Shown: piece after piece, positions 1 through 64,000 of the stretch
Numbering within the stretch: position 1 is the first letter of the stretch
How the letters are laid out: the number at the start of each line of letters is the position of its first letter
Source of the DNA: Erythrobacteraceae bacterium
Lineage (GTDB): Bacteria > Pseudomonadota > Alphaproteobacteria > Sphingomonadales > Sphingomonadaceae
NCBI GenBank assembly: GCA_027487015.1
Contig: JAIYEK010000169.1
Span: forward strand, 9,080 to 73,079
DNA: 64,000 nucleotides
Direction: 5' to 3'
Notes under the pieces: generated by a model
What the model was told of the DNA's origin: nothing
Databases searched by the model: none
The model's input: the letters and a program-made list of their open reading frames with translations, nothing else
Position numbers and translations under genes: made by a program

Positions 1-339
1 CATTATGCACTGCGCCCGTGTCTTATGGACCTGCAGTATCCGAAAAATTGGCATGTGCCCGGCATGGATGAGGGCCGCCATCCTTGCGTAGAGCTGGCCA
101 TGATCAGGGGGGACGACCGCCGCGTGCCGTAGGTGCGCCATGATACGATGCGCGATATCGGCCGACTGCCCGGTGTAGATCGGCAAGCCGGGAAACACAG
201 CTTCCGGATCGGGCTCCGTTGGGTCGATGATGACGTAGTTGACGTACGATCCCGTCGGAACGAGCGCCACGGCATCGACGACAATCGCTTTGAACTGAGC
301 CCTGAGGCTGTCGGCGAACAATGGGATTCTTCTGGGCAT
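1..339 (-). CDS. hypothetical protein, N-terminal part only (ORF runs off the left edge); weak GIY-YIG-like motif
   Basis: I translated the minus strand from the ATG at 339-337: MPRRIPLFADSLRAQFKAIVVDAVALVPTGSYVNYVIIDPTEPDPEAVFPGLPIYTGQSADIAHRIMAHLRHAAVVPPDHGQLYARMAALIHAGHMPIFRILQ... It stays open to position 1 and has GC-rich third positions. It is absent from the ORF track because it has no stop inside the window. PIYTGQS...R...H loosely resembles a GIY-YIG core. Confidence 0.45.
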   Translation of the reverse strand, partial: MPRRIPLFADSLRAQFKAIVVDAVALVPTGSYVNYVIIDPTEPDPEAVFPGLPIYTGQSADIAHRIMAHLRHAAVVPPDHGQLYARMAALIHAGHMPIFRILQVHKTRAQCIM

Positions 340-416
340 GCGACGATCCTTTTCGAGTTGTTGAACTCGACCTCATCATCACCCCCTCCACTCTCCTATT
401 GACCGCCCCCTTAAAA

Positions 417-475
417 TTGGCCGTATATGGCCAATAATATCGACATTAAGGACATATTCGGCCATATATGGCCGA
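417..475. promoter_or_regulatory. pair of 18-bp palindromes, putative HipB operators
   Basis: TTGGCCGTATATGGCCAA (417-434) has one central mismatch. TCGGCCATATATGGCCGA (458-475) is a perfect palindrome. Their centres are 41 bp apart, just upstream of the internal ATG at 499 that begins the HTH part of the antitoxin ORF. Confidence 0.6.
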
Positions 476-498
476 TGATTCTCACACTTCATGATCAG

Positions 499-786
499 AT
501 GACGAACCTCGGCAAGCGGATCAAAGTCCGCCGCCTGGCCCTCGATCTTACGCAGCAAGCTGCGGCTGCCAAAGCAGGAGTAGCTCACCGAACGTGGCGA
601 CGGATGGAAGCCGAAGGCGCAGCTTCCATCGAAGACCTTGTTCGCGCCGCCATTGCGCTGCGATGCGATGAGGGCATTGCCGCGCTGTTCCCAGAGATGG
701 CGGCAAACAGCATGGATGAACTGCTCGCGCAGCAACGCAAGGCAACCAAGCCACAGCGGCAGCGCGCTGCGGGGACAAGGCCATGA
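499..786 (+). CDS. hipB: XRE-family HTH antitoxin, HipB-like
   Basis: MTNLGKRIKVRRLALDLTQQAAAAKAGVAHRTWRRMEAEG is a typical Cro/C1 HTH. The stop overlaps the hipA-like start. The ORF track starts at 427, but that extension covers the operator palindromes, so ATG 499 is preferred. Confidence 0.75.
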   Translation: MTNLGKRIKVRRLALDLTQQAAAAKAGVAHRTWRRMEAEGAASIEDLVRAAIALRCDEGIAALFPEMAANSMDELLAQQRKATKPQRQRAAGTRP

Positions 787-2045
787 AGCTTACTCCGGGA
801 ACGCCCTTGGCAGTGGGGCTACTCACCGATCAGAATTCACCGGCGCGTTCGGTCGGCAGGCTCGCGATGGCTGCTGGACTGGCGCAGCTCGAATGGTCGG
901 CAGACGTCATTGCCGAGGGCCTCACAATCTCTCCCCTGCGCTACCCAGCCGAGCCCGGTTTGCACTCTGCGCGCAGTCGGACATTCGATGGCCTTCACGG
1001 TTTCTTGTCGGATTGCCTGCCCGATGCCTGGGGGATGCTGTTGTTGAAACGTCGGGTCCAGCAGTTGGGCAACCGTTTCGAAGATCTCGATGCGGTCGAC
1101 CGGCTAGCCATGGTTGGCACGAAAGGGCGCGGTGCTCTGGTCTTTCAGCCTGAAACACTCACGGGCGAGCCAGCTGACAGCATCGACCTTGACCTTCTGG
1201 CCGATGAAGCCCGCCATGTGCTGCTGGGCGAGGAGTCCGAATTGGATGACCTGCTAGCGCGCCTCGGCGGCGGTTCTGGCGGCGCGCGGCCGAAAGTCCA
1301 CGTGGCGATCGGGGCAGACGGCAGGCTGTTCGCCGGAGACGAATTGACTGTCGCGGGAACCGAAAACGCCAGTGAGGAATGGATCGTCAAGTTTGCAGCA
1401 ACCAACGATCCCGCTGACATTGGGCCACTGGAAGAGGCCTACGCCAGGATGGCCCGCGCCGCGCATATCGACATGGCTGAAACACGGCTGATCCCTTCGG
1501 CGACCAAGCCAGGCCATTTCGCAACCAAGCGGTTCGATCGACCCGCGCCCGGCAAGCGGCTGCACATGGTCAGCCTTGGTGGAGCGCTCGAAGCATCACC
1601 GCATATGCCGAGCGTCGACTATGACGGGTTCCTGAAAGCGACATTGGCCATCACCCATAGCATGGCAGACGTGGAACAGGCCTTCCGTCGAATGGTCTTC
1701 AATGTGCTCTCGCGAAATCGCGACGATCATGTCCGCCAACATGCATACCTGATGGATGATCGGGGGAACTGGCGGCTTGCGCCTGCCTTCGACCTCACGT
1801 TCTCAAACGGCCCCGGCGGCGAGCATTACATGGCTGTTCTGGGCGAAGGCCGCGCCATCACTCGCGAGCATGTCGAGAAGCTTGGGAAGAATCATGGGAT
1901 CCCCGCCAAACGTGTTGCCGCCGCTATCGACGATGTCCGTGCGGCCCTCGCCGATTGGCCGTCGCATGCGCGTGACACCGGAGTTGGACAATCGCTGCCT
2001 TTGGTGCGCGACGGTCTGGACGAAGTTGCGCGCCTGTTCGGCTGA
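783..2045 (+). CDS. hipA: HipA-family serine/threonine kinase toxin
   Basis: The N-terminus matches the HipA coupling domain (LPDAWGMLLLKRRV..., DRLAMVGTKGRGALVF). GGSGGARPKV is present. The C-terminal kinase core reads SRNRDDHVRQHAYLMDDRGNWRLAPAFDLTFS. There is a 4-nt overlap with hipB. Confidence 0.9.
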   Translation: MKLTPGTPLAVGLLTDQNSPARSVGRLAMAAGLAQLEWSADVIAEGLTISPLRYPAEPGLHSARSRTFDGLHGFLSDCLPDAWGMLLLKRRVQQLGNRFEDLDAVDRLAMVGTKGRGALVFQPETLTGEPADSIDLDLLADEARHVLLGEESELDDLLARLGGGSGGARPKVHVAIGADGRLFAGDELTVAGTENASEEWIVKFAATNDPADIGPLEEAYARMARAAHIDMAETRLIPSATKPGHFATKRFDRPAPGKRLHMVSLGGALEASPHMPSVDYDGFLKATLAITHSMADVEQAFRRMVFNVLSRNRDDHVRQHAYLMDDRGNWRLAPAFDLTFSNGPGGEHYMAVLGEGRAITREHVEKLGKNHGIPAKRVAAAIDDVRAALADWPSHARDTGVGQSLPLVRDGLDEVARLFG

Positions 2046-2146
2046 GTTATCCGTTCCGAGCATCAATTTGCTCGCGCAAGGTGGAAAGCGCGTCTTGGCC
2101 GAGAAAAATTTGCTGCATTTACTGATGAATCGCCCATTATGCCCTT

Positions 2147-2177
2147 TTGACAATCACCCTACGTTGGCTTGGATAAT
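2147..2177 (+). promoter_or_regulatory. candidate sigma70-type promoter upstream of the ankyrin-sigma gene
   Basis: TTGACA (2147-2152) and GATAAT (2172-2177) lie in a visibly AT-richer intergenic stretch. The spacer is 19 nt, which is long, so this is weak. Confidence 0.25.
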
Positions 2178-2254
2178 CGGAAATTCCTTATGGAACGCAA
2201 TCAGTCATCGTTCCGTCAACATTTGGTGCAATCGGCTAATGGCGCGCGGGCTTC

Positions 2255-4618
2255 ATGAAGCCAGAAAAAACTCGATCACTCGAATTCATGACCGAGGAGG
2301 AGAGAGCCTTTCACGCTTGCCGTGATCGCGAGACGCTGTCGGTGACAGATGAGGCTGGGCGGAGTTTGCTCCATATTGCTGCGCAAGGAGGAAAGGCCGC
2401 GATCTGCCGAATTTATCTCAATGCTGGGATAGATCCATCGAAGGTCGACAATGTCGGGCGGACCGCAGCCGACCTAGCCAAGCTTGCAGGTTATGCATCC
2501 TTGTCACGATTGCTGGAAAATGCTGCCGCCCAACAAACCAAGCCGACAGCACAAGGGGCTACCAAGGGATACGATCAGCCACTCGATGTCCGTGAGCAAA
2601 GGGCCCTGATTGCTGGAGATCTTGACGTCTTGGTTGGATTGATAGCCGCCAAGCGACTAGATGCCCGGAACGCAAAAGGAGACTCACCGATCCATCTCGC
2701 TGCGGCCGGAGGTCATTTGCTTCTATGTAGTCAGCTGTTCGAGGCCGGTGCCGACACGTCGAGCCGGAACAACAGTGGGCAGACACCTGCAGATATGGCC
2801 TCAGAAGCAGGTCATCGGCAATTGGCAGCTATGCTCCGTGGTCTGAACCACGAAAGGCTAAAGCCGGGAGCTCAGGCCGCCCCCCCCGTTGCGAGAGTAG
2901 AGGGCGACTATGCCGATGCCTCCAATCAGGAAATGGATGCCCTTGCCGAGCTTGATTTCGACTCGGAAGAGGAGCCGGTCGCATTCCATGCTCGGCAGGA
3001 CATCGATACGGTGTCTGCTACCTTCGTCGCCATTCCATCAGGGTCGGGATTGCGGACGGGAGATATTGCGGAGAACGAAGATTGGGAAGTGCCGAGTAGC
3101 CTTGCGAAGGTTCGGGCGAATGATCATGTGGCCGATAGCTCGACGGATGAGTTTGCCGGTGCAGCCGCAGGAATACCCGATTTTTCGTCACTCGATGGTC
3201 GTTCCAGCCGGCGGCCCCGCAAACTCATAAGTACGCGCTTCCAAATCGACGAAGCTGCATGTCGCCGCTGGGTTCGCGATAGGCTTGCCACTGGCGAGGC
3301 TGATGACCAAGCCATAGGAGACTTGCTAGGCGAATGTCGTGGGAATCAATCTCCCGACGAGCTTGCTGTGAATGTCCTCAAGGCACTAGCGGATGCCGGT
3401 ATCCGTACCGAGGAATCGACTGAGCCTTGCCTGCAGCTTCATTCGCCTTCGACTATCTTCGTCGACGAGGATGATCTCGTCGAGGCAATCGCAGCTGCTT
3501 GTACGAGAAATACGGTCGTTCCAGGGCGCCAGCTATTCAGCGTTGACCGGGCGACCGAACAACGCCTCGTTCGGGAGATTTCGAAAGCTAGGCACGAATT
3601 GCTGAATGCGATCCTCGACGATCCAGTATTGCTCGCCGCAATTGTCATGCGCGGTGAAAAGGTACTCGAGCGTGAAATCGCAGTAGATGCCTTTACCGAT
3701 CTTGAGATCGAGGTTGCCGATGACGAAGATTTTGATGGGGGATTCTCCATCAATTTGGAAACCTTGCGGGAAGTGCGAGATGCGGGGGTAGCGATCGGCG
3801 GGCGTGCACGTCGACGGGCTATGGAGTCTCTTGATGGTCTGGAACTAACCAGATCGTGCCTAAACGATTTAGCTCTTGAAGTCGGAGGCAAGACCGCAAG
3901 CGCGATTGGGCACCTTCTCGCTGCCTGCGATCGTTCTGCCGAGAGTTTTCTTCTGGCCCATCTTCCATTCGCAAGGCGCGAAACAGCCAAGATGGCGCTA
4001 CCAGACGAAGATCCGGAAGAATTGTTTCAAGAAGCATATTTCGCACTACGACGTGCAGTTGAGCGGTTTGATCCCGATCGCGGCGTACGCTTCTATCTCT
4101 ATGCTCTCTTCTGGATCCGGCAGCAGATTGGCCGATGGCGCCTAAATACTATGTCGTTGATCCGGGTACCTGTTCATCGCTACGAACTTAATTCAAAGAT
4201 CACCGCCTTCAAGGAGGAATTTTTGGACCAATACTATCGTGAGCCTACTGATCTGGAAATCTCAAATCACCTTGAGTGCGATGTCAAAGCGATCAAATCA
4301 TTGGCACTAGCGCTGTCGAAGCCTTTGGTATTCGATCAAATCATGTCGGACCGGGCAGATGTTGAAGATTCACCCGAAGAACTGGCGAGACGGCGGCAAT
4401 CGAATAAACTAATCAGGCATGAGCTGAATGAGCTCGATGAACGTCAGAATGACATTCTCCAAATGAGGTTTGGCATCGACCGCGATGATGAAATGACCTT
4501 GGAAGAAATTGGACAAATATACGGAGTCACGCGCGAACGAATTCGTCAAATTGAAGCAAAAGCTTTAGCAAAGCTGGGCCATCCTGGACGTGTTCGTTTC
4601 CTCCGAGAGTTGCTGTGA
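2255..4618 (+). CDS. ankyrin-repeat / sigma-70 family fusion protein (787 aa)
   Basis: N-terminal ANK-like repeats: GRSLLHIAAQGGKAAICRIYLNAGIDPSKVDNVGRTAADLAKLAGY and KGDSPIHLAAAGGHLLLCSQLFEAGADTSSRNNSGQTPADMASEAGH. The C-terminus carries sigma70 regions 2-4: EAYFALRRAVERFDPDRGVRFYLYALFWIRQQI, LIRVPVH, LDERQNDILQMRFGI...MTLEEIGQIYGVTRERIRQIEAKALAKLGHP. The stop overlaps the next start. Confidence 0.85.
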   Translation: MKPEKTRSLEFMTEEERAFHACRDRETLSVTDEAGRSLLHIAAQGGKAAICRIYLNAGIDPSKVDNVGRTAADLAKLAGYASLSRLLENAAAQQTKPTAQGATKGYDQPLDVREQRALIAGDLDVLVGLIAAKRLDARNAKGDSPIHLAAAGGHLLLCSQLFEAGADTSSRNNSGQTPADMASEAGHRQLAAMLRGLNHERLKPGAQAAPPVARVEGDYADASNQEMDALAELDFDSEEEPVAFHARQDIDTVSATFVAIPSGSGLRTGDIAENEDWEVPSSLAKVRANDHVADSSTDEFAGAAAGIPDFSSLDGRSSRRPRKLISTRFQIDEAACRRWVRDRLATGEADDQAIGDLLGECRGNQSPDELAVNVLKALADAGIRTEESTEPCLQLHSPSTIFVDEDDLVEAIAAACTRNTVVPGRQLFSVDRATEQRLVREISKARHELLNAILDDPVLLAAIVMRGEKVLEREIAVDAFTDLEIEVADDEDFDGGFSINLETLREVRDAGVAIGGRARRRAMESLDGLELTRSCLNDLALEVGGKTASAIGHLLAACDRSAESFLLAHLPFARRETAKMALPDEDPEELFQEAYFALRRAVERFDPDRGVRFYLYALFWIRQQIGRWRLNTMSLIRVPVHRYELNSKITAFKEEFLDQYYREPTDLEISNHLECDVKAIKSLALALSKPLVFDQIMSDRADVEDSPEELARRRQSNKLIRHELNELDERQNDILQMRFGIDRDDEMTLEEIGQIYGVTRERIRQIEAKALAKLGHPGRVRFLRELL

Positions 4619-6105
4619 TGGGTCACCCAAGAAACGTGCCTCCCGCTGCCGGAGCGATGCTCGAGTCTCTGCGCGGTCTTGGGTATACGACGGCGACAGC
4701 TATCGCAGACCTGATTGACAACTCGATCAGTGCGGAAGCATCGCTGGTCGATATCCATTTTGCATGGGCAGGTGCCGACAGTTGGATCAGAATAGCTGAC
4801 AACGGCAAGGGCATGTCCGACGCCGATCTGGAGTCCGCCATGCGGCTAGGCGCTCGTGACCCGAGAGAAGCGCGAACCCCGGGTGATCTTGGCCGGTTCG
4901 GAATGGGGCTGAAAACCGCCTCGTTCTCGCAGGCAAGAATTCTGACTGTTGCGAGCCGCGCTCAAGGCCAAGGCAAGTGCTGCCTTAGATGGGACTTGGA
5001 CAACCTTGGGGGCGAAGCGGGCCATTGGTTGCTGCACGAAGGATGCAAGCTTGGCTCGGAAGATCGCCTTGCAACGGATTGCACCTCAGAGATTGGTACA
5101 GTTGTGCTATGGGAAAATCTCGACCGCATCGTGACAGATGGATTTTCGGCCCAAGACATGATCGATCTCGCCGATGAGGTCGAAGCTCACCTAGCCATGA
5201 CATTTCATCGGCTGCTCGATGACGGATTGACACTCAAGCTCAATGGGCAGCGAATTCGAGGGTGGGACCCTTTCCTGACAGGACACCCTGGAAAGGCCCT
5301 GGAAAGTGTGGAGTACAAGTTCCTCCATGCCTCGGGCGTCGTCGCACAGTGTCATGTTCTCCCACACAAGGATCTGCTCAAGCCGGGCGAACACGAGGCA
5401 GCCGCCGGTCTAGGCGGTTGGGTGGCACAGCAGGGTTTCTACATCTACCGGAACAAGCGGCTGCTACTCGCAGGTGGCTGGCTTGGATTAGGAGAGCGCG
5501 GTCGGCGCTGGACTCGCGATGAGCCACATCGACTTGCCAGAATTCGCTTGGACATTCCGAACAGTGCGGATTCGGAGTGGAAGATCAATATCCTGAAGTC
5601 CACTGCGAGCGTTCCCGTCCGGCTACGAAGCCAGTTCTTGAAGCTGGGGTCCGAGACCCGCGACGTCGCAAGACGCGTTTTTGCGCATCGCGGTCGGCTC
5701 ATCACAGCAGGCGGCAAACCTGGCGGAAGCTTGCCCGATGTATGGGCAGCCCGACATTCGACCAAAGGTATCTCATACCGCATTTCAAGAGATCATGATC
5801 TTGTAGCTGCACTTCTTGAACGCGCGGGTCCGATGAAAGCTGACCTGCTATCGCTGCTACGCTTGATTGAAGAAACCGTGCCCGTGCAGCGCATATGGTT
5901 AGATACTGCCGAGCAGAATGACACCCCGAAGGGCGATTTCGTTGCAGCTCCGACAGCCGAAATCGTGGACACACTGACCAGCATCTTCGAGGCGCTGGTC
6001 GAATTCAGAGGCATGGATCCGGACGAGGCGCGACAACGGTTGGCAAGAACTCCGCCGTTCGATCAGTACCCGGAAATCGTCGCCGAAATTGGCAGGAAGA
6101 ATTGA
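4615..6105 (+). CDS. GHKL-superfamily ATPase (HATPase_c_3 / MutL-MORC-like ATP-binding protein)
   Basis: Bergerat-fold motifs are present: DLIDNSISAEA (N box), IADNGKGMSDADL (G1), GRFGMGLKTASFS (G2). The start is GTG 4615 or ATG 4618, overlapping the upstream TGA (4616-4618). Confidence 0.8.
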   Translation: MMGHPRNVPPAAGAMLESLRGLGYTTATAIADLIDNSISAEASLVDIHFAWAGADSWIRIADNGKGMSDADLESAMRLGARDPREARTPGDLGRFGMGLKTASFSQARILTVASRAQGQGKCCLRWDLDNLGGEAGHWLLHEGCKLGSEDRLATDCTSEIGTVVLWENLDRIVTDGFSAQDMIDLADEVEAHLAMTFHRLLDDGLTLKLNGQRIRGWDPFLTGHPGKALESVEYKFLHASGVVAQCHVLPHKDLLKPGEHEAAAGLGGWVAQQGFYIYRNKRLLLAGGWLGLGERGRRWTRDEPHRLARIRLDIPNSADSEWKINILKSTASVPVRLRSQFLKLGSETRDVARRVFAHRGRLITAGGKPGGSLPDVWAARHSTKGISYRISRDHDLVAALLERAGPMKADLLSLLRLIEETVPVQRIWLDTAEQNDTPKGDFVAAPTAEIVDTLTSIFEALVEFRGMDPDEARQRLARTPPFDQYPEIVAEIGRKN

Positions 6106-8972
6106 TGTCGACAAATGATCAGCGCGCGTTTGATGCGATCCTCAGCATGGCGCAAAACCTTCTGCGCCGCACATCGATCAAGACTGGCTTGGCGATCACT
6201 CCAGAAATGATCGATGCAGAGCTGAACAAGCTCGCAGTGTTGATGGAGGACGACTTTGCGATCGTTGATCGTGAGCAGCTCGTCGATGAGTTGATCCGAC
6301 GGTACAGCCATACGGTTGGCCGCAATGCCACCCTGTCGGACGACTCCGATCACGTCCCTTGGCTTACAGCCGAACGGAAGAGGGATTGGTTGTATTGGCG
6401 CCGCTACTCAGAATACATGGAAGCCAAGATACCTCTAGTAGCCCTCGACGCTCTCGACGAGGCGACGGATGAGGTATTGGGCCACCTAGAAGACCCGAAC
6501 CGTGAAGGCGATTGGGACAGACGCGGCCTCGTCGTTGGTCACGTTCAGTCAGGCAAGACTGGGAACTACACCGGGCTAATCTGCAAGGCGGCAGACGCCG
6601 GCTACAAGATCATCATCGTTCTTGCGGGGTTGCACAACAACCTCCGAGCCCAGACCCAGATCCGCCTAGACGAAGGGTTCCTTGGTTTCGCGACGCTGGC
6701 GAATGTGGAAGACCTGCCAGCGGTTGGGGTTGGATTGATCGACGCGGATCATTCGATCAGGCCAAACTACGCCACAAACCGCACGGAACATGGCGACTTC
6801 ACCAAGGCGGCGGCGGCCAAGCTTGGGGTGACCCCCGAGCAGCGCCCTTGGCTGTTCGTGGTCAAGAAGAACAAGACTGTATTGGAGCGGCTGCTAAGCT
6901 GGATCCGCAACCGCGTGGCCGATTACACAGACCCTGTGACCGGGCGGAAGATTGTTACTAATCTGCCAATTCTAATCATCGACGACGAGTCGGATCACGG
7001 ATCTGTCGATACAGGAGAAGATGTCGTCGATGAAAACGGCAAGCCTGATCTCGAGCATCAGCCAACCACGATCAATCGGCTCATCAGGTCCATCCTGAAC
7101 CACTTCGCCCGTTCAGCCTACGTTGGTTATACCGCCACGCCCTTCGCCAACATCTTCATCCACGACAAGGGGGCGACCGAAGAGCACGGTCCGGATCTAT
7201 TCCCGGCAGCGTTCATTACGAACCTAGCAGCGCCATCCAACTACATCGGCCCCGGTCGGGTGTTTGGTTCGGCTTCATCGACTGCCGCAGACCTGCCACT
7301 GACCCGCCCCCTAGCCGAGGCGGAATACGCACCTTGGGTTCCTCCGAAGCACCGCAATGGCTTTCGGCCGAAATGGGATGGCAGCGCAAAGATTCCTGAT
7401 TCGCTCGAAGAAGCCATCAGGTCCTTCATCTACGCCTGCGCCGTTCGGAAGCTCCGTGGCCAAGGCAATCGTCATTCGTCGATGCTGGTGCATGTGACCC
7501 GATTTACGTCGGTGCAAAACGAAGTGGTGGGCCAAATCGCCGAGTATGTCCGCGAACTCAGGGGGCGCTACCAGCGCGGCATAGATTTGGCCGAGACCGA
7601 AAGCCTGATGCATTCGGAGTACGAGGAAAAGTTCAGGCCGGGAATGGCCCGAATCCGCAATGAGCTGGTCGAGGACGAAAAGCTGGCCGATTTCGCTTGG
7701 GCACAAATCCGCGAGGTGCTTCCTGACGTCATCGCCGACATCAAGGTCCGGGAAATCAACGGATCGGCCAAGGACGCTCTGGATTACGTAGACAACGAGG
7801 GGACCGGCCTCAAAGTCATTGCTGTCGGCGGAGACAAGCTTGCCCGCGGACTGACGCTCGAAGGCCTTTGCACCAGCTATTTTCTGCGCACAGCGCGAAT
7901 GTACGACACTCTCATGCAAATGGGCCGGTGGTTCGGGTATCGGGACGGCTATCTCGATGTCTGCAGACTCTACACCACATATGAGTTGATAGAGTGGTTC
8001 GGCCATATCGCTGACGCTGCCGAAGAGCTGAGGCAGGAGTTTGACAACATGGTCGCTGCAGGCGCAACTCCGAAGGATTTCGGGTTGCGGGTCAAGTCAC
8101 ATTCGGTGTTGACCGTCACCTCGCGCGCAAAGATGCGCAATGCGCGTCCCATGTCGTTCACCTATTCCGGGGATCTGCTGCAGACGATTGTCTTCCCAAA
8201 TCGAGCCGACGAGATCGGACTCAACTTCAAGGCCGCCGACCGCTTCATTTCAGGGTTGGGGCCAGCGCATGACCTGAACGAGCAGCAGCACCTTGTCGAA
8301 GGTCAGAAATGGTCAGGCCACCTGTGGCGCAACATTCCTGCACAGCAGGTAACGACCTTCTTGAGAGCCTACAGGACCCACCCTGCGAGCTTCCGGATCA
8401 TGAGCCCGTTGATCGCCGATTTCATCGACGAGATGAACAAGGACGGGGAGCTGACCAGCTGGACAGTGGCCCTGATTGGCAAGGACTCGGCCTCTGCTGA
8501 AGATGAGGCCGTTATTGCAGGTCTCAAGCTGGCGATGCTGACCCGCCGCAAGACCGCCAATCATGATGACCGGTATTCGATCAAGACCCTGATTTCTCCT
8601 CGCGATCAAGCCATCGACCTAACCGAAGGACAATGGAAGGCAGCTCTCGAACTTAGCAGGGAAACTTGGCGGCGGGATACCGAACGAAACGAGGGCAAGG
8701 AGCCTCCGACGGAACCTCGCGGCCCTGCCATCCGCAAGGTGCTAGGCGAAGGGTGGTCGAAATCAGGAGTGCCCGCTGTGCCCCAAAGAGGCCTGCTGAT
8801 GCTCTACCTGCTTGATCCCGCAGCCAGCGAAATCCCGGAACTGAAAGGTGCCGATCCGATAGTAGCATTCGCCGTCAGTTTTCCGGGGAGCACCTCCGAG
8901 CGACGTGTAAGCAACGCAGCCTATATGGCCAACAGCGTAATGTGGGGGGCGTTGAATGACTGGGTGGACTGA
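6102..8972 (+). CDS. Z1 domain protein (helicase/ATPase-like, restriction-associated)
   Basis: GHVQSGKTGNYTGLICKAADAGYKIIIVLAGLHNNLRAQTQIRLDE and ILIIDDESDHGS are the Walker A/B-like signatures I associate with Z1-domain proteins. The start overlaps the upstream stop (TGATG). Confidence 0.75.
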   Translation: MMSTNDQRAFDAILSMAQNLLRRTSIKTGLAITPEMIDAELNKLAVLMEDDFAIVDREQLVDELIRRYSHTVGRNATLSDDSDHVPWLTAERKRDWLYWRRYSEYMEAKIPLVALDALDEATDEVLGHLEDPNREGDWDRRGLVVGHVQSGKTGNYTGLICKAADAGYKIIIVLAGLHNNLRAQTQIRLDEGFLGFATLANVEDLPAVGVGLIDADHSIRPNYATNRTEHGDFTKAAAAKLGVTPEQRPWLFVVKKNKTVLERLLSWIRNRVADYTDPVTGRKIVTNLPILIIDDESDHGSVDTGEDVVDENGKPDLEHQPTTINRLIRSILNHFARSAYVGYTATPFANIFIHDKGATEEHGPDLFPAAFITNLAAPSNYIGPGRVFGSASSTAADLPLTRPLAEAEYAPWVPPKHRNGFRPKWDGSAKIPDSLEEAIRSFIYACAVRKLRGQGNRHSSMLVHVTRFTSVQNEVVGQIAEYVRELRGRYQRGIDLAETESLMHSEYEEKFRPGMARIRNELVEDEKLADFAWAQIREVLPDVIADIKVREINGSAKDALDYVDNEGTGLKVIAVGGDKLARGLTLEGLCTSYFLRTARMYDTLMQMGRWFGYRDGYLDVCRLYTTYELIEWFGHIADAAEELRQEFDNMVAAGATPKDFGLRVKSHSVLTVTSRAKMRNARPMSFTYSGDLLQTIVFPNRADEIGLNFKAADRFISGLGPAHDLNEQQHLVEGQKWSGHLWRNIPAQQVTTFLRAYRTHPASFRIMSPLIADFIDEMNKDGELTSWTVALIGKDSASAEDEAVIAGLKLAMLTRRKTANHDDRYSIKTLISPRDQAIDLTEGQWKAALELSRETWRRDTERNEGKEPPTEPRGPAIRKVLGEGWSKSGVPAVPQRGLLMLYLLDPAASEIPELKGADPIVAFAVSFPGSTSERRVSNAAYMANSVMWGALNDWVD

Positions 8973-9963
8973 GGAAGGGCTGATCAGTTCTTGGCGTGCT
9001 CTCGCTACGCGGCAAGGCGACGCAGAATGGCGCCTTGTCAATTTGGCCGCGATCGACTTGGTGACAGTTCAGGCCGGACGGCATTTTCCTGACAGCCGTG
9101 AGGCGCTCGTCGTGGCGTTTCCGGCCGGATGGTTGGGCAAAGTCTCGGGCCTTCCAGATGGTAAGGGCTTTGAAGCAACTCTGATTGAAGGAAATCCAGC
9201 CTTTCTAGGAAAGGATGTAATCGCCTTGATCAGGCGGCTTGAAGGCGCATTCGACATCTTCGCCATCATGGTCGTCGATCTGCTCCGATTTCTTGAAGAT
9301 AGCCGATCCAAGGACGCAAGAGCGCTTGTTGCTGGTTTTCTCGAGCGTGTCAGGGAATGGCAGAGCTTCATGTCCCGTGGAATCAGGCCGCTCTCTCAGG
9401 AGGCGCAAGCGGGACTCTATGGCGAGCTTGCCGCACTGCAGGTGCTCGTCGACGTGATGCCCGGGGGATCGGCGTTCGATGCTTGGAAGGGGCCGATGCA
9501 TGCCGCACAGGATTTCCATCTCGGATCGGGTGCCTTGGAAGTTAAGAGCACCACCACGACCGACGTTTTCAAGGCTCGCATAAACAGTATCGAGCAACTG
9601 GATTCAGAGCGGCAGCCGATGTTCTTGGGTGCAATCCGCCTTAAGGAGGATACTGGCGGCTCCAGCCTCAATAACTTGATCAGTCTGCTGCGTGACCTTG
9701 CAAATGATCGCGGCCGCAGGCGAGGATTCGACGCACTTCTGATCATGGCCGGCTATTACGATGAGCACGCAGCCTATTATGAGCGCGCCCTGTCTCTCGA
9801 CGAGTTCAGATGTTTCAAAGTGGATGATGAGTTCCCGGTCCTTCGTCGGGCACAGTTGCCGGCTCAGGTAACAGCAGCAACCTATACACTTGATTTGAGC
9901 TCGATCTCGCAACCTGACTTGGGCATCGACGGGGCATTGTCGGCACTGGGGATTTCTGAATGA
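8956..9963 (+). CDS. PD-(D/E)XK motif protein (putative nuclease)
   Basis: QDFHLGSGALEVKST fits a D...E-x-K core. It overlaps Z1 by 17 nt and shares an ATGA overlap with the AIPR gene. Confidence 0.6.
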   Translation: MTGWTEEGLISSWRALATRQGDAEWRLVNLAAIDLVTVQAGRHFPDSREALVVAFPAGWLGKVSGLPDGKGFEATLIEGNPAFLGKDVIALIRRLEGAFDIFAIMVVDLLRFLEDSRSKDARALVAGFLERVREWQSFMSRGIRPLSQEAQAGLYGELAALQVLVDVMPGGSAFDAWKGPMHAAQDFHLGSGALEVKSTTTTDVFKARINSIEQLDSERQPMFLGAIRLKEDTGGSSLNNLISLLRDLANDRGRRRGFDALLIMAGYYDEHAAYYERALSLDEFRCFKVDDEFPVLRRAQLPAQVTAATYTLDLSSISQPDLGIDGALSALGISE

Positions 9964-11759
9964 GTATCGAAGAATTTCACCGGGGTATCCGTTCGGAAAT
10001 CCAGGCAATCGTAGCCGAACGAATATTGAGCGATGACGGCACGTTTCCGTCGGAAGAACTCATCTACGCCGAACTCGCCATGGAGCAGGTCGCAAATGCG
10101 AACATTTGCGATTCACCGACCATTTGTCACTGGACAGGCACCATTGGAAACGCTCGCCTCCGGATCACTGGTTACGCGCTATCGAACGATGAAACCTGCC
10201 TCGATCTGTTTGTGACCCGCTATTTCGGGACGGATGAGATCGAGAACCTCCGCGACTCCGAGGCAACCTCGACAGCGAAGGAAGGCATAAAGTTTCTGTT
10301 CGAAGCCGCCGGTGGCCGCCTCGCATCCCGGATGGAAGCCAGCGGCGATATCTATGAGCTGGTCCTGTTCATCAAAGAACACTGGTCCAGCTTGGAGCAA
10401 TTGCGTGTTTTCGTCGTCACCGATGGCCAGACGAAATCAAAGCGGTTCGCTCCCAAGGAAGTTCAAGGCAAGATTGTCGCAATCGAGGCGATGGATATCG
10501 AGAGGCTCTATCGTCACACAACGGGCAAGCCTCGTGACGAGGTATCCATCAGCTTCGAACAGACGCTGGGGCGTCCACTCCCATGCATCCACGTACCCGA
10601 CCCTGATGCGGACTATGAATACGCACTTACAGCCATTCCGGGCGAGGTAATCCGGGAGCTGTACCTGCGATACAATTCCAGATTGCTAGAAGCCAATGTG
10701 CGGACCTTCCTCGGTTACCGGAGCAGAGTGAACTCCGGCATCGCAGAAACCCTGTTGAAGGAGCCCGAGCATTTCATGGCCTTCAACAACGGGTTGGTCA
10801 TCGTCTGCGACAGTGCCGAACTGAGCCGATGCGAGGATGGCGGCTTGGGATTCTCGTTGATTAAGGGGCTGCAGATCGTCAACGGCGGCCAGACAACCTC
10901 ATCCATCTTTTTCGCGTCGCGCGATCGGAAGGAAATCGACCTCAGCCATGTGATGGTACCGGCGAAGGTCATCATCTTGAAAGGTGACGACGACGATGCC
11001 CGCGAGCGGTTGATTTCCAACATCTCAAAGTTCGCAAACAGCCAGAATGCTGTGAAGACCTCCGATCTTTCGGCAAACCGCCCCTTCCACGTCCAGCTTG
11101 AGAAGCTGTCAGAGGAAGTCTGGTGCGCTGACGGGGCAAGCAGGTGGTTTTACGAGCGCGCAGCCGGCGCCTACCAGGTAAGGCTGCTCCGCGAGCGTAC
11201 CGACGCTAAGCGGCGTGAATTCCAGAAAATCGTTCCTACAAAGCACAAGCTCTCGAAGAATGATGTTGCGAAGTTTCATGAAGCTTGGCGCGGAAAGCCT
11301 GCCCAAGTTGCGTTGGCGGGTGAAAAGAATTTTGCCGCCTTCATGGCAGCGTTGGATGAAAACCCCGAACTGGTGCCCACTCCACTGACACCGGAGTGGT
11401 ACCGGGCCCTAATTGCGAAAGTGGTCATTTTCCGGGCCATCGAAGGCATGATCAAGAAGAAGGATGCGAAGGAGACGTTCCGGCAGGGCTGGGTTAATAT
11501 TGCGACCTACACGGTCGCCGCGCTGGCCCAGAAGATGCCGGGGCGGATCGATTTCGAACTGGTCTGGCAGCAGCAGGACATTTCTGAAAGCTTCGGAAAG
11601 CTGCTCTGGGAATGGGCCAAGGTTGTGAACGCCACGTTTGACCGGATCGCCCCGGGACGGCAGTTTTCGGAAGTCGCCAAGCGCGCCGATACTTGGAAGG
11701 CTGTCCAGAATGCTGACTTTCCAGAACCGAAGGATCGCATTCCCGAAATCAAGGCTTGA
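9960..11759 (+). CDS. AIPR (abortive infection phage resistance) family protein
   Basis: The call rests on its size, on position as the last gene of a GHKL-Z1-PD-(D/E)XK cluster, and on the central block FNNGLVIVCDSAE...GLQIVNGGQTTSSIF, which is typical of AIPR as I recall it. Confidence 0.65.
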   Translation: MSIEEFHRGIRSEIQAIVAERILSDDGTFPSEELIYAELAMEQVANANICDSPTICHWTGTIGNARLRITGYALSNDETCLDLFVTRYFGTDEIENLRDSEATSTAKEGIKFLFEAAGGRLASRMEASGDIYELVLFIKEHWSSLEQLRVFVVTDGQTKSKRFAPKEVQGKIVAIEAMDIERLYRHTTGKPRDEVSISFEQTLGRPLPCIHVPDPDADYEYALTAIPGEVIRELYLRYNSRLLEANVRTFLGYRSRVNSGIAETLLKEPEHFMAFNNGLVIVCDSAELSRCEDGGLGFSLIKGLQIVNGGQTTSSIFFASRDRKEIDLSHVMVPAKVIILKGDDDDARERLISNISKFANSQNAVKTSDLSANRPFHVQLEKLSEEVWCADGASRWFYERAAGAYQVRLLRERTDAKRREFQKIVPTKHKLSKNDVAKFHEAWRGKPAQVALAGEKNFAAFMAALDENPELVPTPLTPEWYRALIAKVVIFRAIEGMIKKKDAKETFRQGWVNIATYTVAALAQKMPGRIDFELVWQQQDISESFGKLLWEWAKVVNATFDRIAPGRQFSEVAKRADTWKAVQNADFPEPKDRIPEIKA

Positions 11760-11813
11760 TGGCATAGGCCCGGTTATTGGCCTGGCACAGAAGTCGGCTC
11801 CCACTCGGTCTTT

Positions 11814-13313
11814 TCAAGTGATAAGATCGTGGACGATGTGTGCAATCTGCTTGGCGAGGAAGCAGGGAACGGCATTGCCCACCTGCTTATACTGTTCGGT
11901 ACGCGGGCCGCAGAAGTAGTAGTTATCAGGGAATGTTTGCAGCCGGGCTGCCTCTCGGACGGTCAGAGATCGACACTGCTCAGGGTCGGGGTGAATGAAG
12001 TAGTGTCCGTCCTTTGATATATGGCTGGTCACAGTCGTTGAAGGAGCGTCCGCAAGCTGTACCCTGAAGCGATCCGCAAATGCCCCGCTCTCCCGGTTCG
12101 CGTGATTAGGTTGCAAGATGGCGGGGAATTCCTTCAATTTGGGAGAGTAACCATACGACTGCGCAAAAGCTGCAGCATAAAGGTATCGCCCCAGATCGCC
12201 TTTAATGTGGCCCCGTGTTTCATGTTGCAACGAGACTTCCAGCAAGGGGTCTTCAAGCCAGTCGGCGAGTGCCTTCGATGGGATCGGCATCGCGACATCG
12301 GCCGAGACACGCGGCTGACTGCCCATCTCATTGAGTTTTGAAATATGCCGCAGGACCGGAATGACTGAGCATGGCAGCGTATCATCCGCCGCCAGCTTCG
12401 AAGCCCACTCTCTCACGGCTTCCTGCCAATTTGTGGCAGCATCATTCTTACTGAGTCCGCTGCGCAGTTTAGGCATACCGCCGATCGCCGCGACAACAGA
12501 GTTGGATTGCGATGGCTCTGATTTGGTCAATAGCGGCCCTGTGAGCGTCCTTTCCTTCGCCACATCCGCCCTGAGACCAATAATGAAGACCCGATGCCGG
12601 GCCTGTGGGACCCCGTGCTCCTCAGCACGGACCACGAATTCTTTGGCCGTATGATCGACCAGCAGGTCGCCCTCCGCAGTAAGCGGAATGAGGACATATC
12701 CGTCACCTGCCGACCGGAGGTCTTCGAAAACCCGTTCAAAGATCGGACCTCCGTGCACGTGACTGGACAATATGCCCTTCACGTTTTCCATCACGAAGGC
12801 TGCAGGCTTCAACCGGTCAAGGATTGCAACGTATTCCCGGTAAAGGAAATGGCGCCCATCGCTCTCCGCGACATAGTCCTTTTTTCCCGCATTCCGCGAC
12901 CGGCCAGCCAACGAGTATGCTTGGCACGGTGGGCCACCAATCAACACAGTACGTCCGCTACAACGTTCGCGGGCACCATCGAGAATGGGGGCCAAATGTT
13001 CGAAAACACCGGCAGTTCCAAGCTCAAGTTGCTGCGCCTCTTCAATCGCTGTTTTCCAGTTAGCTGGATAGGATAAGGCCCAATCCGGCATCGCACGCGA
13101 ATGATTCAACGCCTCGTAATACTCAGCAGGAAACCCGCCTTCAAAGCTGCGGAGAAAAGCGCGAAGACGAAGTGTTTGGATGGCAAAATCATCCTTTTCA
13201 ACAGAGAGCCTTATCGACATGGGCGTGGCGCTTTCCCCGCCAGCGGCAGAGAACCCCTCACCCAGCCCGCCGGGTCCTGCGAATAAATCTACAATTTCAA
13301 TCTTGCTGCTCAA
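11814..13313 (-). CDS. dcm: DNA (cytosine-5) methyltransferase
   Basis: Motif I IVDLFAGPGGLGEGF, motif IV LIGGPPCQAYSLAGR, motif VI FVMENVKG, and C-terminal YKQVGNAVP are all present. The start is TTG at 13313 preceded by GGAGG. There is no in-frame ATG upstream before a stop. Confidence 0.93.
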   Translation of the reverse strand: MSSKIEIVDLFAGPGGLGEGFSAAGGESATPMSIRLSVEKDDFAIQTLRLRAFLRSFEGGFPAEYYEALNHSRAMPDWALSYPANWKTAIEEAQQLELGTAGVFEHLAPILDGARERCSGRTVLIGGPPCQAYSLAGRSRNAGKKDYVAESDGRHFLYREYVAILDRLKPAAFVMENVKGILSSHVHGGPIFERVFEDLRSAGDGYVLIPLTAEGDLLVDHTAKEFVVRAEEHGVPQARHRVFIIGLRADVAKERTLTGPLLTKSEPSQSNSVVAAIGGMPKLRSGLSKNDAATNWQEAVREWASKLAADDTLPCSVIPVLRHISKLNEMGSQPRVSADVAMPIPSKALADWLEDPLLEVSLQHETRGHIKGDLGRYLYAAAFAQSYGYSPKLKEFPAILQPNHANRESGAFADRFRVQLADAPSTTVTSHISKDGHYFIHPDPEQCRSLTVREAARLQTFPDNYYFCGPRTEQYKQVGNAVPCFLAKQIAHIVHDLIT

Positions 13314-13719
13314 GTGGCCTCCATCTGGAGCATTCCTATATGGTCTCCGGCGATTTTGACCAGGCCGAAACTTGACAAGAAACCGATTGATTGACCGACA
13401 TCCTATCGCCTCAAGCTTGGATCAACTTTGTCGGGCGAGTCTTGGTGATCTGAATGACCGCGAATGCGGACGATCCGGAACGGCTTCTTTCAGGGGCGTA
13501 GATCGGAATAGCGGACGTTCGGGACCGCCAGTTGGCGTGTGAGTTTCGCGCCCTATGTGGGTCGTTCCGACTTTGATTAGGCGGTGCCCGAAAGGTATTA
13601 TTCGATGGTCGCGGATAGCGACAGATCCGAGCCTCTTGTCAGCCATTCGCAGGGCGGCAAATCCGGCGAGCGACAAAGCCGAGCCTTCGAAGCCTGCCGA
13701 TGTCGAGCCCGGCAGCAGA

Positions 13720-14589
13720 TTAGTGACCGGCGGATTTAGCTGCAGCGTCCGTCCAGCGAATCAGATTCCGATATCCGTTATCCAGCTTCCAGTCATAGCT
13801 AGCAGTGCCGGTATCAAGAGGCATGACGCAGCCTGGAGAAGGCCTTTGCAACCACCGCGGCCAGCACGTCAGCGGTTGGGCAATTTTTGAATAGGGGTAC
13901 CAACCGCCGTTGACAAACTCGTAGATTCTCAAGTCCCAGCCGAGCGCCATCTGTGCTAGCGGGTTGAACCCAGCCGGCAAAAATCCCGTGCGTGGGCATT
14001 CACATTTGTCGATATGGACCGCAACGAGACCATTTCCCCGCGCGAGACTGCGCGCGATCTCATAGCGAACCCATTCGCGGGACCAGGTCTCGGTGCCAAC
14101 GAGTACGCAGGTGACGGACGTCCCGAGCAGTCCTCTGTCGATCACGCGCCTGAGATTGGCCGGGTTCGTACGCTTTACTCGCTCCCAAAGACTGCGATCA
14201 TTCGGAGTGAGAAGGCGGCCTTTGTCTGCCGGTCTGATCTTGCCCGAGTTGCGGACGTGATTAACCCGAAACACATCGCTAAAATGAAACGAATAAAACA
14301 CGTTCCGGACTTTGATGGCTTCGCGGGCTGGCTGTTGCGGCGGCGGTAACTCAAGAGCCTTGAGGATATCTCCGAGGAAATTCCGGTGCGGCTCCTTGGC
14401 CGATTGGTCGCTGCTTCCGAAGAGACTGTTAGTTCGGGGGACGGCGGCCAGTTGTTGAAACCGGTTTTGCGCGGGCTTCGGTGTGTCCAGCAGCGCCGCG
14501 AGCGGGGACATCTGATGGTTCGTCCGAGGTGGCAGGTCGGCCAGCGCTCGGGCGATGATTTCCAGCAGGTCTCTGCTCGGCTGGTCCAT
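13720..14589 (-). CDS. ThsB-like TIR-like (DUF1863-type) protein with a roughly 95-aa low-complexity N-terminal extension
   Basis: VRNVFYSFHFSDVFRVNHVRN, SLWERVKRTNPANLRRVIDRGLLGTSVTCVLVGTETWSREWVRYEIARSLARGNGLVAVHID, and ASYDWKLDNGYRNLIRW follow, block by block, the Thoeris ThsB / MTH538 TIR-like pattern as I remember it. Third positions in this frame are GC-rich across the overlap with the upstream ORF. Confidence 0.8.
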   Translation of the reverse strand: MDQPSRDLLEIIARALADLPPRTNHQMSPLAALLDTPKPAQNRFQQLAAVPRTNSLFGSSDQSAKEPHRNFLGDILKALELPPPQQPAREAIKVRNVFYSFHFSDVFRVNHVRNSGKIRPADKGRLLTPNDRSLWERVKRTNPANLRRVIDRGLLGTSVTCVLVGTETWSREWVRYEIARSLARGNGLVAVHIDKCECPRTGFLPAGFNPLAQMALGWDLRIYEFVNGGWYPYSKIAQPLTCWPRWLQRPSPGCVMPLDTGTASYDWKLDNGYRNLIRWTDAAAKSAGH

Positions 14590-15019
14590 GACTTGCTATA
14601 TATAGAAGAATGGACATGCCGGCCAGTAGGGCTGCATAAACCCCGGCAACCGACCAGCTGAAAAAAGCGACGCCAATCCTCCTCGCATTGAGAGGCCGGG
14701 GGCTGAGGCTGATAGCGTCGGCGCTGCTGAGGGGTGCAGAACACGTCGACTCATAAAGATCTCGAAATCGCCTCTCCTGCGCTAGATAATAGGCATCGAG
14801 CAGCGCGAACAGCAAAGGAACCGCCACGCCAGCCCAGACCAGCTCAGGCACAGGCTTCTGAAATGCAACGGCGACCAGGGCGGCGAGCACCGTTATGCAA
14901 AAATTCTTTGCGCTGGCGCTGAAACCCGACAGGCGCGAAATAATGCTCTGAATCATCTCCAGATGCGTCAGACGCATCTGGACCAGCGATTCCTCGGACA
15001 GCGAGGGCGGTGGGTCCAT
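14429..15019 (-). CDS. small multi-pass membrane protein (3-4 predicted TM segments), candidate effector
   Basis: ATG 15019 is preceded by GGGAGAAG and lies 21 nt after the pAgo stop. Hydrophobic segments are FCITVLAALVAVAF, LVWAGVAVPLLFALLDAYYL and IGVAFFSWSVAGVYAALLAGMSILLYI. The last ~53 codons overlap the ThsB-like gene out of frame and have poorer GC3, so the true C-terminus is uncertain. Confidence 0.65.
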   Translation of the reverse strand: MDPPPSLSEESLVQMRLTHLEMIQSIISRLSGFSASAKNFCITVLAALVAVAFQKPVPELVWAGVAVPLLFALLDAYYLAQERRFRDLYESTCSAPLSSADAISLSPRPLNARRIGVAFFSWSVAGVYAALLAGMSILLYIASHGPAEQRPAGNHRPSAGRPATSDEPSDVPARGAAGHTEARAKPVSTTGRRPPN

Positions 15020-15040
15020 CCGGCTTCTCCCTTGCAACGA

Positions 15041-16543
15041 TTAGATATAGTGCCGGAACGGCAACGGTGGCGGGTCGAGCTCGGGAGGAATCGCCGTCAA
15101 TACGCGCCCGACGCGATCGGCGAACCGGAGCGTGACAGGCATGCCGTCGGCGTAGAGGCACGCATTGAAATTGACCTTCGTCAGCGCGAGGACATCTGCC
15201 ATCACGGTCCGCAGATCGGCTTCGCCTCGGCAGATGTCGATCAGCAGTGGGTTCGGAACCTCGCGCCCCTGATAGGTCTGTAGCCGGGGGACAAAGCCCA
15301 AGGTCCACAACAGCCCCGATCGTGCGTTGAACGGGCGAGCCAACCCGCGAAGCGACGTGAATTTGTCAGCCCGGTAGAGCTTTCGCAGATTGTTGCGTTT
15401 GATGCGCACCCCCACGAGCTTCGTCGTTGCCGGCACAGCCGCTTCGAAGCCCGCCCACTCAACTTCGTTGAAACGCGCTCGCCCGTGGATAAAGACCTCG
15501 CGGGGGTCCTCGCCATGCTGTTTGCGATAGGCCCCAATCGCCTTGCGCATCAGCGCCTCGGCATGCGCACGATCAAGATGGAATTCATGCGTCTCGTCCG
15601 AATACCAATCGCCGATGGCCCCCTTGAACACGAGCCCGTCGCTGTCGGAAAGAAACATCTGCGCGCCGCAGCAGGCCTGGCTTCCCGAATGTTCGTCGAG
15701 GCGCTTGTAAACCATCCCAAGATAGCAAACGCCGGGCCGAATTCCGTCGAGGCGCCAAGGCTGCCCCCCGCCCTTGTAGAAGGCGCCCGTCGCGAGGTTC
15801 CACGCGACATCGACCGGATCCTGCAATCTTCGCTGCGGGAATACATGCGGTGCGAGCGTCGTTTCGCGGATCACCTGAATCACCGCGCGCGAACCGAGCA
15901 GCCTGCCCTTGAGCTGGTCGCGGAAGTCGCGCGCATAGCGATGCATTTCGGCACCCTTGTTGATCGCGTCGAGAAAAGGAAGAAGAGGTTCTGATTTCAA
16001 AGACCGGGCCTGCTTTCGCGAGAGGACCTGATCCTTGTGCGTTCGTTCGGCGACGGGAACCTGCGATTTGGGTCGCCCGCGCTCGTAGATCGTCTCGGGA
16101 ATGACGACACACCAAAGCGAAACCGGAAACTCCTCTTCGTCGATATATTGGGCAATTCTGCTCTCAAAGAGGCTGACTGTATTGTAGATGCGCTGGTGTC
16201 CGTCTGCATGGCGCAACGCCTCGTCGATGTCCTTGGGGTCGATTTCGATGCTAGCGATAGGCGCTTCCGACCAGGTGCAGCGAAAGGTTGCCGCGAAGCC
16301 GGGGAACAGGGACTGTTTGGGATCGTCTGCCTTGCTGACCGCGATAGGCCCCTGAATCGATGACACCCATTGCCGCAAATAGCGAAGCCCATCGGGTGTT
16401 CCAATCGCGCCGACGCGCAACTCCTTGGGTTGGCGCCGATCATGCACCGGTCCAAAAGCGGTCAGCCCGTCCTTGGGATGCTCCATTGACTGATCGTAGC
16501 CGAAAACGCAGCGCGGCTCGGGGATATGCCAAATTTCGCTCAT
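15041..16543 (-). CDS. short prokaryotic Argonaute (MID-PIWI only), SPARTA-type
   Basis: It is 500 aa from ATG 16543, with an ATGA overlap with the TIR-APAZ stop. The MID-type motif AFYKGGGQPWRL is present. PIWI-like blocks include CYLGMVYKRL and QMFLSDSDGLVF. The C-terminal end reads ...PPLPFRHYI. Confidence 0.85.
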   Translation of the reverse strand: MSEIWHIPEPRCVFGYDQSMEHPKDGLTAFGPVHDRRQPKELRVGAIGTPDGLRYLRQWVSSIQGPIAVSKADDPKQSLFPGFAATFRCTWSEAPIASIEIDPKDIDEALRHADGHQRIYNTVSLFESRIAQYIDEEEFPVSLWCVVIPETIYERGRPKSQVPVAERTHKDQVLSRKQARSLKSEPLLPFLDAINKGAEMHRYARDFRDQLKGRLLGSRAVIQVIRETTLAPHVFPQRRLQDPVDVAWNLATGAFYKGGGQPWRLDGIRPGVCYLGMVYKRLDEHSGSQACCGAQMFLSDSDGLVFKGAIGDWYSDETHEFHLDRAHAEALMRKAIGAYRKQHGEDPREVFIHGRARFNEVEWAGFEAAVPATTKLVGVRIKRNNLRKLYRADKFTSLRGLARPFNARSGLLWTLGFVPRLQTYQGREVPNPLLIDICRGEADLRTVMADVLALTKVNFNACLYADGMPVTLRFADRVGRVLTAIPPELDPPPLPFRHYI

Positions 16544-18024
16544 TCGTCGTCCTCTGCGTCTAGGGCATCCCACGGATCGAAGCTGTCGTCTTCGTCCGCG
16601 TCGATGTCGTCCTCGGGAACTTCATCGTCTCCAGAAGGCGAACTAGCCGCCGCTTCGACTGACTTTTTTTTCGCTCTTGGCGGCGGTGGATCGAATGAAA
16701 CGGGGCATATCCATCGCTCGGGTCGGCAGTCGATCACGCAGCTTTGATCGCGCGATACAGGCAGCTCTATCCGTTCAGTTCCATCAGACAGAAAGGAGAA
16801 ATAGGCGAGGTAAAGGGTGCGCCATTGCTCGTTGAACCATTGCTTGCAGAAGCTGCGGCGGATTTTATGCGCCTTGTCGGGGTCGCCCAGCAGCTCGCGG
16901 CCGTTGATGGTGAAAGCGACATGCGCCTCGACATGCGCTTCATCTGCCTCTCCGAATGCGAACTGGAGCCGCGGCGCATAGTGCCAGTGCATGCCGATCA
17001 CCCGTTCGTCGCCAACCTTCTTTGTCTTCACGCCATAGAGATATCGCTTCCGCTTGCGGCCGTCGAAGTCGGTAAACCGGACGTACTGGCCCTCGACCAT
17101 TCCCAGCGGAAGGAACCATCCGACCCGATTAGATGCAAGCTCAAGCCGCTGTAGACCGCGCGCCTCGCAAAATCGATCCCAAGCTTGCCGTAGCATGTTC
17201 ACGATATGATTGGACGCGTCGCGCCGCGATACGATGGGCGCGCCTCGCTCTGCGCTAGCGTCGAGAAAATCCTCGATGCTCACATCCGCGCGCAAGCTGA
17301 GCGCTGTTTCCGGCCCAAGCATTTCCCGAATCTCGTCTTCGGCAGCGAAGGTGATCAGCAACGCGCCATTGATCACGCTGGGGACCTTGAGGCGGCTTGG
17401 CAAATGTTTCAGGCCATCCGCCGAAACGCCAACATTGTGAAAGCGAATGCGTGGAGGCAGTTCAGATATTCCCAAGGAATTGGTCATGAGCTCGCTTTCG
17501 CGCTCGATGACGCGATGGCTGCCTTCAAACCAGTTCGCTACCCATTGCCCGACCGCGCTTGGCGTAGCCGATTTCGGAAACCCTTCCTTCTCCAGTAACT
17601 TGAGCAAACGAGCGAGGCCTTCCGCCCACGAAGGATCGAACGGAATAGCATTCTGCCTACCGAGCTGAATCGGCATATTGCTGCGCCTCAGCGGGCCAAG
17701 CGTCACCGGCACAATGAAGTCGGTATGCTGGACACCGATGCTTTCCGCCGTTGCGACCGCTCGCTCTATTTCATCGAGGACGCCATTTTTGTCACGCGTT
17801 ACGCTCGATACGGCGACGACGGTCTTGCCGATTACGGTATCGAAGGCCTCTTCGATATCGACCCAGAAGCGCTCGCCACCGATTAGCTGTGTCGCCTCGG
17901 ACCATACGCTATAGCCGGCATTCGCAAGCTGCATCCCGAGCCACGCTGCAAATTCCGTATCTTCTGGCATCGCGTGACTTAGGAAGATCACATCTCTCGA
18001 CGGCGTCGTGGCCTTACTGCTCAA
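16540..18024 (-). CDS. TIR-APAZ protein (SPARTA partner), with an acidic C-terminal tail
   Basis: N-terminal TIR: DVIFLSHAMPEDTEFAAWLGMQLANAGYSVWSEATQLIGGERFWVDIEEAF...VVAVSSVTRDKNGVLDEIERA. A ~300-aa APAZ-sized region follows. The tail is DDEVPEDDIDADEDDSFDPWDALDAEDDE. The start is non-ATG: TTG 18024, or alternatively GTG 17991. Confidence 0.85.
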   Translation of the reverse strand: MSSKATTPSRDVIFLSHAMPEDTEFAAWLGMQLANAGYSVWSEATQLIGGERFWVDIEEAFDTVIGKTVVAVSSVTRDKNGVLDEIERAVATAESIGVQHTDFIVPVTLGPLRRSNMPIQLGRQNAIPFDPSWAEGLARLLKLLEKEGFPKSATPSAVGQWVANWFEGSHRVIERESELMTNSLGISELPPRIRFHNVGVSADGLKHLPSRLKVPSVINGALLITFAAEDEIREMLGPETALSLRADVSIEDFLDASAERGAPIVSRRDASNHIVNMLRQAWDRFCEARGLQRLELASNRVGWFLPLGMVEGQYVRFTDFDGRKRKRYLYGVKTKKVGDERVIGMHWHYAPRLQFAFGEADEAHVEAHVAFTINGRELLGDPDKAHKIRRSFCKQWFNEQWRTLYLAYFSFLSDGTERIELPVSRDQSCVIDCRPERWICPVSFDPPPPRAKKKSVEAAASSPSGDDEVPEDDIDADEDDSFDPWDALDAEDDE

Positions 18025-18446
18025 AATCGCAACCCCTCAGTTCGTACCGCCGGCGCATACTCTCGATTGCAATTGAGCCGCTTTCATCAAGATAGCGGTG
18101 TGCCCGACGGTTAGGTAGAATATTCTTGTCCAAACCAAACACCTTCATCACGTGGTCGGCTAGGATGAGCCACAATTGGCCCCGTAAATGAACAACCGGT
18201 TCGACGGTCAAGCGAGGCGTAGTGAATGTCGCCTTTTCAGGCGGCTGTTCTCTTCGGGTTTTGCGCCCAATATCGGTCGTCCCGTCCAGCGCGGCGCGCC
18301 CCTAAGATCCTTCGTCTGTCCATCCTGCTGCGAGTGTTGCCCGCTTCGTTCTTGCCCACGAAACAGGCAATCTGGTCATCAATGTCGATCGGCCCGCTAT
18401 CCCAGATGCTGCGGAACTCACGGACCCGGTGCTGCTTCAGCTTCAT
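18014..18446 (-). pseudogene. decayed remnant of an AAA_15/OLD/ABC-type ATPase gene
   Basis: The ORF at 18237-18446 begins MKLKQHRVREFRSIWDSGPIDIDDQIACFVGKNEAGNT. This is the classic N-terminus plus Walker A region of this family (M.L..v.v.NFRSi.d...i......tvlvGkN.sGKS), but it loses frame right after the P-loop. The short ORF 18014-18211 may be a C-terminal leftover. Confidence 0.4.
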
Positions 18447-18617
18447 CTCAAGCCCATCCTGTTGCTTCGCTGCGCGGTAATCGCAGGAATCTCCATAAAG
18501 GAACAGAAAGCGAACGGAAAGCCTTGCGATTTGCTGATCTGTGGGCAGATAAGTGAATAGAGTGTAGCAACATCATCACCGAGTGAAGAACGATCTTCGG
18601 TTCGAATATTTGTTGTT

Positions 18618-19118
18618 CTAGACTTGGAAAAACTCGGGCACCCCCTTCAGCGCGGCTAGCACCGACGTGCAGACATGCAACACGTCGTGTTTCTTACCGT
18701 CCGGGGTCTCGACCACGACCGTTTCGCGGGCATCGGAGTGCGTTGTTCCGTCTGAATAGTAGGAACCGTTGCTGAACGCCGCACCCTTGCCGCGATTGAG
18801 GTGTTCTGCACGCAGGCCGACTAGCTCAGACTTGGGGTGTCGGGTGAGCTCCACGTGCTTCCCGGCATTCGCTATTGCCCTGACGGTATGGAAAGCAGGG
18901 AACCTGGCAGCGATCTCCTCTGCGATCGCGTGCGGAGTGCTAGACCTGACATGCGCGACCACGTCCGCAAAGTGGTATAGGATGATGCAAGATGAAATGG
19001 CGAGGTCGTAGGCGCTTGGCTCCGCCTCGAAGCGACGGCAAAGCGGTGAAGCGAGTTCGTCGATGTATACTTGAGGATTTGAAAAGGCCATGGTTGGTGC
19101 ATACTCGGACACGATCAA
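18618..19118 (-). CDS. hypothetical protein; possible HEPN-like motif
   Basis: The ORF is 157-166 aa, with alternative ATGs at 19118 and 19091. VRAIANAGKHVE resembles the R..(G)N...H motif of DUF4145/HEPN-like domains. No other motif was recognised. Confidence 0.5.
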   Translation of the reverse strand: MIVSEYAPTMAFSNPQVYIDELASPLCRRFEAEPSAYDLAISSCIILYHFADVVAHVRSSTPHAIAEEIAARFPAFHTVRAIANAGKHVELTRHPKSELVGLRAEHLNRGKGAAFSNGSYYSDGTTHSDARETVVVETPDGKKHDVLHVCTSVLAALKGVPEFFQV

Positions 19119-19188
19119 TTATTCCACAAGGCATCATCCTCGACGTTGCAAACCCTGCAGGTTGGGGCCGCTTTCAGGAAATCGGTAG

Positions 19189-19767
19189 GGTCACTCTAAT
19201 GACCGAGATTGGCGCGTCTTCCGGTTGCCTGACCATGAAGGCGAGGTGGTGTTCGCCGAATTCTCGAATGACAACCGGCGGCTCATGACGGTGACCCGCG
19301 AGCGAATCCGGGTCTGGGATGTCAGCCGCCTCGCGGCCTAGCAAGGTCGCCCGGTGCTCGGCTTGGTCGCCGCGCTGGCGGACGGAACCGGCACCGTCTC
19401 CGAGGAAGAACGCAAGGACATCCTCATGGTGATGTCCCCCGTAGACGTTCACGAGGCTCTGCTAGCGTTGCTGAGCGAAGTGGATCGTCTGGAGGTCGGG
19501 CACCGGCGCACTTGGCTTCGGGCAGACCTTTCTGCTCCGGCCATCGAGAAGGCGGCGTGCGGCACCGGGGGCGCGCCGGGATCCCGCTTAGCGCCGGCTG
19601 CGAAAGCGGCTCTGGGTTTCGCCACTCGCTCGGACGACGGCTTCTACTTCACCATGTATACGAACAGGTTACCATACAAGATCGCGAACCTTGTGAGACC
19701 TGCAGATGAGGCGGATCTAACGGCTCACCCATCCTTGACGTCCAATAGCTCGGCCACCAAGGTTTGA
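19189..19767 (+). pseudogene. 5'-truncated WD40-repeat protein C-terminus with an in-frame TAG
   Basis: My translation gives GHSNDRDWRVFRLPDHEGEVVFAEFSNDNRRLMTVTRERIRVWDVSRLAA, then a stop at 19339-19341, then the same frame continues as QGRPVLGLVAALADGTGTVSEEERKD... to 19767. HEGEV..AEFS.D..RL.T.....IRVWDV is a canonical last WD40 blade. There is no upstream coding continuation, since a stop lies at 19186. Confidence 0.4.
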
Positions 19768-20498
19768 AAAATCAGAGGATAAGGCGTCACGGGTGTCTCG
19801 TCTACGTCCCGGCGTTTGACTACGTCCCGGTTGGCTTCTTCAGGCGGACTTGCCGACGCGCGGCGCCGCGCAATGTCCGCGAGCACCTCGGCTTCGACTA
19901 CCTTCACCCGATCGTTGGGCGTGGACGCAAGCTCAGCCGCAGCGCCCCCAACCGATTTCAGGGTGTAGATCATTCGCGCCGGAATGATCCGCTCGAACAG
20001 CGCTGCCTCGTCTAGGACCCCTTCCATACCGCCTATGCAAACCATGGCATCCGGTCGGGTATCGAGCAGCATCTGACGGCGCATTGCCGCCAGGCTCATG
20101 AGGCATTGGGGCGCCTGGCGCTTCTCAGGGTCATACCGTTCGCCACCGACAGCAGCCGTCCAAACGACCGTTGCCGCCTCCAATTCGTAGATCAGCAGGG
20201 TCGCCTCTTCGGCGACCTCGCGAAAAGCCTCGGACTGGTAGATGACCACCGAGGCGGGCGCCCGATCCTCGCCGCTTTCGGCGCGGCGTGGCTTGCGATA
20301 TTCGCCGGCCACCATGGCGACTAGGGGCGAGATCGTCGGGTGTGCTCCAAAGACGAGCCGCCCGCCCCGCGCAAACACAGCCCGCGCTAGGCTAATGACC
20401 GCCTGTTCGATCTCGAAAGCGGCGCGCCGCTCGCGGCGGAAACGCTCGGCACGTTCCGGCAGGGGCACGCTTGCGGACAGGAAGACGGTCAACATCAC
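19725..20498 (-). CDS. stand-alone SLOG (LOG/DprA-like Rossmannoid) domain protein, TIR-associated type
   Basis: VFLSASVPLPER...AVISLARAVFARGGRLVFGAHPTISPLVAMVA and VCIGGMEGVLDEAALF fit the SLOG pattern of TIR-associated clades (hFhSAS.P / GGHP / GG.eGh). The start overlaps the upstream stop (TGATG). Confidence 0.65.
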   Translation of the reverse strand: MMLTVFLSASVPLPERAERFRRERRAAFEIEQAVISLARAVFARGGRLVFGAHPTISPLVAMVAGEYRKPRRAESGEDRAPASVVIYQSEAFREVAEEATLLIYELEAATVVWTAAVGGERYDPEKRQAPQCLMSLAAMRRQMLLDTRPDAMVCIGGMEGVLDEAALFERIIPARMIYTLKSVGGAAAELASTPNDRVKVVEAEVLADIARRRASASPPEEANRDVVKRRDVDETPVTPYPLIFQTLVAELLDVKDG

Positions 20499-21787
20499 AG
20501 ACTTCCCTGCACCATCTGACGACCGAGGATGAGCATGTCGCCCTCATCGCAGAACTTGAGAGTGCTGACATCGGCTAGCCAGGACAAGCGCGCATGCCGC
20601 CCAGGCTCCATCAGCTGCGACAATCCGATTACGACGCCGACAGTTGGGTGTGCGATTTGGCTGTGAACTCGGTGAAAATCCGGCAGGTCGGGCGGGCGCG
20701 GCGTGACCGACACGATGTAGGTTTTGCTTCCGGTCGCAGCGTTGATCTGAAAGGCGCCGAAGCCCACAGGAATTGGCCGCGAGCCTCCGGCACCCAGAAT
20801 CGCACCCTCAAGTGTCGCCTCGAGAATCTGGCGGCGGCGCACGATGGCGCGGTCGTGTTCGCGGCGGATGAGCGCAACGACCTCATCAAGCTTAGCTGCC
20901 ACGAGAACGGCGTTTGGCCTGAACGCGCCTCCGACGAAATCGATCCCTTCGAGACGCGTTCGCAGCGCCTCGTCCACACCCGGAATCGGGGGTGCGCTGC
21001 AGACGTTCAGCGCGTGCATGCCCAGGACGCAGGTCTTGGCGACATTCACTTCATATGTGACCCATGAGGACTGGAGGAAAGTGTCGGACTCTAGAAAAAG
21101 CACCATCGACTTGTCGCCGAGCTGTTCGGTTAGCCGCGCCTGGAAGTTGACGCCCGGTGGAATCCGGAAGTGATCCAGAAAAACATCGAAGCCAGCGTGG
21201 CCGAGTGCATCGAAGATCTGGATAGCGAGGCCGGCGGTTTCCGCCTGACGGTAGCTGATGAAGATCTTTGGGAGCTCAGCAGTGATTCCGGCCAAGCCCA
21301 GAATGGCCGGGACCGCCTCGGCGGGGGAGCCGCTCCAGAAGGCAGCGTTGTAGGCGCTAACCCAACTGGGAAACATCGTCGAGAATTGGGGCTTCGATAC
21401 CATCGGCGCAACCGGTAGCACCACGTGGGCGGGCGCGCCCGCCGCCCAGCCCGCCAACGCCGGCTGTTGATCCGGAAACGCCTGATGTCCGTCGGTCACC
21501 ATTACCAGAGCCTTCTGACAATTAGGTTCGTTTTGCGCGTGACAGCCGTCTATGCCGCCTAAGCCGCCGCCGCACGGCGGAACCGCTTGCCGGGTAGCGC
21601 CCATGGCAAGCAACTCAGCCGCCAGCGCATCGCGCAATTCCCACAGATCCTGCTGCGCCTGCGATGTCCCGCAGTGGGCCAAGCTGACGAGGGCGGGGTT
21701 TTGCACTGCCAAGCCTTCCCAGCTCTCACAGCGAAAGCCGCTCCCGTCCTGCCAGCGCACGATCACCTGCGCACCGCTCATCAGCAT
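20495..21787 (-). CDS. three-part protein with a central TIR domain
   Basis: KIFISYRQAETAGLAIQIFDALGHAGFDVFLDHFRIPPGVNFQARLTEQLGDKSMVLFLESDTFLQSSWVTYEVNVA is a TIR core that includes the conserved W..(Y)E position. I recognise no family in the ~175-aa N-terminal region or the ~150-aa C-terminal region. ATG 21787 is preceded by GGGAGGGG. Confidence 0.8.
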   Translation of the reverse strand: MLMSGAQVIVRWQDGSGFRCESWEGLAVQNPALVSLAHCGTSQAQQDLWELRDALAAELLAMGATRQAVPPCGGGLGGIDGCHAQNEPNCQKALVMVTDGHQAFPDQQPALAGWAAGAPAHVVLPVAPMVSKPQFSTMFPSWVSAYNAAFWSGSPAEAVPAILGLAGITAELPKIFISYRQAETAGLAIQIFDALGHAGFDVFLDHFRIPPGVNFQARLTEQLGDKSMVLFLESDTFLQSSWVTYEVNVAKTCVLGMHALNVCSAPPIPGVDEALRTRLEGIDFVGGAFRPNAVLVAAKLDEVVALIRREHDRAIVRRRQILEATLEGAILGAGGSRPIPVGFGAFQINAATGSKTYIVSVTPRPPDLPDFHRVHSQIAHPTVGVVIGLSQLMEPGRHARLSWLADVSTLKFCDEGDMLILGRQMVQGSL

Positions 21788-22353
21788 GCTGTCCCCTCCC
21801 GGCTAGATGAGCCGCATACTATCACAACTTCTGGCGCTCGCCGACGATCATCGCCTTGCCATGGTCCGCAGCGTCTAGACGCCGTCGCTAACGGCCACCT
21901 TGATACGCCTCGAGCTGCGCCCAGCCGACAAGATTCTTGTAGCCGCACTGCCTAGCGTGATCGTAGGCGCGTCGCGCCGTGCGATAGGGGCTTGATGAAC
22001 TTCCGCCCGGACACAATCGCGAACCAGTTCGGCCAAGCCACCGAATCGGCCGTCATACGCCCGCTTCAGACTGAGGCAGGCCCTCGTCCGCTTTGGAATG
22101 CTGTCGATTCACTCCTGAGCCTCTCAGATTGTCGCACTGCCGCCGGACCGCTCAATAGAATTCGATTAGCGGGTTCCGGCAAAAGCGGCAATTCACGCGT
22201 CACGCGCGCGCCTTGGAACAGCTTGAGCTGGTCGATTGGCGATCTAGGCAGACGGAAAGCGCCGCTGCTCTGCGGCCAATCAGATTATGGCTCGATTAAG
22301 ACGCTTAAGCTGGGAGCCCCCGACAATTTGGCGTTTGACACCTTTGGCCTGAG

Positions 22354-22397
22354 AATCCTATCTGTCCTTAGTCCTAGGACGGCGGACAGATAGGATT
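22354..22397. promoter_or_regulatory. nested palindrome abutting the start codon of the AbiEi-like gene
   Basis: AATCCTATCTGTCC (22354-22367) and GGACAGATAGGATT (22384-22397) are perfect 14-bp inverted arms. The 16-nt spacer contains the perfect 10-bp palindrome GTCCTAGGAC (22371-22380). The right arm ends 3 nt before ATG 22401 and includes the only AGGA-like SD candidate. Confidence 0.6.
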
Positions 22398-22400
22398 TGT

Positions 22401-22952
22401 ATGAAAAGCCAGGACATCGTCATCATGCTCAAGCTGGTGAGCTTAGAAGACCAGATCAGGCAGGCTCATCTCGATGAACCGACGATCTCCGATCCGTTCG
22501 CACTGCGAAGTCTTGAAAGCGAACTAGGCATCAGCAAAACCGAGATCGGCGCATCGATCCGACGCAGTATCGCCTCTAACCTGGCCATAAAATCTAATGA
22601 TCGCGCCAAGGTGAACCGGCGCAATCTCACCGAATTCGTCCAGCACGGGCTGAAATATGTCTTCCCCGCAAAACCGGGCGCACCGCAGCGCGGCGTTGCC
22701 ACGGGCTTTGCCGCACCTATGCTCGAAGGTAAACTCGTAAGCTCCGGTGCCGACATCTATATTTGGCCCCATCCCGAAGGAAGTCAGAGAGGTCTTTCAA
22801 TCGCTCCGTTGTTCAAGTCTGTCCCCGACGCAGCTCTCAAAGACGCCCGACTCTACGAATTGCTGGCGCTGATCGATGCAATCAGAACCGGCAATCAGCG
22901 CGAAGCAAATCTGGCCCAACGCAGCTTTGAGGAACGGATGGCGTACGCATGA
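22401..22952 (+). CDS. putative wHTH antitoxin/regulator (AbiEi-like)
   Basis: A 183-aa ORF that overlaps the downstream nucleotidyltransferase-like gene by 4 nt. The assignment rests on gene context rather than on a clear motif. Confidence 0.45.
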   Translation: MKSQDIVIMLKLVSLEDQIRQAHLDEPTISDPFALRSLESELGISKTEIGASIRRSIASNLAIKSNDRAKVNRRNLTEFVQHGLKYVFPAKPGAPQRGVATGFAAPMLEGKLVSSGADIYIWPHPEGSQRGLSIAPLFKSVPDAALKDARLYELLALIDAIRTGNQREANLAQRSFEERMAYA

Positions 22953-23644
22953 GCCTGCAAGGTGAACTTCTCGAAATGCTGGAAACCGTCGCCCAAGCAT
23001 TGGGCGATGATCTGTGCCAGCGGATGGTGTTTGTCGGCGGGTGCTCGACCGCAGTGCTCATCACTGACGAGATAACACTGCAGGAAGTGCGAGCCACAGA
23101 CGATGTCGACCTGATCATTGACCTAGCCGGAATGGCCCAGTGGATGCAGCTGCAGGAAACCCTGCACCAAAAGGGATTCACGGTGTCGGGGGAAGATGAC
23201 GTGATTTGCCGAATGCGGCTCGGCGACCTCAAAGTCGATTTCATGCCCGACGACCCGGACATCTTGGGGTTCAGCAATCGATGGTACAAGGAAGGCATCT
23301 ACACGGCAGTCAAGTACGCCCTGCCCAGTGGGCGTGTGATCAAGCACCTGACACCGCCGATCTTTCTGGCCACCAAGCTCGAAGCCTATGCTGGCCGCGG
23401 CGCGAATGACCCCATAGGAAGCCACGATCTGGAAGACATCCTCAATGTCGTGGACGGACGACCAACACTCTTGACCGAAGTGCAGGCGGCAGAAGCCCAA
23501 GTGCGTGGGTACCTGTCGGAGCAGTTCGAGGCGCTACTACATCACCCAGACTTCGAGATTTTCCTTTATGGAAATATCCGGGGGCCCGATGGCCGAGCCG
23601 CGATGGTGCATGGCAGGGTGAAGGCGTTGGCCGGGATCAAATAG
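22949..23644 (+). CDS. nucleotidyltransferase-fold protein (AbiEii/MNT-like toxin family)
   Basis: MVFVGGCSTAVLITD...VRATDDVDLIID fits the GG...(x)n...D.D NTase signature. GSHDLEDILNVV lies further downstream. Confidence 0.55.
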   Translation: MSLQGELLEMLETVAQALGDDLCQRMVFVGGCSTAVLITDEITLQEVRATDDVDLIIDLAGMAQWMQLQETLHQKGFTVSGEDDVICRMRLGDLKVDFMPDDPDILGFSNRWYKEGIYTAVKYALPSGRVIKHLTPPIFLATKLEAYAGRGANDPIGSHDLEDILNVVDGRPTLLTEVQAAEAQVRGYLSEQFEALLHHPDFEIFLYGNIRGPDGRAAMVHGRVKALAGIK

Positions 23645-23871
23645 CGAGCCAAGCAGATGGACGCGCGGCTCGGTATTCTCTTGCAATGAAGGGGGGGGGG
23701 ACGACAGCCCGTATTCTCAAGACCAAAGAGGACCACCGGGCAAACCGAATTGTTCGTCAACAGAGCCCAGCGAGGAACCAGTCTTGCTAGTCACCGCGAG
23801 TGATCTCTACGAGCTACCTCGCTTTATCTCCGTACCGCGATTTTCGACCTAGACGGCTCCGCTGGTCCTCC

Positions 23872-24417
23872 TCATAGGAAATCACCACTCGCAAAGCTCG
23901 CGAGGTTCCGCAGCAGGTCGACCTGCTTTTCCCGGTCAGCCAAAAGCCGCTCGCGCTTGCCTCTCACGCGATCACCAAACCCAAGTCGCGCTTCCTTGAA
24001 CAGATCGAACAATACCCCGCTGGTGATCGGGTCGTGACGCCATTCTGACGTGGCGAGTTGCAGGAGGCGCTCGAACAGGAAGGCACGCTCGTTGTCGGTG
24101 GCGGTGGCCAGTGCCGCACGGAGCATCCATGCAGGGGCGGCGCGCAGCTCAAGGCGAGATACGTGCCAGACAGGCACCGCGATAAGCAGGATCGCGAACA
24201 GGAAACCGATGTAGTCGGAGCGGATTGACTCTTCTGCTTGAAGCCCTGCAGCCAGCGTGATCGACAGCAACATCAAGCCGGCAGTGAGCATGCTGGACAC
24301 GACAATTCCGGTCCAGCGCCAATGGCGGATAATGGAAAACGCGACCCGCGCTATCACGGTAGTCGCTGGACGCGTGATGAAGGTCAGGCCGGACGCAGTG
24401 CGCTGGTTGGTGGTCAT
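23872..24417 (-). CDS. hypothetical membrane protein
   Basis: A 181-aa ORF with hydrophobic segments WTGIVVSSMLTAGLMLLSITLAAGL and YIGFLFAILLIAVPVW. Codon bias is reasonable. Confidence 0.5.
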   Translation of the reverse strand: MTTNQRTASGLTFITRPATTVIARVAFSIIRHWRWTGIVVSSMLTAGLMLLSITLAAGLQAEESIRSDYIGFLFAILLIAVPVWHVSRLELRAAPAWMLRAALATATDNERAFLFERLLQLATSEWRHDPITSGVLFDLFKEARLGFGDRVRGKRERLLADREKQVDLLRNLASFASGDFL

Positions 24418-24566
24418 AATGGGCCTTTCGAAAAGATGAACTCGGACAAATGCTGACGGCCCCAGGTCATCGGAAAGTGGGGATTGATCCGTCAGCTAAA
24501 CTTCACGTCTGACACCGATGGCTGAGGCTTCGTCCGCCTCGACCCGCCAAATCAGCGCTGATGCAT

Positions 24567-24815
24567 CTACCAAGGATCGAACCCGCTGCCGGTCGAGCCA
24601 GGCGCATGATGATCATGGCTGTGATGGGCATGTTGGTCGTCCCAGCGATCCAGATCCTGGCCGAAGGGATTGCCGCTGACATCTACTCTGCCAATGCCCG
24701 GTCCAGTCATGGGGAGCCCGGTGGCAGGGTTGATGGAAACGCCCTCGTCAGAGGAGGCTCGCGGCGGGTCGCTTGATCCTGCGAATAGGTCGGTCAGCCA
24801 ATGGAGCAGTTGCAT
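24567..24815 (-). CDS. small hypothetical protein (His/Asp-rich C-terminus)
   Basis: An 82-aa ORF, MQLLHWLTDLFAGSSDPP...DRWDDQHAHHSHDHHAPGS. It sits downstream of the partition genes in the same orientation. Confidence 0.35.
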   Translation of the reverse strand: MQLLHWLTDLFAGSSDPPRASSDEGVSINPATGLPMTGPGIGRVDVSGNPFGQDLDRWDDQHAHHSHDHHAPGSTGSGFDPW

Positions 24816-24865
24816 AGGGTTTCTCCTATTAATGAAGGGCTTCGGCAGCTCGATTGCGCTGGCGC

Positions 24866-24917
24866 TGCCCTCATGTTCACACGTTCACATGCGCACAGTC
24901 ACACATGCCCACATCGC
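24866..24917. repeat. CACATG-type repeat array, copy A (inverted relative to copy C)
   Basis: Sequence: ccctcatgttcacacgttcacatgcgcacagtcacacatgcccacatcg. Its reverse complement contains ATGTGGGCATGTGTGACTGTGCG and GTGTGAACATG, matching copy C. Confidence 0.8.
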
Positions 24918-24953
24918 CGCATCCTCCTTCTCCCCTTCCGGCGAAGGGATCGT

Positions 24954-25214
24954 CTATCGCCCGATTGGACTCTCGCCGTACTTGCGCAGGACGTCGTCGA
25001 AGGCTTCGGCCATCAGATCCTGAAGGCTGAGGCCATTGCGCCGGGCGCAGGTGTGCAGGGCAAGCGACAGCTCATGCGAGAAGTAGCCGGAGATCGCCTT
25101 GCGACCGACGCGGCTTGGGGGCGTCGGGATATGGGCGACCGGCGATGCCGGTGCGGTCTGGTCCGCCGCTTCATTCTTGGACTTGCGATCGGCAAGATTG
25201 GCGAAGCGGTTCAT
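24954..25214 (-). CDS. small ribbon-helix-helix-type partition/regulatory protein (ParG-like)
   Basis: [15 protein letters not shown]...[47 protein letters not shown] 25214 shares an ATGA overlap with the parA stop. This small DNA-binding partner is typical of type Ib ParA systems. Confidence 0.6.
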
Positions 25215-25900
25215 GCGGTCTTCCTCTGCTGTGCCGGGGTCTGTGGGCATGCGGACATGTGGAGCTGTTCACATGTCCACATGTGAAGCTGTGCGATCTC
25301 GCTGGCCGCCTTTCTGCCAGGGTCGAACTCGAACACGGTCTGCCCGCCTGCGACCGCATGACGATAGGCGGCGCGGTCCGGCAGAATGATCGGGCATGTC
25401 TGGCCACCAAACCCAGTAACAAGCTCCCGGGCATCGGCATAAATGTGCGGCGCAGTTGGTGGCCCGGCGGCGAACACCACAAATGCCGGGCGCGACAGCA
25501 ATTCGACCAGACGCAGCGTCGTTCGCATGGCGGCGAGGTCGAATGCGCTGGGGCGGCAGGGGATCAGCACCAGATCGGCACACTCGGCTGCCTTGCTGGC
25601 GGCAAGATCAGCATGGGGCGGGGTGTCGATGACGATCAGGTCTGCGCCCTGCGCCGCGGCCGCCGCGATTTTCGCAGGGATGCGCGGAGGGGCGCTATCG
25701 ATGACCTCGGGCGGCGCGCCTTGCCGCCACTCGGCCCATTGCGAGGCGCTGGCCTGCGGGTCGGTATCGATCAGCAAGCTGACCCGTCCCGCAAGCGCGG
25801 CAGCGGCGGCGAGATGGATGGCGAGGGTGGTTTTTCCTGCGCCACCCTTCTGACTGACGATAGCGACGGTTCGGGTGTGATGAAGTGAATGTGTGCTCAT
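25211..25900 (-). CDS. parA: ParA-family partition ATPase
   Basis: [28 protein letters not shown] (deviant Walker A), [12 protein letters not shown], and LIVIDTPP. Confidence 0.9.
25239..25302. repeat. CACATG-type repeat array, copy B (inside the parA 3' end / parG-like 5' end)
   Basis: Sequence: gtctgtgggcatgcggacatgtggagctgttcacatgtccacatgtgaagctgtgcgatctcgc. It shares GTTCACATGT...CATGTGA.(G)CTGTGCGAT with copy C. Confidence 0.75.
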
Positions 25901-25905
25901 GTGTA

Positions 25906-25975
25906 TGCGTCCTCATGTTCACATGTGGGCATGTGAGACTGTGCGATTGTTGGGATGTGCGGGTGTGAACATGGT
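25906..25975. repeat. CACATG-type repeat array, copy C (intergenic, between the relaxase stop and the parA start); putative parS/operator
   Basis: Sequence: cctcatgttcacatgtgggcatgtgagactgtgcgattgttgggatgtgcgggtgtgaacatgg. It is bounded by the 10-bp inverted termini CATGTTCACA / TGTGAACATG. Confidence 0.8.
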
Positions 25976-28900
25976 CAGCGGCCCCGCTCCAGGTCGCGGC
26001 CCGGCTCGATGTCGCGCCCAAGCTCAACTTCGCGCCCTCGGCTCGGGACCAGTTCAAGCTCACGCTCCTTGTTCTCGAGCACCATTCGGGCGAATGCGGG
26101 GCCACCGATAGCAACCAACATGCGGTGCTCGTCCGTCATGCGGGGATCGTGTTTTGCCTGATCTGGTGCGGTCTCGAGCGCGCTGGTCTTGGCGCCGGAG
26201 CGCGCTTCGACCTGGCGTTCGACCCGGTCGGGGTTGTCGGTCACGAGCGTCGCGTTCTCCGCGATCCGGGTCACCGCGACCAGGAACGAGGCTGAGGTGT
26301 TGAGCATCCGCTCGCGCTCGGACATCATGATGATGCCGTTCTGTGCGGTCATCCCCTGAACGACGTGGACGTTGATGGCGTAAGCGAGGTCGAGCCGTTC
26401 GAGCATAGGATCGCCGCGCGGAAGATCGTGGAGCTGGCCATTGCTGGCCTTCACGGTGATGGTATCGCCATCGATCCGCGCGACATGGGCGATGTCGCCG
26501 TTGAGCAGCCCGCGCGTCCCATCCTTGACGGTCCAGCGGATGCGGTCGCCCTGGTGGAGGGCAATGTCCTTGCGCTCGAAGATGGTGACGGCGTCGTGCT
26601 TAAGGTTGCGGGGCAGGCGGTCCGGATCGAACCGCCTCACTTCGCCGCCGGGCATGGCAAGCTCGACCTTGCCGTCCTTGACGCCGATCACTGTCCCGCG
26701 ATCGCCGCGGGTGAAGCCCTGTCTGGTCAGGTTGGTCTCGAAGGCAACGACGCGCCCCTCCTGGTAGCCCTTCAATTGCCGCGCGCCCTCGCGGGTGACC
26801 GTAACGCGGTCGAGCACATCGAGCTTGAGCCCCCGCGCGCTGATCTGGCCGCGCTCGATCAGCGATGCCTGCGCGGCCGCATTGCCCGCGCTGCGCATCG
26901 CACGGCCAGCGGCGAGAAGGATCGTATTGTCGCGCTCGTCCTTCGGCAGGTCGGCCCACATATCGGCGGCGATGCCTGCGATCTTGCCCGGCGCAACTTC
27001 GATGGTGGCGGGCTTGAGCGCGGCGAAGGCCTGGGCGACATCGCCCTGTTCGAGCGCGCGGTTGATGGCCTGCATCTGCGGGGTCTGCGCGCGCAGGTTT
27101 TCGATGATCTGGCTTTGCCTGAGACCCTGCTGCTGCAATTGCGCGAAGGGTTTTCCGGCTTCGATGGCGGGCAGCTGCTTGATGTCGCCAGCGAGCACCA
27201 GCTTGCCCACATCCATCTGGTTGGCGAGGGTGATCAGCCGCGCGAGCCGGTCTGTGCCGATCTGACTGGCCTCATCTACCATCACCAGCGCACCGGACAG
27301 CTCCGCCCGTGCCGCTGCCACCTTATCCGCGCTGGCACTGCCCTCGATCACACGCGCATACCGGGCCAAAAACGCATCCACGGTTGATGCTGGACTGGCC
27401 GTCTTCTCCCCAAACTCCCGCGCGATCCGGCCCACGTGGGACAGTGCCACCACCTGCCGCCCTTCCTCCCGCGCAATGGCTGCGACCGGAGCCAGCGCCG
27501 CCGACTTCCCCACACCCGCGCCGCCCTGAACCAGATGCACGCGGTCTTTGGAGGTGAGGATCGCGACGCCGGCCTGCTCCTGCCCGGGATTGAGGCGGCG
27601 AAGGCCGATGGCTCGCGCTTGCTCCTGCAGCCGCGCGACGATGCCGTCCTTGTCAGCAATGGGTTGAACGCTGTCCTTGCCCGCCTGCGCAAGACCGATG
27701 ACCTTGTTCTCCATGGCCAGCGCCTGCTCGGTAGTAAGCATCCGGTCGCGATCCGCTGGACCGCTGCCGACCAGCAAACCGCGCTCTTGCAGCAGATCAA
27801 TCCGCGCCTCGATCATGTCGACCGTCACCGGTCCTTGCCGTTCGAGCGCGGTGCGGATCAGATCATTGCGAGAGAACGCCGCCTCACGCTCGCCCAGCTC
27901 CCGCGCTGCCGAGGCCACCGCCTGCGCTGCGGCAAAGGCCTTGGGCTCAAGCCGTCCATGGCGCTCTGGCACCAGCGGATCGGAATCGCGCGGGGTCAGG
28001 CCCATGGCACTGGCAATCGCCATTCCCCGCTCGCCGATTCCACGAATGCCGTCGACGACGCGCGACCAGACGGTTTGCTCACCCGCAGCACGGGCCATGG
28101 CGCTTTCGATCAGGCGCGCTGGATCAAAGCCTATTGCGCGAGCGGTCTCCTTCCATGCAGCAACCTGCCGTGCCGCATCGGGCTCCAGTTCCTTTCCGCG
28201 CCGGGTCGAGAGCGCCGCAAGTTCCCTCTCGCGGGCACTGCCCCGATCCTCCTTGGCCAGCTCGGCGAGGATTTCGGCCCGGCGAGTAGAGAAGGCCTCA
28301 ACCGCCTCGCGCGTCACACCCTTGATCTCGAATGCGCCGTCGATGGAGTTTCGGGCAGGGGTTGTCTCATAGCCCAAGGCCTCGACCCGGCTTCGCAGTT
28401 CGGCATTGTGGACCGCCGATAGAACGTGCTGCGCGCGGTAGAGTTCATCGTTGCGCACCGCATGCCATTTGCCATCCGAGGCTCTGGTCGCGTTGGCGAC
28501 GACGGCGTGGATATGAAGCTGCGGCTCGCCGTTCCTGTTCACGTCGTGGAGAAAGGTCGCGGCGATGAGGTTGCCGGTGCGCTCCGGCACCTGCCGCCCG
28601 AGCGTCGCATCCCAGACCCGAGCTTCGACGACGTTCTTCTCGGCCCAGCGCAGTGTCGCGGTCACGGAGTCCTTCAACGCCTCGACCAGACGCTTGTCGC
28701 CGCCGAGCATCGCCACAAGCGACACCGACTTGGACGCTGAGAACGTGAGGTCAACGCCGGGGCGGTGGGCGCCGTCTTTCCCGGCGATCACCGATCCATC
28801 GGGCAGCTTGCCTTCGAGCACGGCAGCAAAGGTTTGTTCTTCGACCTTGCCAGCCAGCCCAAGCGCGTCTGCGCCCTTACCGAACCACGCGCTAGCTTCC

Positions 28901-28986
28901 TGCGTCTGATCGGCGGTGTAGTAATTGTCGGCCGAGTAGTATTCGGCCGCCGATGAGGCAGAGCCGAGGCTGCCGAGCGTAATCAT
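25975..28986 (-). CDS. traA: MobF-family conjugative relaxase/helicase (TrwC/TraI/TraA-like)
   Basis: From ATG 28986: MITLGSLGSASSAAEYYSADNYYTAD (catalytic Tyr region), GVDLTFSASKSVS, the 3-His motif ATFLHDVNRNGEPQLHIHAVVAN, and the helicase P-loop VQGGAGVGKS. The longer ORF-track start (29085) is an Arg/Pro-rich extension that overlaps the upstream gene. Confidence 0.92.
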   Translation of the reverse strand: MITLGSLGSASSAAEYYSADNYYTADQTQEASAWFGKGADALGLAGKVEEQTFAAVLEGKLPDGSVIAGKDGAHRPGVDLTFSASKSVSLVAMLGGDKRLVEALKDSVTATLRWAEKNVVEARVWDATLGRQVPERTGNLIAATFLHDVNRNGEPQLHIHAVVANATRASDGKWHAVRNDELYRAQHVLSAVHNAELRSRVEALGYETTPARNSIDGAFEIKGVTREAVEAFSTRRAEILAELAKEDRGSARERELAALSTRRGKELEPDAARQVAAWKETARAIGFDPARLIESAMARAAGEQTVWSRVVDGIRGIGERGMAIASAMGLTPRDSDPLVPERHGRLEPKAFAAAQAVASAARELGEREAAFSRNDLIRTALERQGPVTVDMIEARIDLLQERGLLVGSGPADRDRMLTTEQALAMENKVIGLAQAGKDSVQPIADKDGIVARLQEQARAIGLRRLNPGQEQAGVAILTSKDRVHLVQGGAGVGKSAALAPVAAIAREEGRQVVALSHVGRIAREFGEKTASPASTVDAFLARYARVIEGSASADKVAAARAELSGALVMVDEASQIGTDRLARLITLANQMDVGKLVLAGDIKQLPAIEAGKPFAQLQQQGLRQSQIIENLRAQTPQMQAINRALEQGDVAQAFAALKPATIEVAPGKIAGIAADMWADLPKDERDNTILLAAGRAMRSAGNAAAQASLIERGQISARGLKLDVLDRVTVTREGARQLKGYQEGRVVAFETNLTRQGFTRGDRGTVIGVKDGKVELAMPGGEVRRFDPDRLPRNLKHDAVTIFERKDIALHQGDRIRWTVKDGTRGLLNGDIAHVARIDGDTITVKASNGQLHDLPRGDPMLERLDLAYAINVHVVQGMTAQNGIIMMSERERMLNTSASFLVAVTRIAENATLVTDNPDRVERQVEARSGAKTSALETAPDQAKHDPRMTDEHRMLVAIGGPAFARMVLENKERELELVPSRGREVELGRDIEPGRDLERGR

Positions 28987-29756
28987 CGCCGGTCCTCGTG
29001 GGCGATGACCCGCAGGCCAAGATCGCGCTCCTGCTCCGGGACCCGGCAATCGGTAACACCGTATTTTCGGGCGATCAGCCGACACATTTTCGCAGGGTGG
29101 TCAATCAGCTTACCGGACTGCCACACCGACCAGCCATCGAACTGGGTAGGCAGGATTGTGGCTATGAGAGCGCCCATGAGGAGTGCCAGGCCGCCGCATG
29201 CCGACAGAAATTTCAGCGCCAGAAAGCGGTTATCGCCGAGATAAACGGATCGCATCTGCCGCGGCTCGCTTGCGAGTGCGATCGACTTGTCGAGCTGAGC
29301 GGAGATCTTCACGAGGTGCGGCTCGAGCGCTGCGATAAGTGTCGGCTCAAGATCTTCGAAGGCAGAGAGGAGCTGCTCGGCCCTGGCATAAAACGGCGAG
29401 AGACTGGCCTGATCCTGCTCTCGAAAATGGGCGAGAAGTTTCTCCTGGGCGATGCGATTGGCCTCCTCGCCGCCGTTCCACTTCTCGGTCAGCTTGCCGA
29501 GCATCCGCGCATTGTCCGCCTGGGCCCGGTCCAGCTCGATCACGAGCTCACGCAACTGGTGCACCAGCCCGCTGACGGTTGCATCGAGCCGGGGCGCAGC
29601 TTCGGTCTGGAAGGTCGGCCGTCCCGCGTCGTGCGCCTCGATCAGCTCCTGGATCGCCTTGCGCAAAAGCTCGGGCCGGCTGAGCGATTTTGCCTGCGCA
29701 ACGCGGTCGAGGGCGGCAAGTACACGGTCCTCAACCGAGACATTGACTTGTGCCAT
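28983..29756 (-). CDS. relaxosome accessory protein with an N-terminal ribbon-helix-helix and a C-terminal TM segment
   Basis: MAQVNVSVEDRVLAALDRVAQAKSLSRPELLRKAIQELIE is CopG/RHH-like. It lies immediately upstream of, and overlapping, the relaxase. The hydrophobic segment is LSACGGLALLMGALIATIL. Confidence 0.6.
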   Translation of the reverse strand: MAQVNVSVEDRVLAALDRVAQAKSLSRPELLRKAIQELIEAHDAGRPTFQTEAAPRLDATVSGLVHQLRELVIELDRAQADNARMLGKLTEKWNGGEEANRIAQEKLLAHFREQDQASLSPFYARAEQLLSAFEDLEPTLIAALEPHLVKISAQLDKSIALASEPRQMRSVYLGDNRFLALKFLSACGGLALLMGALIATILPTQFDGWSVWQSGKLIDHPAKMCRLIARKYGVTDCRVPEQERDLGLRVIAHEDRR

Positions 29757-29933
29757 CAGACCCTCCCCCGGATAGCAAGGAGATCGACGGGCATAGAAGC
29801 TAAGTGATTGATATAGGCTTGTTCTAGAACGCCATGCTGCTGCACGCCACAGCTTCCGAGTGCTTTTTGGGCGCCCCTAGAACTGCGCCTAGGGCCTAGA
29901 ATGGCTGATTTCTGCGGGTTTTCGCACACCTTG

Positions 29934-29974
29934 CCACCGCTGAAATTCAGCGTGGAGTGTGTACTTCTATATGC
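29934..29974 (+). promoter_or_regulatory. candidate oriT core: imperfect hairpin plus nic-like motif
   Basis: CCACCGCTGAA-A-TTCAGCGTGG (29934-29955) is followed by GTGTGTACTTCTATATGC (29957-29974). The latter resembles the R388 TrwC nic region GTGCGTATTGTCT/ATAGC as I recall it. It lies in the 330-bp gap upstream of the RHH-relaxase operon. Confidence 0.4.
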
Positions 29975-30087
29975 GCTCCTTCGACATTGGTGGCCTGATC
30001 TTGGGGAGTAATAACCTGGCTTGGCATTTCCTGCCGGGTACCACCGGCCGAACAGCCGGAAAGCGATTATCGCGTTCTGCACGGGCT

Positions 30088-30723
30088 TCATGTGAGGTCT
30101 CCGCCGAATATGTTTGGGTTTCCTGCACGGTCGAAATCCAGGCCCGACATCGGGGTCGCTGGCGGCTCCGCCTCCCGGTTCAGTTCAGCGAAGAACCGCT
30201 GGAAAAAACCGTAGCTGAGCCGCTCGAACGGTGCCGCATTCGGGATCGTCTGGACGATTGGCAGCGGGTCATCGCCGATGGGTGCCCCACCGAGTGACCG
30301 CAGAATGACCGCCCGCTCGTAGGCGTGAAGGACGAAGTCACAGAAGGCGGCCCCATCCAGCCTCGTCAGCATGCCAGCCATGACCCGGGCATCTGGAGTG
30401 ACACAATGCTGCTCGACCAGTTGCCTGACCGGATCGTGCCAATGGTCGAAATGGCTGACCCAGCTTTCCAGCCACACAGGCCAAAAGACCTGACCGTCAG
30501 GAACTGGAAGTCGGTCGCAAACCTTGTCCGCGGTGAGATCGTACATCTCCCCGAACACCGCAGGCAGGGCAGCGAAGATCGGCTCCGCGTCAATGTCGCG
30601 GAGCAGGATCGCGGCGGCATGGCGCCAGCTCAAAACGGGGTCCCGCCCGGGCTTGTAGGACGGCCACCAGGTATTGCCCGCCTCCAGCTCCGCCCAAAGG
30701 CTTGTGGTTTGCACTTGCGTCAT
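30088..30723 (-). CDS. hypothetical protein (mobile-element backbone)
   Basis: 211 aa from ATG 30723 (MTQVQTTSLWAELEAG...), with an ATGA overlap with the RepC-like stop. The longer track ORF (to 30909) overlaps the upstream gene. Confidence 0.55.
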   Translation of the reverse strand: MTQVQTTSLWAELEAGNTWWPSYKPGRDPVLSWRHAAAILLRDIDAEPIFAALPAVFGEMYDLTADKVCDRLPVPDGQVFWPVWLESWVSHFDHWHDPVRQLVEQHCVTPDARVMAGMLTRLDGAAFCDFVLHAYERAVILRSLGGAPIGDDPLPIVQTIPNAAPFERLSYGFFQRFFAELNREAEPPATPMSGLDFDRAGNPNIFGGDLT

Positions 30724-31910
30724 GGCTGCACCTCCCCGGAGAGCTTCGCCAAGGCCGACAGACATGCACCTGCAAAGCTCTGGCCGGTTCTGGGGGCTGA
30801 CACCTCCGGTTCGAACTGACGGTCCGGCAAGCTCCCCTCTGGATAGCCTTTGGCAGCCTTGATCATGGGCAACAGGCTGGAGGCGTTCCGCAACAGCCCG
30901 CTCAAGCATTTCCTGCCTGACCGCGCTCGGTAGCGGTGCTCACTTGGTAACCGGGCGTTGCGGTCGATGACGAGGATGCAAAGTGCTGCGCGCTCGCGCC
31001 CCAGCTTTTCGCAGGCCTCTGCCCAAGCCGGCTGCGAGACATTGTGCCAACAGCAGGCGATTGCCGACGCGTCGACAATGTCTGGCCAGCCCGGTGCCCG
31101 GTCGGACGGCAGGAGGCTTCGATAGTCTGCGCTCGCGAGGCTGGCAGCCAGTGCTGGGGAGATCTCGTCCGACCGATCAGCGCGGAATTGCGCATCGGTC
31201 GGGCGGCTACGGTTTTTGGATGAGTCTTTAACAGGTATATTGGGTGCGAAGATTTCTTCCGTCCGGTGGGAAGATTTGGTGTCACCAGAGGGAAGTTTTG
31301 GCTGCACCAGCAGCGCCTCGAGCATGACCTTCAAGGCTTCCAGCTTCTCGGCAGAGCTGATGCGGGACACGCGCCCCCGGGGAAGAATGCGCTCTGCCTC
31401 CTCGATTAACGCAGCGGCCTGCGTCGCGCGGATCTCGCGGCCGAGCATGACAATCTCGTGCCGCAATGAAGTAACCGCCCGCTCGTGCAGGTCCATCGCC
31501 TCAAGCCGGGCCTTCCACCGGCCATAGCCATCGATGAGCGGACGCAGGCTGATGCCCGCAAGGCTAACGATGACGCCATTACGGCGCTGACCGGTGCGGC
31601 GCGCATGCGGAACATGGGTCCGCTCGATGAACCCGCCGCGCTCAAGCTCGGCTTCGGCGTTGTGCAGGACCTTCGTCGAGATGCGCAGCGTCTGAGCCGT
31701 GGTTTGCGGTTGCTCCCACACCCCGCAAATCTTGCCGCGCTCGAAGTCTGACGATCGGCAGCCGAGGAGGTAGTGCTTCAGCACGCGCACCGCGGTCGCT
31801 GAAAGGTATTCCGCCCGGCAGGTCCCTGGTGCGATCTTCTCGATCAGATCAGCCAGGCTGAAGTGGGAGACGCCGGATGGAAGCCCGTTGTGTGCCAAAG
31901 AGATGCTCAT
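30720..31910 (-). CDS. repC: RepC-like replication initiator protein
   Basis: The N-terminal wHTH-like region reads VLKHYLLGCRS...TAQTLRISTKVLHNAEAELERGGFIER. The C-terminal block HNVSQPAWAEACEKLGRERAALCILVIDRNA resembles the RepC C-terminal domain of repABC-type initiators. Confidence 0.6.
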   Translation of the reverse strand: MSISLAHNGLPSGVSHFSLADLIEKIAPGTCRAEYLSATAVRVLKHYLLGCRSSDFERGKICGVWEQPQTTAQTLRISTKVLHNAEAELERGGFIERTHVPHARRTGQRRNGVIVSLAGISLRPLIDGYGRWKARLEAMDLHERAVTSLRHEIVMLGREIRATQAAALIEEAERILPRGRVSRISSAEKLEALKVMLEALLVQPKLPSGDTKSSHRTEEIFAPNIPVKDSSKNRSRPTDAQFRADRSDEISPALAASLASADYRSLLPSDRAPGWPDIVDASAIACCWHNVSQPAWAEACEKLGRERAALCILVIDRNARLPSEHRYRARSGRKCLSGLLRNASSLLPMIKAAKGYPEGSLPDRQFEPEVSAPRTGQSFAGACLSALAKLSGEVQP

Positions 31911-32198
31911 GAAGCACCTCCGGAAAGGATTGCCCTTGCGCCCGATTCTCCGGTCGCGTAAATGGGATGAATAGCCGCAACGCTATTGAAATGACCGCTG
32001 CGAAGGGTGCCAGCCCTTCCGGCGGTTTTTCGTTCCCGGTCTGGCGGCCTGCCTACTGGCTTCCCAACGCGGCAATTCCGACCAGACATGCGCGTTTTCG
32101 AGGGCCTCAAAGTGCCCGCTCGTACAAATCGCGTACAGCCAGCCTCGTACAGAAGGCTCTTTCTACAACCAAAACAGCTAACTATCTGATTTGGCTGG

Positions 32199-32248
32199 CT
32201 CCCTTCACACGGGTGGGGTCACAGGTTCAATCCCTGTCGCGCCCACCA
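32199..32248 (+). other. 3' fragment of a tRNA-Val(CAC)-like gene (anticodon arm to CCA); putative att site / island boundary
   Basis: ctccc-ttCACac-gggtg (anticodon arm, one mismatch), gggtc (variable loop), acagg-ttcaatc-cctgt (T arm), cgcgccc-a-cca (acceptor 3' strand plus CCA). There is no complementary 5' acceptor strand or D arm in the ~30 nt upstream, so it is not a complete tRNA. Confidence 0.65.
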
Positions 32249-32308
32249 TCTTTTCAATGACCTTGAAGAGATGGCGCAGGGATCGGATCGTCAATCCTGC
32301 TGCGCTGG

Positions 32309-33184
32309 TTAAGACCCCCGAAATTGCGCCTCCACCCATTGCGCGAGGCAATCGACAGCCTTGCGCCGCGCTGGCTCCATCCGGTGCGGCCGCAGGAAAT
32401 GGTAGCTGTGACGGTCCTTCACCGCGATATCGAACAGCCGGATCAGACGGCCGCTGGCGATATCGCTCGCCACGATCCGGCTGCGCGCCAGGGCGATGCC
32501 CTCGCCCGCGATAGCGGCGTCGAGCATCAGGTTGGTGTCGGAGAACAAGGGTCCGGAATCGCTCTCGGGCACGGCGAGACCTGCCGCCTCGAACCACGGG
32601 CGCCACGATTGGCGATCATGCCGCAACAACACCGCACGCGTCAGGTCGGCAGGCTGCGCAATCCCGGTCCGGGCGCGGTAATCGGGCGTGCAGACCGGGA
32701 ACAGGTATTCGTCACCCAGATGCACCACATGGACATCGGGCCAGTCGCCGGAACCATAGCGGATGGCGCAATCCACCCCGCCCGGAGTCAACGGCGCGAG
32801 TTCGAGTCTTGCGTCGATCCGCAGGTCGATGCCCGGATGGTCGGACCGGAATTGTCCCACGCGCGGAATGAGCCATCGCGATGCCATGCTCGGCAGCAGG
32901 CTGATCCGCAGGATCTGCGGCAGGTGTGCGTGATCGGGGAAAGCCGTCGTCAGCAGGCCGAGCGCCTCGCGCACCGGGATCAGCAGCCGCAACGCCTCGG
33001 GCGTGGGGCGCATCCCGTTGCCTTCGCGGATGAAGAGCGGGTAGCCGAGCGCCTGCTCAAGCGCGCGCAGGCGATGGCTGACGGCACCATGCGTCAGGCC
33101 CAGCTCGGCCGAGGCGCGGGTATAGCTGCCAAGCCGCGCGGCCGCCTCAAGCGCGCGCAGGGTCTGGAGCGAGGGGATCTGCAT
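32309..33184 (-). CDS. LysR-family transcriptional regulator
   Basis: MQIPSLQTLRALEAAARLGSYTRASAELGLTHGAVSHRLRALEQALGYPLFIRE is a LysR HTH, followed by a substrate-binding domain of typical length. Confidence 0.9.
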   Translation of the reverse strand: MQIPSLQTLRALEAAARLGSYTRASAELGLTHGAVSHRLRALEQALGYPLFIREGNGMRPTPEALRLLIPVREALGLLTTAFPDHAHLPQILRISLLPSMASRWLIPRVGQFRSDHPGIDLRIDARLELAPLTPGGVDCAIRYGSGDWPDVHVVHLGDEYLFPVCTPDYRARTGIAQPADLTRAVLLRHDRQSWRPWFEAAGLAVPESDSGPLFSDTNLMLDAAIAGEGIALARSRIVASDIASGRLIRLFDIAVKDRHSYHFLRPHRMEPARRKAVDCLAQWVEAQFRGS

Positions 33185-33267
33185 CGGCGTAAATGTGAAG
33201 AACGCTCACATCCTTGTCGAGGAGATTTCGTTGGTTGGCCCTGCCGCGCCGCGCTTATGTTGGTCCC

Positions 33268-34638
33268 ATGACCGAAATCGACCTCCTTGCCGACGCCGAT
33301 GCCCGCGCCCGCCGCTTCGTTGCCGCCAATGACACCCGCCGCGTCTTCCCGGATGCCGCCGCGCTCGCCGCGCTGGCGGGCTTCGACGAGCCGCTGACCG
33401 ACAGCGGCAGGCCCGAGGCGGAGACCCTCGCGATGCTCGACGAGCTCGGCTCCCCGGCGGCGGTGGCTGGCAATGGTCCGCGCTATTTCGGCTTCGTCGT
33501 GGGCGCGAGCCTGCCCGTCGCCGCGGCGGCCGAGCGGATGGTGCTGGCCTGGGACCAGAGCGCGAGCACGCCGCTCGGCGCACCGGGCGGAGCGGCGATT
33601 GAAGCGGTGGCCGGACGCTGGCTGCTCGACATCCTGCAACTGCCCTCCGAAAGCGCTGTGGGCTTCGGCACCTCGGCGAGCGCCTGCGGCCTCACCTGCA
33701 TCACCGCCGCGCGGCGCAGGCTGCTTGCGCAGGCAGGCTGGGATTTCGACCGCAAGGGTCTGGCCGGCGCGCCCGAGATCCGGGCCGTGGTGTCCGATGT
33801 CGCGCATGTCACGATGATCAAGGCCCTCAGGGTCCTCGGCTTCGGTACGGACAATCTCGTGGTGGCCGAGACCGATAGCAACGGTCGGATTGATCCCGCA
33901 AAGCTCCCGCCGCTCGACGCGCGGACCATCCTGTGCCTGCAGGCGGGCGAGGTGAACACGGGCGCCTTCGATCCCTTCGCTCAGATCATCCCGCGCGCCA
34001 AGGCTGCGGGTGCATGGGTCCATGTCGATGGCGCCTTCGGGCTGTGGGCGCGGGCCTCGGACAGGCTGCGCTGGCTGACCGAGGGTGTGGACCAGGCCGA
34101 CAGCTGGACCACCGACGGGCACAAATGGCTCAACACGCCCTACGACTGCGCCATGGCGATCGTCAGGGATGCCGAGGCGCTGGCGGGCGCGATGACGAGC
34201 GACGCCGCCTATTCGAGCGCAGGGGCCGACGCGCAGAAGAACCTCACCCTCGAATTCTCGCGCCGCGCGCGGGGGGTGGCGATCTGGGCAGCGTTGCGAT
34301 CGCTTGGACGTGCCGGGGTGGCCGAATTGGTCGAACGGTGCGTCGGACATGCGCAGCGGATCGGCGCTTCCTTGGAGGAGGCGGGATATGACGTCCTGAA
34401 CGACGTGGTTCTCAACCAGGTCCTGTTCCGAGCCGGCAGCGACGCGGAAACCGCGGCGATCCGCGAGGCTGCCGCGGCATCGGGCGAGATCTGGTTCGGC
34501 GGCACGGTCTGGCGCGGACGCCCGGCCTCGCGCATCAGCGTATCATCGTGGCGGACCCGCGACGAGCATGTCGAGCTGGCCATCGCCACGCTGCGGCAAC
34601 TGAAGGCCATGCAGCCAGGCGACGCCCGGGATACTTGA
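33268..34638 (+). CDS. pyridoxal-dependent (group II) decarboxylase family protein
   Basis: GNGPRYFGFVVGASLP, ILCLQAGEVNTGAFDP, WVHVDGAFGLWA and TDGHKWLNTPYDC (PLP-lysine region). ATG 33268 is preferred over the track start at 33214. It is divergent from the LysR gene. Confidence 0.8.
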   Translation: MTEIDLLADADARARRFVAANDTRRVFPDAAALAALAGFDEPLTDSGRPEAETLAMLDELGSPAAVAGNGPRYFGFVVGASLPVAAAAERMVLAWDQSASTPLGAPGGAAIEAVAGRWLLDILQLPSESAVGFGTSASACGLTCITAARRRLLAQAGWDFDRKGLAGAPEIRAVVSDVAHVTMIKALRVLGFGTDNLVVAETDSNGRIDPAKLPPLDARTILCLQAGEVNTGAFDPFAQIIPRAKAAGAWVHVDGAFGLWARASDRLRWLTEGVDQADSWTTDGHKWLNTPYDCAMAIVRDAEALAGAMTSDAAYSSAGADAQKNLTLEFSRRARGVAIWAALRSLGRAGVAELVERCVGHAQRIGASLEEAGYDVLNDVVLNQVLFRAGSDAETAAIREAAAASGEIWFGGTVWRGRPASRISVSSWRTRDEHVELAIATLRQLKAMQPGDARDT

Positions 34639-34692
34639 GGGGCCGCGCTATGCGGAGTGGTCAGGTGAGCCGGAATTCGGCCGGTCCAGCGT

Positions 34693-35943
34693 TCACTGTG
34701 GCTCGGCAGCAGCGCCCGCGCTGATTTCGAGCGGCGCAAGCTCCGCCCTCATCTCCCGTCCGCCGGTCCACGCCCTAGCGGTAATCGAGAGCGTCAGGAA
34801 GGGGCAGGCAGGTGGCCGCTCAACCGTAAAAACGCTCGCGCCGCCCGTGAAGGGGCGGTCAAAGAAGGGTTCCCCCCCGCCCCCGCAGGCGACCTTCAGC
34901 CTGAGGTCGCTGGTCTGCGATTGGGGTTCGACCTTGTGGCCAAGCCGCACAGTGAACGCCGCGCCGGGATTGCGCAGGACCTGCGCCGCGATCACGCCGC
35001 CATTGCCGGGCCTGACCGCGATCTCGAGCGTGCCGGACTGCTCGCCCGATTGCGCGCGGAAGCCGGGCTGGTCGGCGAGCTGCCAGTCGAACGGCGGGAA
35101 GTCCGCGCGCCACGCCTGCCCCGCCCCGTCCCGCTGGGGCCCTGCGACCTTGGCGTAAAGCCGCTCGGCCGCGTCCAGCCGGTCATCGGCGGCGAGGCGC
35201 GCGATTAGCTTGCGGTCGAACTCGCGGTCGTTGAGCGTGATCCGCTCGCGCACCGCAGCAAGGTTGTCGGGCGCGCCCGGAGCGATCACCGCGGCGGCGA
35301 GAAAGCCTTCGCGCCACGGCAAGGGCTGCGCGAGCAGGCGGGCGAAGGCGGGAACGGCTGCCGGCTGCTCGGCGAGGGTCTTGGCCAGCGCGGGGAAGAA
35401 CACATCGCGCCGATCTGGATCAACGCGCAGGATGGCATCGAGCGTGCCGATCGTGCCGGCATAGTCCCCGGACCGGCCGTATTCCTCGAGCAGCAGGGTC
35501 TGGAGCGCAGGATCGCGCCGGGTCAGCCGCGCCGCGGAGAAGAGAATATCCCGGCGCCGCGCGCCGTCAGGCTCGGCCAGCGCCAGCAGCACGAAAGCGC
35601 GCGCTGCCAGCGGCTCTCGCCGGATCGCGGCCCTGGCGGGTGCGACGGCGGAGGCAGCGAGACGGGCAAGGTCTTCCCCGCGAGGCGCGCTATCGGGCGA
35701 GGCCACGGTGCCGCCCGCTGCCGGAACGGCGGCCGCGGCGATCCTGCGATAGGCGACTTCTTCGGCAGCGAGCCCGTTTGCCGGGAACACGGCGAGCGCA
35801 CTATCGGGGGCACGGCGCAGGATGGTGCTGCTGAGTGCCTGCGCTCCGGAAAGCACCGCCAAGGGGATCGCGATCAGGCAGGCCAGCAGCACCCGCTTGC
35901 GATCACGCGGCAGCCCAGCCGGATCGCCCGCGCGCGCGGTCAC
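34693..35943 (-). CDS. hypothetical exported/anchored protein of the polysaccharide locus (Ala/Arg/Leu-rich helical repeats)
   Basis: It has an N-terminal TM/signal segment (VLLACLIAIPLAVLSGAQA). It overlaps the Wzc-like stop by 4 nt. No specific family was recognised. Confidence 0.55.
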   Translation of the reverse strand: MTARAGDPAGLPRDRKRVLLACLIAIPLAVLSGAQALSSTILRRAPDSALAVFPANGLAAEEVAYRRIAAAAVPAAGGTVASPDSAPRGEDLARLAASAVAPARAAIRREPLAARAFVLLALAEPDGARRRDILFSAARLTRRDPALQTLLLEEYGRSGDYAGTIGTLDAILRVDPDRRDVFFPALAKTLAEQPAAVPAFARLLAQPLPWREGFLAAAVIAPGAPDNLAAVRERITLNDREFDRKLIARLAADDRLDAAERLYAKVAGPQRDGAGQAWRADFPPFDWQLADQPGFRAQSGEQSGTLEIAVRPGNGGVIAAQVLRNPGAAFTVRLGHKVEPQSQTSDLRLKVACGGGGEPFFDRPFTGGASVFTVERPPACPFLTLSITARAWTGGREMRAELAPLEISAGAAAEPQ

Positions 35944-38099
35944 GCCTTGCCCGGCGCCCCGCTCCCCGCGGCGGCGCCCTGGCCGTAGCCGTAGCCATAG
36001 CCGTAACCGTAACCATAGCCGTAGCCGTGGGCATCAGCGCCCAGCTTGGTGACGATCACACCATAGACCCGCGCGCCAGTGCGGGTGAGACGGTTGATGG
36101 CGCTCTCGATCATGCGGATCTTGATGCGGTCAGCTTCGATCACATAGACCACGCCGTCAACCGTGCGCGCCAGTTCCACCGCATCGGCGAGCGAGAGCAT
36201 CGGGGCGCTGTCGATCAGCACGATGTCGTAGGCCGCCCGCGCTTCGGCGATGATCGCGCGGAGGCGGTCGCTCGCCAGCAATTCGACCGGGTTGGGCGGC
36301 CTGTGCCCGTGGGGCAGGAAATCGCACCCGAAGTCGTCGAGCTTGACGACCTGTTCGGCAAGGCTGGTCGCTTGACCGGCCAGCAACGCCACCAATCCGC
36401 CGCTCGGGACCGACATGTCCCTCACCAGATCCTGCATCCGGGAATTGCGCAGATCGGCGTCGATCAGCAGGACCTTCTTGCCGAGCTGGACAAAGCTCGT
36501 CGCGAGCGCAAGGCAGGAGCTGCTCTTGCCTTCCGAGGGCACCGAAGAGGCGATCATAAGCACTTGCGGCGCGCCCTGCGGGGTCAGGAAGGTAAGGTTG
36601 GTCCGGACCGACTTGTAGGCCTCGCTGATCTCGGAGGCGCGCGTGATGATCTCGGTGCGCATGTCTTCCGCCGAGGACCGCGGGATGAGGCCGAGCACCG
36701 GCAGGCCGAGCCGGCGGGTCACGTCCTGCGGGTCCTTGACCGACTGGCTGATGAGCACGCGGACATAGACCAGCGCAATTGCGAGGGCGACGCCGGCGCC
36801 CAGCGCAATCAGCATGTTCTGGAGCAGGCTGGGCGAGTAGGGCGCGCCGGGAACGGCGGCGCGGTCGATCAGGCCGATATTGTTCTGGCCGGCGCCCGAT
36901 GCCTCGAGTTCCTTGAAGCGCTGCAGCAGCGCGTCGTAAAGCTGGCGGTCCGTATCGACCTCGCGCTTGAGGATGCCATACTGGATGGTCAGTTCCTGCT
37001 GCCCTAGGAACCGGCCCTTGGCTTCTTCCAGCTTGGCGCGCAGCTGGGTTTCGCGGGCAATCGCAGCGCGCAAACCGGCGCGCGAGTCCGATCCCAGCGA
37101 GGCCTTGAGCGAGGCGACCTCGGCCTGCTTTTCGAGCAGCGGCGGATATTGCGGGCCGAAATTGGCCCGCAGGCTGGCGAGTTCAGCCTCTTTCTTGGAG
37201 AGTTCGGCCTTGAGCGAGTTGCGCGGATCCTGCGACGGGAAATCACCCGAGGCTGCCGCTGCCTCGGCGGTGATGCGATCGGTCGTGGCGGTGGCCAGCG
37301 CTTCATTAAGGGCGGTGAGATCGGATGCGATCAGGGTCTGGGTGGCGGTTTCCGAGCCGCCCTTCTCCCCGCCCGCTTCCAGCACGAGGATGCCGTTGCT
37401 GTTGGCATAGCCGACCAGTTTCTGCTCGGACAGGGCCAGCTTCTCGCGCAGTTCGGCGATCTGCTTGCTGAGGAACTCGCGCGCCTCGATATTGGCACCG
37501 AAGCGCTTTTCGTAGTTCGCCCTGATGAACTCCTCGGCCCACAGGTTTGCGACCTTGGCGGAGACTGCGGGAGACGCGCTTGAGAAGCCGACATCGACCA
37601 GGCTCGATTGCTCGATCGGCTTGACCGTGATGCCCTGAAGCAGGGCGTTCTCGATCGCGGCGCTGCTCAGGCCCTGCGACTTGTCGAGACCGACCGCTTC
37701 GATGAAGGCATCGTCGCGCAGCAGGTTGCCCGCATCGGCGACGCGCGCCGCCATGAATTTCGAGGCGAGCAGCTCGTACTGGGTGTTCAGATATTGGAGC
37801 GCCGAGGCCCGCGAGTCGGTCTTCAGCGAATCGATCGCGGTGACGTTGACGGTGATCTGCGACACCTCGATGCGCACCGTGGCGCGGTAGAGGGAGGTCG
37901 ACAGCAGGGTGACAACAAGGCCCGCCAGCAGCGCGAGCGTAACGATCCCCGCCAGCCACCAGCGCAGCGCGCGCGCCTCGAACCAGTAGCGTTCCAGATC
38001 GAGGTGAAAGCCGTGGGCGTCGTCCGCCGTAGCAGCCGCCGCACGTTCGGCGTCGCGGGATCCCGCATGGATCGCGGCTTCGGTTTGGGGCAGGTTCAT
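35940..38099 (-). CDS. wzc: polysaccharide co-polymerase / tyrosine autokinase (Wzc/GumC-like)
   Basis: Wzz-type N-terminus with TM segments and coiled coils. The kinase part carries the P-loop ASSVPSEGKSSS, then LLIDADLRN and VLIDSAP. The C-terminal tyrosine cluster is HGYGYGYGYGYGYGYGQG. Confidence 0.88.
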   Translation of the reverse strand: MNLPQTEAAIHAGSRDAERAAAATADDAHGFHLDLERYWFEARALRWWLAGIVTLALLAGLVVTLLSTSLYRATVRIEVSQITVNVTAIDSLKTDSRASALQYLNTQYELLASKFMAARVADAGNLLRDDAFIEAVGLDKSQGLSSAAIENALLQGITVKPIEQSSLVDVGFSSASPAVSAKVANLWAEEFIRANYEKRFGANIEAREFLSKQIAELREKLALSEQKLVGYANSNGILVLEAGGEKGGSETATQTLIASDLTALNEALATATTDRITAEAAAASGDFPSQDPRNSLKAELSKKEAELASLRANFGPQYPPLLEKQAEVASLKASLGSDSRAGLRAAIARETQLRAKLEEAKGRFLGQQELTIQYGILKREVDTDRQLYDALLQRFKELEASGAGQNNIGLIDRAAVPGAPYSPSLLQNMLIALGAGVALAIALVYVRVLISQSVKDPQDVTRRLGLPVLGLIPRSSAEDMRTEIITRASEISEAYKSVRTNLTFLTPQGAPQVLMIASSVPSEGKSSSCLALATSFVQLGKKVLLIDADLRNSRMQDLVRDMSVPSGGLVALLAGQATSLAEQVVKLDDFGCDFLPHGHRPPNPVELLASDRLRAIIAEARAAYDIVLIDSAPMLSLADAVELARTVDGVVYVIEADRIKIRMIESAINRLTRTGARVYGVIVTKLGADAHGYGYGYGYGYGYGYGQGAAAGSGAPGKA
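35983..36030. repeat. imperfect hexanucleotide tandem repeat (8 units) encoding the (GY)7 tail of Wzc
   Basis: ccgtag ccgtag ccatag ccgtaa ccgtaa ccatag ccgtag ccgtgg, read directly. Confidence 0.9.
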
Positions 38100-38854
38100 T
38101 GCTGGGTGATCAGGATCGCAGCGGTGGTGACGATCGGCGGCAGCACCTGGAGGAGAACCAGCAGGCGACGCCGCTCAGGCGAGTCCCCGACCATGACGAT
38201 GTCATTGGGGTAGAGCTGCGGATCAGGGTAGTTTCCGCGCTGGATCGCGCCGAGGTTGTAGACGCCGATGTAGCGCCGGTCAGCCACGCTCCGCATGATC
38301 AGCACATCGTCCAGTCTGGCATATTCGGTCAGCCCCTCGGCCTGATTGACAAGGCGCAGCAGTGTCGGCTGACCCGCGGCAGAATAGTTGCCGGGCTTCT
38401 TCACCTGCCCTCCGACCGAGATCGCAGGGACGGGAAATTCCTTGGGCAACACACGCACCTGCGGGTCGCGGACATAGGTGCCGCGCAGGGCATCGGCGAT
38501 GATGCGCCCGGCCTCGGCCGGGGTTTTGCCCGCGACGTCGAGCGTGCCCGTCAGCGGAAAATCGAGCCGGCTATCGACATCGGTGAGGAAGGTGCCGCTC
38601 AGGCTGGGGGCGCCGACCACTTCGATCTGAAGCGTCTCCTGCGGGCCGATCAAATAGGCGTTTACCCCTTGCGGGGGTGGGAGTTCCGCGAGCGTGGTGA
38701 CTTCAACGCCAGGGGCAAGGCCCACCGAACGGTCAGTCGCGCAGGAAGCCAAGGCTCCGGCGGCAGCAGTGAGGATGGCGATACGCCGCAGATTCGGAAA
38801 CATAGACCCCTTTCCGCCCGGCTTGCTCATTAATCGATTCTGGGACGCTGCCAA
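38096..38854 (-). CDS. wza: polysaccharide export outer-membrane lipoprotein (Wza-like)
   Basis: Lipobox LTAAAGALASC. A PES/SLBB-like block reads YLIGPQETLQIEV...GTLDVAGKTPAEAGRIIADAL...GQVKKPGNY. It shares an ATGA overlap with wzc. The real start may be an internal ATG. Confidence 0.85.
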   Translation of the reverse strand: MAASQNRLMSKPGGKGSMFPNLRRIAILTAAAGALASCATDRSVGLAPGVEVTTLAELPPPQGVNAYLIGPQETLQIEVVGAPSLSGTFLTDVDSRLDFPLTGTLDVAGKTPAEAGRIIADALRGTYVRDPQVRVLPKEFPVPAISVGGQVKKPGNYSAAGQPTLLRLVNQAEGLTEYARLDDVLIMRSVADRRYIGVYNLGAIQRGNYPDPQLYPNDIVMVGDSPERRRLLVLLQVLPPIVTTAAILITQQ

Positions 38855-38871
38855 CCTATTTCCTTCCTTAT

Positions 38872-40296
38872 TCAGTCAATTCTGCGGACATCAAGCCGGG
38901 CGGAACCCGCACCGGCCGGTTGTGCACGGTCCCGCGCAAGGCAGAGCAGAAGCCAGACCGAGACCGCTTGGAACGTCGGTGTGCGCAGCGGATAATCGAC
39001 CAACGAGGCAGCCATCAGGATTACCAACCACGCCGTCCAGAAGATCACCAGCGCATCCAGCCGCAGCCCTGCGCGCCGCGCCAGAGCGAGGACCGCTGTT
39101 CCTACCCACCCGAGCAGGCCAAGCAGACCCAGCGCGGCCATCAGCCCGCCTTCGATCACCAGCTGCGCCCAATCATTGTGCGCCTGATTGACATAGGCAG
39201 GAAGCAACAGGGCGGTTGGCTCGTAAATGCGGTAGACGGCGTCGAAGGACCCGAAGCCGGTCCCCACCAGCCAGTGATCGCGAGCCATTTCAGCGAGCAC
39301 GGGCCACAATGACCAGCGGATATCCTCGATCGTGCGATCCGTCAGCAGGTCCGCCGCAGCGGGCGCGCGGCCGAAGAACAGGAACGCGGAAACGAGGATC
39401 ACGATGGCGAGGCCACCTGCCCCAGCCAGCGCCAGCGCACGCGAGTTGCTGCCCCTCGCAGGCTGTTGGCGGGCGCGCCAATCGGTCCACAGCATCAGCC
39501 CGCCCGCCATCATCGCCAGCACCGCGCAGGCCAGACCCGCGCGCGATCCGCTGACCAGCACGCCGAGCAGAACCAGCAGGTACAGCGGCAAGAGCGCGAG
39601 GCGCCCTCGTGCAGGCAGGCTCTCGGATGGCTCCGCGGATGCGGCCACCGCGAGGCGCGCCAGCACCAGTAGCACAAGCGCGGCAAATACCGCGGCATGG
39701 TTCTCGTTGGCGAAGAGGCCGGTCGCTGCGCCGCGGTTGGTCAAGGCGTAGAGGTGAAAAGGGCCGCGCGGCCCGCCGATCACCTGAAGAATGCCGAGCA
39801 CCGCATTGCCTGCGCCCAGTCCGGCGATGGCCAGAAGGATGGTGCGCGTGCGCACCCGTATCGCAAGCGCCAACAGCAAGGCTGCGGCCGGCACCAGCAT
39901 CGCCAGCAGGCTATCGAGCGCCCGAAAGGGCGCCAGCGCGATCGGGCGCCACACGCCCTCGATCCCGGCGAGCCGGTCCAGCCCGGCGACCAGATCGCGC
40001 CCCGGCAAGGCCTGCCACAGGCTCGGCGGCAGGGGGACGAGCTGCACGATCATCCACACCGCCATCGCCCCGCCCAAGGCCAGCGGCACCCGCAACCCGG
40101 CAAGGTCGGCGGCGCGCAAGCGGACCAGCGCCGGGATCAGCAGCAACGCAGCGAGCGGCCGCAGCACGACATTCTGCACCGGATCGGGCCGCGCGCTCCC
40201 GCCCAGCAGAGCCAGCGCCGCCACGAACAAAGCGAACCACAGCCACCCGCGCGCATCCGCCTTGTGAGGTGCATCGGCCTGCCCGGAAAGGGTCAT
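38872..40296 (-). CDS. O-antigen ligase / Wzy_C family membrane protein
   Basis: From ATG 40296 (MTLSGQADAPHK...) it has many TM segments, plus the SGSRAGLACAVLAMMAGG and NQAHNDWAQLVIEGGL motifs. The 759-aa track ORF is an artefactual N-terminal extension through the next gene. Confidence 0.8.
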   Translation of the reverse strand: MTLSGQADAPHKADARGWLWFALFVAALALLGGSARPDPVQNVVLRPLAALLLIPALVRLRAADLAGLRVPLALGGAMAVWMIVQLVPLPPSLWQALPGRDLVAGLDRLAGIEGVWRPIALAPFRALDSLLAMLVPAAALLLALAIRVRTRTILLAIAGLGAGNAVLGILQVIGGPRGPFHLYALTNRGAATGLFANENHAAVFAALVLLVLARLAVAASAEPSESLPARGRLALLPLYLLVLLGVLVSGSRAGLACAVLAMMAGGLMLWTDWRARQQPARGSNSRALALAGAGGLAIVILVSAFLFFGRAPAAADLLTDRTIEDIRWSLWPVLAEMARDHWLVGTGFGSFDAVYRIYEPTALLLPAYVNQAHNDWAQLVIEGGLMAALGLLGLLGWVGTAVLALARRAGLRLDALVIFWTAWLVILMAASLVDYPLRTPTFQAVSVWLLLCLARDRAQPAGAGSARLDVRRID

Positions 40297-41375
40297 AGGG
40301 CGGTCGGATCCTTGATGATGTCGCCCGCCGGCGCGCCGAACAGCCACGTGTCGTAGGGCAGGTAGCACTGTTCGAACAGCGAGGATGTCTGCGTCCAGCC
40401 CACGAACATGACGGTGAGCGCCACGTATGGCAGCGCGACATGCTGCCACTTGTACCGCGCGAAGGCAAAGAACGGCAGCCGGGCGAAGATCATCGCCTGG
40501 ATGGGGATGAGGTAATAGGCGAAGCGATCGGCGATGACGCTCGACAGCACGAGCAGAGCCATCGCGACACCCATCCCCAGCGCGCCAATGCTGACAAGGG
40601 GGAGTTCCTGCGGATAGACCTGCTCCCACTTGCGGCGCAGGAAGACGTAGAAATAGCCTCCAGTCAGGAAGATCGCCCCGACCCGAAAGATCGCGCCGAA
40701 GGCATCGATCCCGCCGCCGATATAGCGAGCCGTCGCCTGCTCCGCGTTGTATCCCCCGGCAAGCACCAGCAGTCCGGGCAACGCCAGCAGCCCCGCCATG
40801 ATAAGCCGGTTGCGAGTGTAGCGGCCCGTCGACAGCGGCGCGAGCAAGATGAAAACCAGCGCGCTGGTGTGGAACCCGGCAGCCAGCAGGACCATCAACG
40901 CGAAGCGCAGCGGACGGCGGTCGATGAAGGCGGCGAAGGCCAGGCACATCACCCCGATCGCGGCCCCCTGCCGGATCCCCGACATCGGCATGTTGATGAT
41001 CAGGATGGGGAACAGCAGCACCAGAAAGGCCAGCGGATCGGGCTGGCGGCGCGCCAGCACATGAACTCCGCCAAAGAAGACCCCGGCCGAAATCACGTTG
41101 ACCACCGGGTAATAGAGCCCCTGCTCCTTCACCCACCGAAGGATGAGCCACCAGACGGGCTCGTTGAAGTCGGCGATAAGCTGCCCTGCGGCGTAATCAG
41201 CCGCGTCATACTGGTAGAAATAGCCCGACCAATCGCAGCCGACCTGGTAGCGAAACGCCGCAAACACGAACAGGAAAGCAAGAACCGGCCAGTACAGCCG
41301 GGCGCGCACACGCCGCGCGCCGAGCGTGGTGTAGCTCAGCGCGAAAAGCACCAGGGCGACGAGAATATAGATCAC
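40293..41375 (-). CDS. EpsG-family polysaccharide polymerase-like membrane protein
   Basis: MIYILVALVLFALS...FAAFRYQVGCDWSGYFYQYD is the EpsG signature, with about 10 TM segments. Confidence 0.75.
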   Translation of the reverse strand: MIYILVALVLFALSYTTLGARRVRARLYWPVLAFLFVFAAFRYQVGCDWSGYFYQYDAADYAAGQLIADFNEPVWWLILRWVKEQGLYYPVVNVISAGVFFGGVHVLARRQPDPLAFLVLLFPILIINMPMSGIRQGAAIGVMCLAFAAFIDRRPLRFALMVLLAAGFHTSALVFILLAPLSTGRYTRNRLIMAGLLALPGLLVLAGGYNAEQATARYIGGGIDAFGAIFRVGAIFLTGGYFYVFLRRKWEQVYPQELPLVSIGALGMGVAMALLVLSSVIADRFAYYLIPIQAMIFARLPFFAFARYKWQHVALPYVALTVMFVGWTQTSSLFEQCYLPYDTWLFGAPAGDIIKDPTAL

Positions 41376-42451
41376 TGGCCGCGCCCCTTCACTGCTGCTT
41401 CGCGCAGCATCGCTGCCACGTGCGGACCCCAGGTCGCCAACGCATAATGCGCCTCGACCGTCCGGCGACCGGCCGCGCCCATGCGCCGGCGCAGATCAGG
41501 ATCGCGCAGCAGCGCCGAAATCGCCGTATGCCACTCCGCCTCGGTCTCAGCGAGAAAGCCGTTGACGCCGTGCTCCACGATGTCGGCATTCACCCCGATC
41601 GGCGAGGCGACGACGGGAAGGCCGCAGGCCATGTACTGGATCAGCTTGTAACCGCACTTGCCGCGTGCCCATGGCGTATCGGCCAGCGGCATGATGCCGA
41701 TGCTCATCCTCTGGATCAGCGAAACCTCGCTCGCCTCGCTCCACGGCTCAATGTCGAGCAGCGGGTGCGCGGAGCCCCCATGCCCTGCCCCTACGGCAAG
41801 GATGCGGGCGTCAGTCTCAGCCGCGCATCGGGTCAGGAGCGGCAGCATCGGCGCGACATAGGCGTTCCAGGTGCTCGGTGTGCCGATCCAGCCGATCCGC
41901 GCCGGCTCGTCCGCAGCGGGCAGAGGCGCGAGGCGGTATGCTTCAAGATCGACAACCGTCGGCACAATCTCGATCCGCGCCGCGCCGGCCGCTTGGGCGC
42001 GCGCGGCGAGATAGGCGTTGCCCGCCGTCACCAGCGCAGCGCTGGCCATCAACCGGTCGATCTTGTCGCCAAGCGCGCGCCTGACAAACGCGGAAGAGTG
42101 GAGATCGTAATTGTGGAACACCGCGTCGTCGAAATCGACCACCAGCGGCACCCCGCGCGGCAGCAGGCGGCGCTCGATCGCCCATGGGAGCCACGGCAGC
42201 GCTTCCTTCTCGAGCCACAGCACATCGAAGCCGCGCGCGCGGCCCAGCCGGGGCATCCGCCGGGCGTAGGCGGCGAAGGCCTCGGACCTGGTCGAGCGCC
42301 CGGTGTAGAGTTGCTCGAGATAGGCGCCGGAGAAAAACGGATCGACCTCCGTCTCGATCCCGGCCGCGGCGAGCGCGGGCACATATTGCATGTGCCGCAG
42401 CCGGCTCGAGGCGCCCGCCGCATCATAGCGAGTGACCATCAGCGCTCTCAT
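41372..42451 (-). CDS. glycosyltransferase family 4 (GT-B)
   Basis: From ATG 42451 (MRALMVTRY...). The C-terminal EX7E-type region reads PWARGKCGYKLIQYMACGLPVVASPIGVNADIVEHGVNGFL. It shares an ATGA overlap with the asnB stop. Confidence 0.8.
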   Translation of the reverse strand: MRALMVTRYDAAGASSRLRHMQYVPALAAAGIETEVDPFFSGAYLEQLYTGRSTRSEAFAAYARRMPRLGRARGFDVLWLEKEALPWLPWAIERRLLPRGVPLVVDFDDAVFHNYDLHSSAFVRRALGDKIDRLMASAALVTAGNAYLAARAQAAGAARIEIVPTVVDLEAYRLAPLPAADEPARIGWIGTPSTWNAYVAPMLPLLTRCAAETDARILAVGAGHGGSAHPLLDIEPWSEASEVSLIQRMSIGIMPLADTPWARGKCGYKLIQYMACGLPVVASPIGVNADIVEHGVNGFLAETEAEWHTAISALLRDPDLRRRMGAAGRRTVEAHYALATWGPHVAAMLREAAVKGRGQ

Positions 42452-44400
42452 GCCATATCCGCCCGCCACGCCTGCAGCATAAGCACGATCCACAGGCGAT
42501 GCGTCCAGTCGCGCCGGTCCTCCAGATGCTCGCGCCACGCCGCGCGCACCGGGACGGGATCGATCAGGCCATCGCGGCCCAGCGCCTCGGGCGAGAGCAA
42601 GTCCTCGGCCCAGCCACGCAAAGGTCCGCGCAGCCAGTCACCCACGGGAATCGCAAAGCCCGCCTTGGGTCGTTCGATCAGCTCGCGCGGGACGTGGCGG
42701 TAGAGGATCTGGCGCAGCGCCCACTTGCCCTCGCCCCCGCGGATCTTCATCCCGAGCGGCAGGCGGGCCGAGGCCGCGATCACGGCCGGATCGAGGAACG
42801 GCACGCGGGTCTCGAGGCTGACTGCCATCGCCGCGCGGTCGACCTTGCACAGGATATCGTCGGGCAGATAGGTGCGCATGTCCTGCACCATCATCCGCGC
42901 CGCAGCGTCATCGGGGAGGCTGGCCGGCAGCGGATCGTCGAGCAGCGTGGTGCCCATGCTGTCCACGCCCGCGACCAGCTCGACCCCCGACCATTCGGTC
43001 ACGAGGCTGCGGTAGAGGTCGTCGATATTGCGCACATCGCTGAGGCGAGCGGCGAGGCGATGCGCCTTGTCGCCGGGGTGCCGGATGCGACCACCCGCGA
43101 GCGCGCCCAGCCCGTCCCAGCCGGCCACCGGCACAGCGGAAATCGCCGCCCCCAGCGCACGGCGCAGCGGATGGGGCATCCAGGCGAGCCGCTCCCAGAT
43201 TCGCGGTCCCCAGAAATAGCGGTTGTAGCCCCCGAACAGCTCGTCCCCCGCATCGCCCGACAGCGCGACGGTGACCTCGGCCCGCGCTGCACGGCAGACG
43301 AGATGGGTGGGGATTTGCGAGGAATCCGCGAAGGGCTCGTCATACATCTGCGGCAGCTGCGGGATCACCTCGCGGGTTTCGGCCTCGGTGACGGTGAGTT
43401 CGGTGTGGTGCGTGCCGAGATGGCGGGCAACGGCGGCGGCGTAGGGAGCCTCGTTGAAGGCCGCATTCTCGAAGCCGATCGTGAAGCTTCGGACGGGCTG
43501 CCCCGATTGCGCCTGCATCAGCGCGACGATCAGCGAAGAATCGATCCCGCCCGAGAGGAACGCGCCCAGCGGGACGTCAGCGATCATCTGCCGCGCCACC
43601 GCTCCCGACATCGCCGCCTCGACTTCGGCGAGCGCCTCGGCCTCGCTGGCGAAGGGCTTGGCAGCGCCCTCGGTCAGGGTCTCATCGAGCGACCAGTAGC
43701 GGCGCAGCGACAGCGTCCCGTGCTGCGCGCCGGGCCGCAGTGGCGTGCGCGGCGCGGCGGGCGGCGGGGTGCCTTCGACGGTGAGGATGCAGCCCGGTTC
43801 GAGCTTGTAGACACCCGGATGGATGCTGCGCGGCGCGGGCACATAGGCAAAGCGCAGATATTGCGCGAGCGCCTCGCGGCACACCTCGCGCGGGAAATCG
43901 GGATGGCGGCGCAGGGCTTTGAGCTCCGATCCGAACACCAGCGCGCGGCCCGCCCAGCCCCAATAGAGCGGCTTCTCCCCGATCCGGTCGCGGGCCAGTG
44001 ACAAGCGCCGCTCGCGCCGGTCCCACAGCGCCAGCGCGAACATGCCGGCGGTGCGGCGCAGAGTCTCGTCGAGGCCCCAGTGGACGATGCCCGCCAGCAG
44101 TGTCTCGGTGTCCGAATGCCCGCGCCACTCCGGCGCCGCGCCCGCCGCCGCGAGGTCGCGGCGCAGATCGAGGTGATTGTAGATCTCGCCGTTGTAGGCG
44201 ATCACGAAGCGCCCGTAGACCGAATGCATCGGCTGCGCGCCAGCAGGGCTCAGATCGAGGATAGAGAGCCGCCGGTGGCCGAGCGCAATGCCTTCCTCTG
44301 CCCACACACCTTCCGCATCCGGGCCGCGGTGGACCAGTGCTGCGGTCATTGCCGCGACCGCACCGCCATCACCGCCGAAAATGCCGGTCAACCCGCACAT
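42448..44400 (-). CDS. asnB: asparagine synthase (glutamine-hydrolysing)
   Basis: MCGLTGIFGG has the Ntn Cys2. Also present: RGPD, NGEIYN, and the synthetase motif PLGAFLSGGIDSS. Confidence 0.92.
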   Translation of the reverse strand: MCGLTGIFGGDGGAVAAMTAALVHRGPDAEGVWAEEGIALGHRRLSILDLSPAGAQPMHSVYGRFVIAYNGEIYNHLDLRRDLAAAGAAPEWRGHSDTETLLAGIVHWGLDETLRRTAGMFALALWDRRERRLSLARDRIGEKPLYWGWAGRALVFGSELKALRRHPDFPREVCREALAQYLRFAYVPAPRSIHPGVYKLEPGCILTVEGTPPPAAPRTPLRPGAQHGTLSLRRYWSLDETLTEGAAKPFASEAEALAEVEAAMSGAVARQMIADVPLGAFLSGGIDSSLIVALMQAQSGQPVRSFTIGFENAAFNEAPYAAAVARHLGTHHTELTVTEAETREVIPQLPQMYDEPFADSSQIPTHLVCRAARAEVTVALSGDAGDELFGGYNRYFWGPRIWERLAWMPHPLRRALGAAISAVPVAGWDGLGALAGGRIRHPGDKAHRLAARLSDVRNIDDLYRSLVTEWSGVELVAGVDSMGTTLLDDPLPASLPDDAAARMMVQDMRTYLPDDILCKVDRAAMAVSLETRVPFLDPAVIAASARLPLGMKIRGGEGKWALRQILYRHVPRELIERPKAGFAIPVGDWLRGPLRGWAEDLLSPEALGRDGLIDPVPVRAAWREHLEDRRDWTHRLWIVLMLQAWRADMA

Positions 44401-45599
44401 CGGGCCGCCTCCCCCGCCAGCTCGCGGTAAAGCGCCGCGTAGGCACGCGTTCCGGCCTCAAGCGAGAAGACCTCATCGGCAGCAGCACGGCAGCGAACGG
44501 CGATATCGGGCTCGGCGAGCAGCGCCAGCAGCCCGTCCCACGCCTCCGCCATCGCTTCGGGCGCGGCACTCTCCGCGAGCACGCCAACGCGGTGCTTGCG
44601 GATGATCGCGGCGACATCGCCCACCCCGTCATTGGCAACCACCGGCATCCCGCAGCCGAGGATCTCGCCCATCCGGGTCGGCGAACTGCCGAGCTTGCTC
44701 AGCCCATCGGTGAAGAACATCACCGAGGCGGTCTGGCGCTGGAGCACGGTCTGCACCTTGTCCTGAGCGCTCGGCGCGATCGTCAGCCGCTTGCCGAGCA
44801 GCCCCGCAGGATCGAGCGCCGCGCGCACCGCTACAGGATCATCGAGCGTGGTCAGCTCGAACCGGGCCTCGGGATCGCGCGCGGCGGCGACGGTGAGGAA
44901 GGACGCCAGCCAATCGAGCCGGAACCAGCCGCTCAGCACCGTGCCGAGGCACCCGATCACGAGGTTGGCAGGCGGCGCTTCGGCAGGTACGAAGCGGGCA
45001 AGATCGGCGCAGGTCGGGATCACGGCGGTCTTCTGCCCGCTCATGGCCTCGGGGTAAACACGCGCGAGGTGATGGACCGCAGCCTCGGTCAGCGACACCA
45101 CCGCGCCGGCGCGCGCAAGGCAGGCGCGCTCGGCTGCCACAATCGCGCGGTGGAGCCACGATCCGCGGGTCAGGCGGCCCGCCGTGATCAGCTCTTCGGG
45201 CCACAGTGCGCGCATGTCGAAGATGAAGGGCACCCCGGTCATGCGCGACACGATCAGCGCCACGGCGGCCGGGATGTAGGAGCGCGCGTGGATCAGCCGC
45301 GCATTTGTCCTGCGCGTTTCCCTCCACAGCAGCCACACCATGCGCAGCATCGAGAGTGCAGGCGCAATCACCTTGGGCTGGGCGCGAAAATGCTGCGGGA
45401 GCCAGCGGATGCCGAGCCGTTTGCATTCGGCGTGCATCATCGCCGTCCGTGCGCCATCGGCCCGGTCGTCCGCTTTCTCGTAGGTGATGAGCGTGATCCG
45501 GTAACCCTCTGAAAGGCCGCGTAGATAGGCCATCACCTGGCTCTGCCCGAGCGGTTCGAGCAGCCCATTGCGGGTGAGATAAATCGTCGCGGGCGTCAC
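44388..45599 (-). CDS. glycosyltransferase family 4 (sugar transferase of EPS loci)
   Basis: From GTG 45599 (VTPATIYLTRNGLLEPLGQSQVMAYLRGLS...), with a GTGA overlap with the upstream stop. The C-terminal block reads KLGSSPTRMGEILGCGMPVVANDGVGDV. Confidence 0.7.
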   Translation of the reverse strand: MTPATIYLTRNGLLEPLGQSQVMAYLRGLSEGYRITLITYEKADDRADGARTAMMHAECKRLGIRWLPQHFRAQPKVIAPALSMLRMVWLLWRETRRTNARLIHARSYIPAAVALIVSRMTGVPFIFDMRALWPEELITAGRLTRGSWLHRAIVAAERACLARAGAVVSLTEAAVHHLARVYPEAMSGQKTAVIPTCADLARFVPAEAPPANLVIGCLGTVLSGWFRLDWLASFLTVAAARDPEARFELTTLDDPVAVRAALDPAGLLGKRLTIAPSAQDKVQTVLQRQTASVMFFTDGLSKLGSSPTRMGEILGCGMPVVANDGVGDVAAIIRKHRVGVLAESAAPEAMAEAWDGLLALLAEPDIAVRCRAAADEVFSLEAGTRAYAALYRELAGEAARCAG

Positions 45600-46699
45600 A
45601 GGCCCATCACCGCAAGATATTGGCGCGCGGCGATTTCGGGCGCGAAATCGGCAGCGCGGCGGATCTGCGCTGCGCGGTCGACCGGGGCATCGAGGGCCTC
45701 GCCGATAGCCTGCGCCAAGGCCGCCGCATCGCCGACCGGCACCAGCTTTCCGAATTTGCCATCGGCAAGAATTTCCGCCGGTCCGGCCGGACAATCCGTC
45801 GACACCACCTGCAGACCATATGACAACGCCTCGACGATGACATTGCCAAAACCTTCGTAATCCGAGGACAGGACGAACAGGTCTGCCGTCGCATAGAAGG
45901 GCGCTGGGTCGCGGTGGAAGCCGGCAAACACCACCCGCTCGCCGATGCCGAGATCCCCGGCCAAGGCACGCAGGGCCTGCTCTTCGGGACCATCACCAAG
46001 CAGCATCAACCGCGCCTCCTTGCGCGGCAGGGCAGCAAAGGCGCGCAGCAGCAGGGCATGGTTCTTCTGCGCCTTGAGATTGCCGACCGCAAGGATCCGG
46101 GGGCCGTCGCCGCCCCACAGGGCATCGGCAGCGGCACAGGCTTCGGGCGACGGGGTCGCAGCGGCCGGAATCGGGTTGTAGATCGTCGTAATGCGTTGCG
46201 GCGCCATGCGCGCAAGGGCGGCGATGTCGGCGCTCGTGCCCTGCGAAACGCCGACCCGCGCCGCAGCGAGGCGATAGCTCACGAAGGTCGACGCACGCAG
46301 GAATAGGCCCGTGGCAAGGCCCCATCCGGCATATTGGTGCGAAAGCGCCGCGTGCTCGGTGATGACCACCTTGCCGCGGTATCCACTGAGGCGGGCGGCA
46401 AGCGGGGCGATAACGGTCAGCGGCCACATCGCGGCTATCAGCGCGTGGGGCTGATGCTGGCGCAGATAGGAGCCAAGCGGGCGCAGCAACTGGCGCACCC
46501 GCGCGCTCTGCAGATCGTGCACGGGAAAGGAGGCGCGGGCTTCGTCGAGCAACTCTCCGGCCAAGCGCATTACCACGAATTCGGGGGCATGGCCCGCCGC
46601 CGCAAATTCATGGGCAAGGGTCAGGCTCAACCGCTCGGCACCGCCGCCGGCAAGGTTGGGGAGCAGCAGCGCGATGCGCTTGGGATCGCTCGCAGTCAC
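45596..46699 (-). CDS. glycosyltransferase family 4
   Basis: RIALLLPNLAGGGAERL..., then VLSSDYEGFGNVIVEALSYGLQVVSTDCPAGPAEIL. Confidence 0.8.
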   Translation of the reverse strand: MTASDPKRIALLLPNLAGGGAERLSLTLAHEFAAAGHAPEFVVMRLAGELLDEARASFPVHDLQSARVRQLLRPLGSYLRQHQPHALIAAMWPLTVIAPLAARLSGYRGKVVITEHAALSHQYAGWGLATGLFLRASTFVSYRLAAARVGVSQGTSADIAALARMAPQRITTIYNPIPAAATPSPEACAAADALWGGDGPRILAVGNLKAQKNHALLLRAFAALPRKEARLMLLGDGPEEQALRALAGDLGIGERVVFAGFHRDPAPFYATADLFVLSSDYEGFGNVIVEALSYGLQVVSTDCPAGPAEILADGKFGKLVPVGDAAALAQAIGEALDAPVDRAAQIRRAADFAPEIAARQYLAVMGL

Positions 46700-48003
46700 T
46701 GCGCGGCTGAAGCCCTGAAGATGGCAAGGATGGTCGGATCAATGCCGATCAGGCGGCGCGTCGAGATCGTCAGGAACAGCATCCGGGCCGTCATTCCGAT
46801 CAGAACCGCAACCGCGATGGCGACCGCCCGGCCATCGAACGCGGCGATTCCGAGACCCGTGCAGGTCACTGCGAGCGAAACCGCGCAGGCGCGGGTCACG
46901 ACCGCATCCTGACGGCCTGCGTGAAGAAGGCTGATGCTGATCCCGGCCATAGACCCTGCGACACTCGCTCCCACCATGACTGACATGATCGGTGCTGCTG
47001 CGCGGTAATCGCTCCCGAAGGCAAGGGCAAGCAAGGTTTCCCCGAAAATCCAAAGACACCCGGCGATTCCGAGGGTCGGCAGCAGGGTCGCCCCGGCTCC
47101 CGCCAGCGCCAGCCGCGCAAGCCCCGCGCGATCGCCGCGTTCATGGAGTTGCGAGGCCATCGGCGGGGCCAGGAACGACAATATCGTCGCCGGCAGGTTC
47201 GCAAACACCGCCACCGCCATGGCAACGCGGAACAGGCCGGCCTGCTCGATGTTGGTGAGCGCGCCGACAAGGATCAGCGGCAGGCTCGCCTCGGCAGCGT
47301 TGATGATGGTGGTGAGCCCCATGGTCGCACTCGCCTTGCCCCAGCTGCGGCGTTCGGCCGCGCTTGCCGCGCCGGCGTTCGGCACGCGCCAGACCTGCAC
47401 AAGCGTGCGCCAGCCGAAGGGCAGCACCATCAGCACTGCGGCGACCGTCAGGGCCATGGCCATGCCCGGCTGAAGCGGGCCGAATGCCAGGACCGCAGCG
47501 AACAGCAAAGCCGAGAGCACCGCCGGCCGGACCGCGGCGTCAAGCGCCTGCCCCAGCACCAGCCCGTCGGCTCCGCGCAAGATCGCGCCGACCAGGATCA
47601 GCACCGCCATGACCACAGTCGCCGCCATGGTCGCTGCCGCAAGGCCGGGAGCCCCGCCGAGCCCCCACCAGACGTAGCTTCCCGCCGCCAGCGCGGCGGC
47701 TGCGCCCAGCATCAGGACGTGGCGCAGCGACCAGCCGACCAGCCGCGCCGCGCCCTCGTGTTCGCCTCTGGCGCGGTAAGCCGCAAGGTCGCGGGTCGCG
47801 TGCAGTTGCAACCCGCCCGAGGCGAAGGTCGAACCGAGGCTCACCGCCGCCATCGCCGATCCGTAAAGGCCGTAGCCCGCCACCCCGAGGCCGCGGGCCA
47901 ACTGCACGCCGACCAGAAAGGCCATCGCCGTCCCGAACAGATAGACCCCGGCGCTGCCCCCCAGCGCGCGCAGGAAATCCTGCCGAAGAGACCGCGCTGA
48001 CAA
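46696..48003 (-). CDS. wzx: Wzx-type oligosaccharide flippase (MOP superfamily)
   Basis: 435 aa, hydrophobic almost throughout with about 12 TM segments. It sits in the expected position within the EPS operon. Confidence 0.65.
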   Translation of the reverse strand: MSARSLRQDFLRALGGSAGVYLFGTAMAFLVGVQLARGLGVAGYGLYGSAMAAVSLGSTFASGGLQLHATRDLAAYRARGEHEGAARLVGWSLRHVLMLGAAAALAAGSYVWWGLGGAPGLAAATMAATVVMAVLILVGAILRGADGLVLGQALDAAVRPAVLSALLFAAVLAFGPLQPGMAMALTVAAVLMVLPFGWRTLVQVWRVPNAGAASAAERRSWGKASATMGLTTIINAAEASLPLILVGALTNIEQAGLFRVAMAVAVFANLPATILSFLAPPMASQLHERGDRAGLARLALAGAGATLLPTLGIAGCLWIFGETLLALAFGSDYRAAAPIMSVMVGASVAGSMAGISISLLHAGRQDAVVTRACAVSLAVTCTGLGIAAFDGRAVAIAVAVLIGMTARMLFLTISTRRLIGIDPTILAIFRASAAQ

Positions 48004-48009
48004 GGTCGT

Positions 48010-49293
48010 TCAGATCCTCAGATCGCTCTCGTCGCGGGCAAAGACGCTCTTGAGATCAAAGAACACACTCCGCTCGCGACCGTAGGCCCGGATGGCGGCC
48101 GCGCCCGCCTCGCGGAAGGCCTTGTGCGGCACGGCGAGCACCACGCCGTCGTAGCCCCCCGGCGCCGGAGCGGCAACGAGATCGAGCCCGTATTCGTGGC
48201 GCGCCTCTACGGGATCGCAATGCGGATCATGGACGTCGACCTGCGCGCCGTATTCTTGCAGCTCCGCCACCACGTCGACCACGCGGGTGTTGCGCAGGTC
48301 CGGGCAGTCCTCCTTGAAGGTCAGGCCCATCACCAGAATGCGCGCGCCCGCGACATTGATCTGGCGCTTCAGCATCGCCTTGATCAACTGCTGCCCGGCA
48401 TAGGCCCCCATGCCGTCATTGATGCGCCGCCCGGCCAGAATCACGTCGGGATGGTAACCCAGCGCCTCGGCCTTGTGGGTGAGATAATAGGGATCGACCC
48501 CGATGCAGTGCCCGCCGACAAGGCCCGGACGGAAGGGCAGGAAGTTCCACTTGGTCCCTGCCGCGCGCAGCACCGCATCGGTATCGATTCCCATGCGGTT
48601 GAAGATGATCGCCAGTTCGTTGACCAGCGCGATGTTGAGATCGCGCTGGGTGTTTTCGATCACCTTGGCGGCTTCGGCGACACGGATGCTTTCTGCCTTG
48701 TAGGTGCCCGCGGTGATGATTTCGGCATAGAGCGCATCGACAGCGTCGGCGATCTCAGACGTCGAGCCCGAGGTGACCTTGCGGATATTGGGCAGACGGT
48801 GCGCCTTGTCGCCCGGGTTGATCCGCTCGGGGCTGTAACCGCAGAAGAAATCCCGGTTGAACACCAGCCCCGAGACCTTCTCAAGCAGCGGCACGCAGTC
48901 TTCTTCGGTCGCGCCGGGGTAAACGGTCGATTCGTAGATGACGATGCTGCCCTTGCGCATCACCCGGCCCACCGTTTCGGTGGCCTTCAGCAGCGGGGTG
49001 AGATCGGGACGCTTGTGGACATCGATCGGGGTCGGCACGGTCACGATGAAGATCGCCGCCTCGGCCAGATCGGCCGGATCGGTGGAGAAGGAGAGGTGCC
49101 GCGCCTCGGCCAGCTCTTCGGCGCTGAGTTCGCGTGTGCGGTCGTGACTCTCGGCCAATTCGGCAATCCGCTCGGCGCTGATGTCGAAGCCGAGCACCGG
49201 CCGGTGCTTGGCGAATTCGGCCGCCAGCGGCAGACCGACATAGCCCAGGCCGATCACGGCGATCAGGGGCGTTGCAGCATCACTCGTCACCAT
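48010..49293 (-). CDS. nucleotide-sugar dehydrogenase (UDP-N-acetyl-hexosamine dehydrogenase type)
   Basis: From ATG 49293: [24 protein letters not shown] (Rossmann fold), then [12 protein letters not shown] (catalytic Cys). Confidence 0.88.
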
Positions 49294-49672
49294 CTGTCTC
49301 TCTTGCGACCCATAGCGCCCAAACAAGGCGCAATCCCCCGACGGGGATTGCCGCAAGGGCGATCCCAGTTACACTTCCCGCGAAATCAAGCCAGTCGGCG
49401 GTGCGATCAGGCAGAAATATCTGCACAATCTCGATCAACCCCGCAAACAGGACCAGCCCCGCGATGCTCCACCACCACGCATAGCCCAGCAATAGCACAA
49501 TGGTCGATAGTGCAACGAAGGCAAGGACATGCAGGGCAAGATCATTGTGGCCGTATAGGCGCGGATGATCGGGAAAGGGTCCGGTGAAGACCAGCGCGTA
49601 ATAGGCCACCACCCCGCCAGTCACGAGTGCGACAATGGCGGCCAGTATCCGGAAGAACGAGACGGCGGTCAC
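49280..49672 (-). CDS. VanZ-like membrane protein
   Basis: Four TM segments, with [30 protein letters not shown] as a VanZ-like motif. Confidence 0.55.
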
Positions 49673-49808
49673 GCCAGCCTCTCAGCACGGCTTTCGCCCC
49701 GCGCGCAACCATGAACCCATCTGACGTCTTTCTTTTGCAATCAGAAAATATAGACGGGCGCTGACGGAAAACCGCAAGCGGCCGGAGAGCATAGCCATAA
49801 ACGTCCTG

Positions 49809-50909
49809 ATGACAGTCAACGCGGCGTGGAACATCTGGAACTTCCGCAAGCCGCTGGTCGAGGCGCTGCTGGCCGATGGCCACCGCGTCACGGTGCTCGC
49901 GCCGCCCGACGAATTGAGCGAGCGGCTTGCGGCGCTGGGCTGCGCGGTGCGCCCGCTGGCGATGCGCGTCGACGGGCTGAACCCGCTCCACGATCTGCAA
50001 CTGGCGCGGCGATTCGGACAGGTGTTCCGCGACGAGGCACCCGGCATCGTGCTGAGCTACACGATCAAGAACAACATCTTCGGCGCAGGCGCCGCGCGCG
50101 CGGCGGGGGTGCCGTTTGTGCCCAATGTGACCGGGCTCGGCACGGCCTTCCTGTCCGGCCGGCTGCTCGAAGCGGTCTCGGTGCAGCTTTACCGCCGCGC
50201 CTTTGCCGGGCTCCCGCGCGTGTTCTTCCAGAACAGCGACGACCGCGACCTGTTCGTGCGGTACGGCATCGTGCGCGAGGCGCAGACGCGGCTCCTGCCC
50301 GGCTCGGGCATCGATCTTGACCGGTTTGCCCCAGCCCCCTCGCCCGATCCCGCCGCGCCGCCCGTCTTCCTGATGATCGCCCGCGTGGTGCGCGACAAGG
50401 GCGTTATCGAGTTCGTCGAGGCCGCGCGCCGCATCCGGGCCGCGCATCCCGAAGCGCGCTTCCGCCTGCTCGGCGCGCTCGGGTCGCAGAACCGGTCGGC
50501 CATCGACCCGGCGATGGTCGATGGCTGGGTGGCCGAAGGCGTGATCGAATATTGCGGCGTCACCGATGACGTGCGCCCGCACATCGCCGCGGCCTCCTGC
50601 GTGGTGCTCCCCTCCTACCGCGAGGGCGCGCCTCGCACGCTGATCGAGGCGGCCGCGATGGCACGGCCGGTGATCGCGACCGATGTGCCGGGGTGCCGCT
50701 CGGTGGTCGAGGATGGCGTCACCGGCCTGTTGTGCCGGGTGCGGGATGGTGCGAGCCTGGCCGATGCCTTCGCGCGCTTCCTCGCGCTTCCCCCCGCCGC
50801 ACGCGCCGCGATGGGCGAAGCGGGACGGGCCAAGATGGCGCGCGAATTCGATCAGGCTTTGGTGATCGACGCCTACCGCGAGGCTATCGCGACCTTGGCC
50901 CGCGCCTAG
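49809..50909 (+). CDS. glycosyltransferase family 4
   Basis: MTVNAAWNIWNFRKPLVEALLADGHRVTVLAP..., then VLPSYREGAPRTLIEAAAMARPVIATDVPGCRSVVEDGVTGLL. Confidence 0.85.
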   Translation: MTVNAAWNIWNFRKPLVEALLADGHRVTVLAPPDELSERLAALGCAVRPLAMRVDGLNPLHDLQLARRFGQVFRDEAPGIVLSYTIKNNIFGAGAARAAGVPFVPNVTGLGTAFLSGRLLEAVSVQLYRRAFAGLPRVFFQNSDDRDLFVRYGIVREAQTRLLPGSGIDLDRFAPAPSPDPAAPPVFLMIARVVRDKGVIEFVEAARRIRAAHPEARFRLLGALGSQNRSAIDPAMVDGWVAEGVIEYCGVTDDVRPHIAAASCVVLPSYREGAPRTLIEAAAMARPVIATDVPGCRSVVEDGVTGLLCRVRDGASLADAFARFLALPPAARAAMGEAGRAKMAREFDQALVIDAYREAIATLARA

Positions 50910-50915
50910 CCTCGC

Positions 50916-51782
50916 CTATCCTCCCAGGGCCGAAATCTGCGTCTCCACGCGGATCTGCCCGGCATCGCGCAAGCGCACGATCTCGGCCACGACCGCTTCG
51001 AGATTGGCGAGGGTCGCGGGCGCCGTGGCGATGTTCTCGGGGTGCAGCCAGAAATGCGCAACGCCGCCGGTCCGCGCCGCATCGCGCAGCAGATTGCGCG
51101 CCCGCCGCCGCGTCACCGCGGTCGGCACCAGCTTGCGCGGCCCGCTGAGCCAGTTGACGAACACGCCCGAGGGCAGTTCCACCGCCCGGCTCTGGCCCGT
51201 GTTCGGCATGGGCTGCGAGGGCGTGCCGAGATCGAATTCCGACAGCAGCGATTGCGCGCGCGAAGGAAACCGGCGGTGGCCGCGATAGGCCTTGCAGCCA
51301 TACTCGGCGAGCAGGTCGACATGCGCGATCTCGTTACGCGGGTAGACCATGGTGCGCAGGTGCTCGGGCCGGGCCATCTCAAGCTCGCGCCGGGCCTGAT
51401 CGCGCGTCAGCGTGGGCCAGGGCACATGGGTGAGGCCATGGAAGGCGATCTCGTGCCCGCCCTGTGCCGCCATGTCATAGGCCCAGTCGCCCACCCATCC
51501 CTCCTCGCCCGCCGCAAGCCCCTCGGCCGCGCGGGCGAGATAGGGCAGCTCCTGCGCGAAATCGCGGACCAGCGCGGTCGTCTCGGGCGAAGCAGGGCGG
51601 GTGTAGAGCGCAACGAAGGCGAAGGTGGCGCTAATGTCATAGGCGGCGAACAGATCGGTCACAGCGCGATAGGCCGCCCGCAGACGCGCATCGGTAAGGC
51701 CCGCGGCGGTCTTGGGCGTCAGGTGGTCCGCCACGCCCCACCGGCCCTCGCAATCGAGCGAAATGATCGCGGTTCCGGTCAT
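50916..51782 (-). CDS. polysaccharide deacetylase (CE4-like) family protein
   Basis: IISLDCEGRWG, ISATFAFV, GGHEIAFHGLTH. Confidence 0.65.
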   Translation of the reverse strand: MTGTAIISLDCEGRWGVADHLTPKTAAGLTDARLRAAYRAVTDLFAAYDISATFAFVALYTRPASPETTALVRDFAQELPYLARAAEGLAAGEEGWVGDWAYDMAAQGGHEIAFHGLTHVPWPTLTRDQARRELEMARPEHLRTMVYPRNEIAHVDLLAEYGCKAYRGHRRFPSRAQSLLSEFDLGTPSQPMPNTGQSRAVELPSGVFVNWLSGPRKLVPTAVTRRRARNLLRDAARTGGVAHFWLHPENIATAPATLANLEAVVAEIVRLRDAGQIRVETQISALGG

Positions 51783-52783
51783 ACCCCGTCGGAATCCAGA
51801 TAGCTGAGATACCAGTTCTCGCGAACCTCGGCGGGCGTCCCCCGCGCCGACAGGGCACGCCCGCCGAAATTGATCTCGACCGGGCGGAATCGCTCAGGCA
51901 GCGGCAGAAAGCCCGCGCCGCGATAGGCGCGGTAGTTGGGCGACCAGCCGAAACACCACGCCAGCGCGACCTCGGCGCCTTCGCGCGCCAGATGGTGCAG
52001 CTCCGAGCGCATCAACGGGCCGAGCGCCGCGCCGCCCATCGCCTCGAGCACATAGGCGATGCGCGCGCCGTGCCGCTCGACGATCCGCGAGATCACCAGC
52101 GCCCGCGCCTCGCCTTCGCCGAACATGCTTATCCGGTATTCGGGGGCCTGTGGGGCGGCGAAGATGCGGTGATTGAGCGCGGCGGCATCGCGGATCACCG
52201 CGCAGCCGATGGGCGCGCTGAAGCGGGCCCACAACGCATCGGTCTCGGGCCCGAATTCGCGCGGGGAGACATGCGCCACCTTCGCCCCGCGCGCGAGCCG
52301 GAAGGAACCGGGCAGCCGCGCCTTCTTCAGGAAGAACGAGGCATTGAGCGGCCGGACCAGAAACGGCACCTGCCCGAAATTCTTCCAGCCCAACCCGCCG
52401 AACCATGCCGGCGCGGCATTGGCATTGGGAAAGCCCCAAGCCACATCGGCCCCCGCTGCGCTGGCTGCATCGGCAAAGCCCTGCGCCAGCCGGGAGAACA
52501 GGCGCTTGCCGCGCGCTTCTTCGGACACGAAGGAATCCACCGCCTGAAAGGCGATGCCCTCCGCCTCGCCAAGCTTGATGCGCGCGGCGATATTGGCGGA
52601 CAGCCCGATGATCCGGTCCTCGCGGCGGGCGACGCAGAAAGCGGGACAGGGTGCAGCGGGCAGCCCAAAGGTCCATTCCAGAGCGGCCGGCCCTTGCGCG
52701 GCGCGCTCCAGCCCGAATGCGCTGTAGGCTTCCATCAGCGCAGGCGACGTGCGCTCCAGCCCGATGCGGATATCATCGTCCAT
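51779..52783 (-). CDS. GNAT/FemAB-like acyltransferase, function uncertain
   Basis: From ATG 52783 (MDDDIRIGLER...). It has two acyl-CoA N-acyltransferase-like halves and overlaps the deacetylase gene by 4 nt. Confidence 0.45.
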   Translation of the reverse strand: MDDDIRIGLERTSPALMEAYSAFGLERAAQGPAALEWTFGLPAAPCPAFCVARREDRIIGLSANIAARIKLGEAEGIAFQAVDSFVSEEARGKRLFSRLAQGFADAASAAGADVAWGFPNANAAPAWFGGLGWKNFGQVPFLVRPLNASFFLKKARLPGSFRLARGAKVAHVSPREFGPETDALWARFSAPIGCAVIRDAAALNHRIFAAPQAPEYRISMFGEGEARALVISRIVERHGARIAYVLEAMGGAALGPLMRSELHHLAREGAEVALAWCFGWSPNYRAYRGAGFLPLPERFRPVEINFGGRALSARGTPAEVRENWYLSYLDSDGV

Positions 52784-53012
52784 TGGCCCCCACTTTGGCG
52801 CATTCCCGAGCTTGTCTCGCAAGTCTTTTTCCGGACGCCTAACATTTCCTTACAACGCTCTTCGCGCGGAGCAACACCATCGGTGCAGCGTCTGGCGTCA
52901 TGAGGGCATTGCGTCCTCACGGGCGCCGTCGGGACTCCGCCCTAAATCCAACAAATCAGCCGTAATCGTCGCTGGAGCGGCCGCAGCAAGTACAAGTCCT
53001 GCTTGACTCTTT

Positions 53013-54575
53013 TTGCGATTCCTTGAAGCGTACTCGGCGTCGGCGGCAAAGGCAGTACGCCATTGGCAGGATCGGTGCGGGGGAGCCGCCAGAATGACCA
53101 GCACCTTGGGTAAGGGCCTGCCTGACAGGTCGCAGGACCAGGACGAGGTCGCGGCGTCACACCCGCCTGCGCATCGCGCGATTCGCCGCCCGGGCATGGA
53201 CGAAGCGGCGGGTGAGCCCGGGCTGATGCTGGTCGCCGCAGCGAATGCCGAGGCAAAACCCGAACAGGCCGGTGACGATACCGTGCTGGCCGAGATGGCA
53301 TCCGGCCCCAATCACCGCCGCGCCGCGCTGGTCAGGCGATTCGAACTGCCGCTGCTGCTGATCGCCGGGCTCGGACCGGCCCTCGTCGCCTGGGCGGGCT
53401 GGGGCCGCGCTTTCTTTACCGAGAGTTTCGAAGAGACCACGGCGGTGCTGGTCAGCGCGATCGTGCTGTCCTGGTACATCCTCTACCAGCTCAAGGACCA
53501 CCCCAACGCGCGGCGCCTGTCCTATGTGCTGCCGGTCAATCTCGCAGTGTTTTCGGCCCTTCTGGCGCTGGTGGCCTTGCTGCGGATTCCTTACTCTGGC
53601 TCCTACTTCACCGTCGGCGCGGTCTGCGCTGTCGCGGCGAGCTTTCTGACCGCGGTCTACGAACGGCGCCTGGAGAAGCTGCACCTCGTCGTGCCGGGCG
53701 GGCGGGCGGAGGAAATCTTGCTCGACAGCCAGTACCGCGTCGCGCCGCCCGCCGCCGCGATTGAACGGATGATCGAGACCGGCTGGCGGGAATGGGCAAT
53801 CGTCGCCGATTTGCACCACCCCCATTCCGAGCCGACCGAGCGCGTCTTTGCCAAGGCCGCGCTGGCCGGCATTCCCGTCTATCACTTCCGCACCATCGCC
53901 GAGGCACAGACCGGGCAGGTCAGGATCACGCACCTGAGCGAGAACGATCTCGGCTCGCTGATCCCCAATCTGCCTTATCTGGCCGTCAAACGCGTGATCG
54001 ACATCATCGGCGCGCTGGTGTTGATGCCGCTGTGCCTGCCGCTGTTCGCAGTACTCGCGCTGCTGATCCGACTGGACTCGCCCGGTCGCGCCTTCTTCAT
54101 CCAGGAGCGCATGGGCTATCGCGGGCGGACGTTCCGGATCATCAAGTTCCGCACCATGCGTGACATCAGCGAAGGCTCCGGCACACCCGAGGACCGCGAA
54201 TCCGCCAAGACCCGTTCGGACGATGACCGGATCACCCGGATCGGACGGTTCATGCGCACATCGCGGCTCGACGAATTGCCCCAGATCTTCAACGTGCTGC
54301 GCGGCGAGATGAGCATCATCGGCCCGCGCCCTGAGGCATGCGCCTTGTCGGCGTGGTACGATGCCGAACTGCCATTCTACCCCTATCGCCACATCGTGCG
54401 GCCCGGCATTACCGGCTGGGCGCAGGTCAACCAAGGCCACGTTACCGAAGTTTCGGACGTCCTCAACAAGCTGCGCTTCGATTTTTACTACATCAAGAAC
54501 ATCTCCCTTTGGCTCGACCTGTTGATTGCGCTCAAGACCGTCCGGGTGATGGTGCAGGGTCACGGGGCGAGGTGA
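53013..54575 (+). CDS. polyprenyl-phosphate glycosyl-1-phosphate (priming) transferase, WbaP/EpsB-like
   Basis: The C-terminal bacterial sugar transferase domain reads KRVIDIIGALVLMPLCLPLF..., RIIKFRTM, RLDELPQIFNVLRGEMSIIGPRP and GITGWAQV. The true start may be an internal ATG. Confidence 0.88.
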   Translation: MRFLEAYSASAAKAVRHWQDRCGGAARMTSTLGKGLPDRSQDQDEVAASHPPAHRAIRRPGMDEAAGEPGLMLVAAANAEAKPEQAGDDTVLAEMASGPNHRRAALVRRFELPLLLIAGLGPALVAWAGWGRAFFTESFEETTAVLVSAIVLSWYILYQLKDHPNARRLSYVLPVNLAVFSALLALVALLRIPYSGSYFTVGAVCAVAASFLTAVYERRLEKLHLVVPGGRAEEILLDSQYRVAPPAAAIERMIETGWREWAIVADLHHPHSEPTERVFAKAALAGIPVYHFRTIAEAQTGQVRITHLSENDLGSLIPNLPYLAVKRVIDIIGALVLMPLCLPLFAVLALLIRLDSPGRAFFIQERMGYRGRTFRIIKFRTMRDISEGSGTPEDRESAKTRSDDDRITRIGRFMRTSRLDELPQIFNVLRGEMSIIGPRPEACALSAWYDAELPFYPYRHIVRPGITGWAQVNQGHVTEVSDVLNKLRFDFYYIKNISLWLDLLIALKTVRVMVQGHGAR

Positions 54576-54851
54576 ACCACGGCAAGATTTCGTAATCCGC
54601 TCCGCCTTGCTCGCAAGGTCGTCGAGCCGGACGGGCAGGCTCGTCAGGTGCTGTGATTTTCATGTCCGTTTTGCTGTATCCCAAAGAAGGTATGGCAATT
54701 GACAAGTCCCGGAGGCGCGAGCACATTCCGGCCCGCGCGGGGGCGAACACACACCGGAACGAAGATTTTTCCGGCTGGCTACTCCAGCGACGGGGTCTGC
54801 TACGTGTCTTTGCGGGCCCTGCATCAGAGCTATGCCAAGTGAGGAGCTATC

Positions 54852-55436
54852 ATGTCAGAACCATTTCTCGGTCAGATCATCCAGGGCGGCTGGAACTTTT
54901 CACCGCGCGGCTATGCCTTTTGCAATGGCCAGTTGATTTCGATTGCCCAGAACACGGCGCTGTTCGCGTTGCTGGGGACAACCTACGGCGGCAACGGCCA
55001 GACGACCTTCGCACTGCCCGATCTGCAAGGTCGCAGCATGGTTCATTGGGGGAACGGCGCGGGCCTGACCCCTGTTACGCTCGGAGAAGAGGGCGGCGCC
55101 GAAAATGTCACCCTGCTTACCAGCCAGATGCCGGCGCACACCCACGCAGTAACTGCGAACCCCAATGCCTTCAACGCGGCGACCTCCAGAGGGACCAGCC
55201 AGAGCCCGTCAACCGGGGCGATTTTCGGTCGCGGCGTCGACTCCGGTGCCGGCGATTCCATTCCGCAAATCTTTCTGCCAGCCGGCACCACACCCACGGT
55301 CGCGCTCGGGCTCAACATCGCCGGGTCGATCAACCTCGGCGTCACGGGCGGCAGCACGCCCGTCGCGATCCGCAACCCTTATCTGGCGGTGTCGGTGTGC
55401 ATTGCGCTGGAAGGCATCTTCCCCTCACGCAACTGA
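54852..55436 (+). CDS. phage tail-collar domain protein (MdpB-like)
   Basis: MSEPFLGQIIQGGWNFSPRGYAFCNGQLISIAQNTALFALLGTTYGGNGQTTFALPDLQGR is the canonical tail-collar signature. A strong SD (GAGGAG) precedes the ATG. Confidence 0.9.
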   Translation: MSEPFLGQIIQGGWNFSPRGYAFCNGQLISIAQNTALFALLGTTYGGNGQTTFALPDLQGRSMVHWGNGAGLTPVTLGEEGGAENVTLLTSQMPAHTHAVTANPNAFNAATSRGTSQSPSTGAIFGRGVDSGAGDSIPQIFLPAGTTPTVALGLNIAGSINLGVTGGSTPVAIRNPYLAVSVCIALEGIFPSRN

Positions 55437-55448
55437 TGCGCAATGGTC

Positions 55449-55481
55449 GGTCCGGGCTGCGCCATCGCAGCGGCCCGGACC
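55449..55481. terminator. GC-rich bulged hairpin between convergent genes
   Basis: GGTCCGGGC (55449-55457) pairs with GCCCGGACC (55473-55481), with an additional inner pairing TGCG/CGCA. There is no clear U-tract. Confidence 0.35.
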
Positions 55482-55487
55482 GGCACT

Positions 55488-55811
55488 TCAGTTGAAGATT
55501 GCCTGATAATACTGACCCGGCACTTCCGAATCCATCGGCTGCGCGATAGGGATGATGTAGACAAGATCGGGCCCCCACTCGCCGCAGCGCAGCCGATAGG
55601 TCGCCTCGACCAGTTGCACTTCGGGCTTGCTCCGGAAAATCAGGATAAAGGGCAGGCGTTCGATAAAGGTCGCATGGTGCTTCAGCGGGGTGGCCGAAAC
55701 AAGCACCAGCTCAGCCGGATGCGGCTCGCAATCGGCGAGCAGCACCTGCCCGACCATCGGGACGAATTCTTGGAGGTGAATCGCGCGCGGGATAATTTCG
55801 TCGTTGTTCAT
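55488..55811 (-). CDS. small hypothetical protein, convergent with the tail-collar gene
   Basis: A 107-aa ORF, MNNDEIIPRAIHLQEFVPMVGQVLLAD..., with plausible codon usage. Confidence 0.5.
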   Translation of the reverse strand: MNNDEIIPRAIHLQEFVPMVGQVLLADCEPHPAELVLVSATPLKHHATFIERLPFILIFRSKPEVQLVEATYRLRCGEWGPDLVYIIPIAQPMDSEVPGQYYQAIFN

Positions 55812-55885
55812 GAGAACCAGTTACCGCAACCGGCCATCGGGGCAAGCCACAAGCGCCGGAGAATGGTGAAGGAGTCTGCGGGACC

Positions 55886-56401
55886 GTGACTGATCCGGAC
55901 ATCGCCGCCCATGCCTTCGATCTGGCCTTCGCGCAGCGCGCGCCCGCTCTGCACATCGCCCCCGAAACCGATTCCGACCGTGCGGCGCTGCGCGATCTGT
56001 TTGCGTCCTGCTCACCGCTCGGCGACCTCCTTGCAGGCCCGCTCCTAGAGATGCAGTTCTCCAGTCAGGACGCGACCATGCGGGCAACACGGCCGCTGGC
56101 CATGCGCCGCGTGGTGCGGCTCTCCGGCGCGCTGATCGCGCGGATCATTGTCGACTGGCAGGTGCCCGGCGAAAGCTACGGCGTGGACATCGCCGTGCAC
56201 CCCGATCACCGAAACAGCGGAGCGGGGCTCGCCATGCTGCGCGCCTGGCTGGCGGTGGCTGACGCGCAGGGCCGCACCTGCTCGCTCGACGTGATCGCCA
56301 ATAACACTGCACGCAGGATTTATCGAAGGCTGGGGTTCGTCGAAGAGCCGTGCGAAGCGAATGATGCCTATCGGAGCATGTCGCGGCCTGCGCCGCGCTG
56401 A
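55886..56401 (+). CDS. GNAT-family N-acetyltransferase
   Basis: GVDIAVHPDHRNSGAGLAMLRAWLAVADAQGRTCSLDVIANNTARRIYRRLGFVE is the acetyl-CoA binding motif A. The start is GTG. Confidence 0.75.
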   Translation: MTDPDIAAHAFDLAFAQRAPALHIAPETDSDRAALRDLFASCSPLGDLLAGPLLEMQFSSQDATMRATRPLAMRRVVRLSGALIARIIVDWQVPGESYGVDIAVHPDHRNSGAGLAMLRAWLAVADAQGRTCSLDVIANNTARRIYRRLGFVEEPCEANDAYRSMSRPAPR

Positions 56402-56546
56402 CCCAGCCAAGCCGGCTGCCGCAAACTGCCTTGTTCGGCATTACTGTCGCCGCAATGGTAGTGTCCGCAAGAAGCAGGCGACCGTGCCATAGCGCCTCAT
56501 GCTGTTCCCGCCGCCAGATACGTTCACACGATCAGACTGGACCCAT

Positions 56547-57397
56547 TGATGTGCTCCCCTGGAATGTGACCGATTTTGAGTAGAGTCCGACGCGAAGGAG
56601 TCGGACGGATATGAAGCGGAGCAGGTTCAGCGAAGAGCAGATCATCGCGATCTTGAAGGAGCAGGAGGCCGGGATGGCGAAGGCGGACCTGTGCGTCACG
56701 GGATCAGTTCGGCGACTGCGCGCGCTCGAGGACGAGAACGCGAAGCTGAAGAATCGGCTCCGGGTAAATCGCGAAGAGAACCTGCGGGTCCGTCGCCGCG
56801 GGCGCCGATGGTGCTGCCGGATGGACCGAACCAGCGCTGGTCACTGGACTTCGTCTCTGACACCCTTACGTGCAGCCGCCGGCTCCGCATCTTGTGCGTG
56901 GTCGACGACTATCTGCGCGAATGCCTGGCGTTGGTGGCCGACACGTCGCTATTGGGCGTGCGGGTCGCGCGGAAACTGACGCGGCTGATCGGGATACGGC
57001 GCAAGCCGCATACGGTTGTGAGCGACAACGGCACCGAGCTGAACTCGTCGGCCATCCTGCGCTGATCGCAGGAGCGGCTGGTCGAGTGGCACTCCATCGC
57101 GCCGGGTAAGCCGATGCAGAACGGCTTCGTCAAAAGCTTTAACGGTGGCTTGCGCGACGAATGCCTCAACGAGACCCTACTCACGTCGCTACCGCATGCC
57201 CGGTTCGTGCTGAATGCCTGGCAGCACGACTACAACCACATCAGGCCACACTCGAAACTAGGCGGGCGAACCCCCGCCGAGAAAGCCGGCGAACATGTCT
57301 GGGGGCATGCCCCCAGACATGTTGCCATCACCTCAACCAACCATCATGGAGGAGCCGGGCTCTACCTCTGACTGGTAACAATCAGGGGAGCACGTCA
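56547..57397 (+). mobile_element. internally deleted, frameshifted IS3-family element (pseudogenised orfA/orfB)
   Basis: The terminal inverted repeats are TGATGTGCTCCCCTGGAATGTGACC (56547-) and the complement of ...CAGGGGAGCACGTCA (to 57397). orfA begins MKRSRFSEEQIIAILKEQEAG and then has a deletion. orfB fragments are PNQRWSLDFVSD...VVSDNGTELNSSAILR(stop), then [29 protein letters not shown]...[12 protein letters not shown]. The element is about 850 bp, against the ~1.2-1.3 kb expected. Confidence 0.8.
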
Positions 57398-57569
57398 GGT
57401 CACACCTGAGCTGAGCATAAAAGGTATGCTCCACCCTCGCATGTCTATCATTGCACCTATCCGCATGAAGCCGAGGGCAAGCGGATCTGCGTCGCGTTCG
57501 ATCTGAAAGCGTGATCTTCAGACGGGTCAGCCGGTCAGGCGAATCGCGTCAGACCACCTGATTCGTGCT

Positions 57570-57600
57570 GAAAAAGAAAACGCCCCCGACTTGCGGGGGC
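57570..57600 (-). terminator. rho-independent terminator of the small minus-strand gene
   Basis: On the minus strand: GCCCCC-GCAAGTC-GGGGGC followed by GTTTTCTTTTTC, 30 nt after the stop at 57631. Confidence 0.75.
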
Positions 57601-57630
57601 ATTCTCGAAAACCATTGAGGGTCGGATCGA

Positions 57631-57846
57631 TCAGGGGCTCAGCGGCTCGTCATCACCCGAGAGAGCGACGATACCTCCAATGACGGCCGCCGCCACAACA
57701 ACACCGATGATCACGGTTTCGCTGGACTGGCCGGTCTCGTCACCCGAGAGCGGAGCGACGACCGGAACGAAATTCGACTGTGCAACAACCGGTGCCGCCA
57801 TAAGGGCAACAGCAGCCAATCCGAGGGAGATCTTACCGAGCGTCAT
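57631..57846 (-). CDS. small secreted/anchored protein (signal peptide plus C-terminal hydrophobic segment)
   Basis: MTLGKISLGLAAVALMAAPVVAQS is signal-like. The C-terminal TM segment is VIIGVVVAAAVIGGIVAL. A good terminator follows. Confidence 0.55.
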   Translation of the reverse strand: MTLGKISLGLAAVALMAAPVVAQSNFVPVVAPLSGDETGQSSETVIIGVVVAAAVIGGIVALSGDDEPLSP

Positions 57847-59028
57847 ATTATTCTCCGACTAAGTCGTTCGGGCGTTTCTTACTGCTGACTCCCTATCAAC
57901 GCAACCATAAAATCCCGTAAATCCTCAATAAGGAGTCTTACGGCTTGCTTGGCGGACCCAATGCCTTGTGATAGGCCGAGCCCGAACGGGAACAGCGATA
58001 GGGTAGTTAAGGCGGGCGGTCAGCTGTGGGCGCGAAGTGACGATTTGGTGGACTTTGACGTGACGCCCAGCTTTCCCCCAGCTGGGATTAGAGCCGAGTG
58101 GTTGTTTTGCGCATGAGCGCGGTTGAAGCAATGGCGTGCGTAGCGGAGCCCGCAGGGCGTAGCGAAGCAGACCATCCCTTGTCCAGTTCGGCGGCGAACG
58201 CCGCCGGGGTGGCGTAGCCAAGGGACGAGTGCGGTCTCTCTTGGTTGTAACCCTCGACCCAAGCGGCGATCTCGACCCGAGCATGGGCCATGCTGAGGAA
58301 CAGGGTCTCGTTCAGCAGTTCGTCGCGCATGCGGCCATTGACCCGAGGGGCGGCGCAGCCAACCTCTCAATGTAGCAATTTTGCATCGGCTTGCCCGGAG
58401 CGATGTAATGCCACTCCACCCCGATCTCCGCTACCCAAGCCAGGACGGCATTGCTGGTGAGCTCGGAGCCCTTATCGCTTACGATCATGCCGGGCTTGTC
58501 CCGCTGGGCGATCAGCCGGGTAAGCTCACGCACGGCGCGGTGTCCGGAGATCAAGGTGTCCGGCACCGCCGTCAGGCACTCTCTGGTCACATCATCGACC
58601 ACGTTGAGCACCCGGAACCGTCTGCCAGAAGCCATCTAGTCGTGAACGAAGTCGAGGCTCCAGCGCTGCTTCGCAAGTGCCAGCACTGGAGCCGGCGCTC
58701 TCGTGCCGACAGCACACGCCTGCGGCTGCGTCGTCGCCACACTGCAAGCCCGTCCTCCCGATACAGCCGCTGGGTCTTCTTGCGGTTGATCATCACGCCC
58801 TCCCGGCCCAGCAGGATATGCAGCCGGCGGTAGCCAAACCGGCGGCGTTGGTTGGCCAGCTCGCGCAGCTTCTCGCGAAGTGCACCATCATCGTCCCGGG
58901 TTGAACGGTAACGCACGCTCTTGCGATCGACATCGATGACACGGCACGCCCGCCGCTCGCTCATAGCGTGGCAAGCCTGAAGATGAGCGGCAGCTTCTCG
59001 CTTCGCGGCGGGCGTCAGCACTAATGGG

Positions 59029-60370
59029 ATGACCCGCCCTGTCCTTCCATGCACATTCGGCGGATCGAGAAGGAGGTAATTATGAGCATACGCAACCAAC
59101 CAAGACATGCAGCCGTCTTCGGCATCGATATTGGCAAGACGGTCTTTCACGTTGTCGGGCTCGATGCCGGCCACGCGCCCATCCAGAAGGCGACGTTCAG
59201 GCGGGAGACGTTGCTGCAGTTCTTCGAGCGGGCGTCGCCTGTGCTGGTCGGGATGGAAGCATGCCCCGGCTCGCAGTGGCTGGCGCGCAAGCTCCGAACG
59301 ATGGGGCATACGGTCCGGATCGTTCCGGCGCAGTTCGTGAAGCCCTTTGTGAAGTCGAACAAGAACGACATCATCGATGCAGAGGCCATCGCAGAAGCCG
59401 TAACGAGACCGACGATGCGCTTCGTCGAGATCCGGACTCCGGAGCAGATCGACCTGCAAGCACTGCACCGGGTTCGCGACCGGATGATCGCCCACCGAAC
59501 AAGGCTGATCAGCCAGATGCGCGCTTTCTGTCTCGAGTACGGCATCGCGATCCATCAGGGCGCGGGCAAGTTCAAAACCGAGATACCCCGCGTTCTGGCG
59601 GATGAGACCAATGAGCTCACCCCTTCGATGCGCCGCATCCTGACGGAGGTTCACAGCGAGATGATGGAGCTCGAACAGCGTATTGCAGCCATGAACAACG
59701 AGATCGATGCCATCGCCGCGCGCAGCGATACCGCACGTCGCCTGATGACTGTGCCGGGCATCGGCCCATTAGCCTCAACCGCTCTGCTGGCGGCGGCCGG
59801 TTCCGGACGCCAGTTCCGCAAGGCTCGTGATCTCGCTGCCTGGCTCGGCTTGGTGCCGCGCGAACACTCGACCGGTGGGAAGACCAAGCTGCTCGGCATC
59901 AGCAAACGCGGCAATAAATACCTGCGAAGGATGATCGTCCATGGTGCACGATCCTGCGTTACGCATCTCGACAGAAGTAGGGACCGATTGGGGCCATGGC
60001 TCGATGGGCTTGAGCGCAGAATGCACAAGAACAAAGTCACGGTCGCCTTGGCAGCCAAGATCGCCCGTATTGTCTGGGTGATCCTGACCAAGCAGGGTGC
60101 CACCTACGAGCGGCGAGTTCCAGCGTTGGGCTGAACGGCGCCGCCACCAACTGCGAGGTTCGTGATAGTGATGACGAGACAGTGGACCAGCGCATCGTAA
60201 GCCCCGTCAAAAAAGCGGGCAAAAAGCCCGAAGCATTTATCTGGGAACGAGGCGCGCGGATCTCATCAAGGCCTGGCCGCAACAGCGGCCCACTCGCGAG
60301 AGGCCGGATACATTTGTGCAGACTGGCACCGTCAACACCGATCGACCCTTGCATGGACAGGGCGGGTCAT
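59029..60370 (+). mobile_element. IS110-family insertion sequence with 16-bp inverted ends
   Basis: ATGACCCGCCCTGTCC (59029-59044) and its exact complement GGACAGGGCGGGTCAT (60355-60370) bracket a single DEDD-type transposase gene. The boundaries are approximate to a few nt. Confidence 0.75.
59082..60134 (+). CDS. IS110-family transposase
   Basis: From ATG 59082, with GAAGGAGG 7 nt upstream: MSIRNQPRHAAVFGIDIGKTVFHVVGLD..., VGMEACPGSQW, NDIIDAEAIAEA, and the C-terminal LMTVPGIGPLASTALLAAAG...LGLVPREHSTGGK. Confidence 0.92.
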   Translation: MSIRNQPRHAAVFGIDIGKTVFHVVGLDAGHAPIQKATFRRETLLQFFERASPVLVGMEACPGSQWLARKLRTMGHTVRIVPAQFVKPFVKSNKNDIIDAEAIAEAVTRPTMRFVEIRTPEQIDLQALHRVRDRMIAHRTRLISQMRAFCLEYGIAIHQGAGKFKTEIPRVLADETNELTPSMRRILTEVHSEMMELEQRIAAMNNEIDAIAARSDTARRLMTVPGIGPLASTALLAAAGSGRQFRKARDLAAWLGLVPREHSTGGKTKLLGISKRGNKYLRRMIVHGARSCVTHLDRSRDRLGPWLDGLERRMHKNKVTVALAAKIARIVWVILTKQGATYERRVPALG

Positions 60371-60753
60371 ACATTTTTTGAAAGCAGCTCCTCCAGCGCT
60401 ATGTTGTCAACCATCGCATCGGCCAGCAGACGTTTGAGCTTCGCGTTCTCGCTCTCGAGCTCCCGCAAATCGCCGTGCTTCGGACACCTCCAGCCCGCCA
60501 TACTTGGCCTTCCAGTTGTAGATCGTCGCTTCCGACACACCGTGACGCCGGGCAAGATCAGCGGTGTTCGCGCCCGCCTCCGCCTCCATCAGCACCCCGA
60601 TAATCTGCTCTTCCGAAAACCTTGCACGCTTCATCGTCTGTCCTTCCTTCAGGCCAGACTCTAATCGCTCGTCGAGGAAAATCAGGGGGGCACGTCAATT
60701 GGGATATCGGAACGGGCTGGCTGATTTGCTTGGGCGCGGCATTCTCCCCTGCC

Positions 60754-62364
60754 CTACCCTTGCCCGTTCAGAAAGCTAGCAGCGCGTTTGGTCTGACTGG
60801 ATCGACGCAGCAGGTAGGCGCGGCCTTCGACGACAAAGCCGTCCAATTCGCGTCGCCTGACGTACCGATCCAGATCGTCAAGGCGGTTGATGAAGCCCTT
60901 GCCGTTGAAGTTCAGCGACGTGTTGCAAAGAACGCCGTACCCGGTGCGGGCCTTAAAAGCGGTCAGGAGGTCGAACATCGCAGAATTGCTCGCCTTGCTC
61001 ACAGTCTGAATGCGCGCGCTGCCGTTCACGTGGGTAACAGCACGCAGCGCATCGGTGGTTGCGGTAAACGTGTAGAGCATATGCGGGCTTGGCGCATGGC
61101 AGTCGAACCAGCGTGCCGCCTCATCCTCCAGACACACAGGGGCGATCGGCCGAAAGGGCTCGCGCTGCTTAATGGCGTTGAGCCGTTCCCGCACAGCATC
61201 GCTAAAAGGCGCGGCAAGGATCGAGCGGTTGCCCAGTGCGCGCGGGCCGATCTCGTAGCGACCGTTGACCCAGCACAAGATCAATCCTTGGGCCAGCAGC
61301 TCGGCCACCTGTTCCGGACTGGCATCAATGACGTCATAGTGATCCCGCTTGAAATCGCCGCTGCTGTCGAACTCTTCACCGGCGTAGACATCCCAGCGGA
61401 TCGTCGGGTCGCCGGTGAAATGCCATTGCGCGTCGATCGCGGTGCCAATCGCTGAGCCCGAGTCATTTGCCACCGGCGGCACGAATACGTGCGGAAACAG
61501 GCCGCTAGCCTCCCACTTGCTGTTCCAATCACAATTGAGCCCGCACCCTCCGGCGATCAGCAAGGGAAGGCGCTTGTGAAGATTCGCCTCAGCAAAACGG
61601 TAGAAGGTATCAAAGATACGATCGCTGGCGATGCCGGCGAAATTGCGAAATTCGGGGTTTTCCAACCCGACATTGTAATGGGGAGCTTGCTCAAGATCCG
61701 GATAGCGATCGAGCTGGACCACGGACGTCGACATCAGAAACGCCAGCAGTTGTTCTTCTTCGGGCGTTGCGGCGGAGCGCGTCGCAAACGATGCCAGCGC
61801 CATGAGTTTGCCCGAATCACTCGCGCGGCCCCCCGGGAAGTTCTTGGGAAAGCTCGGGTCGGCGAGGCCATAAATGGAAGCATAACGTTTGCCAGGCTGG
61901 TTCAATACATCGCCCAGCAGCGTGATTTCGAAGTCCTCGTCGATCTCGTAGAAGGAACCAATGATTCCCTCCCACACCAGAACATAGCAAGGCGTGCCCT
62001 TGGGTAGCCCTGACAAACCAAAGGCGCACAGCAAATGCGATCGTTCGTGGGATGAAGAAAAATAAGGCAAGCGCCGCCCGGCCACCTCGCGCTGTCCCAC
62101 GGCAATTCCGGCCGGGGTGATGCCGCGATAGCCGACATGCGGATGGATTCGGGTCAGCATGGATTCGTTCAGCCAATACCCTCCCATGCAGAACACGTCG
62201 GGTGTGTCGCCCAGCGTCTCGATCGACTCGTTCACGTGTTGCTCGCTGAGCCCGGCATAGCGCGGATGGCTGTCCTTCTCCGCCTCTCGGCTGAAGACTA
62301 ACTGCCCATCCACGAGCCAAACGACAGCACCGTCGTGACCAGGGTTGCAAGAAAGGATTTTCAC
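60754..62364 (-). CDS. carbamoyltransferase (NodU/CmcH family)
   Basis: MKILSCNPGHDGAVVWLVDGQLVFSREAEKDSHPRY, IAGGCGLNCDWN, GPRALGNRSILA, LCNTSLNFNGKGFINRLDD. Confidence 0.85.
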   Translation of the reverse strand: MKILSCNPGHDGAVVWLVDGQLVFSREAEKDSHPRYAGLSEQHVNESIETLGDTPDVFCMGGYWLNESMLTRIHPHVGYRGITPAGIAVGQREVAGRRLPYFSSSHERSHLLCAFGLSGLPKGTPCYVLVWEGIIGSFYEIDEDFEITLLGDVLNQPGKRYASIYGLADPSFPKNFPGGRASDSGKLMALASFATRSAATPEEEQLLAFLMSTSVVQLDRYPDLEQAPHYNVGLENPEFRNFAGIASDRIFDTFYRFAEANLHKRLPLLIAGGCGLNCDWNSKWEASGLFPHVFVPPVANDSGSAIGTAIDAQWHFTGDPTIRWDVYAGEEFDSSGDFKRDHYDVIDASPEQVAELLAQGLILCWVNGRYEIGPRALGNRSILAAPFSDAVRERLNAIKQREPFRPIAPVCLEDEAARWFDCHAPSPHMLYTFTATTDALRAVTHVNGSARIQTVSKASNSAMFDLLTAFKARTGYGVLCNTSLNFNGKGFINRLDDLDRYVRRRELDGFVVEGRAYLLRRSSQTKRAASFLNGQG

Positions 62365-62443
62365 CGCTGTGCTCCATTTGGAAAATCAACGCCGCTTGGC
62401 GCCCGCTGGCAATTCTGGCTTTCTAGGGCGCTGCTCCTGACGC

Positions 62444-64000
62444 TCATTCCGCACCTATGGTGATCGTACCCGGCGGGCGCCCGGCGCAGCGGCGGCTGTG
62501 CATGGCACGAAAGGCGGCTTCGAGCCGGCGCGTGTAGCGCGCGGAATCGAACAGGGGTGCATTCAGCCGCCTGTCCGCCAATCGCTCGCGGATCGCGGCA
62601 AGCATATCGGGCTGCGTGCCAAGCAGGATTGCCTGCCGTTCGTATTCCGCCGCGGAGTTTGTGACCAGGTCAGGCATGTGGATCGCCTGCAACACGCTGG
62701 CTGCGACCCGGCCAGGCCAAGTACTCCCTGCCAGCGTCAGTACCGGCAGCCCTGCCCAGAGCGCGTCAGTGGTGGTGGTGTGCCCATTGTATGGCAAGCT
62801 GTCGAGCGCCAGATCGGCGCAGCTATGGCGGGCCAGATGTTCGCTTGGCGCCAAGCGCGGAGCAAAGACGAGCCGCGCCGGATCGAGACCGAACCGGGCG
62901 GCCGCCGCGCGCAGATTGGCCGTGGCGACCGCGTTTGCATCAAGAAGCCAAAGGACGCTGCCTTCGACCGCGTCGAGGATTCGCATCCAGCGGGCGAAGG
63001 TCTCAGGCAGAATCTTGTGGCAATGGTTGAAGCAGGCGAAAACAACGCCGCGTTCCGGCAAGCCGCACTCCGCGCGAGTGAAGCACCGGTCGCTTATCTC
63101 GCGGTCCCGGTCAGTCGGGTAGTACGTGTCAGGCAGGTATACAATCGCCTCGCTGTGCCATTGGCGCTCGTCGTCAGGAACGACCACGGAATCGGCAATG
63201 GCATAGTCGACCTGCGCAGCACCGCTCGTTGCCGGACACCCAAGAAAGCTGACCTGCACCGGAGCCGGACGAAGGGCTAACACATCACTGCGGCTGTTAC
63301 CGAAATAGCCGTTGAGATCGACAAGGATATCAATTGCTTCTGCGCGAATCGTCGCTGCCAGGTCCACATCGCTCAGCGCTCTTACGTCAATGATCTGGGT
63401 AAAGCTGCGAGTGATGCGCTGGCGCAAAGGTGTGCCATCGTCGGTGCCGTTATCGAAAGCGACAATATCGAACGCATCGCGATCATGGTGATCGAACACC
63501 CCTGCCATCACGAGCCCGTTTGCGGAAAGGTTGAATTCGCCCGAAAGATAGCCGACCCGTATGCGCCGAGCGGGCGAGGTCGCGGTCGGCATGGGAGGGA
63601 ATTCAGGCGGATCGGGCAGCGACCGAGCGATCTGGCGTTGCCGGTTTAGCCCCGCCTGCAACAGGCTTCGCGGTGACGTGGCAACGGTTTGCCAATAGAA
63701 CGGGTGCACCGCATCTTTGCCCGCTTCGAGATCGCGTGCCACTGTCGCGATCAATCGGTCAAGCTCTTCCCAATCACAGCACAATATCTGCGCCTGCAGC
63801 AGAAGTCCGGCCATGCCGGGCCGTTCGGGTGCGATCCGCGCTGCACTACGCCAAGCCTTCAATGCCAGTTCATGCTGATTAAGGCTGGAGAAAATCGATC
63901 CCAAGGCGATCCACGCCGGTGCTGAGACAGGATCGATTTGTGTGGCGAGCATTGCACTGGCCAGCGCCTCGGCCTTGCGACCCAGAGCAAGCAAGGCACG
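62444..64000 (-). CDS. TPR-repeat / GT41-like (SPINDLY-type O-GlcNAc transferase family) protein; N-terminus beyond the right edge
   Basis: TPR-like N-terminal part (ALASAMLATQIDPVSAPAWIALGSIF...). The C-terminal block reads RIRVGYLSGEFNLSANGLVMAGVFDHHDRDAFDIVAF...FACFNHCHKILPETFARWMRIL...LDSLPYNGHTTTTDALWAGLPVLTLAGSTWPGRVAAS. The frame is open to position 64000. Confidence 0.7.
   Translation of the reverse strand, partial: RALLALGRKAEALASAMLATQIDPVSAPAWIALGSIFSSLNQHELALKAWRSAARIAPERPGMAGLLLQAQILCCDWEELDRLIATVARDLEAGKDAVHPFYWQTVATSPRSLLQAGLNRQRQIARSLPDPPEFPPMPTATSPARRIRVGYLSGEFNLSANGLVMAGVFDHHDRDAFDIVAFDNGTDDGTPLRQRITRSFTQIIDVRALSDVDLAATIRAEAIDILVDLNGYFGNSRSDVLALRPAPVQVSFLGCPATSGAAQVDYAIADSVVVPDDERQWHSEAIVYLPDTYYPTDRDREISDRCFTRAECGLPERGVVFACFNHCHKILPETFARWMRILDAVEGSVLWLLDANAVATANLRAAAARFGLDPARLVFAPRLAPSEHLARHSCADLALDSLPYNGHTTTTDALWAGLPVLTLAGSTWPGRVAASVLQAIHMPDLVTNSAAEYERQAILLGTQPDMLAAIRERLADRRLNAPLFDSARYTRRLEAAFRAMHSRRCAGRPPGTITIGAE

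Follow-up and report, generated by a model that had tools for sequence, protein, structure and literature searches.

A divergent Sphingomonadales MZA operon headed by MzaA, an ankyrin-tethered RpoD-like sigma protein

MZA was reportedly described by Gao et al. in 2020, as a system of the Salmonella/E. coli type. That MZA is a validated nuclease-based defence is documented in bioRxiv 10.1101/2022.06.16.496414 and PMC9523054, which show phage resistance for the Salmonella and E. coli systems, the only ones for which the literature does so, and the preprint adds that E. coli MzaD cleaves DNA in vitro. The gene is termed 'mzaA (a sigma factor)' in PMC9523054, which cites Gao et al. 2020 and in which mzaA is part of only a few systems. 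Operons of the composition paraMORC (GHKL)-SF2 helicase-novel restriction endonuclease-AIPR-DCM were described by Iyer, Abhiman and Aravind in 2008 (PMC2292703), where a sigma factor and ankyrin are unmentioned. The core of GHKL ATPase, Z1, PD-(D/E)XK, AIPR and cytosine methylase is common to those operons, to the 'type II' MZA-like systems of PMC9523054 and to the locus studied here. The presence of a near-complete copy of a housekeeping sigma factor inside a restriction-like system is a puzzle. The initial annotation of this DNA had offered three functional guesses, a dedicated sigma factor timing restriction, a sigma-like decoy or sensor and a sigma redirecting host RNA polymerase (RNAP); in the literature searched, which did not cover the original Gao et al. 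2020, no mechanistic study or experiment on MzaA, or on any of these guesses, was found.

The DNA analysed here, referred to as the window, is a stretch of 64,000 nucleotides from an Erythrobacteraceae bacterium. The genes at 2255-11759, five co-oriented genes of the + strand encoding a sigma protein, a GHKL ATPase, a Z1 protein, a DUF4420 PD-(D/E)XK nuclease and an AIPR protein, constitute an mzaABCDE (MZA) anti-phage operon of a divergent Sphingomonadales type, accompanied by a convergent dcm, and the first ORF is MzaA (Table 1). For all five genes, in order, the best PADLOC match is the corresponding Mza model (E-values of 2.6e-42 for MzaA, 8.9e-164 for MzaB, 0 for MzaC with 1083 bits, 3e-52 for MzaD and 2.2e-153 for MzaE). 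The NCBIfam models for MzaA-E, NF041931-NF041935, likewise match the five proteins in gene order, with bit scores against equivalog cut-offs of 245.9/800 (E 1.2e-72), 632.8/850, 1165.9/1500, 284.3/420 and 653.7/1050. All five scores are below the cut-off, showing that the operon belongs to a divergent subfamily; E. coli MzaA reaches 823.2 bits on NF041931. Annotated E. coli mzaA-mzaE loci can be aligned to the window DNA, with 68-69% identity within mzaC, and a domain search of E. coli MzaA found Ank, Sigma70_r2 and Sigma70_r4. Identity between the two MzaAs is 34% in the ankyrin part, 37% in the sigma part and 24% overall. The premise of the initial annotation that sigma factors are alien to restriction-like operons is therefore inapplicable, since MZA already has a catalogued MzaA of the same architecture in E. 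coli. The first gene of the operon, with its ankyrin-sigma fusion, is this MzaA, catalogued by both PADLOC and NCBIfam, and the arrangement is not new; annotation pipelines already name the gene, and as a discovery it is of small importance.

Compared with canonical MzaA of the Gao et al. 2020 type (NF041931, PADLOC PDLC02203), the window protein is likewise encoded by the first gene of a five-gene operon, overlapping or abutting mzaB, and shares the N-terminal ankyrin module, the acidic linker and the C-terminal RpoD-like regions 2-4. It differs in a duplicated ankyrin block, seen only in the Sphingomonadales clade, and in a middle region of another sequence type, limited to L003-L014. The window also has the convergent dcm, whereas enterobacterial MZA loci are without it. 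No near-identical DNA was found in the plasmid collection, where a protein search returned generic sigma and partial matches only, and an Rfam scan of the whole window gave no RNA families.

Table 1. Features of the MZA locus in the window (aa positions refer to MzaA).
Feature	Coordinates	Strand	Basis or description
Conserved mzaA upstream block (putative promoter/regulatory)	2085..2254	+	Aligns window, L083, L084 and L086
mzaA	2255..4618	+	Ankyrin-tether-RpoD-like sigma, 787 aa
Ankyrin block 1 (aa 8-95)	2276..2539	+	Pfam Ank_3, Ank_5; AF2 helix hairpins, pLDDT ~76-90
Ankyrin block 2 (aa 107-200)	2573..2854	+	Pfam Ank_2, Ank; internal duplicate of block 1
Acidic disordered tether (aa 201-324)	2855..3226	+	pLDDT <50 at aa 201-240 and 250-324; short helix between
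Conserved tether motif NEDWEVP	3074..3094	+	Invariant columns of the 61-MzaA alignment
Small folded domain (aa 325-387)	3227..3415	+	AF2 pLDDT 75-87
Helical region (aa 430-560) at position of sigma region 1.2 and non-conserved region	3542..3934	+	AF2 pLDDT up to 95
Sigma region 2 (core binding, -10 recognition, melting)	3935..4150	+	Pfam Sigma70_r2
Sigma region 3 and 3.2 linker	4172..4369	+	Sub-gathering Pfam Sigma70_r3; AF2 helices 640-699, then low-confidence linker
Sigma region 4 (-35 helix-turn-helix)	4373..4615	+	Pfam Sigma70_r4
mzaB, GHKL (MutL/MORC-like) ATPase	4615..6105	+	Pfam HATPase_c_3 (96.9 bits), PADLOC, NCBIfam
mzaC, Z1-domain ATPase/helicase-like protein	6105..8972	+	Pfam Z1 4.3e-83, PADLOC 1083 bits, NCBIfam
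mzaD, DUF4420 PD-(D/E)XK nuclease	8956..9963	+	Pfam DUF4420 2.8e-65, PADLOC, NCBIfam
mzaE, AIPR protein	9960..11759	+	Pfam AIPR_N and AIPR, PADLOC, NCBIfam
dcm, convergent C5-cytosine DNA methyltransferase	11814..13313	-	Pfam DNA_methylase 6.1e-46

Read directly from the DNA, all four junctions of the operon overlap, in agreement with the earlier description of mzaA as a translationally coupled first gene. The TGA of mzaA (4616-4618) overlaps the mzaB start, be it ATG 4618 or GTG 4615, and that of mzaB (6103-6105) overlaps the mzaC ATG at 6105; the TGA of mzaC (8970-8972) lies beyond the mzaD ATG at 8956, an overlap of 17 nt, and the TGA of mzaD (9961-9963) overlaps the mzaE ATG at 9960. The start codon of mzaA is either ATG 2255 or ATG 2288, each of which is conserved among relatives. 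The block upstream of the gene (~170 bp) is shared by L084 and L086 despite their unrelated upstream genes, and contains TTGACA (2148-2153), GATAAT (2173-2178) and the near-palindrome GGAAATTCC. Since the spacer between the two hexamers is 19 nt no promoter is claimed, and a consensus scan of 1900-4800 yielded no sigma-70 promoter with a 16-18 nt spacer. No vsr gene is present within the window. An assignment of MzaB as a GHKL anti-sigma factor of the RsbW/SpoIIAB type was rejected, as its family is HATPase_c_3 and MutL, restriction enzymes and sacsin account for its secondary matches. Two JGI entries carry the label 'anti-sigma regulatory factor', to which the domain matches of MzaB give no support.

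The long ORF is no assembly artefact, as ~43 independent protein clusters from JGI, ENA, Logan and NCBI assemblies, with 47-100% identity and at least 93% query coverage, share its architecture. Eighty loci were fetched with MzaB, 70 of which have at least 2.6 kb of upstream DNA, and in 61 of these 70 diverse loci a sigma ORF is situated directly upstream of mzaB, so that the gene is usually present in homologous operons. The sigma is found in the window and in most of the MzaB loci, against the few systems with mzaA in PMC9523054. The ankyrin-sigma architecture is recurrent too: in an alignment of 61 full-length MzaAs (the window, E. coli and 59 from MzaB loci), Ank_2 was detected in 59, Sigma70_r2 in 60 and Sigma70_r4 in all 61. 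Some MZA-like loci nevertheless do without a full MzaA (L049, L072, L073, L075 and L079-L081), which indicates that the sigma is not intrinsic to the enzymology of MzaBCDE. In L079-L081 large proteins with a lone region 4 adjoin mzaE; a small regulator replacing MzaA was not found in the MzaA-less loci, whose gaps hold vsr or nothing recognisable.

The sigma-coding part is AT-rich, as had been noticed initially, with a GC content of 0.484 compared to 0.57 in mzaB-E. This drop is confined to codon positions 1 and 2 (GC2 0.29-0.35) and leaves GC3 unchanged, which points to amino-acid composition and not to foreign origin, and identity to homologues is even from region to region with no mosaic pattern. 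A foreign or mosaic origin of the AT-rich part is ruled out by these two observations. The lower GC was also the only thing found that could speak for an incidental fusion, be it an artefact of assembly or annotation or a sigma gene landed by chance beside a restriction-like operon, and this explanation is refuted, with negligible remaining likelihood, by the independent clusters, the recurrent gene position, the codon-position pattern and the even identity between regions.

In its N-terminal part, MzaA of the window has Pfam ankyrin matches over aa ~31-194 (Ank_2 4.6e-13, Ank 2.7e-09), and the two blocks are 38% identical over 60 aa (E 3e-11). Among the 61 MzaAs two blocks are found in the window and L003 only, one is detectable in 57 and none in L009 and L013. 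The ~350-aa acidic linker of the initial annotation holds only for aa 201-324, which are acidic (19% D/E, 10% K/R) and disordered, while aa 325-560 are folded (sub-model pLDDT ~75-94) and appear similar to the sigma-70 N-terminal regions. Within the tether motif W277 is invariant and L279 nearly so across the 61 proteins. The small folded domain at aa 325-387 probably resembles sigma region 1.1, on evidence that is suggestive only: a profile of 58 sequences (aa 322-392) has its best local hhalign match at RpoD residues 3-58 with a pairwise E of 0.0057, and the top Foldseek matches of the domain are sigma-70 chains (E 0.02). In hhalign, MzaA aa 300-600 gave no match to RpoD. With the full-length model, Foldseek aligned 550-570 columns to E. 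coli sigma-70. Region 1.1, region 1.2 (Sigma70_r1_2) and the non-conserved region (NCR; Sigma70_ner) had no Pfam match in the window protein, and structure and profiles lend weak support to the assignment of these putative regions.

Pfam also confirms the sigma part of the proposed fusion, with Sigma70_r2 at aa 568-626 (40.5 bits, gathering 24) and Sigma70_r4 at aa 724-774 (65.8 bits, gathering 24.1), and with Sigma70_r3 at aa 644-704 under its gathering threshold (18.9 bits, 25.3). The near-canonical RpoD-type motifs listed in the initial annotation are all present, FWIRQQI at aa 619-625, IRVPVH at aa 636-641 and TRERIRQIEAKAL at aa 759-771. The initial interpretation as a whole is partly supported, its domain reading, operon structure and coupling being correct. 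In the numbering of the RpoD reference, verified against L087, region 2 of the window keeps the equivalents of Q406, E407, Y430, W434, Q437 and R441 and has seven derived substitutions at functionally named positions (N409Y, M413R, Y421P, Y425V, T429L, W433F and T440G). The putative region 3 keeps the equivalents of H455 and E458, and region 4 those of R584, E585, R586, R588 and Q589. The divergence of region 2, seen in the window clade, together with an identity to RpoD of 39% over regions 2-4, suggests that promoter melting or specificity may be altered in the window copy. Across the family, all 61 MzaAs share the equivalents of R584, E585, R588, Q589, R562 and T572, and those of R586, Q406 and W434 are kept in 60, Q437 in 59, R441, H455 and D403 in 58 and Y430 in 54. 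Invariance within the family is highest at Q406, which binds core, and at the side chains by which regions 4.2, 2.4 and 3.0 contact DNA.

MzaA is probably a paralogue of RpoD, composed of a region 1.1-like domain, a 1.2/NCR-like helical part and regions 2-4, to which an N-terminal ankyrin module and a flexible acidic tether of ~120 aa have been joined. The best NCBIfam matches of the window protein outside MzaA are RpoD models, and it shares regions 2 and 4, and a putative region 3, with group 1 sigma-70 proteins, with unchanged -35 contacts and most of the residues for -10 and core binding. Region 1.2 persists in relatives (Pfam Sigma70_r1_2 in 27 of 61), as does the proteobacterial non-essential region (Sigma70_ner in 8 of 61), and L017 reaches 658.5 bits on the RpoD equivalog model over model positions 100-630, above the cut-off of 555. 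The window protein scores 145.7 bits against NF004208, an RpoD equivalog with this same cut-off, and is not the primary sigma of the cell. In contrast to RpoD, MzaA carries the ankyrin module and the tether and has its gene within a mobile defence operon. Some lineages have regions 2-4 that are 77-80% identical to RpoD, and a true RpoD interleaves with these proteins in a neighbour-joining tree. The E. coli MzaA is identical to E. coli sigma-70 in region 4.2 over ~30 aa, but the DNA match of mzaA to rpoD is 78% in all 5426 E. coli genomes, showing that gene conversion from rpoD was not recent there; recent conversion from the host gene is ruled out for E. coli only.

This closeness to RpoD is what a decoy or guard mimicking sigma-70, as in the second and third of the initial guesses, might display; phage hijackers or inhibitors of sigma-70 or RNAP would bind its region 4 or ankyrin module and thereby free the MzaBCDE nuclease or activate it. 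Phage anti-sigma factors, such as AsiA of T4, recurrently target sigma region 4, and the lone region 4 proteins next to mzaE also fit the idea. A decoy that only binds proteins has, however, no need of invariant DNA-contacting side chains or of Q406, and a pure decoy is disfavoured since nothing in the family is conserved more strongly than these side chains. Many MzaAs, the window copy among them, have moreover drifted far from RpoD, and in two of them (L007 and L008) a GcrA N-terminal DNA-binding domain is appended after region 4, pointing to action on DNA. We regard the decoy as decidedly unlikely.

The genomic context of the operon bears on another possibility, the first of the initial guesses, namely that MzaA is a controller-like autoregulatory sigma which would build up slowly from a weak basal promoter and then boost its own operon, delaying restriction relative to Dcm in a new host. 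The C proteins of type II R-M systems are small helix-turn-helix dimers of ~80-100 aa that bind a C-box operator. Like their genes, mzaA comes first, is co-transcribed with and overlaps restriction genes, has a separately oriented methyltransferase and resides on mobile DNA, as MZA sits on elements with relaxase, RepC, integrase and Tra genes; the upstream block, too, travels with the operon. The close relatives L084-L086 have the identical gene order and a convergent dcm. A strong dcm homologue is in view in 45 of the 80 MzaB loci, and 31 of these 45 have it downstream and convergent as in the window, the commonest arrangement. When sigma-containing loci are fully viewed, dcm is present in 33 of 45, in favour of such timing, whereas the remaining 12, including the validated enterobacterial type, have no methyltransferase to time against, and five dcm-containing loci are without the sigma. 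An RpoD paralogue of 650-1000 aa (787 in the window) with conserved ankyrin module and tether motif would also far exceed the needs of a switch. MzaA has no apparent DNA specificity of its own, and in the window protein no Xre-type helix-turn-helix family matched, the sole such match being a sub-threshold HTH_28. With -35 residues unchanged from sigma-70 and -10 residues nearly so, there is no obvious means by which MzaA could single out its own promoter, and a dedicated sigma with its own promoter is disfavoured for this reason. The controller-like role is unlikely.

Since the family keeps the sigma-70 residues for core RNAP, -35, -10 and extended -10, MzaA would be expected from its sequence to join the core RNAP of the host as a holoenzyme and to bind promoters of the sigma-70 type. 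The reading of MzaA as an RpoD paralogue with this expected holoenzyme included is likewise probable, partly as observation and partly as deduction. From here we tentatively propose, at less than even likelihood, that MzaA is a structural subunit coupling the ATPase/helicase/nuclease machinery of MzaBCDE to RNAP at promoters, so that restriction follows transcription engagement. Translational coupling would supply MzaA in fixed proportion to MzaB-E, the ankyrin module on its tether could serve as a docking arm, and engagement of DNA by the transcription machinery may load the restriction complex onto that DNA or trigger it. Examples of targets would be the strong early promoters on unmethylated DNA entering from a phage or plasmid, and self DNA would be marked by Dcm methylation where dcm exists. 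A version in which MzaA forms an alternative RNAP holoenzyme acting as the DNA-finding arm of a restriction system, with the tethered ankyrin module loading or activating MzaBCDE at sigma-70-type promoters and unmethylated invaders being cut upon transcription engagement, is unlikely; if true, it would couple restriction to transcription initiation. One may also speculate that the same MzaA scaffold could report phage attack on sigma-70. The explanation that combines MZA identity, an RpoD-derived MzaA and the coupling role is the best as a whole, and we hold it with somewhat better than even confidence. Should MzaA tether a nuclease complex to RNAP, this would represent a new mode of foreign-DNA detection. 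The comparative results, comprising the derivation of MzaA from RpoD, the invariant promoter contacts, the conserved tether motif, the GcrA domain additions in some relatives and the lone region 4 proteins of some MzaA-less loci, narrow the options for MzaA and supply mutational targets.

The five genes at 2255-11759 constitute an MZA operon. Their products were identified as MzaA, MzaB, MzaC, MzaD and MzaE by PADLOC and match the NCBIfam models NF041931-NF041935, with NF041931 being the MzaA model. The mzaABCDE genes form a validated defence system credited to Gao et al. 2020, with "mzaA (a sigma factor)" (PMC9523054), and E. coli mzaABCDE restricts T4 variants, with MzaD cutting DNA (bioRxiv 10.1101/2022.06.16.496414). 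A GHKL-helicase-nuclease-AIPR-DCM core appears in earlier comparative work, in which no sigma factor is mentioned (PMC2292703). Our comparison set included annotated E. coli mza loci. Since the E. coli MzaA (687 aa) likewise has an N-terminal ankyrin block together with Sigma70_r2 and r4, and can be aligned with the window protein over its ankyrin part (34% identity) as well as its sigma part (37%), the fusion heading the window operon is the canonical MzaA. The initial annotation was right in its observations, including the ankyrin and sigma domains recovered here by Pfam, and its interpretation is partly supported; the arrangement is not new, for the operon adds a divergent member to the known MZA system and does not represent a new kind of operon. 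The mza genes are translationally coupled, and direct reading of the four junctions gave the overlap that had been stated for each (TGATG, TGATG, 17 nt and ATGA).

Features of the MZA region and of the protein encoded by mzaA
Feature	Window positions	MzaA residues	Strand	Basis
mzaA, 787 aa	2255-4618		+	ORF; Pfam ankyrin and sigma-70 families
Ankyrin families		~31-194		Pfam
Sigma70_r2		568-626		Pfam
Sigma70_r3		644-704		Pfam, sub-threshold
Sigma70_r4		724-774		Pfam
Ankyrin hairpins		8-95 and 107-200		AF2 model
Acidic disordered tether		201-324		AF2 model
NEDWEVP tether motif	3074-3094	274-280		Alignment of 61 MzaAs
Small folded domain		325-387		AF2 model
Helical region		430-560		AF2 model
Sigma regions 2-4		560-787		AF2 model
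mzaB, HATPase_c_3	4615-6105			Pfam
mzaC, Z1	6105-8972			Pfam
mzaD, DUF4420 PD-(D/E)XK	8956-9963			Pfam
mzaE, AIPR	9960-11759			Pfam
dcm, C5-cytosine methyltransferase, convergent to mza operon	11814-13313		-	Pfam
hipB-like HTH	427-786			Defence island
hipA	783-2045			Defence island
MZA with dcm	2255-13313			Defence island
PDC-M50 pair, partner of the ThsB-like TIR	14429-15037		-	Defence island
ThsB-like TIR	13720-14589		-	Defence island
SPARTA-like short pAgo	15041-16573		-	Defence island
TIR-APAZ, with short pAgo	16540-18024		-	Defence island
TIR protein	20495-21787		-	Defence island
SLOG protein, with TIR protein	19725-20498		-	Defence island
TrwC relaxase	25975-29085		-	Defence island
RepC	30720-31910		-	Defence island

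All five window proteins score under the NCBIfam equivalog cut-offs, which places them in a divergent subfamily. The ankyrin module of the window MzaA is duplicated (two blocks, 38% identical, E 3e-11), and a second block is found in only 2 of 61 MzaAs, the other being from Novosphingobium. Region 2 carries the derived residues N409Y, M413R, Y421P, Y425V, T429L, W433F and T440G (E. coli sigma-70 numbering, as in all sigma comparisons here), and regions 2-4 are just 39% identical to RpoD.

The possibility that the gene is an assembly fusion or a chance insertion has been refuted. Approximately 43 homologue clusters, among them Sphingomonas and Rhizorhabdus, share 47-100% identity and both ankyrin and sigma parts over nearly the whole query, which excludes an assembly artefact. 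When an MzaB alignment was scanned against one genome per species, a scripted survey of the resulting 80 diverse loci found a sigma ORF directly 5′ of mzaB in 61 of the 70 with at least 2.6 kb upstream, so the first position of homologous operons is usually occupied by a sigma gene. Among 61 aligned full-length MzaAs, Pfam detected r4 in all, r2 in 60 and Ank_2 in 59, with r3 (36), r1_2 (27) and Sigma70_ner (8) found less often. An ankyrin-only protein of 356 aa, which matches the MzaA model over positions 1-93 only, lies upstream of mzaB in a Vicinamibacterales locus (L046:8902-9972); it represents either an MzaA that was truncated or split or a variant that naturally lacks the sigma part. 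In both of the E. coli genomes inspected (chromosomal loci L001:5760-8602 and L002:4751-7602) an IS421 (IS4-like) element interrupts mzaB, and the MZA copies of these genomes are probably inactive.

MzaA originates from RpoD, as is clear from its relatives. The Gallionella MzaA (L017) has Ank, r1_2, Sigma70_ner (3e-45), r2, r3 and r4 and passes the RpoD equivalog cut-off (658.5 vs 555 bits, model positions 100-630), and E. coli mzaA and rpoD match at 78% in DNA, making MzaA an RpoD paralogue to which an N-terminal ankyrin module and tether were added. The AF2 model of the full-length window protein (mean pLDDT 67.7) had E. coli sigma-70 chains as its top PDB matches in Foldseek, with 550-570 columns aligned; for a sub-model of aa 320-570 (pLDDT 79) sigma-70 chains also came first, as a weak match (E 0.02). 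A profile of the small folded domain (58 sequences) aligned best with RpoD residues 3-58, that is region 1.1 (pairwise E 0.0057). Within the otherwise disordered acidic tether, NEDWEVP is a candidate docking motif, its W277 being invariant and L279 nearly so across 61 MzaAs from many phyla. Identity of regions 2-4 to E. coli RpoD ranges from 33% to 80% in the alignment (including L022, L058, L065, L017 and the window), and a neighbour-joining tree places the RpoD-like MzaAs at its base, with a genuine RpoD (P0045) interleaving with L058 and L065; such a pattern could follow from very uneven evolutionary rates, or from host rpoD having been captured, or having donated sequence by gene conversion, more than once. 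The sigma-coding part is indeed AT-richer than its surroundings, as had been remarked (GC 0.484 vs 0.57 in mzaB-E). The drop is confined to codon positions 1 and 2, position 3 being unaffected, and homologue identity is even along the whole protein when compared by region, so that the low GC reflects amino-acid composition and is no sign of a foreign origin.

The contact residues of sigma-70, taken from E. coli RpoD verified against locus L087, are conserved in MzaA. The −35 contacts R584, E585, R588 and Q589, together with R562 and T572, are invariant in all 61 MzaAs, and Q406 (60/61), W434 (60/61), Q437 (59/61), R441 (58/61), H455 (58/61), D403 (58/61) and Y430 (54/61) nearly so; the whole family alignment is nowhere more conserved than at these side chains that contact DNA and core RNAP. 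Such a pattern is to be expected if MzaA is under selection to form a holoenzyme and bind promoters, and MzaA probably joins host core RNAP in a holoenzyme acting on sigma-70-type promoters. It is improbable that MzaA is instead a sigma-70 decoy or guard: that some lineages stay close to RpoD (up to 80% identity) would suit that role, but the invariant residues are not those expected of a protein-binding decoy. MzaA shares its specificity residues with sigma-70 and is therefore unlikely to have a promoter specificity of its own. This also weakens the proposal that MzaA times the operon in the manner of a controller protein, as do loci that have the sigma gene and lack dcm, and we consider such a role rather unlikely, if less so than that of decoy. 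A strong dcm homologue was in view in 45 of the 80 loci, most commonly downstream and convergent as in the window (31 loci); fully viewed loci had sigma and dcm (33), sigma only (12), dcm only (5) or neither (3).

Beyond holoenzyme formation, MzaA may possibly serve as a structural subunit whose tethered ankyrin arm would link MzaBCDE to RNAP and promoter DNA. In two MAGs, from Paracoccaceae (L007:7287-9992) and Rhodovulum (L008:7536-9992), MzaA continues after region 4 with an additional domain at its C-terminus, the GcrA N-terminal DNA-binding domain (Pfam GcrA, profile positions 1-49; 1.7e-15 in L007 and 2.7e-17 in L008). The Caulobacter version of this domain recognises methylated DNA, and the presence of the domain in MzaA fits action on DNA. 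The most distant MzaB loci are without mzaA and have, immediately 3′ of mzaE, a convergent protein of 936-1347 aa (L079:17388-21431(-), L080:17434-20832(-) and L081:17458-20268(-)), whose sole recognisable domain is a lone, MzaA-like Sigma70_r4, which again fits action on DNA. The MzaA model is the top NCBIfam match in L080 and L081, and in L079 the RpoS and RpoD models score slightly above it.

The ~170 bp 5′ of mzaA (2085-2254) are conserved in L083, L084 and L086, of which the latter two have different genes upstream of the block. The block contains TTGACA and GATAAT, 19 nt apart, and a consensus promoter scan of 1900-4800 reported no promoter; we claim only that a putative regulatory block travels with the operon. 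The close relatives L084-L086 share the window's gene order, with dcm and an adjoining vsr, on elements with relaxase, Tra, ArdC and integrase genes. No vsr was found anywhere in the window by tblastn, and two small ORFs after dcm (region 11760-13900) had no Pfam match. MZA lies within a dense defence island (427-31910) on an apparent plasmid or ICE.

Follow-up and report, generated by a model that had tools for sequence, protein, structure and literature searches.

The window, i.e., the whole stretch of 64,000 nt that was analyzed, contains four tightly packed genes on the minus strand (all coordinates are window positions). The likely explanation, and the one that we favor, is that these genes are two complete and mechanistically separate abortive-infection systems, which lie head to tail in a compact cassette (about 4.7 kb) and probably share a single transcript. 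The first system is SPARTA, the second is a module of a small membrane protein (TM) and ThsB, and cross-talk between the two would not be expected.

The first gene (16540–18024) encodes a TIR-APAZ protein of 494 aa and has a TTG start codon, 7 nt ahead of which a GAGGGG motif was read in the sequence. Residues 10–464 matched the PADLOC model Aga_TIR-PNTD1-PNTD2 (E=1.4e-133), residues 13–141 matched Pfam TIR_2 (E=9.7e-12), and the solved TIR-APAZ chains 8qlo and 8fex were matched with E=1e-42 to 1e-40. The alignment with 8qlo covered residues 9–457 (E=2.7e-42) and paired E85 in 'NGVLDEI' with the Glu of 'DGVLKEI', showing that the Glu of the GVLxE motif is conserved. We take the position equivalent to E85 to be the catalytic residue of the TIR NADase of the SPARTA structure papers. 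The second gene (15041–16543) encodes a short pAgo of 500 aa, and residues 2–500 of it matched the 493-position PADLOC model pAgo_I (E=1.4e-193). Its ATG overlaps with the stop codon of the TIR-APAZ gene in an ATGA at 16543–16540, which reads '...gacgacgaATGAgcgaa'. Both this overlap and the assignment of the two genes to SPARTA had been part of the original prediction; the overlap was read directly, and the assignment agreed with the PADLOC and solved-structure matches. Judged by gene content, gene order, and the conserved TIR Glu, the first two genes are thus identified as SPARTA. They share with the SPARTA described by Koopal et al. 2022 (PMC9097488) the two overlapping genes, the full-length alignment of TIR-APAZ with retention of the Glu, and a pAgo that matches the PADLOC model for class I short pAgos over its full length. 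In contrast, the TIR-APAZ and the pAgo are only about 30–37% and 44–53% identical, respectively, to those of metagenomic SPARTA loci outside the sphingomonad clade, the TIR-APAZ ends in an acidic tail (about 45 aa, about residues 450–494), and two more genes start 21 nt after the pAgo gene.

The third gene (14429–15019) encodes a protein of 196 aa, residues 16–141 of which matched the PADLOC model PDC-M50A (E=7.9e-24). The conserved core comprises residues 1–145 (14585–15019), whereas residues 146–196 form a non-conserved tail that is read through the start of thsB. A protein of about 200 aa with three to four hydrophobic helices had been predicted originally. The size held, but hydropathy analysis yielded only three hydrophobic segments (about 38–54, 59–79, and 115–141) and the AlphaFold model only three helices (9–54, 60–94, and 122–144; pLDDT 90.5), so the effector is modeled with three membrane helices, not four. 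The conserved residues R16, H19, R29, K38, and R86 map to the N-terminal helix and to the region that follows TM helix 2. They would lie on the cytoplasmic side according to the positive-inside rule, and by analogy they are compatible with a positively charged effector pocket as in type V Thoeris.

The fourth gene (13720–14589) encodes a protein of 289 aa. Residues 98–195 matched Pfam ThsB_TIR (E=1.7e-19), and the protein matched the PADLOC models ThsB1 (E=2.6e-41) and PDC-M50B (E=2.7e-40). The alignment with the B. cereus ThsB structures 6LHY/9B7D (E=1.3e-29, residues 95–280) covered the full ThsB domain and included the conserved catalytic-type Glu of WVRYEI. The TIR-like fold that had been suspected is therefore present, and on these matches the last gene is classified as a genuine ThsB. 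The complete TIR-like domain is preceded by an N-terminal extension of about 93 aa, which consists of a helix, a Pro-rich linker, and an LFG motif and is kept in all Sphingomonadales-type copies. As predicted, the thsB ATG at 14589 lies within the TM open reading frame, and the two genes overlap by 161 nt (14429–14589). In comparison with a Sphingobium locus (L001), 33 of 48 substitutions in the TM gene and 41 of 62 in thsB are at third codon positions. In the overlap, the 24 substitutions are distributed among all three codon positions in either frame, and therefore constraint in the overlap seems to be weak. Overlaps of 110–290 nt also occur in standalone copies of the module, and in one related locus (L082) the TM stop codon follows directly after helix 3.

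The adjacent genes three and four thus match PDC-M50A and PDC-M50B in the order A then B, and on these profile matches the pair is a self-contained two-gene module that is already catalogued as the PADLOC candidate PDC-M50. This candidate comprises 57 RefSeq cassettes within BREX, DISARM, or RM systems (Payne et al., bioRxiv 10.1101/2024.01.29.577857). The window pair differs from it in two respects: canonical members have about 135 aa and 165 aa and do not overlap (e.g., L064), and the candidate was nominated from BREX, DISARM, or type I RM cassettes, not from pAgo systems. By synteny, and not by alignment against a validated ThsF sequence, the effector family appears to be DUF2270/ThsF, i.e., the type V Thoeris effector as labeled by Yirmiya et al. 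2025. These authors described type V Thoeris as ThsB plus ThsF/DUF2270 (bioRxiv 10.64898/2025.12.03.692087); the signal shown for type V is 3'cADPR. At one SPARTA-free locus (L071), two ThsB genes share 94% and 90% identity with the IMG genes 2517867516 and 2517867518, both of which are listed as 'DUF2270 - Type V' in their Table S1, and the sole gene between the two encodes a 136-aa PDC-M50A protein (E=1.5e-50). Furthermore, both type V ThsBs that have been validated experimentally have homologues on plasmids (47–49% identity for the B. thuringiensis-type ThsBs, 67% for the Bacillus 1NLA3E-type ThsB), and these homologues adjoin proteins of 135–136 aa. Three such ThsB-neighbor proteins matched the profile of the window TM subfamily (A3) with E=4e-22 to 8e-31, and a tblastn search with the L071 TM protein identified the neighbor of the 1NLA3E-type ThsB (E=1e-30). 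The core of the window ThsB is 41–51% identical to three type-V-associated TIRs of Table S1.

In common with type V Thoeris, the window thus has a ThsB TIR gene beside a small three-helix membrane effector, whose family is found between or beside TIRs listed as type V. Differences also exist. The window effector did not match Pfam DUF2270 (PF10028) at E<=10; this was the most recurrent weak Pfam match among its relatives (5/17 and 9/39 members), but the best score was only E=0.012 (14.6 bits versus a cut-off of 25). In addition, the ThsB has the 93-aa extension, the effector gene extends 161 nt into thsB, and the pair is placed behind SPARTA, its signal and oligomer state being assigned by analogy. 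The statement that either architecture would be undescribed did not hold, because the pair corresponds to PDC-M50 and, by synteny, to type V Thoeris. Likewise, a ThsA effector had been reported as absent, but the TM protein itself is of the effector class.

Several other classes of membrane effectors were considered and rejected. No SLATT family was found among the Pfam matches of the membrane protein and its relatives even at E<=10, which argues against a SLATT effector of type VII Thoeris or CBASS. A Pfam Macro domain was found neither in the TM protein nor in its relatives, and therefore a type II Thoeris TM-Macro effector was rejected as well. Type II Thoeris (Sabonis et al. 2025, as summarized in PMC13434031) is similar in that a TIR signal leads to killing via membrane damage by a membrane-spanning effector, but the window effector lacks the Macro domain, and its conserved sequence spans only about 145 aa. 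A membrane effector dedicated to the pAgo was also rejected, because the TM family has 5291 cluster representatives and many SPARTA-free contexts. Homologues of the window pAgo and TIR-APAZ were absent from the SPARTA-free contexts L003–L007, L062, L064, L065, L071, and L084. SiAgo-Aga1-Aga2 is a pAgo system with a membrane effector. Both it and the long-B pAgos with TM partners (PMC10620215) resemble the window in that an Argonaute gene adjoins a small membrane protein gene, but their membrane protein is the pAgo's own effector, whereas in the nine pAgo-free contexts examined the window family has TIR or other genes as partners.

The four genes are probably transcribed together. The pAgo stop codon TAA (15043–15041) is separated from the TM ATG (15019) by a spacer of only 21 nt (15020–15040), as had been noted originally, and this spacer contains AAGGGAGAAG (15033–15024) with a Shine-Dalgarno-like GGGAG at 15031–15027. 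The spacer in L001 also has 21 nt with 3 substitutions, that in L002 has about 14 nt with another purine-rich stretch (GACGAGGAGG), and in all eight loci with the four-gene order it has 14–23 nt. The RNA of the junction is not predicted to form a stable hairpin (z=+1.55). Terminator-like matches between 13000 and 19500 were at chance level (8 versus 6.5 expected), with none in the gene junctions. A promoter consensus scan of the same region on the operon strand also gave no site, but the operon's own promoter was missed as well, so the scan was insensitive here. Within this limit, the prediction that the junctions lack separate promoter or terminator signals was borne out, and the packing into one apparent transcription unit recurs in other genomes. 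The promoter would be expected in the upstream leader (18025–18152), the outer edge of which is the end of the shared block; the sigma-70 consensus scan gave no match there. The downstream flank (13468–13719) still belongs to the shared block, as homology with L001 runs to 13468; RNA from 13640–13725 folded no better than shuffled sequences (z=0.0), and no terminator was found there. Alternatively, the TM and thsB genes might be driven by a promoter of their own within the 3′ end of pAgo, in which case two transcription units merely abut. The module clearly has its own expression signals elsewhere, where it occurs alone (L006, L007) or divergently oriented (L009), and the consensus scan was blind to promoters here. 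However, the ribosome-binding site and the missing hairpin within only 21 nt, the short spacer kept in all eight loci, and the divergence of the four genes as one block make this alternative rather unlikely.

The survey of gene neighborhoods revealed that TM, ThsB, and SPARTA genes co-occur, with the four-gene order conserved in eight related loci (pAgo 83–98% identical). Window positions 18149–13468 form a block of about 4.7 kb with 91.5% DNA identity to L001, and homology with L001 stops at both edges. The upstream edge is nearly identical in comparisons with L001, L086, and L087 (18148–18152). As this homology ends at 18149, before orf166 and the SLOG gene, the block seems to have arrived, or to move, as its own unit. 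The identities of pAgo/TIR-APAZ/TM/ThsB drop in step from 98/94/88/88 to 83/81/66/60 in the order L001, L086, L082, L081, L002. This shows that the four genes are inherited together in a single SPARTA clade of sphingomonads. If nothing more than a fusion of two systems is involved, the cassette is an example of defence genes that are packaged and inherited as one operon-sized unit, and type V Thoeris gains a sphingomonad branch in which ThsB is extended at its N terminus and the genes overlap.

Both halves of the cassette are autonomous elsewhere. The TM-ThsB module occurs without SPARTA in L004, L005, L006, L007, L064, L071–74, and L084/85, namely alone (L006 and L007), behind another TIR gene (26 nt behind a 368-aa TIR gene in L004/L005), behind TIR plus SLOG, or with a different ThsB. 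In L003, the TM protein (59–62% identical) is paired with a different ThsB (PDLC00419, E=1.7e-63). The extended ThsB and the overlapping genes appear in the module with or without SPARTA, and a SPARTA-specific feature was not found. Conversely, TM and ThsB genes were absent at 30 SPARTA loci (pAgo 44–73% identical) with at least 1.5 kb of downstream sequence. The second alternative of the original prediction, a Thoeris-like module of two genes (ThsB and TM) that rides behind SPARTA, fits these observations and the PDC-M50 match.

In two separate systems, the short pAgo/TIR-APAZ heterodimer would bind small guide RNAs, by analogy with characterized SPARTA, and recognition of abundant complementary invader DNA would lead to oligomerization, activation of the TIR NADase, and draining of NAD+. 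Independently, ThsB would sense phage infection and produce from NAD+ a signal molecule, presumably a cyclic ADP-ribose isomer. This signal would be bound by the three-helix ThsF-like protein, which is expected to assemble into a ring-shaped oligomer and to breach the inner membrane upon activation.

The other possibility raised originally was a hybrid, in which the guide-directed SPARTA would be an additional, nucleic-acid-programmed sensor TIR, and its product or a change in NAD+/ADPR would gate the ThsF-like effector. In that case, pAgo/TIR-APAZ and ThsB would be the two sensors of a single system that kills by two routes. In SPARTA-free relatives, the slot immediately ahead of the TM gene is usually occupied by another Thoeris TIR (L004/5, and via TIR-SLOG L084 and L071), so SPARTA sits where a signaling TIR normally sits, and the tight pAgo-TM junction is conserved. 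Furthermore, the module is immediately adjacent in every member of the SPARTA clade that was found. These include L009 (pAgo 81% identical), the only close relative found via the pAgo and not via the TM protein, in which a very different copy (TM 32–33%, ThsB 45–46% identical) lies upstream in divergent orientation. Such repeated juxtaposition, which involves two orientations and two very different lineages of the module, is a hint of selection for the pairing. However, because the TM protein was the route by which most loci were found, the count of adjacent cases is biased. The products of characterized TIR-APAZ are nicotinamide and non-cyclic ADPR rather than a cADPR isomer (Koopal et al., PMC9097488), the module is missing from the 30 other SPARTA loci, and the TM gene is widespread without any pAgo. 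In addition, thsB is disrupted by an IS element in two lineages (L083 and L087/88) with SPARTA intact, so thsB seems to be dispensable and to decay independently. With module features the same with and without SPARTA, the hybrid received no direct support, and we regard it as quite improbable. A systematic TIR survey would have missed the pairing of SPARTA with ThsF-ThsB, because TIR-pAgo neighborhoods were deliberately excluded (Yirmiya et al., bioRxiv 10.64898/2025.12.03.692087).

If the pairing reflects cooperation, it would matter more: one transcript could cover plasmids and phages, membrane killing could serve as a backup when phages restore NAD+, or a signal could truly be shared. A very doubtful version is that the SPARTA of the sphingomonad clade was recruited as a guide-programmed Thoeris sensor, with activated TIR-APAZ triggering the ThsF-like effector alongside ThsB. 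It would tie nucleic-acid recognition by an Argonaute to TIR second-messenger signaling and membrane killing. The trigger could be direct or act through an NAD-derived product of TIR-APAZ.

A SLOG (LD_cluster3) gene, accompanied by a TIR gene of its own (430 aa), is present 1.7 kb upstream of the cassette (19725–21787), which further qualifies the reported absence of a ThsA effector. The TM-ThsB pair and this TIR430/SLOG pair could form a composite type III plus type V Thoeris with two sensors, two effectors, and a shared signal, into which SPARTA and orf166 were inserted. L084/85 carry consecutive genes for TIR421, a SLOG-like protein of 253 aa, TM, and ThsB (43%, 37%, 67%, and 43% identical to their window counterparts), i.e., the window order minus SPARTA and orf166. 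Related genes are found in L071–74 (three TIRs, SLOG, ThsB, TM, ThsB), and operons in which a single signal is answered by two effectors are reported (Yirmiya et al., bioRxiv 10.64898/2025.12.03.692087). Nevertheless, the composite is unlikely, as TIR430/SLOG homologues are absent upstream (1–7 kb) of the SPARTA-TM-ThsB block in L001, L002, L081, L082, and L086, and the homology with L001 ends well before orf166 and SLOG. The window as a whole is a dense defence island, which contains Mza, a C5 methylase, TIR plus SLOG, and PDC-M21.

The cassette consists of four minus-strand genes. The TIR-APAZ gene (18024-16540) has a TTG start codon with GAGGGG ahead of it and shares an ATGA overlap with the pAgo gene (ATG at 16543, TAA at 15043-15041). 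A spacer of 21 nt, which contains AAGGGAGAAG, separates the pAgo stop codon from the ATG (15019) of the gene for a small membrane protein, TM (196 codons, end at 14429), and the ATG of thsB (14589, 289 codons) lies inside the TM open reading frame. All three junctions of the original prediction are thus seen in the sequence. TIR-APAZ matched the PADLOC model Aga_TIR-PNTD1-PNTD2 (E=1.4e-133) and pAgo matched pAgo_I (E=1.4e-193). Solved SPARTA TIR-APAZ chains (8qlo, 8fex and others) aligned to the window TIR-APAZ with E values of 1e-42 to 1e-38, and the Glu of the GVLxE motif is kept.

Expression signals of the cassette were analyzed by a consensus scan of positions 13000-19500. No promoter-like site was found on the cassette strand, and terminator-like sites occurred at chance level (8 found versus 6.5 expected), with none at a gene junction. 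The claim that separate signals are missing therefore agreed with the scan, but it carries little weight: the scan also missed the operon's own promoter, so that the lack of an internal promoter is weak evidence. The RNA at the pAgo/TM junction showed no structure (z=+1.55). The thsB start codon is buried by a hairpin (14560-14640, minus strand), in which AUGUCCAU pairs with AUGGAC(C)A (-29.7 kcal/mol, z=-3.2, 1/200 shuffles). Translational coupling via this hairpin was considered as a conserved feature and rejected, as the structure was weak in the closest relative, L001 of Sphingobium sp. OAS761 (z=-1.5), and six other loci lack it. The hairpin is thus probably not a conserved regulator.

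The ThsB-like TIR fold that had been assigned to the last gene was confirmed by profile searches. The protein matched Pfam ThsB_TIR (E=1.7e-19), and B. cereus ThsB (6LHY; 9B7D, "putative cyclic ADP-D-ribose synthase ThsB1") aligned to it over the full length (E=1.3e-29), with the Glu of WVRYEI kept. By these matches the gene encodes a true ThsB, which carries an N-terminal extension of about 93 aa with a helix, a Pro-rich linker and an LFG motif. In PADLOC, TM was identified as PDC-M50A (E=7.9e-24) and ThsB as PDC-M50B (E=2.7e-40), and the last two genes therefore correspond to a two-gene candidate defence system that is already on record. PDC-M50 is cassette CAS_00164 of a "guilt-by-embedding" screen, with 57 RefSeq instances and untried experimentally; the name is given in the supplement (Payne et al., bioRxiv 10.1101/2024.01.29.577857). 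Contrary to the original proposal, the TM+ThsB module is thus not undescribed. A plasmid of Sphingopyxis macrogoltabida (NZ_CP009430, 422 kb) contains an 82-aa "TIR domain-containing protein" fragment (locus L077, 5980-6297), the DNA of which is 91.5% identical to part of the window thsB; its neighbours are "mobile mystery proteins", an integrase and an AbiEii toxin gene. The fragment is what is left of a decayed module.

Thoeris types V-XI were defined in a December 2025 preprint, in which type V consists of ThsB and ThsF, a three-TM "DUF2270" protein that is activated by 3'cADPR and whose model, a heptamer, resembles a channel and has positive pockets (Yirmiya et al., bioRxiv 10.64898/2025.12.03.692087). 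Pfam assigned the window TM protein to no family, DUF2270 included, and for its relatives DUF2270 was the commonest recurring weak match, albeit only below threshold (best E=0.012). Three independent syntenies tie the TM family to DUF2270/ThsF despite this weak Pfam signal. First, the two ThsBs of locus L071 are 94% and 90% identical to the IMG genes 2517867516 and 2517867518, both labelled "DUF2270 - Type V" in Table S1 of that preprint, and the sole gene between them encodes a 136-aa PDC-M50A protein (E=1.5e-50). Second, three plasmids encode homologues of the type V ThsB validated for B. thuringiensis (Terribacillus pT1, 47% identity; Priestia CP023318, 49%; a Klebsiella plasmid, 39.5%), each next to a 135-136-aa protein that matches the window TM-subfamily profile (E=4e-22 to 8e-31). 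Third, the homologue nearest to the validated Bacillus sp. 1NLA3E ThsB among plasmids (67%) is followed after about 190 nt by a TM-family protein, which was recovered in a tblastn search that used TM of L071 as the query (E=1e-30). The two best plasmid matches of the B. thuringiensis ThsB (B. cereus, Priestia CP085436) were discarded, as they are type I/II contexts without a TM gene; the usable TM neighbours came from lower matches and from the 1NLA3E ThsB search. Three type-V-associated TIRs of Table S1 share 41-51% identity with the window ThsB core, and no sphingomonad genomes were found in part of Tables S1 and S3. We accordingly regard the TM+ThsB pair as a Thoeris-like module of type V, in which the kinship of TM to ThsF is putative and based on synteny.

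TM had been predicted to be a membrane protein with 3-4 hydrophobic helices; it is a membrane protein, and the number of helices is three. Its AlphaFold model is all-helical and confident (pLDDT 90.5), and a fold search with this model against the PDB yielded nothing (best E=0.33), indicating that TM has no solved structural relative. A profile search at E<=1e-3 retrieved 5291 cluster representatives with a typical length of about 135 aa, none of which carries a Pfam annotation. Near-invariant residues are found in the N-terminal amphipathic helix (R16, H19, Q24, R29, S34, K38), at the end of helix 2 (D75, Y77/78, E82, R86, Y89) and at S121 and S123. Two distant homologues, which match PDC-M50A with E=1e-50 to 1e-55, are not paired with a TIR gene: one stands with an unannotated 996-aa protein (L062, 3001-6401), and the other with an unannotated 318-aa protein beside an LRR-Roc-COR giant (L065, 2020-3399). 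The small membrane protein thus seems to serve as an effector that can be combined with several types of sensor.

Comparison of codon positions with L001 showed that the TM core and ThsB are under purifying selection, as 33 of 48 substitutions in the former and 41 of 62 in the latter are at third positions. The constraint on the 161-nt TM/thsB overlap is weak, with 24 substitutions spread over all codon positions, and the 51-residue TM tail is probably a tolerated read-through. Every module of the sphingomonad type (window 14587-14592; L002, L004-L007, L009) has the ATG of thsB within the final codons of TM helix 3, for example as CAUG inside "His-Gly" codons, and short TM homologues (139-150 aa) end exactly at this site. 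The TM tails beyond it vary and look like translation that continues over the part of thsB encoding the N-terminal extension. In L082 the TM stop codon directly follows helix 3, and thus the long overlap is not obligatory. The ThsB extension, the embedded ATG and the long overlaps are common to SPARTA-linked and SPARTA-free sphingomonad copies, and therefore none of these peculiarities is SPARTA-specific.

The search from the TM protein revealed the module in several contexts without SPARTA: standing alone (L006, L007), directly behind a 368-aa TIR gene (L004, L005), behind TIR+SLOG in a P2-like prophage (L084/85), in a seven-gene operon of three TIR genes, SLOG, ThsB, TM and ThsB (L071-74), in the canonical short form (L064), and with a different ThsB next to a TM 59-62% identical to that of the window (L003). 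Conversely, the module was present downstream of pAgo in none of 30 metagenome SPARTA loci (pAgo 44-73% identical, at least 1.5 kb downstream). Both results show that each system is autonomous.

Nevertheless, the predicted co-occurrence in other genomes was found: the order SPARTA-TM-ThsB, with a spacer of 14-23 nt, recurs in 8 loci including the window. It is intact in the window, L001, L002 (Novosphingobium mathurense), L081, L082 and L086. In L083 and L087/88, thsB is cut by IS elements after residue 183 and residue 47, respectively, with DUF4096/DDE_Tnp_1 transposase fragments at the insertions (L083 ~2366-2812, L087 5700-6497, L088 3958-4743), and TIR-APAZ, pAgo and the TM gene are intact. 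Identity to the window declines in step across pAgo, TIR-APAZ, TM and ThsB from L001 (98, 94, 88 and 88%) through L086 (96, 94, 86 and 88%), L082 (88, 80, 75 and 68%) and L081 (88, 80, 76 and 66%) to L002 (83, 81, 66 and 60%). The DNA homology of L001 (91.5%) covers exactly window 18149-13468 and ends there. This comparison indicates that the four genes are passed on together as a single cassette, set in differing surroundings. No direct or inverted repeats flank the 4.7-kb block, and thus there is no evidence that it is a discrete transposable unit. L009, the sole close relative found through pAgo (81% identical), has a divergently transcribed module upstream of TIR-APAZ. This copy (TM 32-33%, ThsB 45-46% identical to the window) is more distant than the standalone copies. 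It would seem either that module and SPARTA were brought together independently a second time or that the module was replaced.

The best-supported reading, which we regard as likely, is that two independent abortive-infection systems share one cassette, and the loss of thsB to IS elements in two lineages with SPARTA intact fits such independence. SPARTA would find invader DNA by guide RNAs and deplete NAD+, as established for characterised SPARTA. By analogy to type V Thoeris, phage infection would lead ThsB to make a cADPR isomer, and the ThsF-like protein would oligomerise and damage the membrane. The main rival is a genuine hybrid with SPARTA feeding into the TM effector; it would be much more interesting as a link from Argonaute to TIR signalling, but is improbable. 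In its favour, the module adjoins SPARTA in every clade member found, the two occur together in two configurations, and SPARTA fills the slot held by a signalling TIR in SPARTA-free relatives; however, this adjacency is subject to ascertainment bias, because all clade members but one were found via the TM protein. The 30 SPARTA loci without the module also speak against a hybrid, as does known SPARTA chemistry, the products of CrtTIR-APAZ being non-cyclic ADPR and nicotinamide (PMC9097488). Both component systems are of known kinds, and no description of a conserved co-operonic SPARTA/type V Thoeris cassette was found in the literature searched. TIR-pAgo contexts were explicitly discarded in the systematic TIR survey (Yirmiya et al., bioRxiv 10.64898/2025.12.03.692087).

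On the same strand, 1.7 kb upstream of SPARTA, genes for a 430-aa TIR_2 protein and a 257-aa SLOG protein (LD_cluster3) overlap by 4 nt (19725-21787, minus) and form a type III Thoeris-like pair. In the window only, this pair and TM-ThsB may work together as a composite Thoeris of types III and V that SPARTA has split. The genes resemble the contiguous TIR-SLOG-TM-ThsB operon of L084/85, but the SPARTA-TM-ThsB block occurs without the TIR and SLOG genes in 5 other loci. A 166-aa ORF between SLOG and SPARTA (18618-19118, minus), outside the block shared with L001, had no Pfam or PADLOC match and no homologue in any related locus. A dense defence island surrounds the cassette (2255-13313 and 22401-29085), with a complete Mza system, MzaA-E (MzaC E=0, MzaE E=2e-153), a C5 cytosine methylase (499 aa), both genes of the PADLOC candidate PDC-M21 (E=1e-72 and 1e-104) and a RecD/TraA-like helicase (1036 aa).

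Two further observations concern SPARTA itself. The C-terminal tail of TIR-APAZ (residues ~450-494, window 16540-16680) is strongly acidic (…DDEVPEDDIDADEDDSFDPWDALDAEDDE) and lies beyond the part that aligns with solved TIR-APAZ proteins; L001, L081, L082 and L087 have this tail, and in L002, L009 and L086 it was not aligned. Among the distant SPARTA loci L011-L014, several have a gene for a protein of 1106-1129 aa located 13-126 nt 3' of pAgo, which in L011 matches PADLOC HmaC (AAA+ ATPase, E=1.8e-81) and DUF499, showing that tightly appended third genes occur in other SPARTA lineages as well.

Follow-up and report, generated by a model that had tools for sequence, protein, structure and literature searches.

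A TIR–SLOG gene pair in a defence island as a probable divergent two-gene relative of type III Thoeris

In the window, by which we mean the whole stretch of 64,000 nucleotides analysed here, a gene for a TIR-domain protein runs directly into a gene for a small SLOG protein. How such a pair could act against phages, and whether it is a system of its own or a form of one that has already been named, are the questions raised by this locus.

The coupled genes and their products

Both open reading frames lie on the minus strand. The first (20495–21787; coding 21787 to 20498, stop codon 20495–20497) encodes a TIR protein of 430 amino acids, and a Shine–Dalgarno-like GGGAGGGGA (21792–21800) is found 4 nt upstream of its ATG. 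The second (19725–20498) encodes a stand-alone SLOG protein of 256 amino acids if read from the ATG at 20495 or of 257 if read from a GTG at 20498. At the GTGATG junction (20493–20498, read as ...CTG TGA TG TTG...), the TGA stop codon of the TIR gene shares 1 nt with the SLOG ATG (TGATG) or 4 nt with the upstream GTG, the 1 nt overlap being the form used by gene calls in relatives. The translational coupling proposed in the preliminary description is borne out by this overlap, which also occurs in relatives. A scan for promoters and terminators gave a result no better than that for shuffled sequence.

The TIR fold is confirmed by Pfam, NCBIfam, AlphaFold2 and Foldseek. Pfam TIR_2 matches residues 175–252 (E = 1.3e-12) and the PADLOC ThsB1 model PDLC00434 matches the protein at 4.6e-19, while the AlphaFold2 model has a pLDDT of 90.8 and the whole chain retrieves the TIR domains of SARM1, RPP1 and AbTir in Foldseek. 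The core itself (residues 171–262; 21002–21277, minus strand) carries the motifs FISYRQ, FLD and SxWxxxE, and the segment KIFISYRQ...SSWVTYEV on which the original assignment rested is present. The predicted catalytic glutamate, E246 (codon 21050–21052), lies within SSWVTYEV. It is invariant in 37 out of 37 close homologues (alignment A2), is kept in 95% of 78 TIR family members and is aligned to the glutamate of Pseudomonas ThcB4. Across the same 78 members F176, S178, Y179, D205, W242 and E246 are each at least 94% conserved. The protein is predicted to be an enzyme that cleaves NAD+.

The regions on either side of the core had been described as impossible to assign, and they remain so in Pfam, in PDB sequence searches and in the whole-chain Foldseek search, which returned TIR matches only and nothing for the flanks. 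The N-terminal domain (residues 1–170; 21278–21787, minus strand) is of the α/β type and is a candidate sensor. Alignments A2 and A3 show conserved cysteines in it (C20, C72 and a PCGG..CHA..CQK segment), and for A3 there was no consistent Pfam match and no meaningful PDB sequence match. The C-terminal region (residues 263–430; 20498–21001, minus strand), as seen in the AlphaFold2 secondary structure and alignment A4, consists of a long helix (297–332) carrying EHDR..RRR and then a small α/β domain containing TPRPPELPDFH and GLSRLMEP. This region is common to Pseudomonas ThcB4, with the BLASTP alignment reaching residue 406, and A4 again gave no consistent Pfam match and no meaningful PDB sequence match. 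The α-β-β-β-α-β order of the C-domain recalls PD-(D/E)xK folds, but an active nuclease was rejected here since the conserved D...(D/E)xK residues are absent.

The SLOG assignment stands on the same four methods. Pfam PF18180 (LD_cluster3) matches at E = 1.8e-23, and the AlphaFold2 model (pLDDT 86) finds DprA, LOG and the SLOG domain of BcThsA with 3'cADPR (PDB entry 7uxs) in Foldseek. All three hallmark motifs (VFLSASVP, GGRLVFGAHP and IGGMEGV) occur in the protein and form invariant columns in alignment A1, and over 83 SLOG family members the motifs are 88–100% conserved. The putative ligand-pocket motif, glycine-rich GGMEGvldE (G155–E163 in ATG numbering; 20007–20033, minus strand), likewise corresponds to invariant columns in A1 and its residues are 88–99% conserved in the 83 members. 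Conserved pocket residues comprise R139, GGMEG, E163, FGxHPxISP and QS, of which R139 and the motif bearing E163 probably represent the Arg/Glu pair typical of SLOG/LOG pockets. A C-terminal extension (residues 197–256; 19728–19907, minus strand) ends in a conserved PYPLIFQ helix (19764–19784, minus strand) in which P238, Y239 and Q244 are invariant in A1. No effector domain is detectable in either protein, and Pfam finds only LD_cluster3 and no SIR2 in the SLOG protein, in line with the original reading. Nearly all members are stand-alone proteins of 190–320 amino acids in the best 150 of about 800–1340 SLOG family clusters.

Relation to type III Thoeris and other named systems

The preliminary description took the pair to be a candidate uncharacterized system, but the pair does not lie outside all named systems. 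On the NCBIfam equivalog model for ThcA (NF058525) the SLOG protein scores 145 bits (E = 2e-42), above the cut-off of 110, with residues 5–196 aligned to model positions 1–165 of 184; the alignment stops at residue 196 and the tail is absent from the 184-position model. The TIR protein scores 158.3 bits (E = 2.4e-46) on the ThcB4 model (NF058526), where residues 87–408 cover model positions 46–362 of 375 (317 positions). This is below the cut-off of 220 and places it as clearly homologous to ThcB4 but outside the equivalog. A bona fide ThcB4–ThcA pair from P. silvicola reaches 347.6 and 183.4 bits on these models. The Pseudomonas proteins match those of the window at E = 5e-21 and 4e-19, with 24% identity between the window TIR protein and P. 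silvicola ThcB4. The SLOG protein is not represented among the models of PADLOC v2.0.0, which gave no ThsA match to it.

Type III Thoeris, in which TIR proteins are combined with a SLOG-only protein, is cited in later work as an anti-phage system of Pseudomonas reported by van den Berg et al. (2024). Its components are ThcA and ThcB1–4. Yirmiya et al. (2025), who call the effector ThsD instead, present the system as TIR proteins coupled to an effector that contains SLOG, and state that the signalling 'remained uncharacterized'. The window pair therefore matches a named system, but not one with a known mechanism, and the original statement that a SLOG-only partner has no demonstrated mechanism still holds. 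A phage inhibitor of type III Thoeris, TadIII-1, is also on record.

Judged by its sequence, the pair is most probably a divergent, minimal two-gene relative of type III Thoeris. It shares with that system the ThcB4–ThcA homology, a ThcB4-like gene directly upstream on the same strand, a cluster-3 SLOG protein with no fused effector domain, and a TIR protein with the C-terminal region and a putative catalytic glutamate, E246, at the position of the conserved αC-helix Glu. It differs in lacking the accessory small TIR proteins that characterize the published Pseudomonas system, in the longer, different and Cys-containing N-domain of its TIR protein, and in the extra SLOG tail of about 60 residues with its PYPLIxQ helix. 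The operon has one TIR gene where type III has several, and the interval from 18024 to 22400 contains no other TIR gene; the closest ones belong to SPARTA (16540–18024) and PDC-M50B (13720–14589). The sub-threshold ThcB4 score and the single TIR gene both count against carrying a signalling role over to this pair.

A second-hand statement ascribes to type III Thoeris no abortive-infection phenotype and a hypothetical NucS-like nuclease domain. Pfam NucS matches nothing in the window or in the Pseudomonas type III proteins, and hhalign against a three-sequence NucS/EndoMS alignment built from PDB matches gave probabilities of 0.7% for A2 and 0.3% for A1. With both window proteins below 1%, this second-hand idea is a further point against the signalling reading.

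Type I Thoeris (ThsB TIR with ThsA SIR2–SLOG) likewise joins a TIR enzyme to a SLOG-containing partner. According to Yirmiya et al. (2025), its SLOG domain binds the TIR product. The likeness extends to the Foldseek match with BcThsA and the PADLOC match to ThsB. ThsA combines SIR2 with a SLOG of the STALD type, whereas the window SLOG protein has neither SIR2 nor any other effector domain and is of the LD_cluster3/DprA-like kind, and the window TIR protein, with two extra domains, is roughly double the size of a typical ThsB. As for SPARTA (short pAgo with TIR-APAZ), the 430-residue protein reaches only 8e-06 on the Aga_TIR models, in a match confined to its TIR core, and is not a TIR-APAZ fusion beside a short pAgo; the SPARTA system proper is encoded next to the pair at 15041–18024.

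The best Foldseek matches of the SLOG protein are DprA/Smf structures (4ljl and 3maj), and one review assigns the SLOG of type III to the SMF/DprA branch. The window protein lacks a DprA sequence signature, the flanking SAM or winged-helix domains and a competence context. LOG/PpnN N-glycosidases share with it the SLOG fold, a glycine-rich loop and the Arg/Glu pair, and differ in family membership, in the first nucleotide-binding motif and in the TIR operon partner. Membership in either family was rejected, since the similarity is at the level of the fold only.

This bears on a possible two-enzyme pathway in which the SLOG protein, as a LOG-like N-glycosidase or other nucleotide-processing enzyme, would convert the TIR product or degrade nucleotides or NAD+. 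LOG enzymes are found by Foldseek (5its and 5zbl, E ~ 1e-3), and the polar residues H52, E65/Y66, Q87/S88, E119, R139, E158 and E163 are unusually conserved. The 24-residue spacing from R139 to E163 presumably also resembles that of the LOG catalytic Arg/Glu pair. This pair does not discriminate between an enzyme and a receptor, however, since the non-catalytic SLOG domain of ThsA binds its ligand with the same residues. LOG proteins are marked by the motifs GGGxxGxMG and PGGxGTxxE. The second is approximated by GGMEGvldE in the window protein, but the first is replaced by FGxHPxISP, and there is no LOG match in Pfam or NCBIfam at E ≤ 0.1 and no PDB sequence match. We regard a two-enzyme pathway as improbable.

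Conservation of the pair and its neighbourhood

Homologues of the two proteins were found with E values as low as 1e-278 and 1e-152. Of 82 loci, 74 have a ThcB4-like TIR gene directly before the SLOG gene in the same orientation, and another three carry the two as a fusion, so that 77 of 82 are adjacent or fused. Strong homologue E values together with a gene order kept in 74 of 82 loci led us to reject a chance origin. The loci span Proteobacteria, Acidobacteriota, Bacteroidota, Cyanobacteria, Myxococcota and Archaea, and 50 of the 74 loci with adjacent genes lack any additional small TIR gene on that strand over a distance of 4 kb. The large ThcB4-like TIR protein and the SLOG-only protein are thus a conserved core, as follows from the adjacent and fused loci, and small accessory TIR proteins are optional. 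Conservation as neighbours, which the earlier proposal required, is therefore observed.

Within this family the window pair belongs to a separate 'long' clade, which is defined by the Cys-containing N-domain of the TIR protein and the C-terminal PYPLIxQ helix of the SLOG protein; the SLOG extension is specific to this clade and matches to an HMM of the N-domain are confined to it. The co-occurrence of SLOG tail and N-domain across clades is a real correlation. It was rejected as a sign of physical contact because it is confounded by shared descent.

The pair is flanked by SPARTA, PDC-M50, Mza and PDC-M21 systems with a TrwC relaxase adjoining, and these neighbours confirm the defence-island setting that had been suggested. 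Relatives have other TIR, patatin and ThsB genes nearby. A housekeeping or regulatory pair from NAD or nucleotide metabolism that is merely located in the island is hardly credible. Public records do label the relatives only as 'hypothetical' or 'SLOG domain-containing' proteins, but the pair shares a mobile island of lower GC content with five other defence systems, is patchily distributed across phyla with neighbours that vary even in a 97% identical relative, and has homology to a system for which anti-phage activity is reported. Plasmid and phage collections contain no DNA match to the pair, protein searches gave two weak plasmid matches and none in phages, and Foldseek against BFVD found generic SLOG proteins only.

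One neighbour deserves attention. A small, unannotated PDC-M50A-family protein with three transmembrane segments (14429–15037, minus strand; PADLOC PDC-M50A/B) is encoded 4.7 kb downstream of the pair, and it is a new lead in the search for a missing effector. If the pair is an incomplete core that needs a partner encoded elsewhere, this would be the best candidate, acting as a membrane effector. Such a gene occurs at 31 of 83 loci, in 18 of them directly adjacent on the same strand (ten upstream of the TIR gene, eight downstream of the SLOG gene), and one lies inside a Pseudomonas type III operon (locus L063, 9396–9788). The family shares contigs with many TIR and SLOG matches, and in the closest relative of the window pair a module of this kind is found at a distance of 2.3 kb. 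Small three-transmembrane proteins are proven effectors in type V Thoeris (TIR with ThsF/DUF2270), and the likeness lies in a protein of about 130 residues with three hydrophobic segments beside TIR genes. It concerns only this recurrent third gene, which is not adjacent to the window pair, and membership of the PDC-M50A-like family in DUF2270/ThsF is not supported at sequence level, since none of its 120 members listed carries a Pfam annotation.

Against an incomplete core, the gene was not found within the fetched flanks at 52 of 83 loci, and the window copy is paired with its own ThsB-like TIR gene, with SPARTA between it and the pair. In addition, the three-transmembrane copies of the window and locus L088 are 45% identical and their TIR–SLOG pairs 97% identical, from which we infer that the modules were acquired independently. 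A core that depends on this protein is in our judgement distinctly unlikely. That the protein could be the real effector at the 31 loci, although it is not adjacent here, is nonetheless a point against a signalling unit of two genes.

Signalling and the effector step

We lean slightly towards the two genes forming a self-contained and minimal anti-phage module that resembles type III Thoeris and is carried by a mobile defence island, in which a nucleotide made by the TIR protein signals to the SLOG protein. Infection would be sensed by the ThcB4-like protein through its N- and/or C-terminal domains. Its TIR domain, with a catalytic glutamate E246 retained as predicted from sequence, would convert NAD+ to an ADP-ribose-derived nucleotide, and the co-translated SLOG protein would bind this nucleotide in its canonical pocket and execute or relay the response. 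With no effector domain appended to the SLOG protein, the effector step would have to reside either in the SLOG fold itself, which might oligomerize on ligand binding, bind a target or hydrolyse a nucleotide, or in a 1:1 complex of the two proteins. TIR-made nucleotide signalling is favoured because both E246 and the putative SLOG ligand-pocket motifs are conserved. The missing effector domain also counts against it, as phage arrest is left unexplained.

The roles may also be reversed, with the ThcB4-like TIR protein as an NAD+-depleting effector and the SLOG protein as a nucleotide-sensing regulatory subunit in a 1:1 complex that responds to a phage-induced nucleotide or, where present, to the product of accessory small TIR proteins. 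The conserved stop/start overlap, the TIR–SLOG fusions and the bare SLOG fold all agree with this, as does the pattern in which the big TIR and the SLOG protein are invariant and the small ThsB-like TIRs variable, like type I Thoeris sensors. Yirmiya et al. also warn that the TIR may be a toxic effector in unverified systems. Yet an accessory TIR that could make the signal is missing from 50 of 74 loci, effector TIRs usually accompany a dedicated sensor (pAgo, STING or SAVED), and the absence of abortive infection ascribed to type III at second hand argues against bulk NAD+ depletion. We think reversed roles unlikely.

Returning to TIR-made signalling, a bolder form holds that a ThcB4-like TIR and a cluster-3 SLOG protein are a complete sensor–signal–effector unit with a new effector logic, which we offer tentatively and with considerable doubt. 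The bare SLOG fold could be a ligand-activated enzyme or a target-binding inhibitor, non-abortive in contrast to SIR2, transmembrane and caspase effectors, or it could gate the three-transmembrane PDC-M50A-like family of about 130 residues. If the SLOG fold alone were the effector, this would be a new effector principle in TIR immune signalling. TRPM channels are eukaryotic SLOG-containing proteins, in which such a principle might have echoes.

Of the first four types of Thoeris, only type III still has an unsolved signal and effector action. Were the proposed signalling correct, the 'long' clade would be the simplest tractable model for it and possibly a source of a new TIR-derived molecule. 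The widespread clade that includes the window has just the two genes and thus offers a minimal two-gene construct to experimentalists, with E246 of the TIR protein and R139, E163 and the PYPLIxQ tail of the SLOG protein as handles for point mutants. The TIR–SLOG fusions and the translational coupling agree no less well with a stoichiometric complex than with a relay by a diffusible signal, which counts against the signalling reading.

Architecture and conserved residues of the TIR and SLOG proteins

The larger protein of the pair is encoded on the minus strand by an ORF of 430 amino acids that runs from an ATG at 21787 to a stop codon at 20495–20497; inspection of the sequence places GGGAGGGGA four bases 5' of its start. 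The junction with the gene of the SLOG protein reads CTG-TGA-TG-TTG, so that the TGA stop codon of the TIR gene and the SLOG ATG share one base, giving a product of 256 amino acids. A GTG start with a four-base overlap would yield 257 amino acids; the gene calls of relatives place the SLOG start at the one-base overlap.

The two folds that the preliminary description had read from the sequence are borne out by domain searches and structure prediction. Pfam identifies TIR_2 in residues 175–252 of the TIR protein (E = 1.3e-12) and 'SLOG cluster3' (PF18180; E = 1.8e-23) in its partner. AlphaFold2 models built from 37-sequence alignments are of high confidence, with pLDDT values of 90.8 (TIR) and 86.0 (SLOG). 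Using Foldseek against the PDB, the centre of the TIR protein matches the TIR domains of SARM1, RPP1, RPS4, AbTir and ThsB, while the SLOG protein matches DprA, LOG, the SLOG domain of BcThsA with 3'cADPR and the N-terminal region of TRPM3.

Every motif quoted in the preliminary description is present and falls in invariant alignment columns. Among 78 TIR proteins of both clades described below, the motifs FxSY, FLD, FQ and S..W...E are conserved, and the glutamate of the last (E246 in the window, aligned with the ThcB4 glutamate) is kept in 95%. In 83 SLOG proteins, LSASxP, FGxHPxISP, QS, S...MR, GGMxG...E and G.A are conserved, corresponding in the window protein (numbered from the ATG) to H52/P53, Q87/S88, S134, R139, G155–G159 and E163. 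This pattern fits a TIR domain active in NAD+ processing and a SLOG nucleotide pocket that is intact. The SLOG residues do not tell whether such a pocket would bind a ligand only or bind and also convert it. A role for the SLOG protein as a processing enzyme of the LOG kind, which the structural match to LOG would allow, seems to us improbable.

The pair belongs to a distinct 'long' clade. Here the TIR protein has an N-terminal domain of ∼170 residues with conserved cysteines (C20, C72 and those of PCGG..CHA..CQK), an HMM of which finds no match in the short clade, and the SLOG protein carries a C-terminal extension of ∼60 residues terminating in an invariant PYPLIxQ helix.

Relation to type III Thoeris and extent of the family

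Type III Thoeris, an anti-phage system consisting of the SLOG protein ThcA and the TIR proteins ThcB1–4, was reported in Pseudomonas by van den Berg et al. (2024) and is described under that name in Yirmiya et al. (2025). The equivalog models of NCBIfam (June 2026) include 'Thoeris type III anti-phage system protein ThcA' (cut-off 110 bits) and 'ThcB4' (cut-off 220 bits). The window SLOG protein scores 145 bits on the former, above the cut-off, whereas the TIR protein reaches 158.3 bits on the latter, below it, with residues 87–408 aligned to model positions 46–362 of 375. Relatives in the 'long' clade likewise lie above the ThcA and below the ThcB4 cut-off, and the ThcA model (184 positions) lacks the C-terminal extension of their SLOG proteins. 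The Pseudomonas loci represent type III Thoeris proper: in P. silvicola a ThcB4 of 347.6 bits and a ThcA of 183.4 bits are followed by two more TIR genes. Identity to these P. silvicola proteins is 24% over 292 residues for the window TIR protein (E = 5e-21) and 33% over 189 residues for the window SLOG protein (E = 4e-19).

The window pair thus differs from type III Thoeris in two features used to assign membership, the ThcB4 score and the presence of multiple TIR proteins. Rather than being categorically new, it is a diverged form of a named system, with two genes and a single TIR protein. The earlier characterization of the pair as 'uncharacterised' therefore has to be revised, given its ThcA score, and holds only as regards mechanism. 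Public records label 'long'-clade relatives only as 'hypothetical', 'SLOG domain-containing' or 'TIR domain-containing'. A review places the type III SLOG domain in the SMF/DprA branch, as opposed to the STALD type of ThsA, and TadIII-1 is reported as a phage inhibitor of the system.

The family is large. A protein search returned at least 1103 SLOG and at least 223 TIR clusters (clustering at 90% identity), many of them from common contigs, and an exhaustive HMMER search through 1.84 billion representatives retrieved 1340 SLOG relatives at E ≤ 1e-3, 799 at E ≤ 1e-10 and 243 at E ≤ 1e-30. The best-scoring 150 are nearly all stand-alone proteins of ∼190–320 residues. In a neighbourhood scan that took one genome per GTDB species, 80 loci were found, and an HMM-based census, into which four further non-redundant loci were brought, comprised 82. 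In 74 of these 82 a ThcB4-like TIR protein (∼380–450 residues) is encoded directly upstream of the SLOG gene on the same strand, confirming that the two are conserved as neighbours elsewhere. Three more have TIR and SLOG fused into a single ORF and five lack the large TIR protein. The clear cases are natural fusions of a ThcB4-like TIR and a cluster-3 SLOG protein, at 6840–8723 of L046, a Bathyarchaeia-type archaeal MAG, and at 4217–6349 of L059. Within 4 kb on the same strand, 50 of the 74 paired loci have no extra small TIR gene; in the remaining 24 the number ranges from one to three or more. This census therefore defines the large TIR–SLOG pair as the conserved core and further TIR proteins as accessory.

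Other arrangements were also observed. Four Chloroflexi-type MAGs (L047, L050, L053 and L055) have a different minimal architecture, in which a small TIR-like ORF of 125–156 residues takes the place of the large ThcB4-like protein and alone precedes a cluster-3 SLOG protein of 223 residues. In Rudaea sp. (L001, 10832–16470) an 85% identical pair lies within a conjugative element. A second cluster-3 SLOG protein, a short one (127 bits on the ThcA model), and a ThsB_TIR gene come after it, and then an opposite-strand operon of TIR, Nmad2, MazG_C, UDG and Patatin/LD_cluster2. In Sphingobium yanoikuyae (L004, 10798–16507) the pair precedes a 206-residue FxsC-like TIR protein, a KGGVGR-motif AAA ATPase with pentapeptide repeats, an S8 peptidase and a 443-residue unknown protein. 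Since this block is found again on two metagenome contigs (L005 and L006), it may constitute an extended system.

Effector search and proposed mechanism

Neither the N- nor the C-terminal part of the TIR protein has relatives in Pfam or sequence relatives in the PDB. A 2026 preprint describes type III Thoeris as lacking an abortive-infection phenotype and as hypothesized to need a NucS nuclease domain; profile–profile comparison of the TIR and SLOG families with NucS/EndoMS found no similarity (probability below 1%). The order of secondary-structure elements in the TIR C-terminal region is compatible with a restriction-endonuclease-like fold, and conserved catalytic acid and lysine residues were not found there. 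Neither protein therefore carries a recognizable effector domain.

On balance, we lean towards a minimal type III Thoeris-like module in which the large TIR protein senses and signals and the SLOG protein responds. The TIR protein would sense infection via its flanking domains and make an NAD-derived nucleotide, which the co-translated SLOG protein would bind before executing or relaying a response. Of this reading, the homology, the coupling of the genes, the conserved catalytic and pocket residues, the two folds and the defence setting are observed; what triggers the module, which molecule it makes and how its effector step works are inferred. The TIR protein could instead be a NADase effector regulated by the SLOG subunit; we regard this arrangement as unlikely.

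That the pair depends on a partner encoded in trans, such as a three-TM protein of a family that recurs beside it, is less likely still. PADLOC was applied to a random sample of 150 genes lying no more than 5 kb from the pair at 42 loci, and the commonest families were PDC-M50A, ThsB models and PDC-M50B. An iterated HMM detects a PDC-M50A-like protein, ∼130 residues long, at 31 of 83 loci; it has three hydrophobic segments and, as conserved motifs, NSFxxKGW and LDAYYLxxERxFRxLY. In 18 of these loci its gene is immediately adjacent on the same strand (ten upstream of the TIR gene, eight downstream of the SLOG gene), an adjacent copy being that of L087 (6110–6508), and in Pseudomonas sp. 286 it lies within the type III operon (L063, 9396–9788). 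The family comprises at least 801 clusters, many members share contigs with TIR and SLOG matches, and none of the 120 members listed has a Pfam annotation.

In the window, a PDC-M50A homologue with three predicted TM segments (14429–15037, minus strand) and a ThsB-like TIR protein, PDC-M50B (13720–14589, minus strand; Pfam ThsB_TIR, 1.7e-19), form the PADLOC candidate system PDC-M50A/B (13720–15037). Lying 4.7 kb downstream of the pair and on its strand, this module is separated from it by a 166-residue ORF and a SPARTA system. A 97% identical relative of the pair (L088) has such a module 2.3 kb away that is only 43–45% identical to the window copy, so that the association recurs independently. 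Small three-TM proteins are proven effectors in type V Thoeris, which makes the PDC-M50A-like proteins candidates for the effector that is missing from some members of the TIR–SLOG family, though not obviously for the window pair. For solving the mechanism of this family, concrete handles are offered by the minimal two-gene architecture, the domains specific to the clade and the three-TM partner that recurs.

Genomic context

A mosaic defence island occupies the left half of the window. Its GC content is lower (∼0.56–0.62 at 1–33 kb versus 0.65–0.73 at 33–53 kb), and within it the pair forms a GC-richer block (0.61–0.64). A HipA-like kinase (783–2045) precedes a five-gene Mza system, MzaA–E (2255–11759, plus strand; PADLOC E down to 0), the MzaA of which combines ankyrin repeats with sigma-70 regions 2 and 4. 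On the opposite strand, a Dcm/DrmMII-like cytosine methylase (11814–13313) follows. A short pAgo (15041–16573; PADLOC pAgo_I, 1.5e-193) and a TIR-APAZ protein (16540–18024; Aga_TIR-PNTD, 1.4e-133), both on the minus strand with genes overlapping by 34 nt, make up a complete SPARTA-type system (15041–18024); the pAgo stop is 4 nt ahead of the start of the PDC-M50A ORF. Between SPARTA and the pair, the 166-residue ORF (18618–19118, minus strand) has no match in Pfam, NCBIfam or PADLOC. On the other side, the PADLOC candidate system PDC-M21A/B (22401–23644, plus strand; E = 6.5e-72 and 2.3e-104) is divergent from the TIR gene and shares a 600 bp intergenic region with it. Amid these neighbours, a pair with no role in defence is very improbable.

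Homology to L088 runs ∼590 bp beyond the SLOG stop and ends near 19215, a break that marks a rearrangement or insertion boundary. The 600 bp 'gap' 3' of the SLOG gene (19215–19725) holds what is left, after truncation and frameshifting, of a convergent beta-propeller-like gene (277 residues) that is intact in L088. A TrwC-type relaxase/helicase (25975–29085, minus strand) lies beside the island. The right half encodes polysaccharide functions with best matches in Sphingomonadaceae, and an O-antigen-ligase-like protein in the high-GC part (38872–41151) has its best matches in Sphingomonadaceae plasmids. The relaxase, the rise in GC content and these matches together suggest a mobilizable island in a sphingomonad-like genome.
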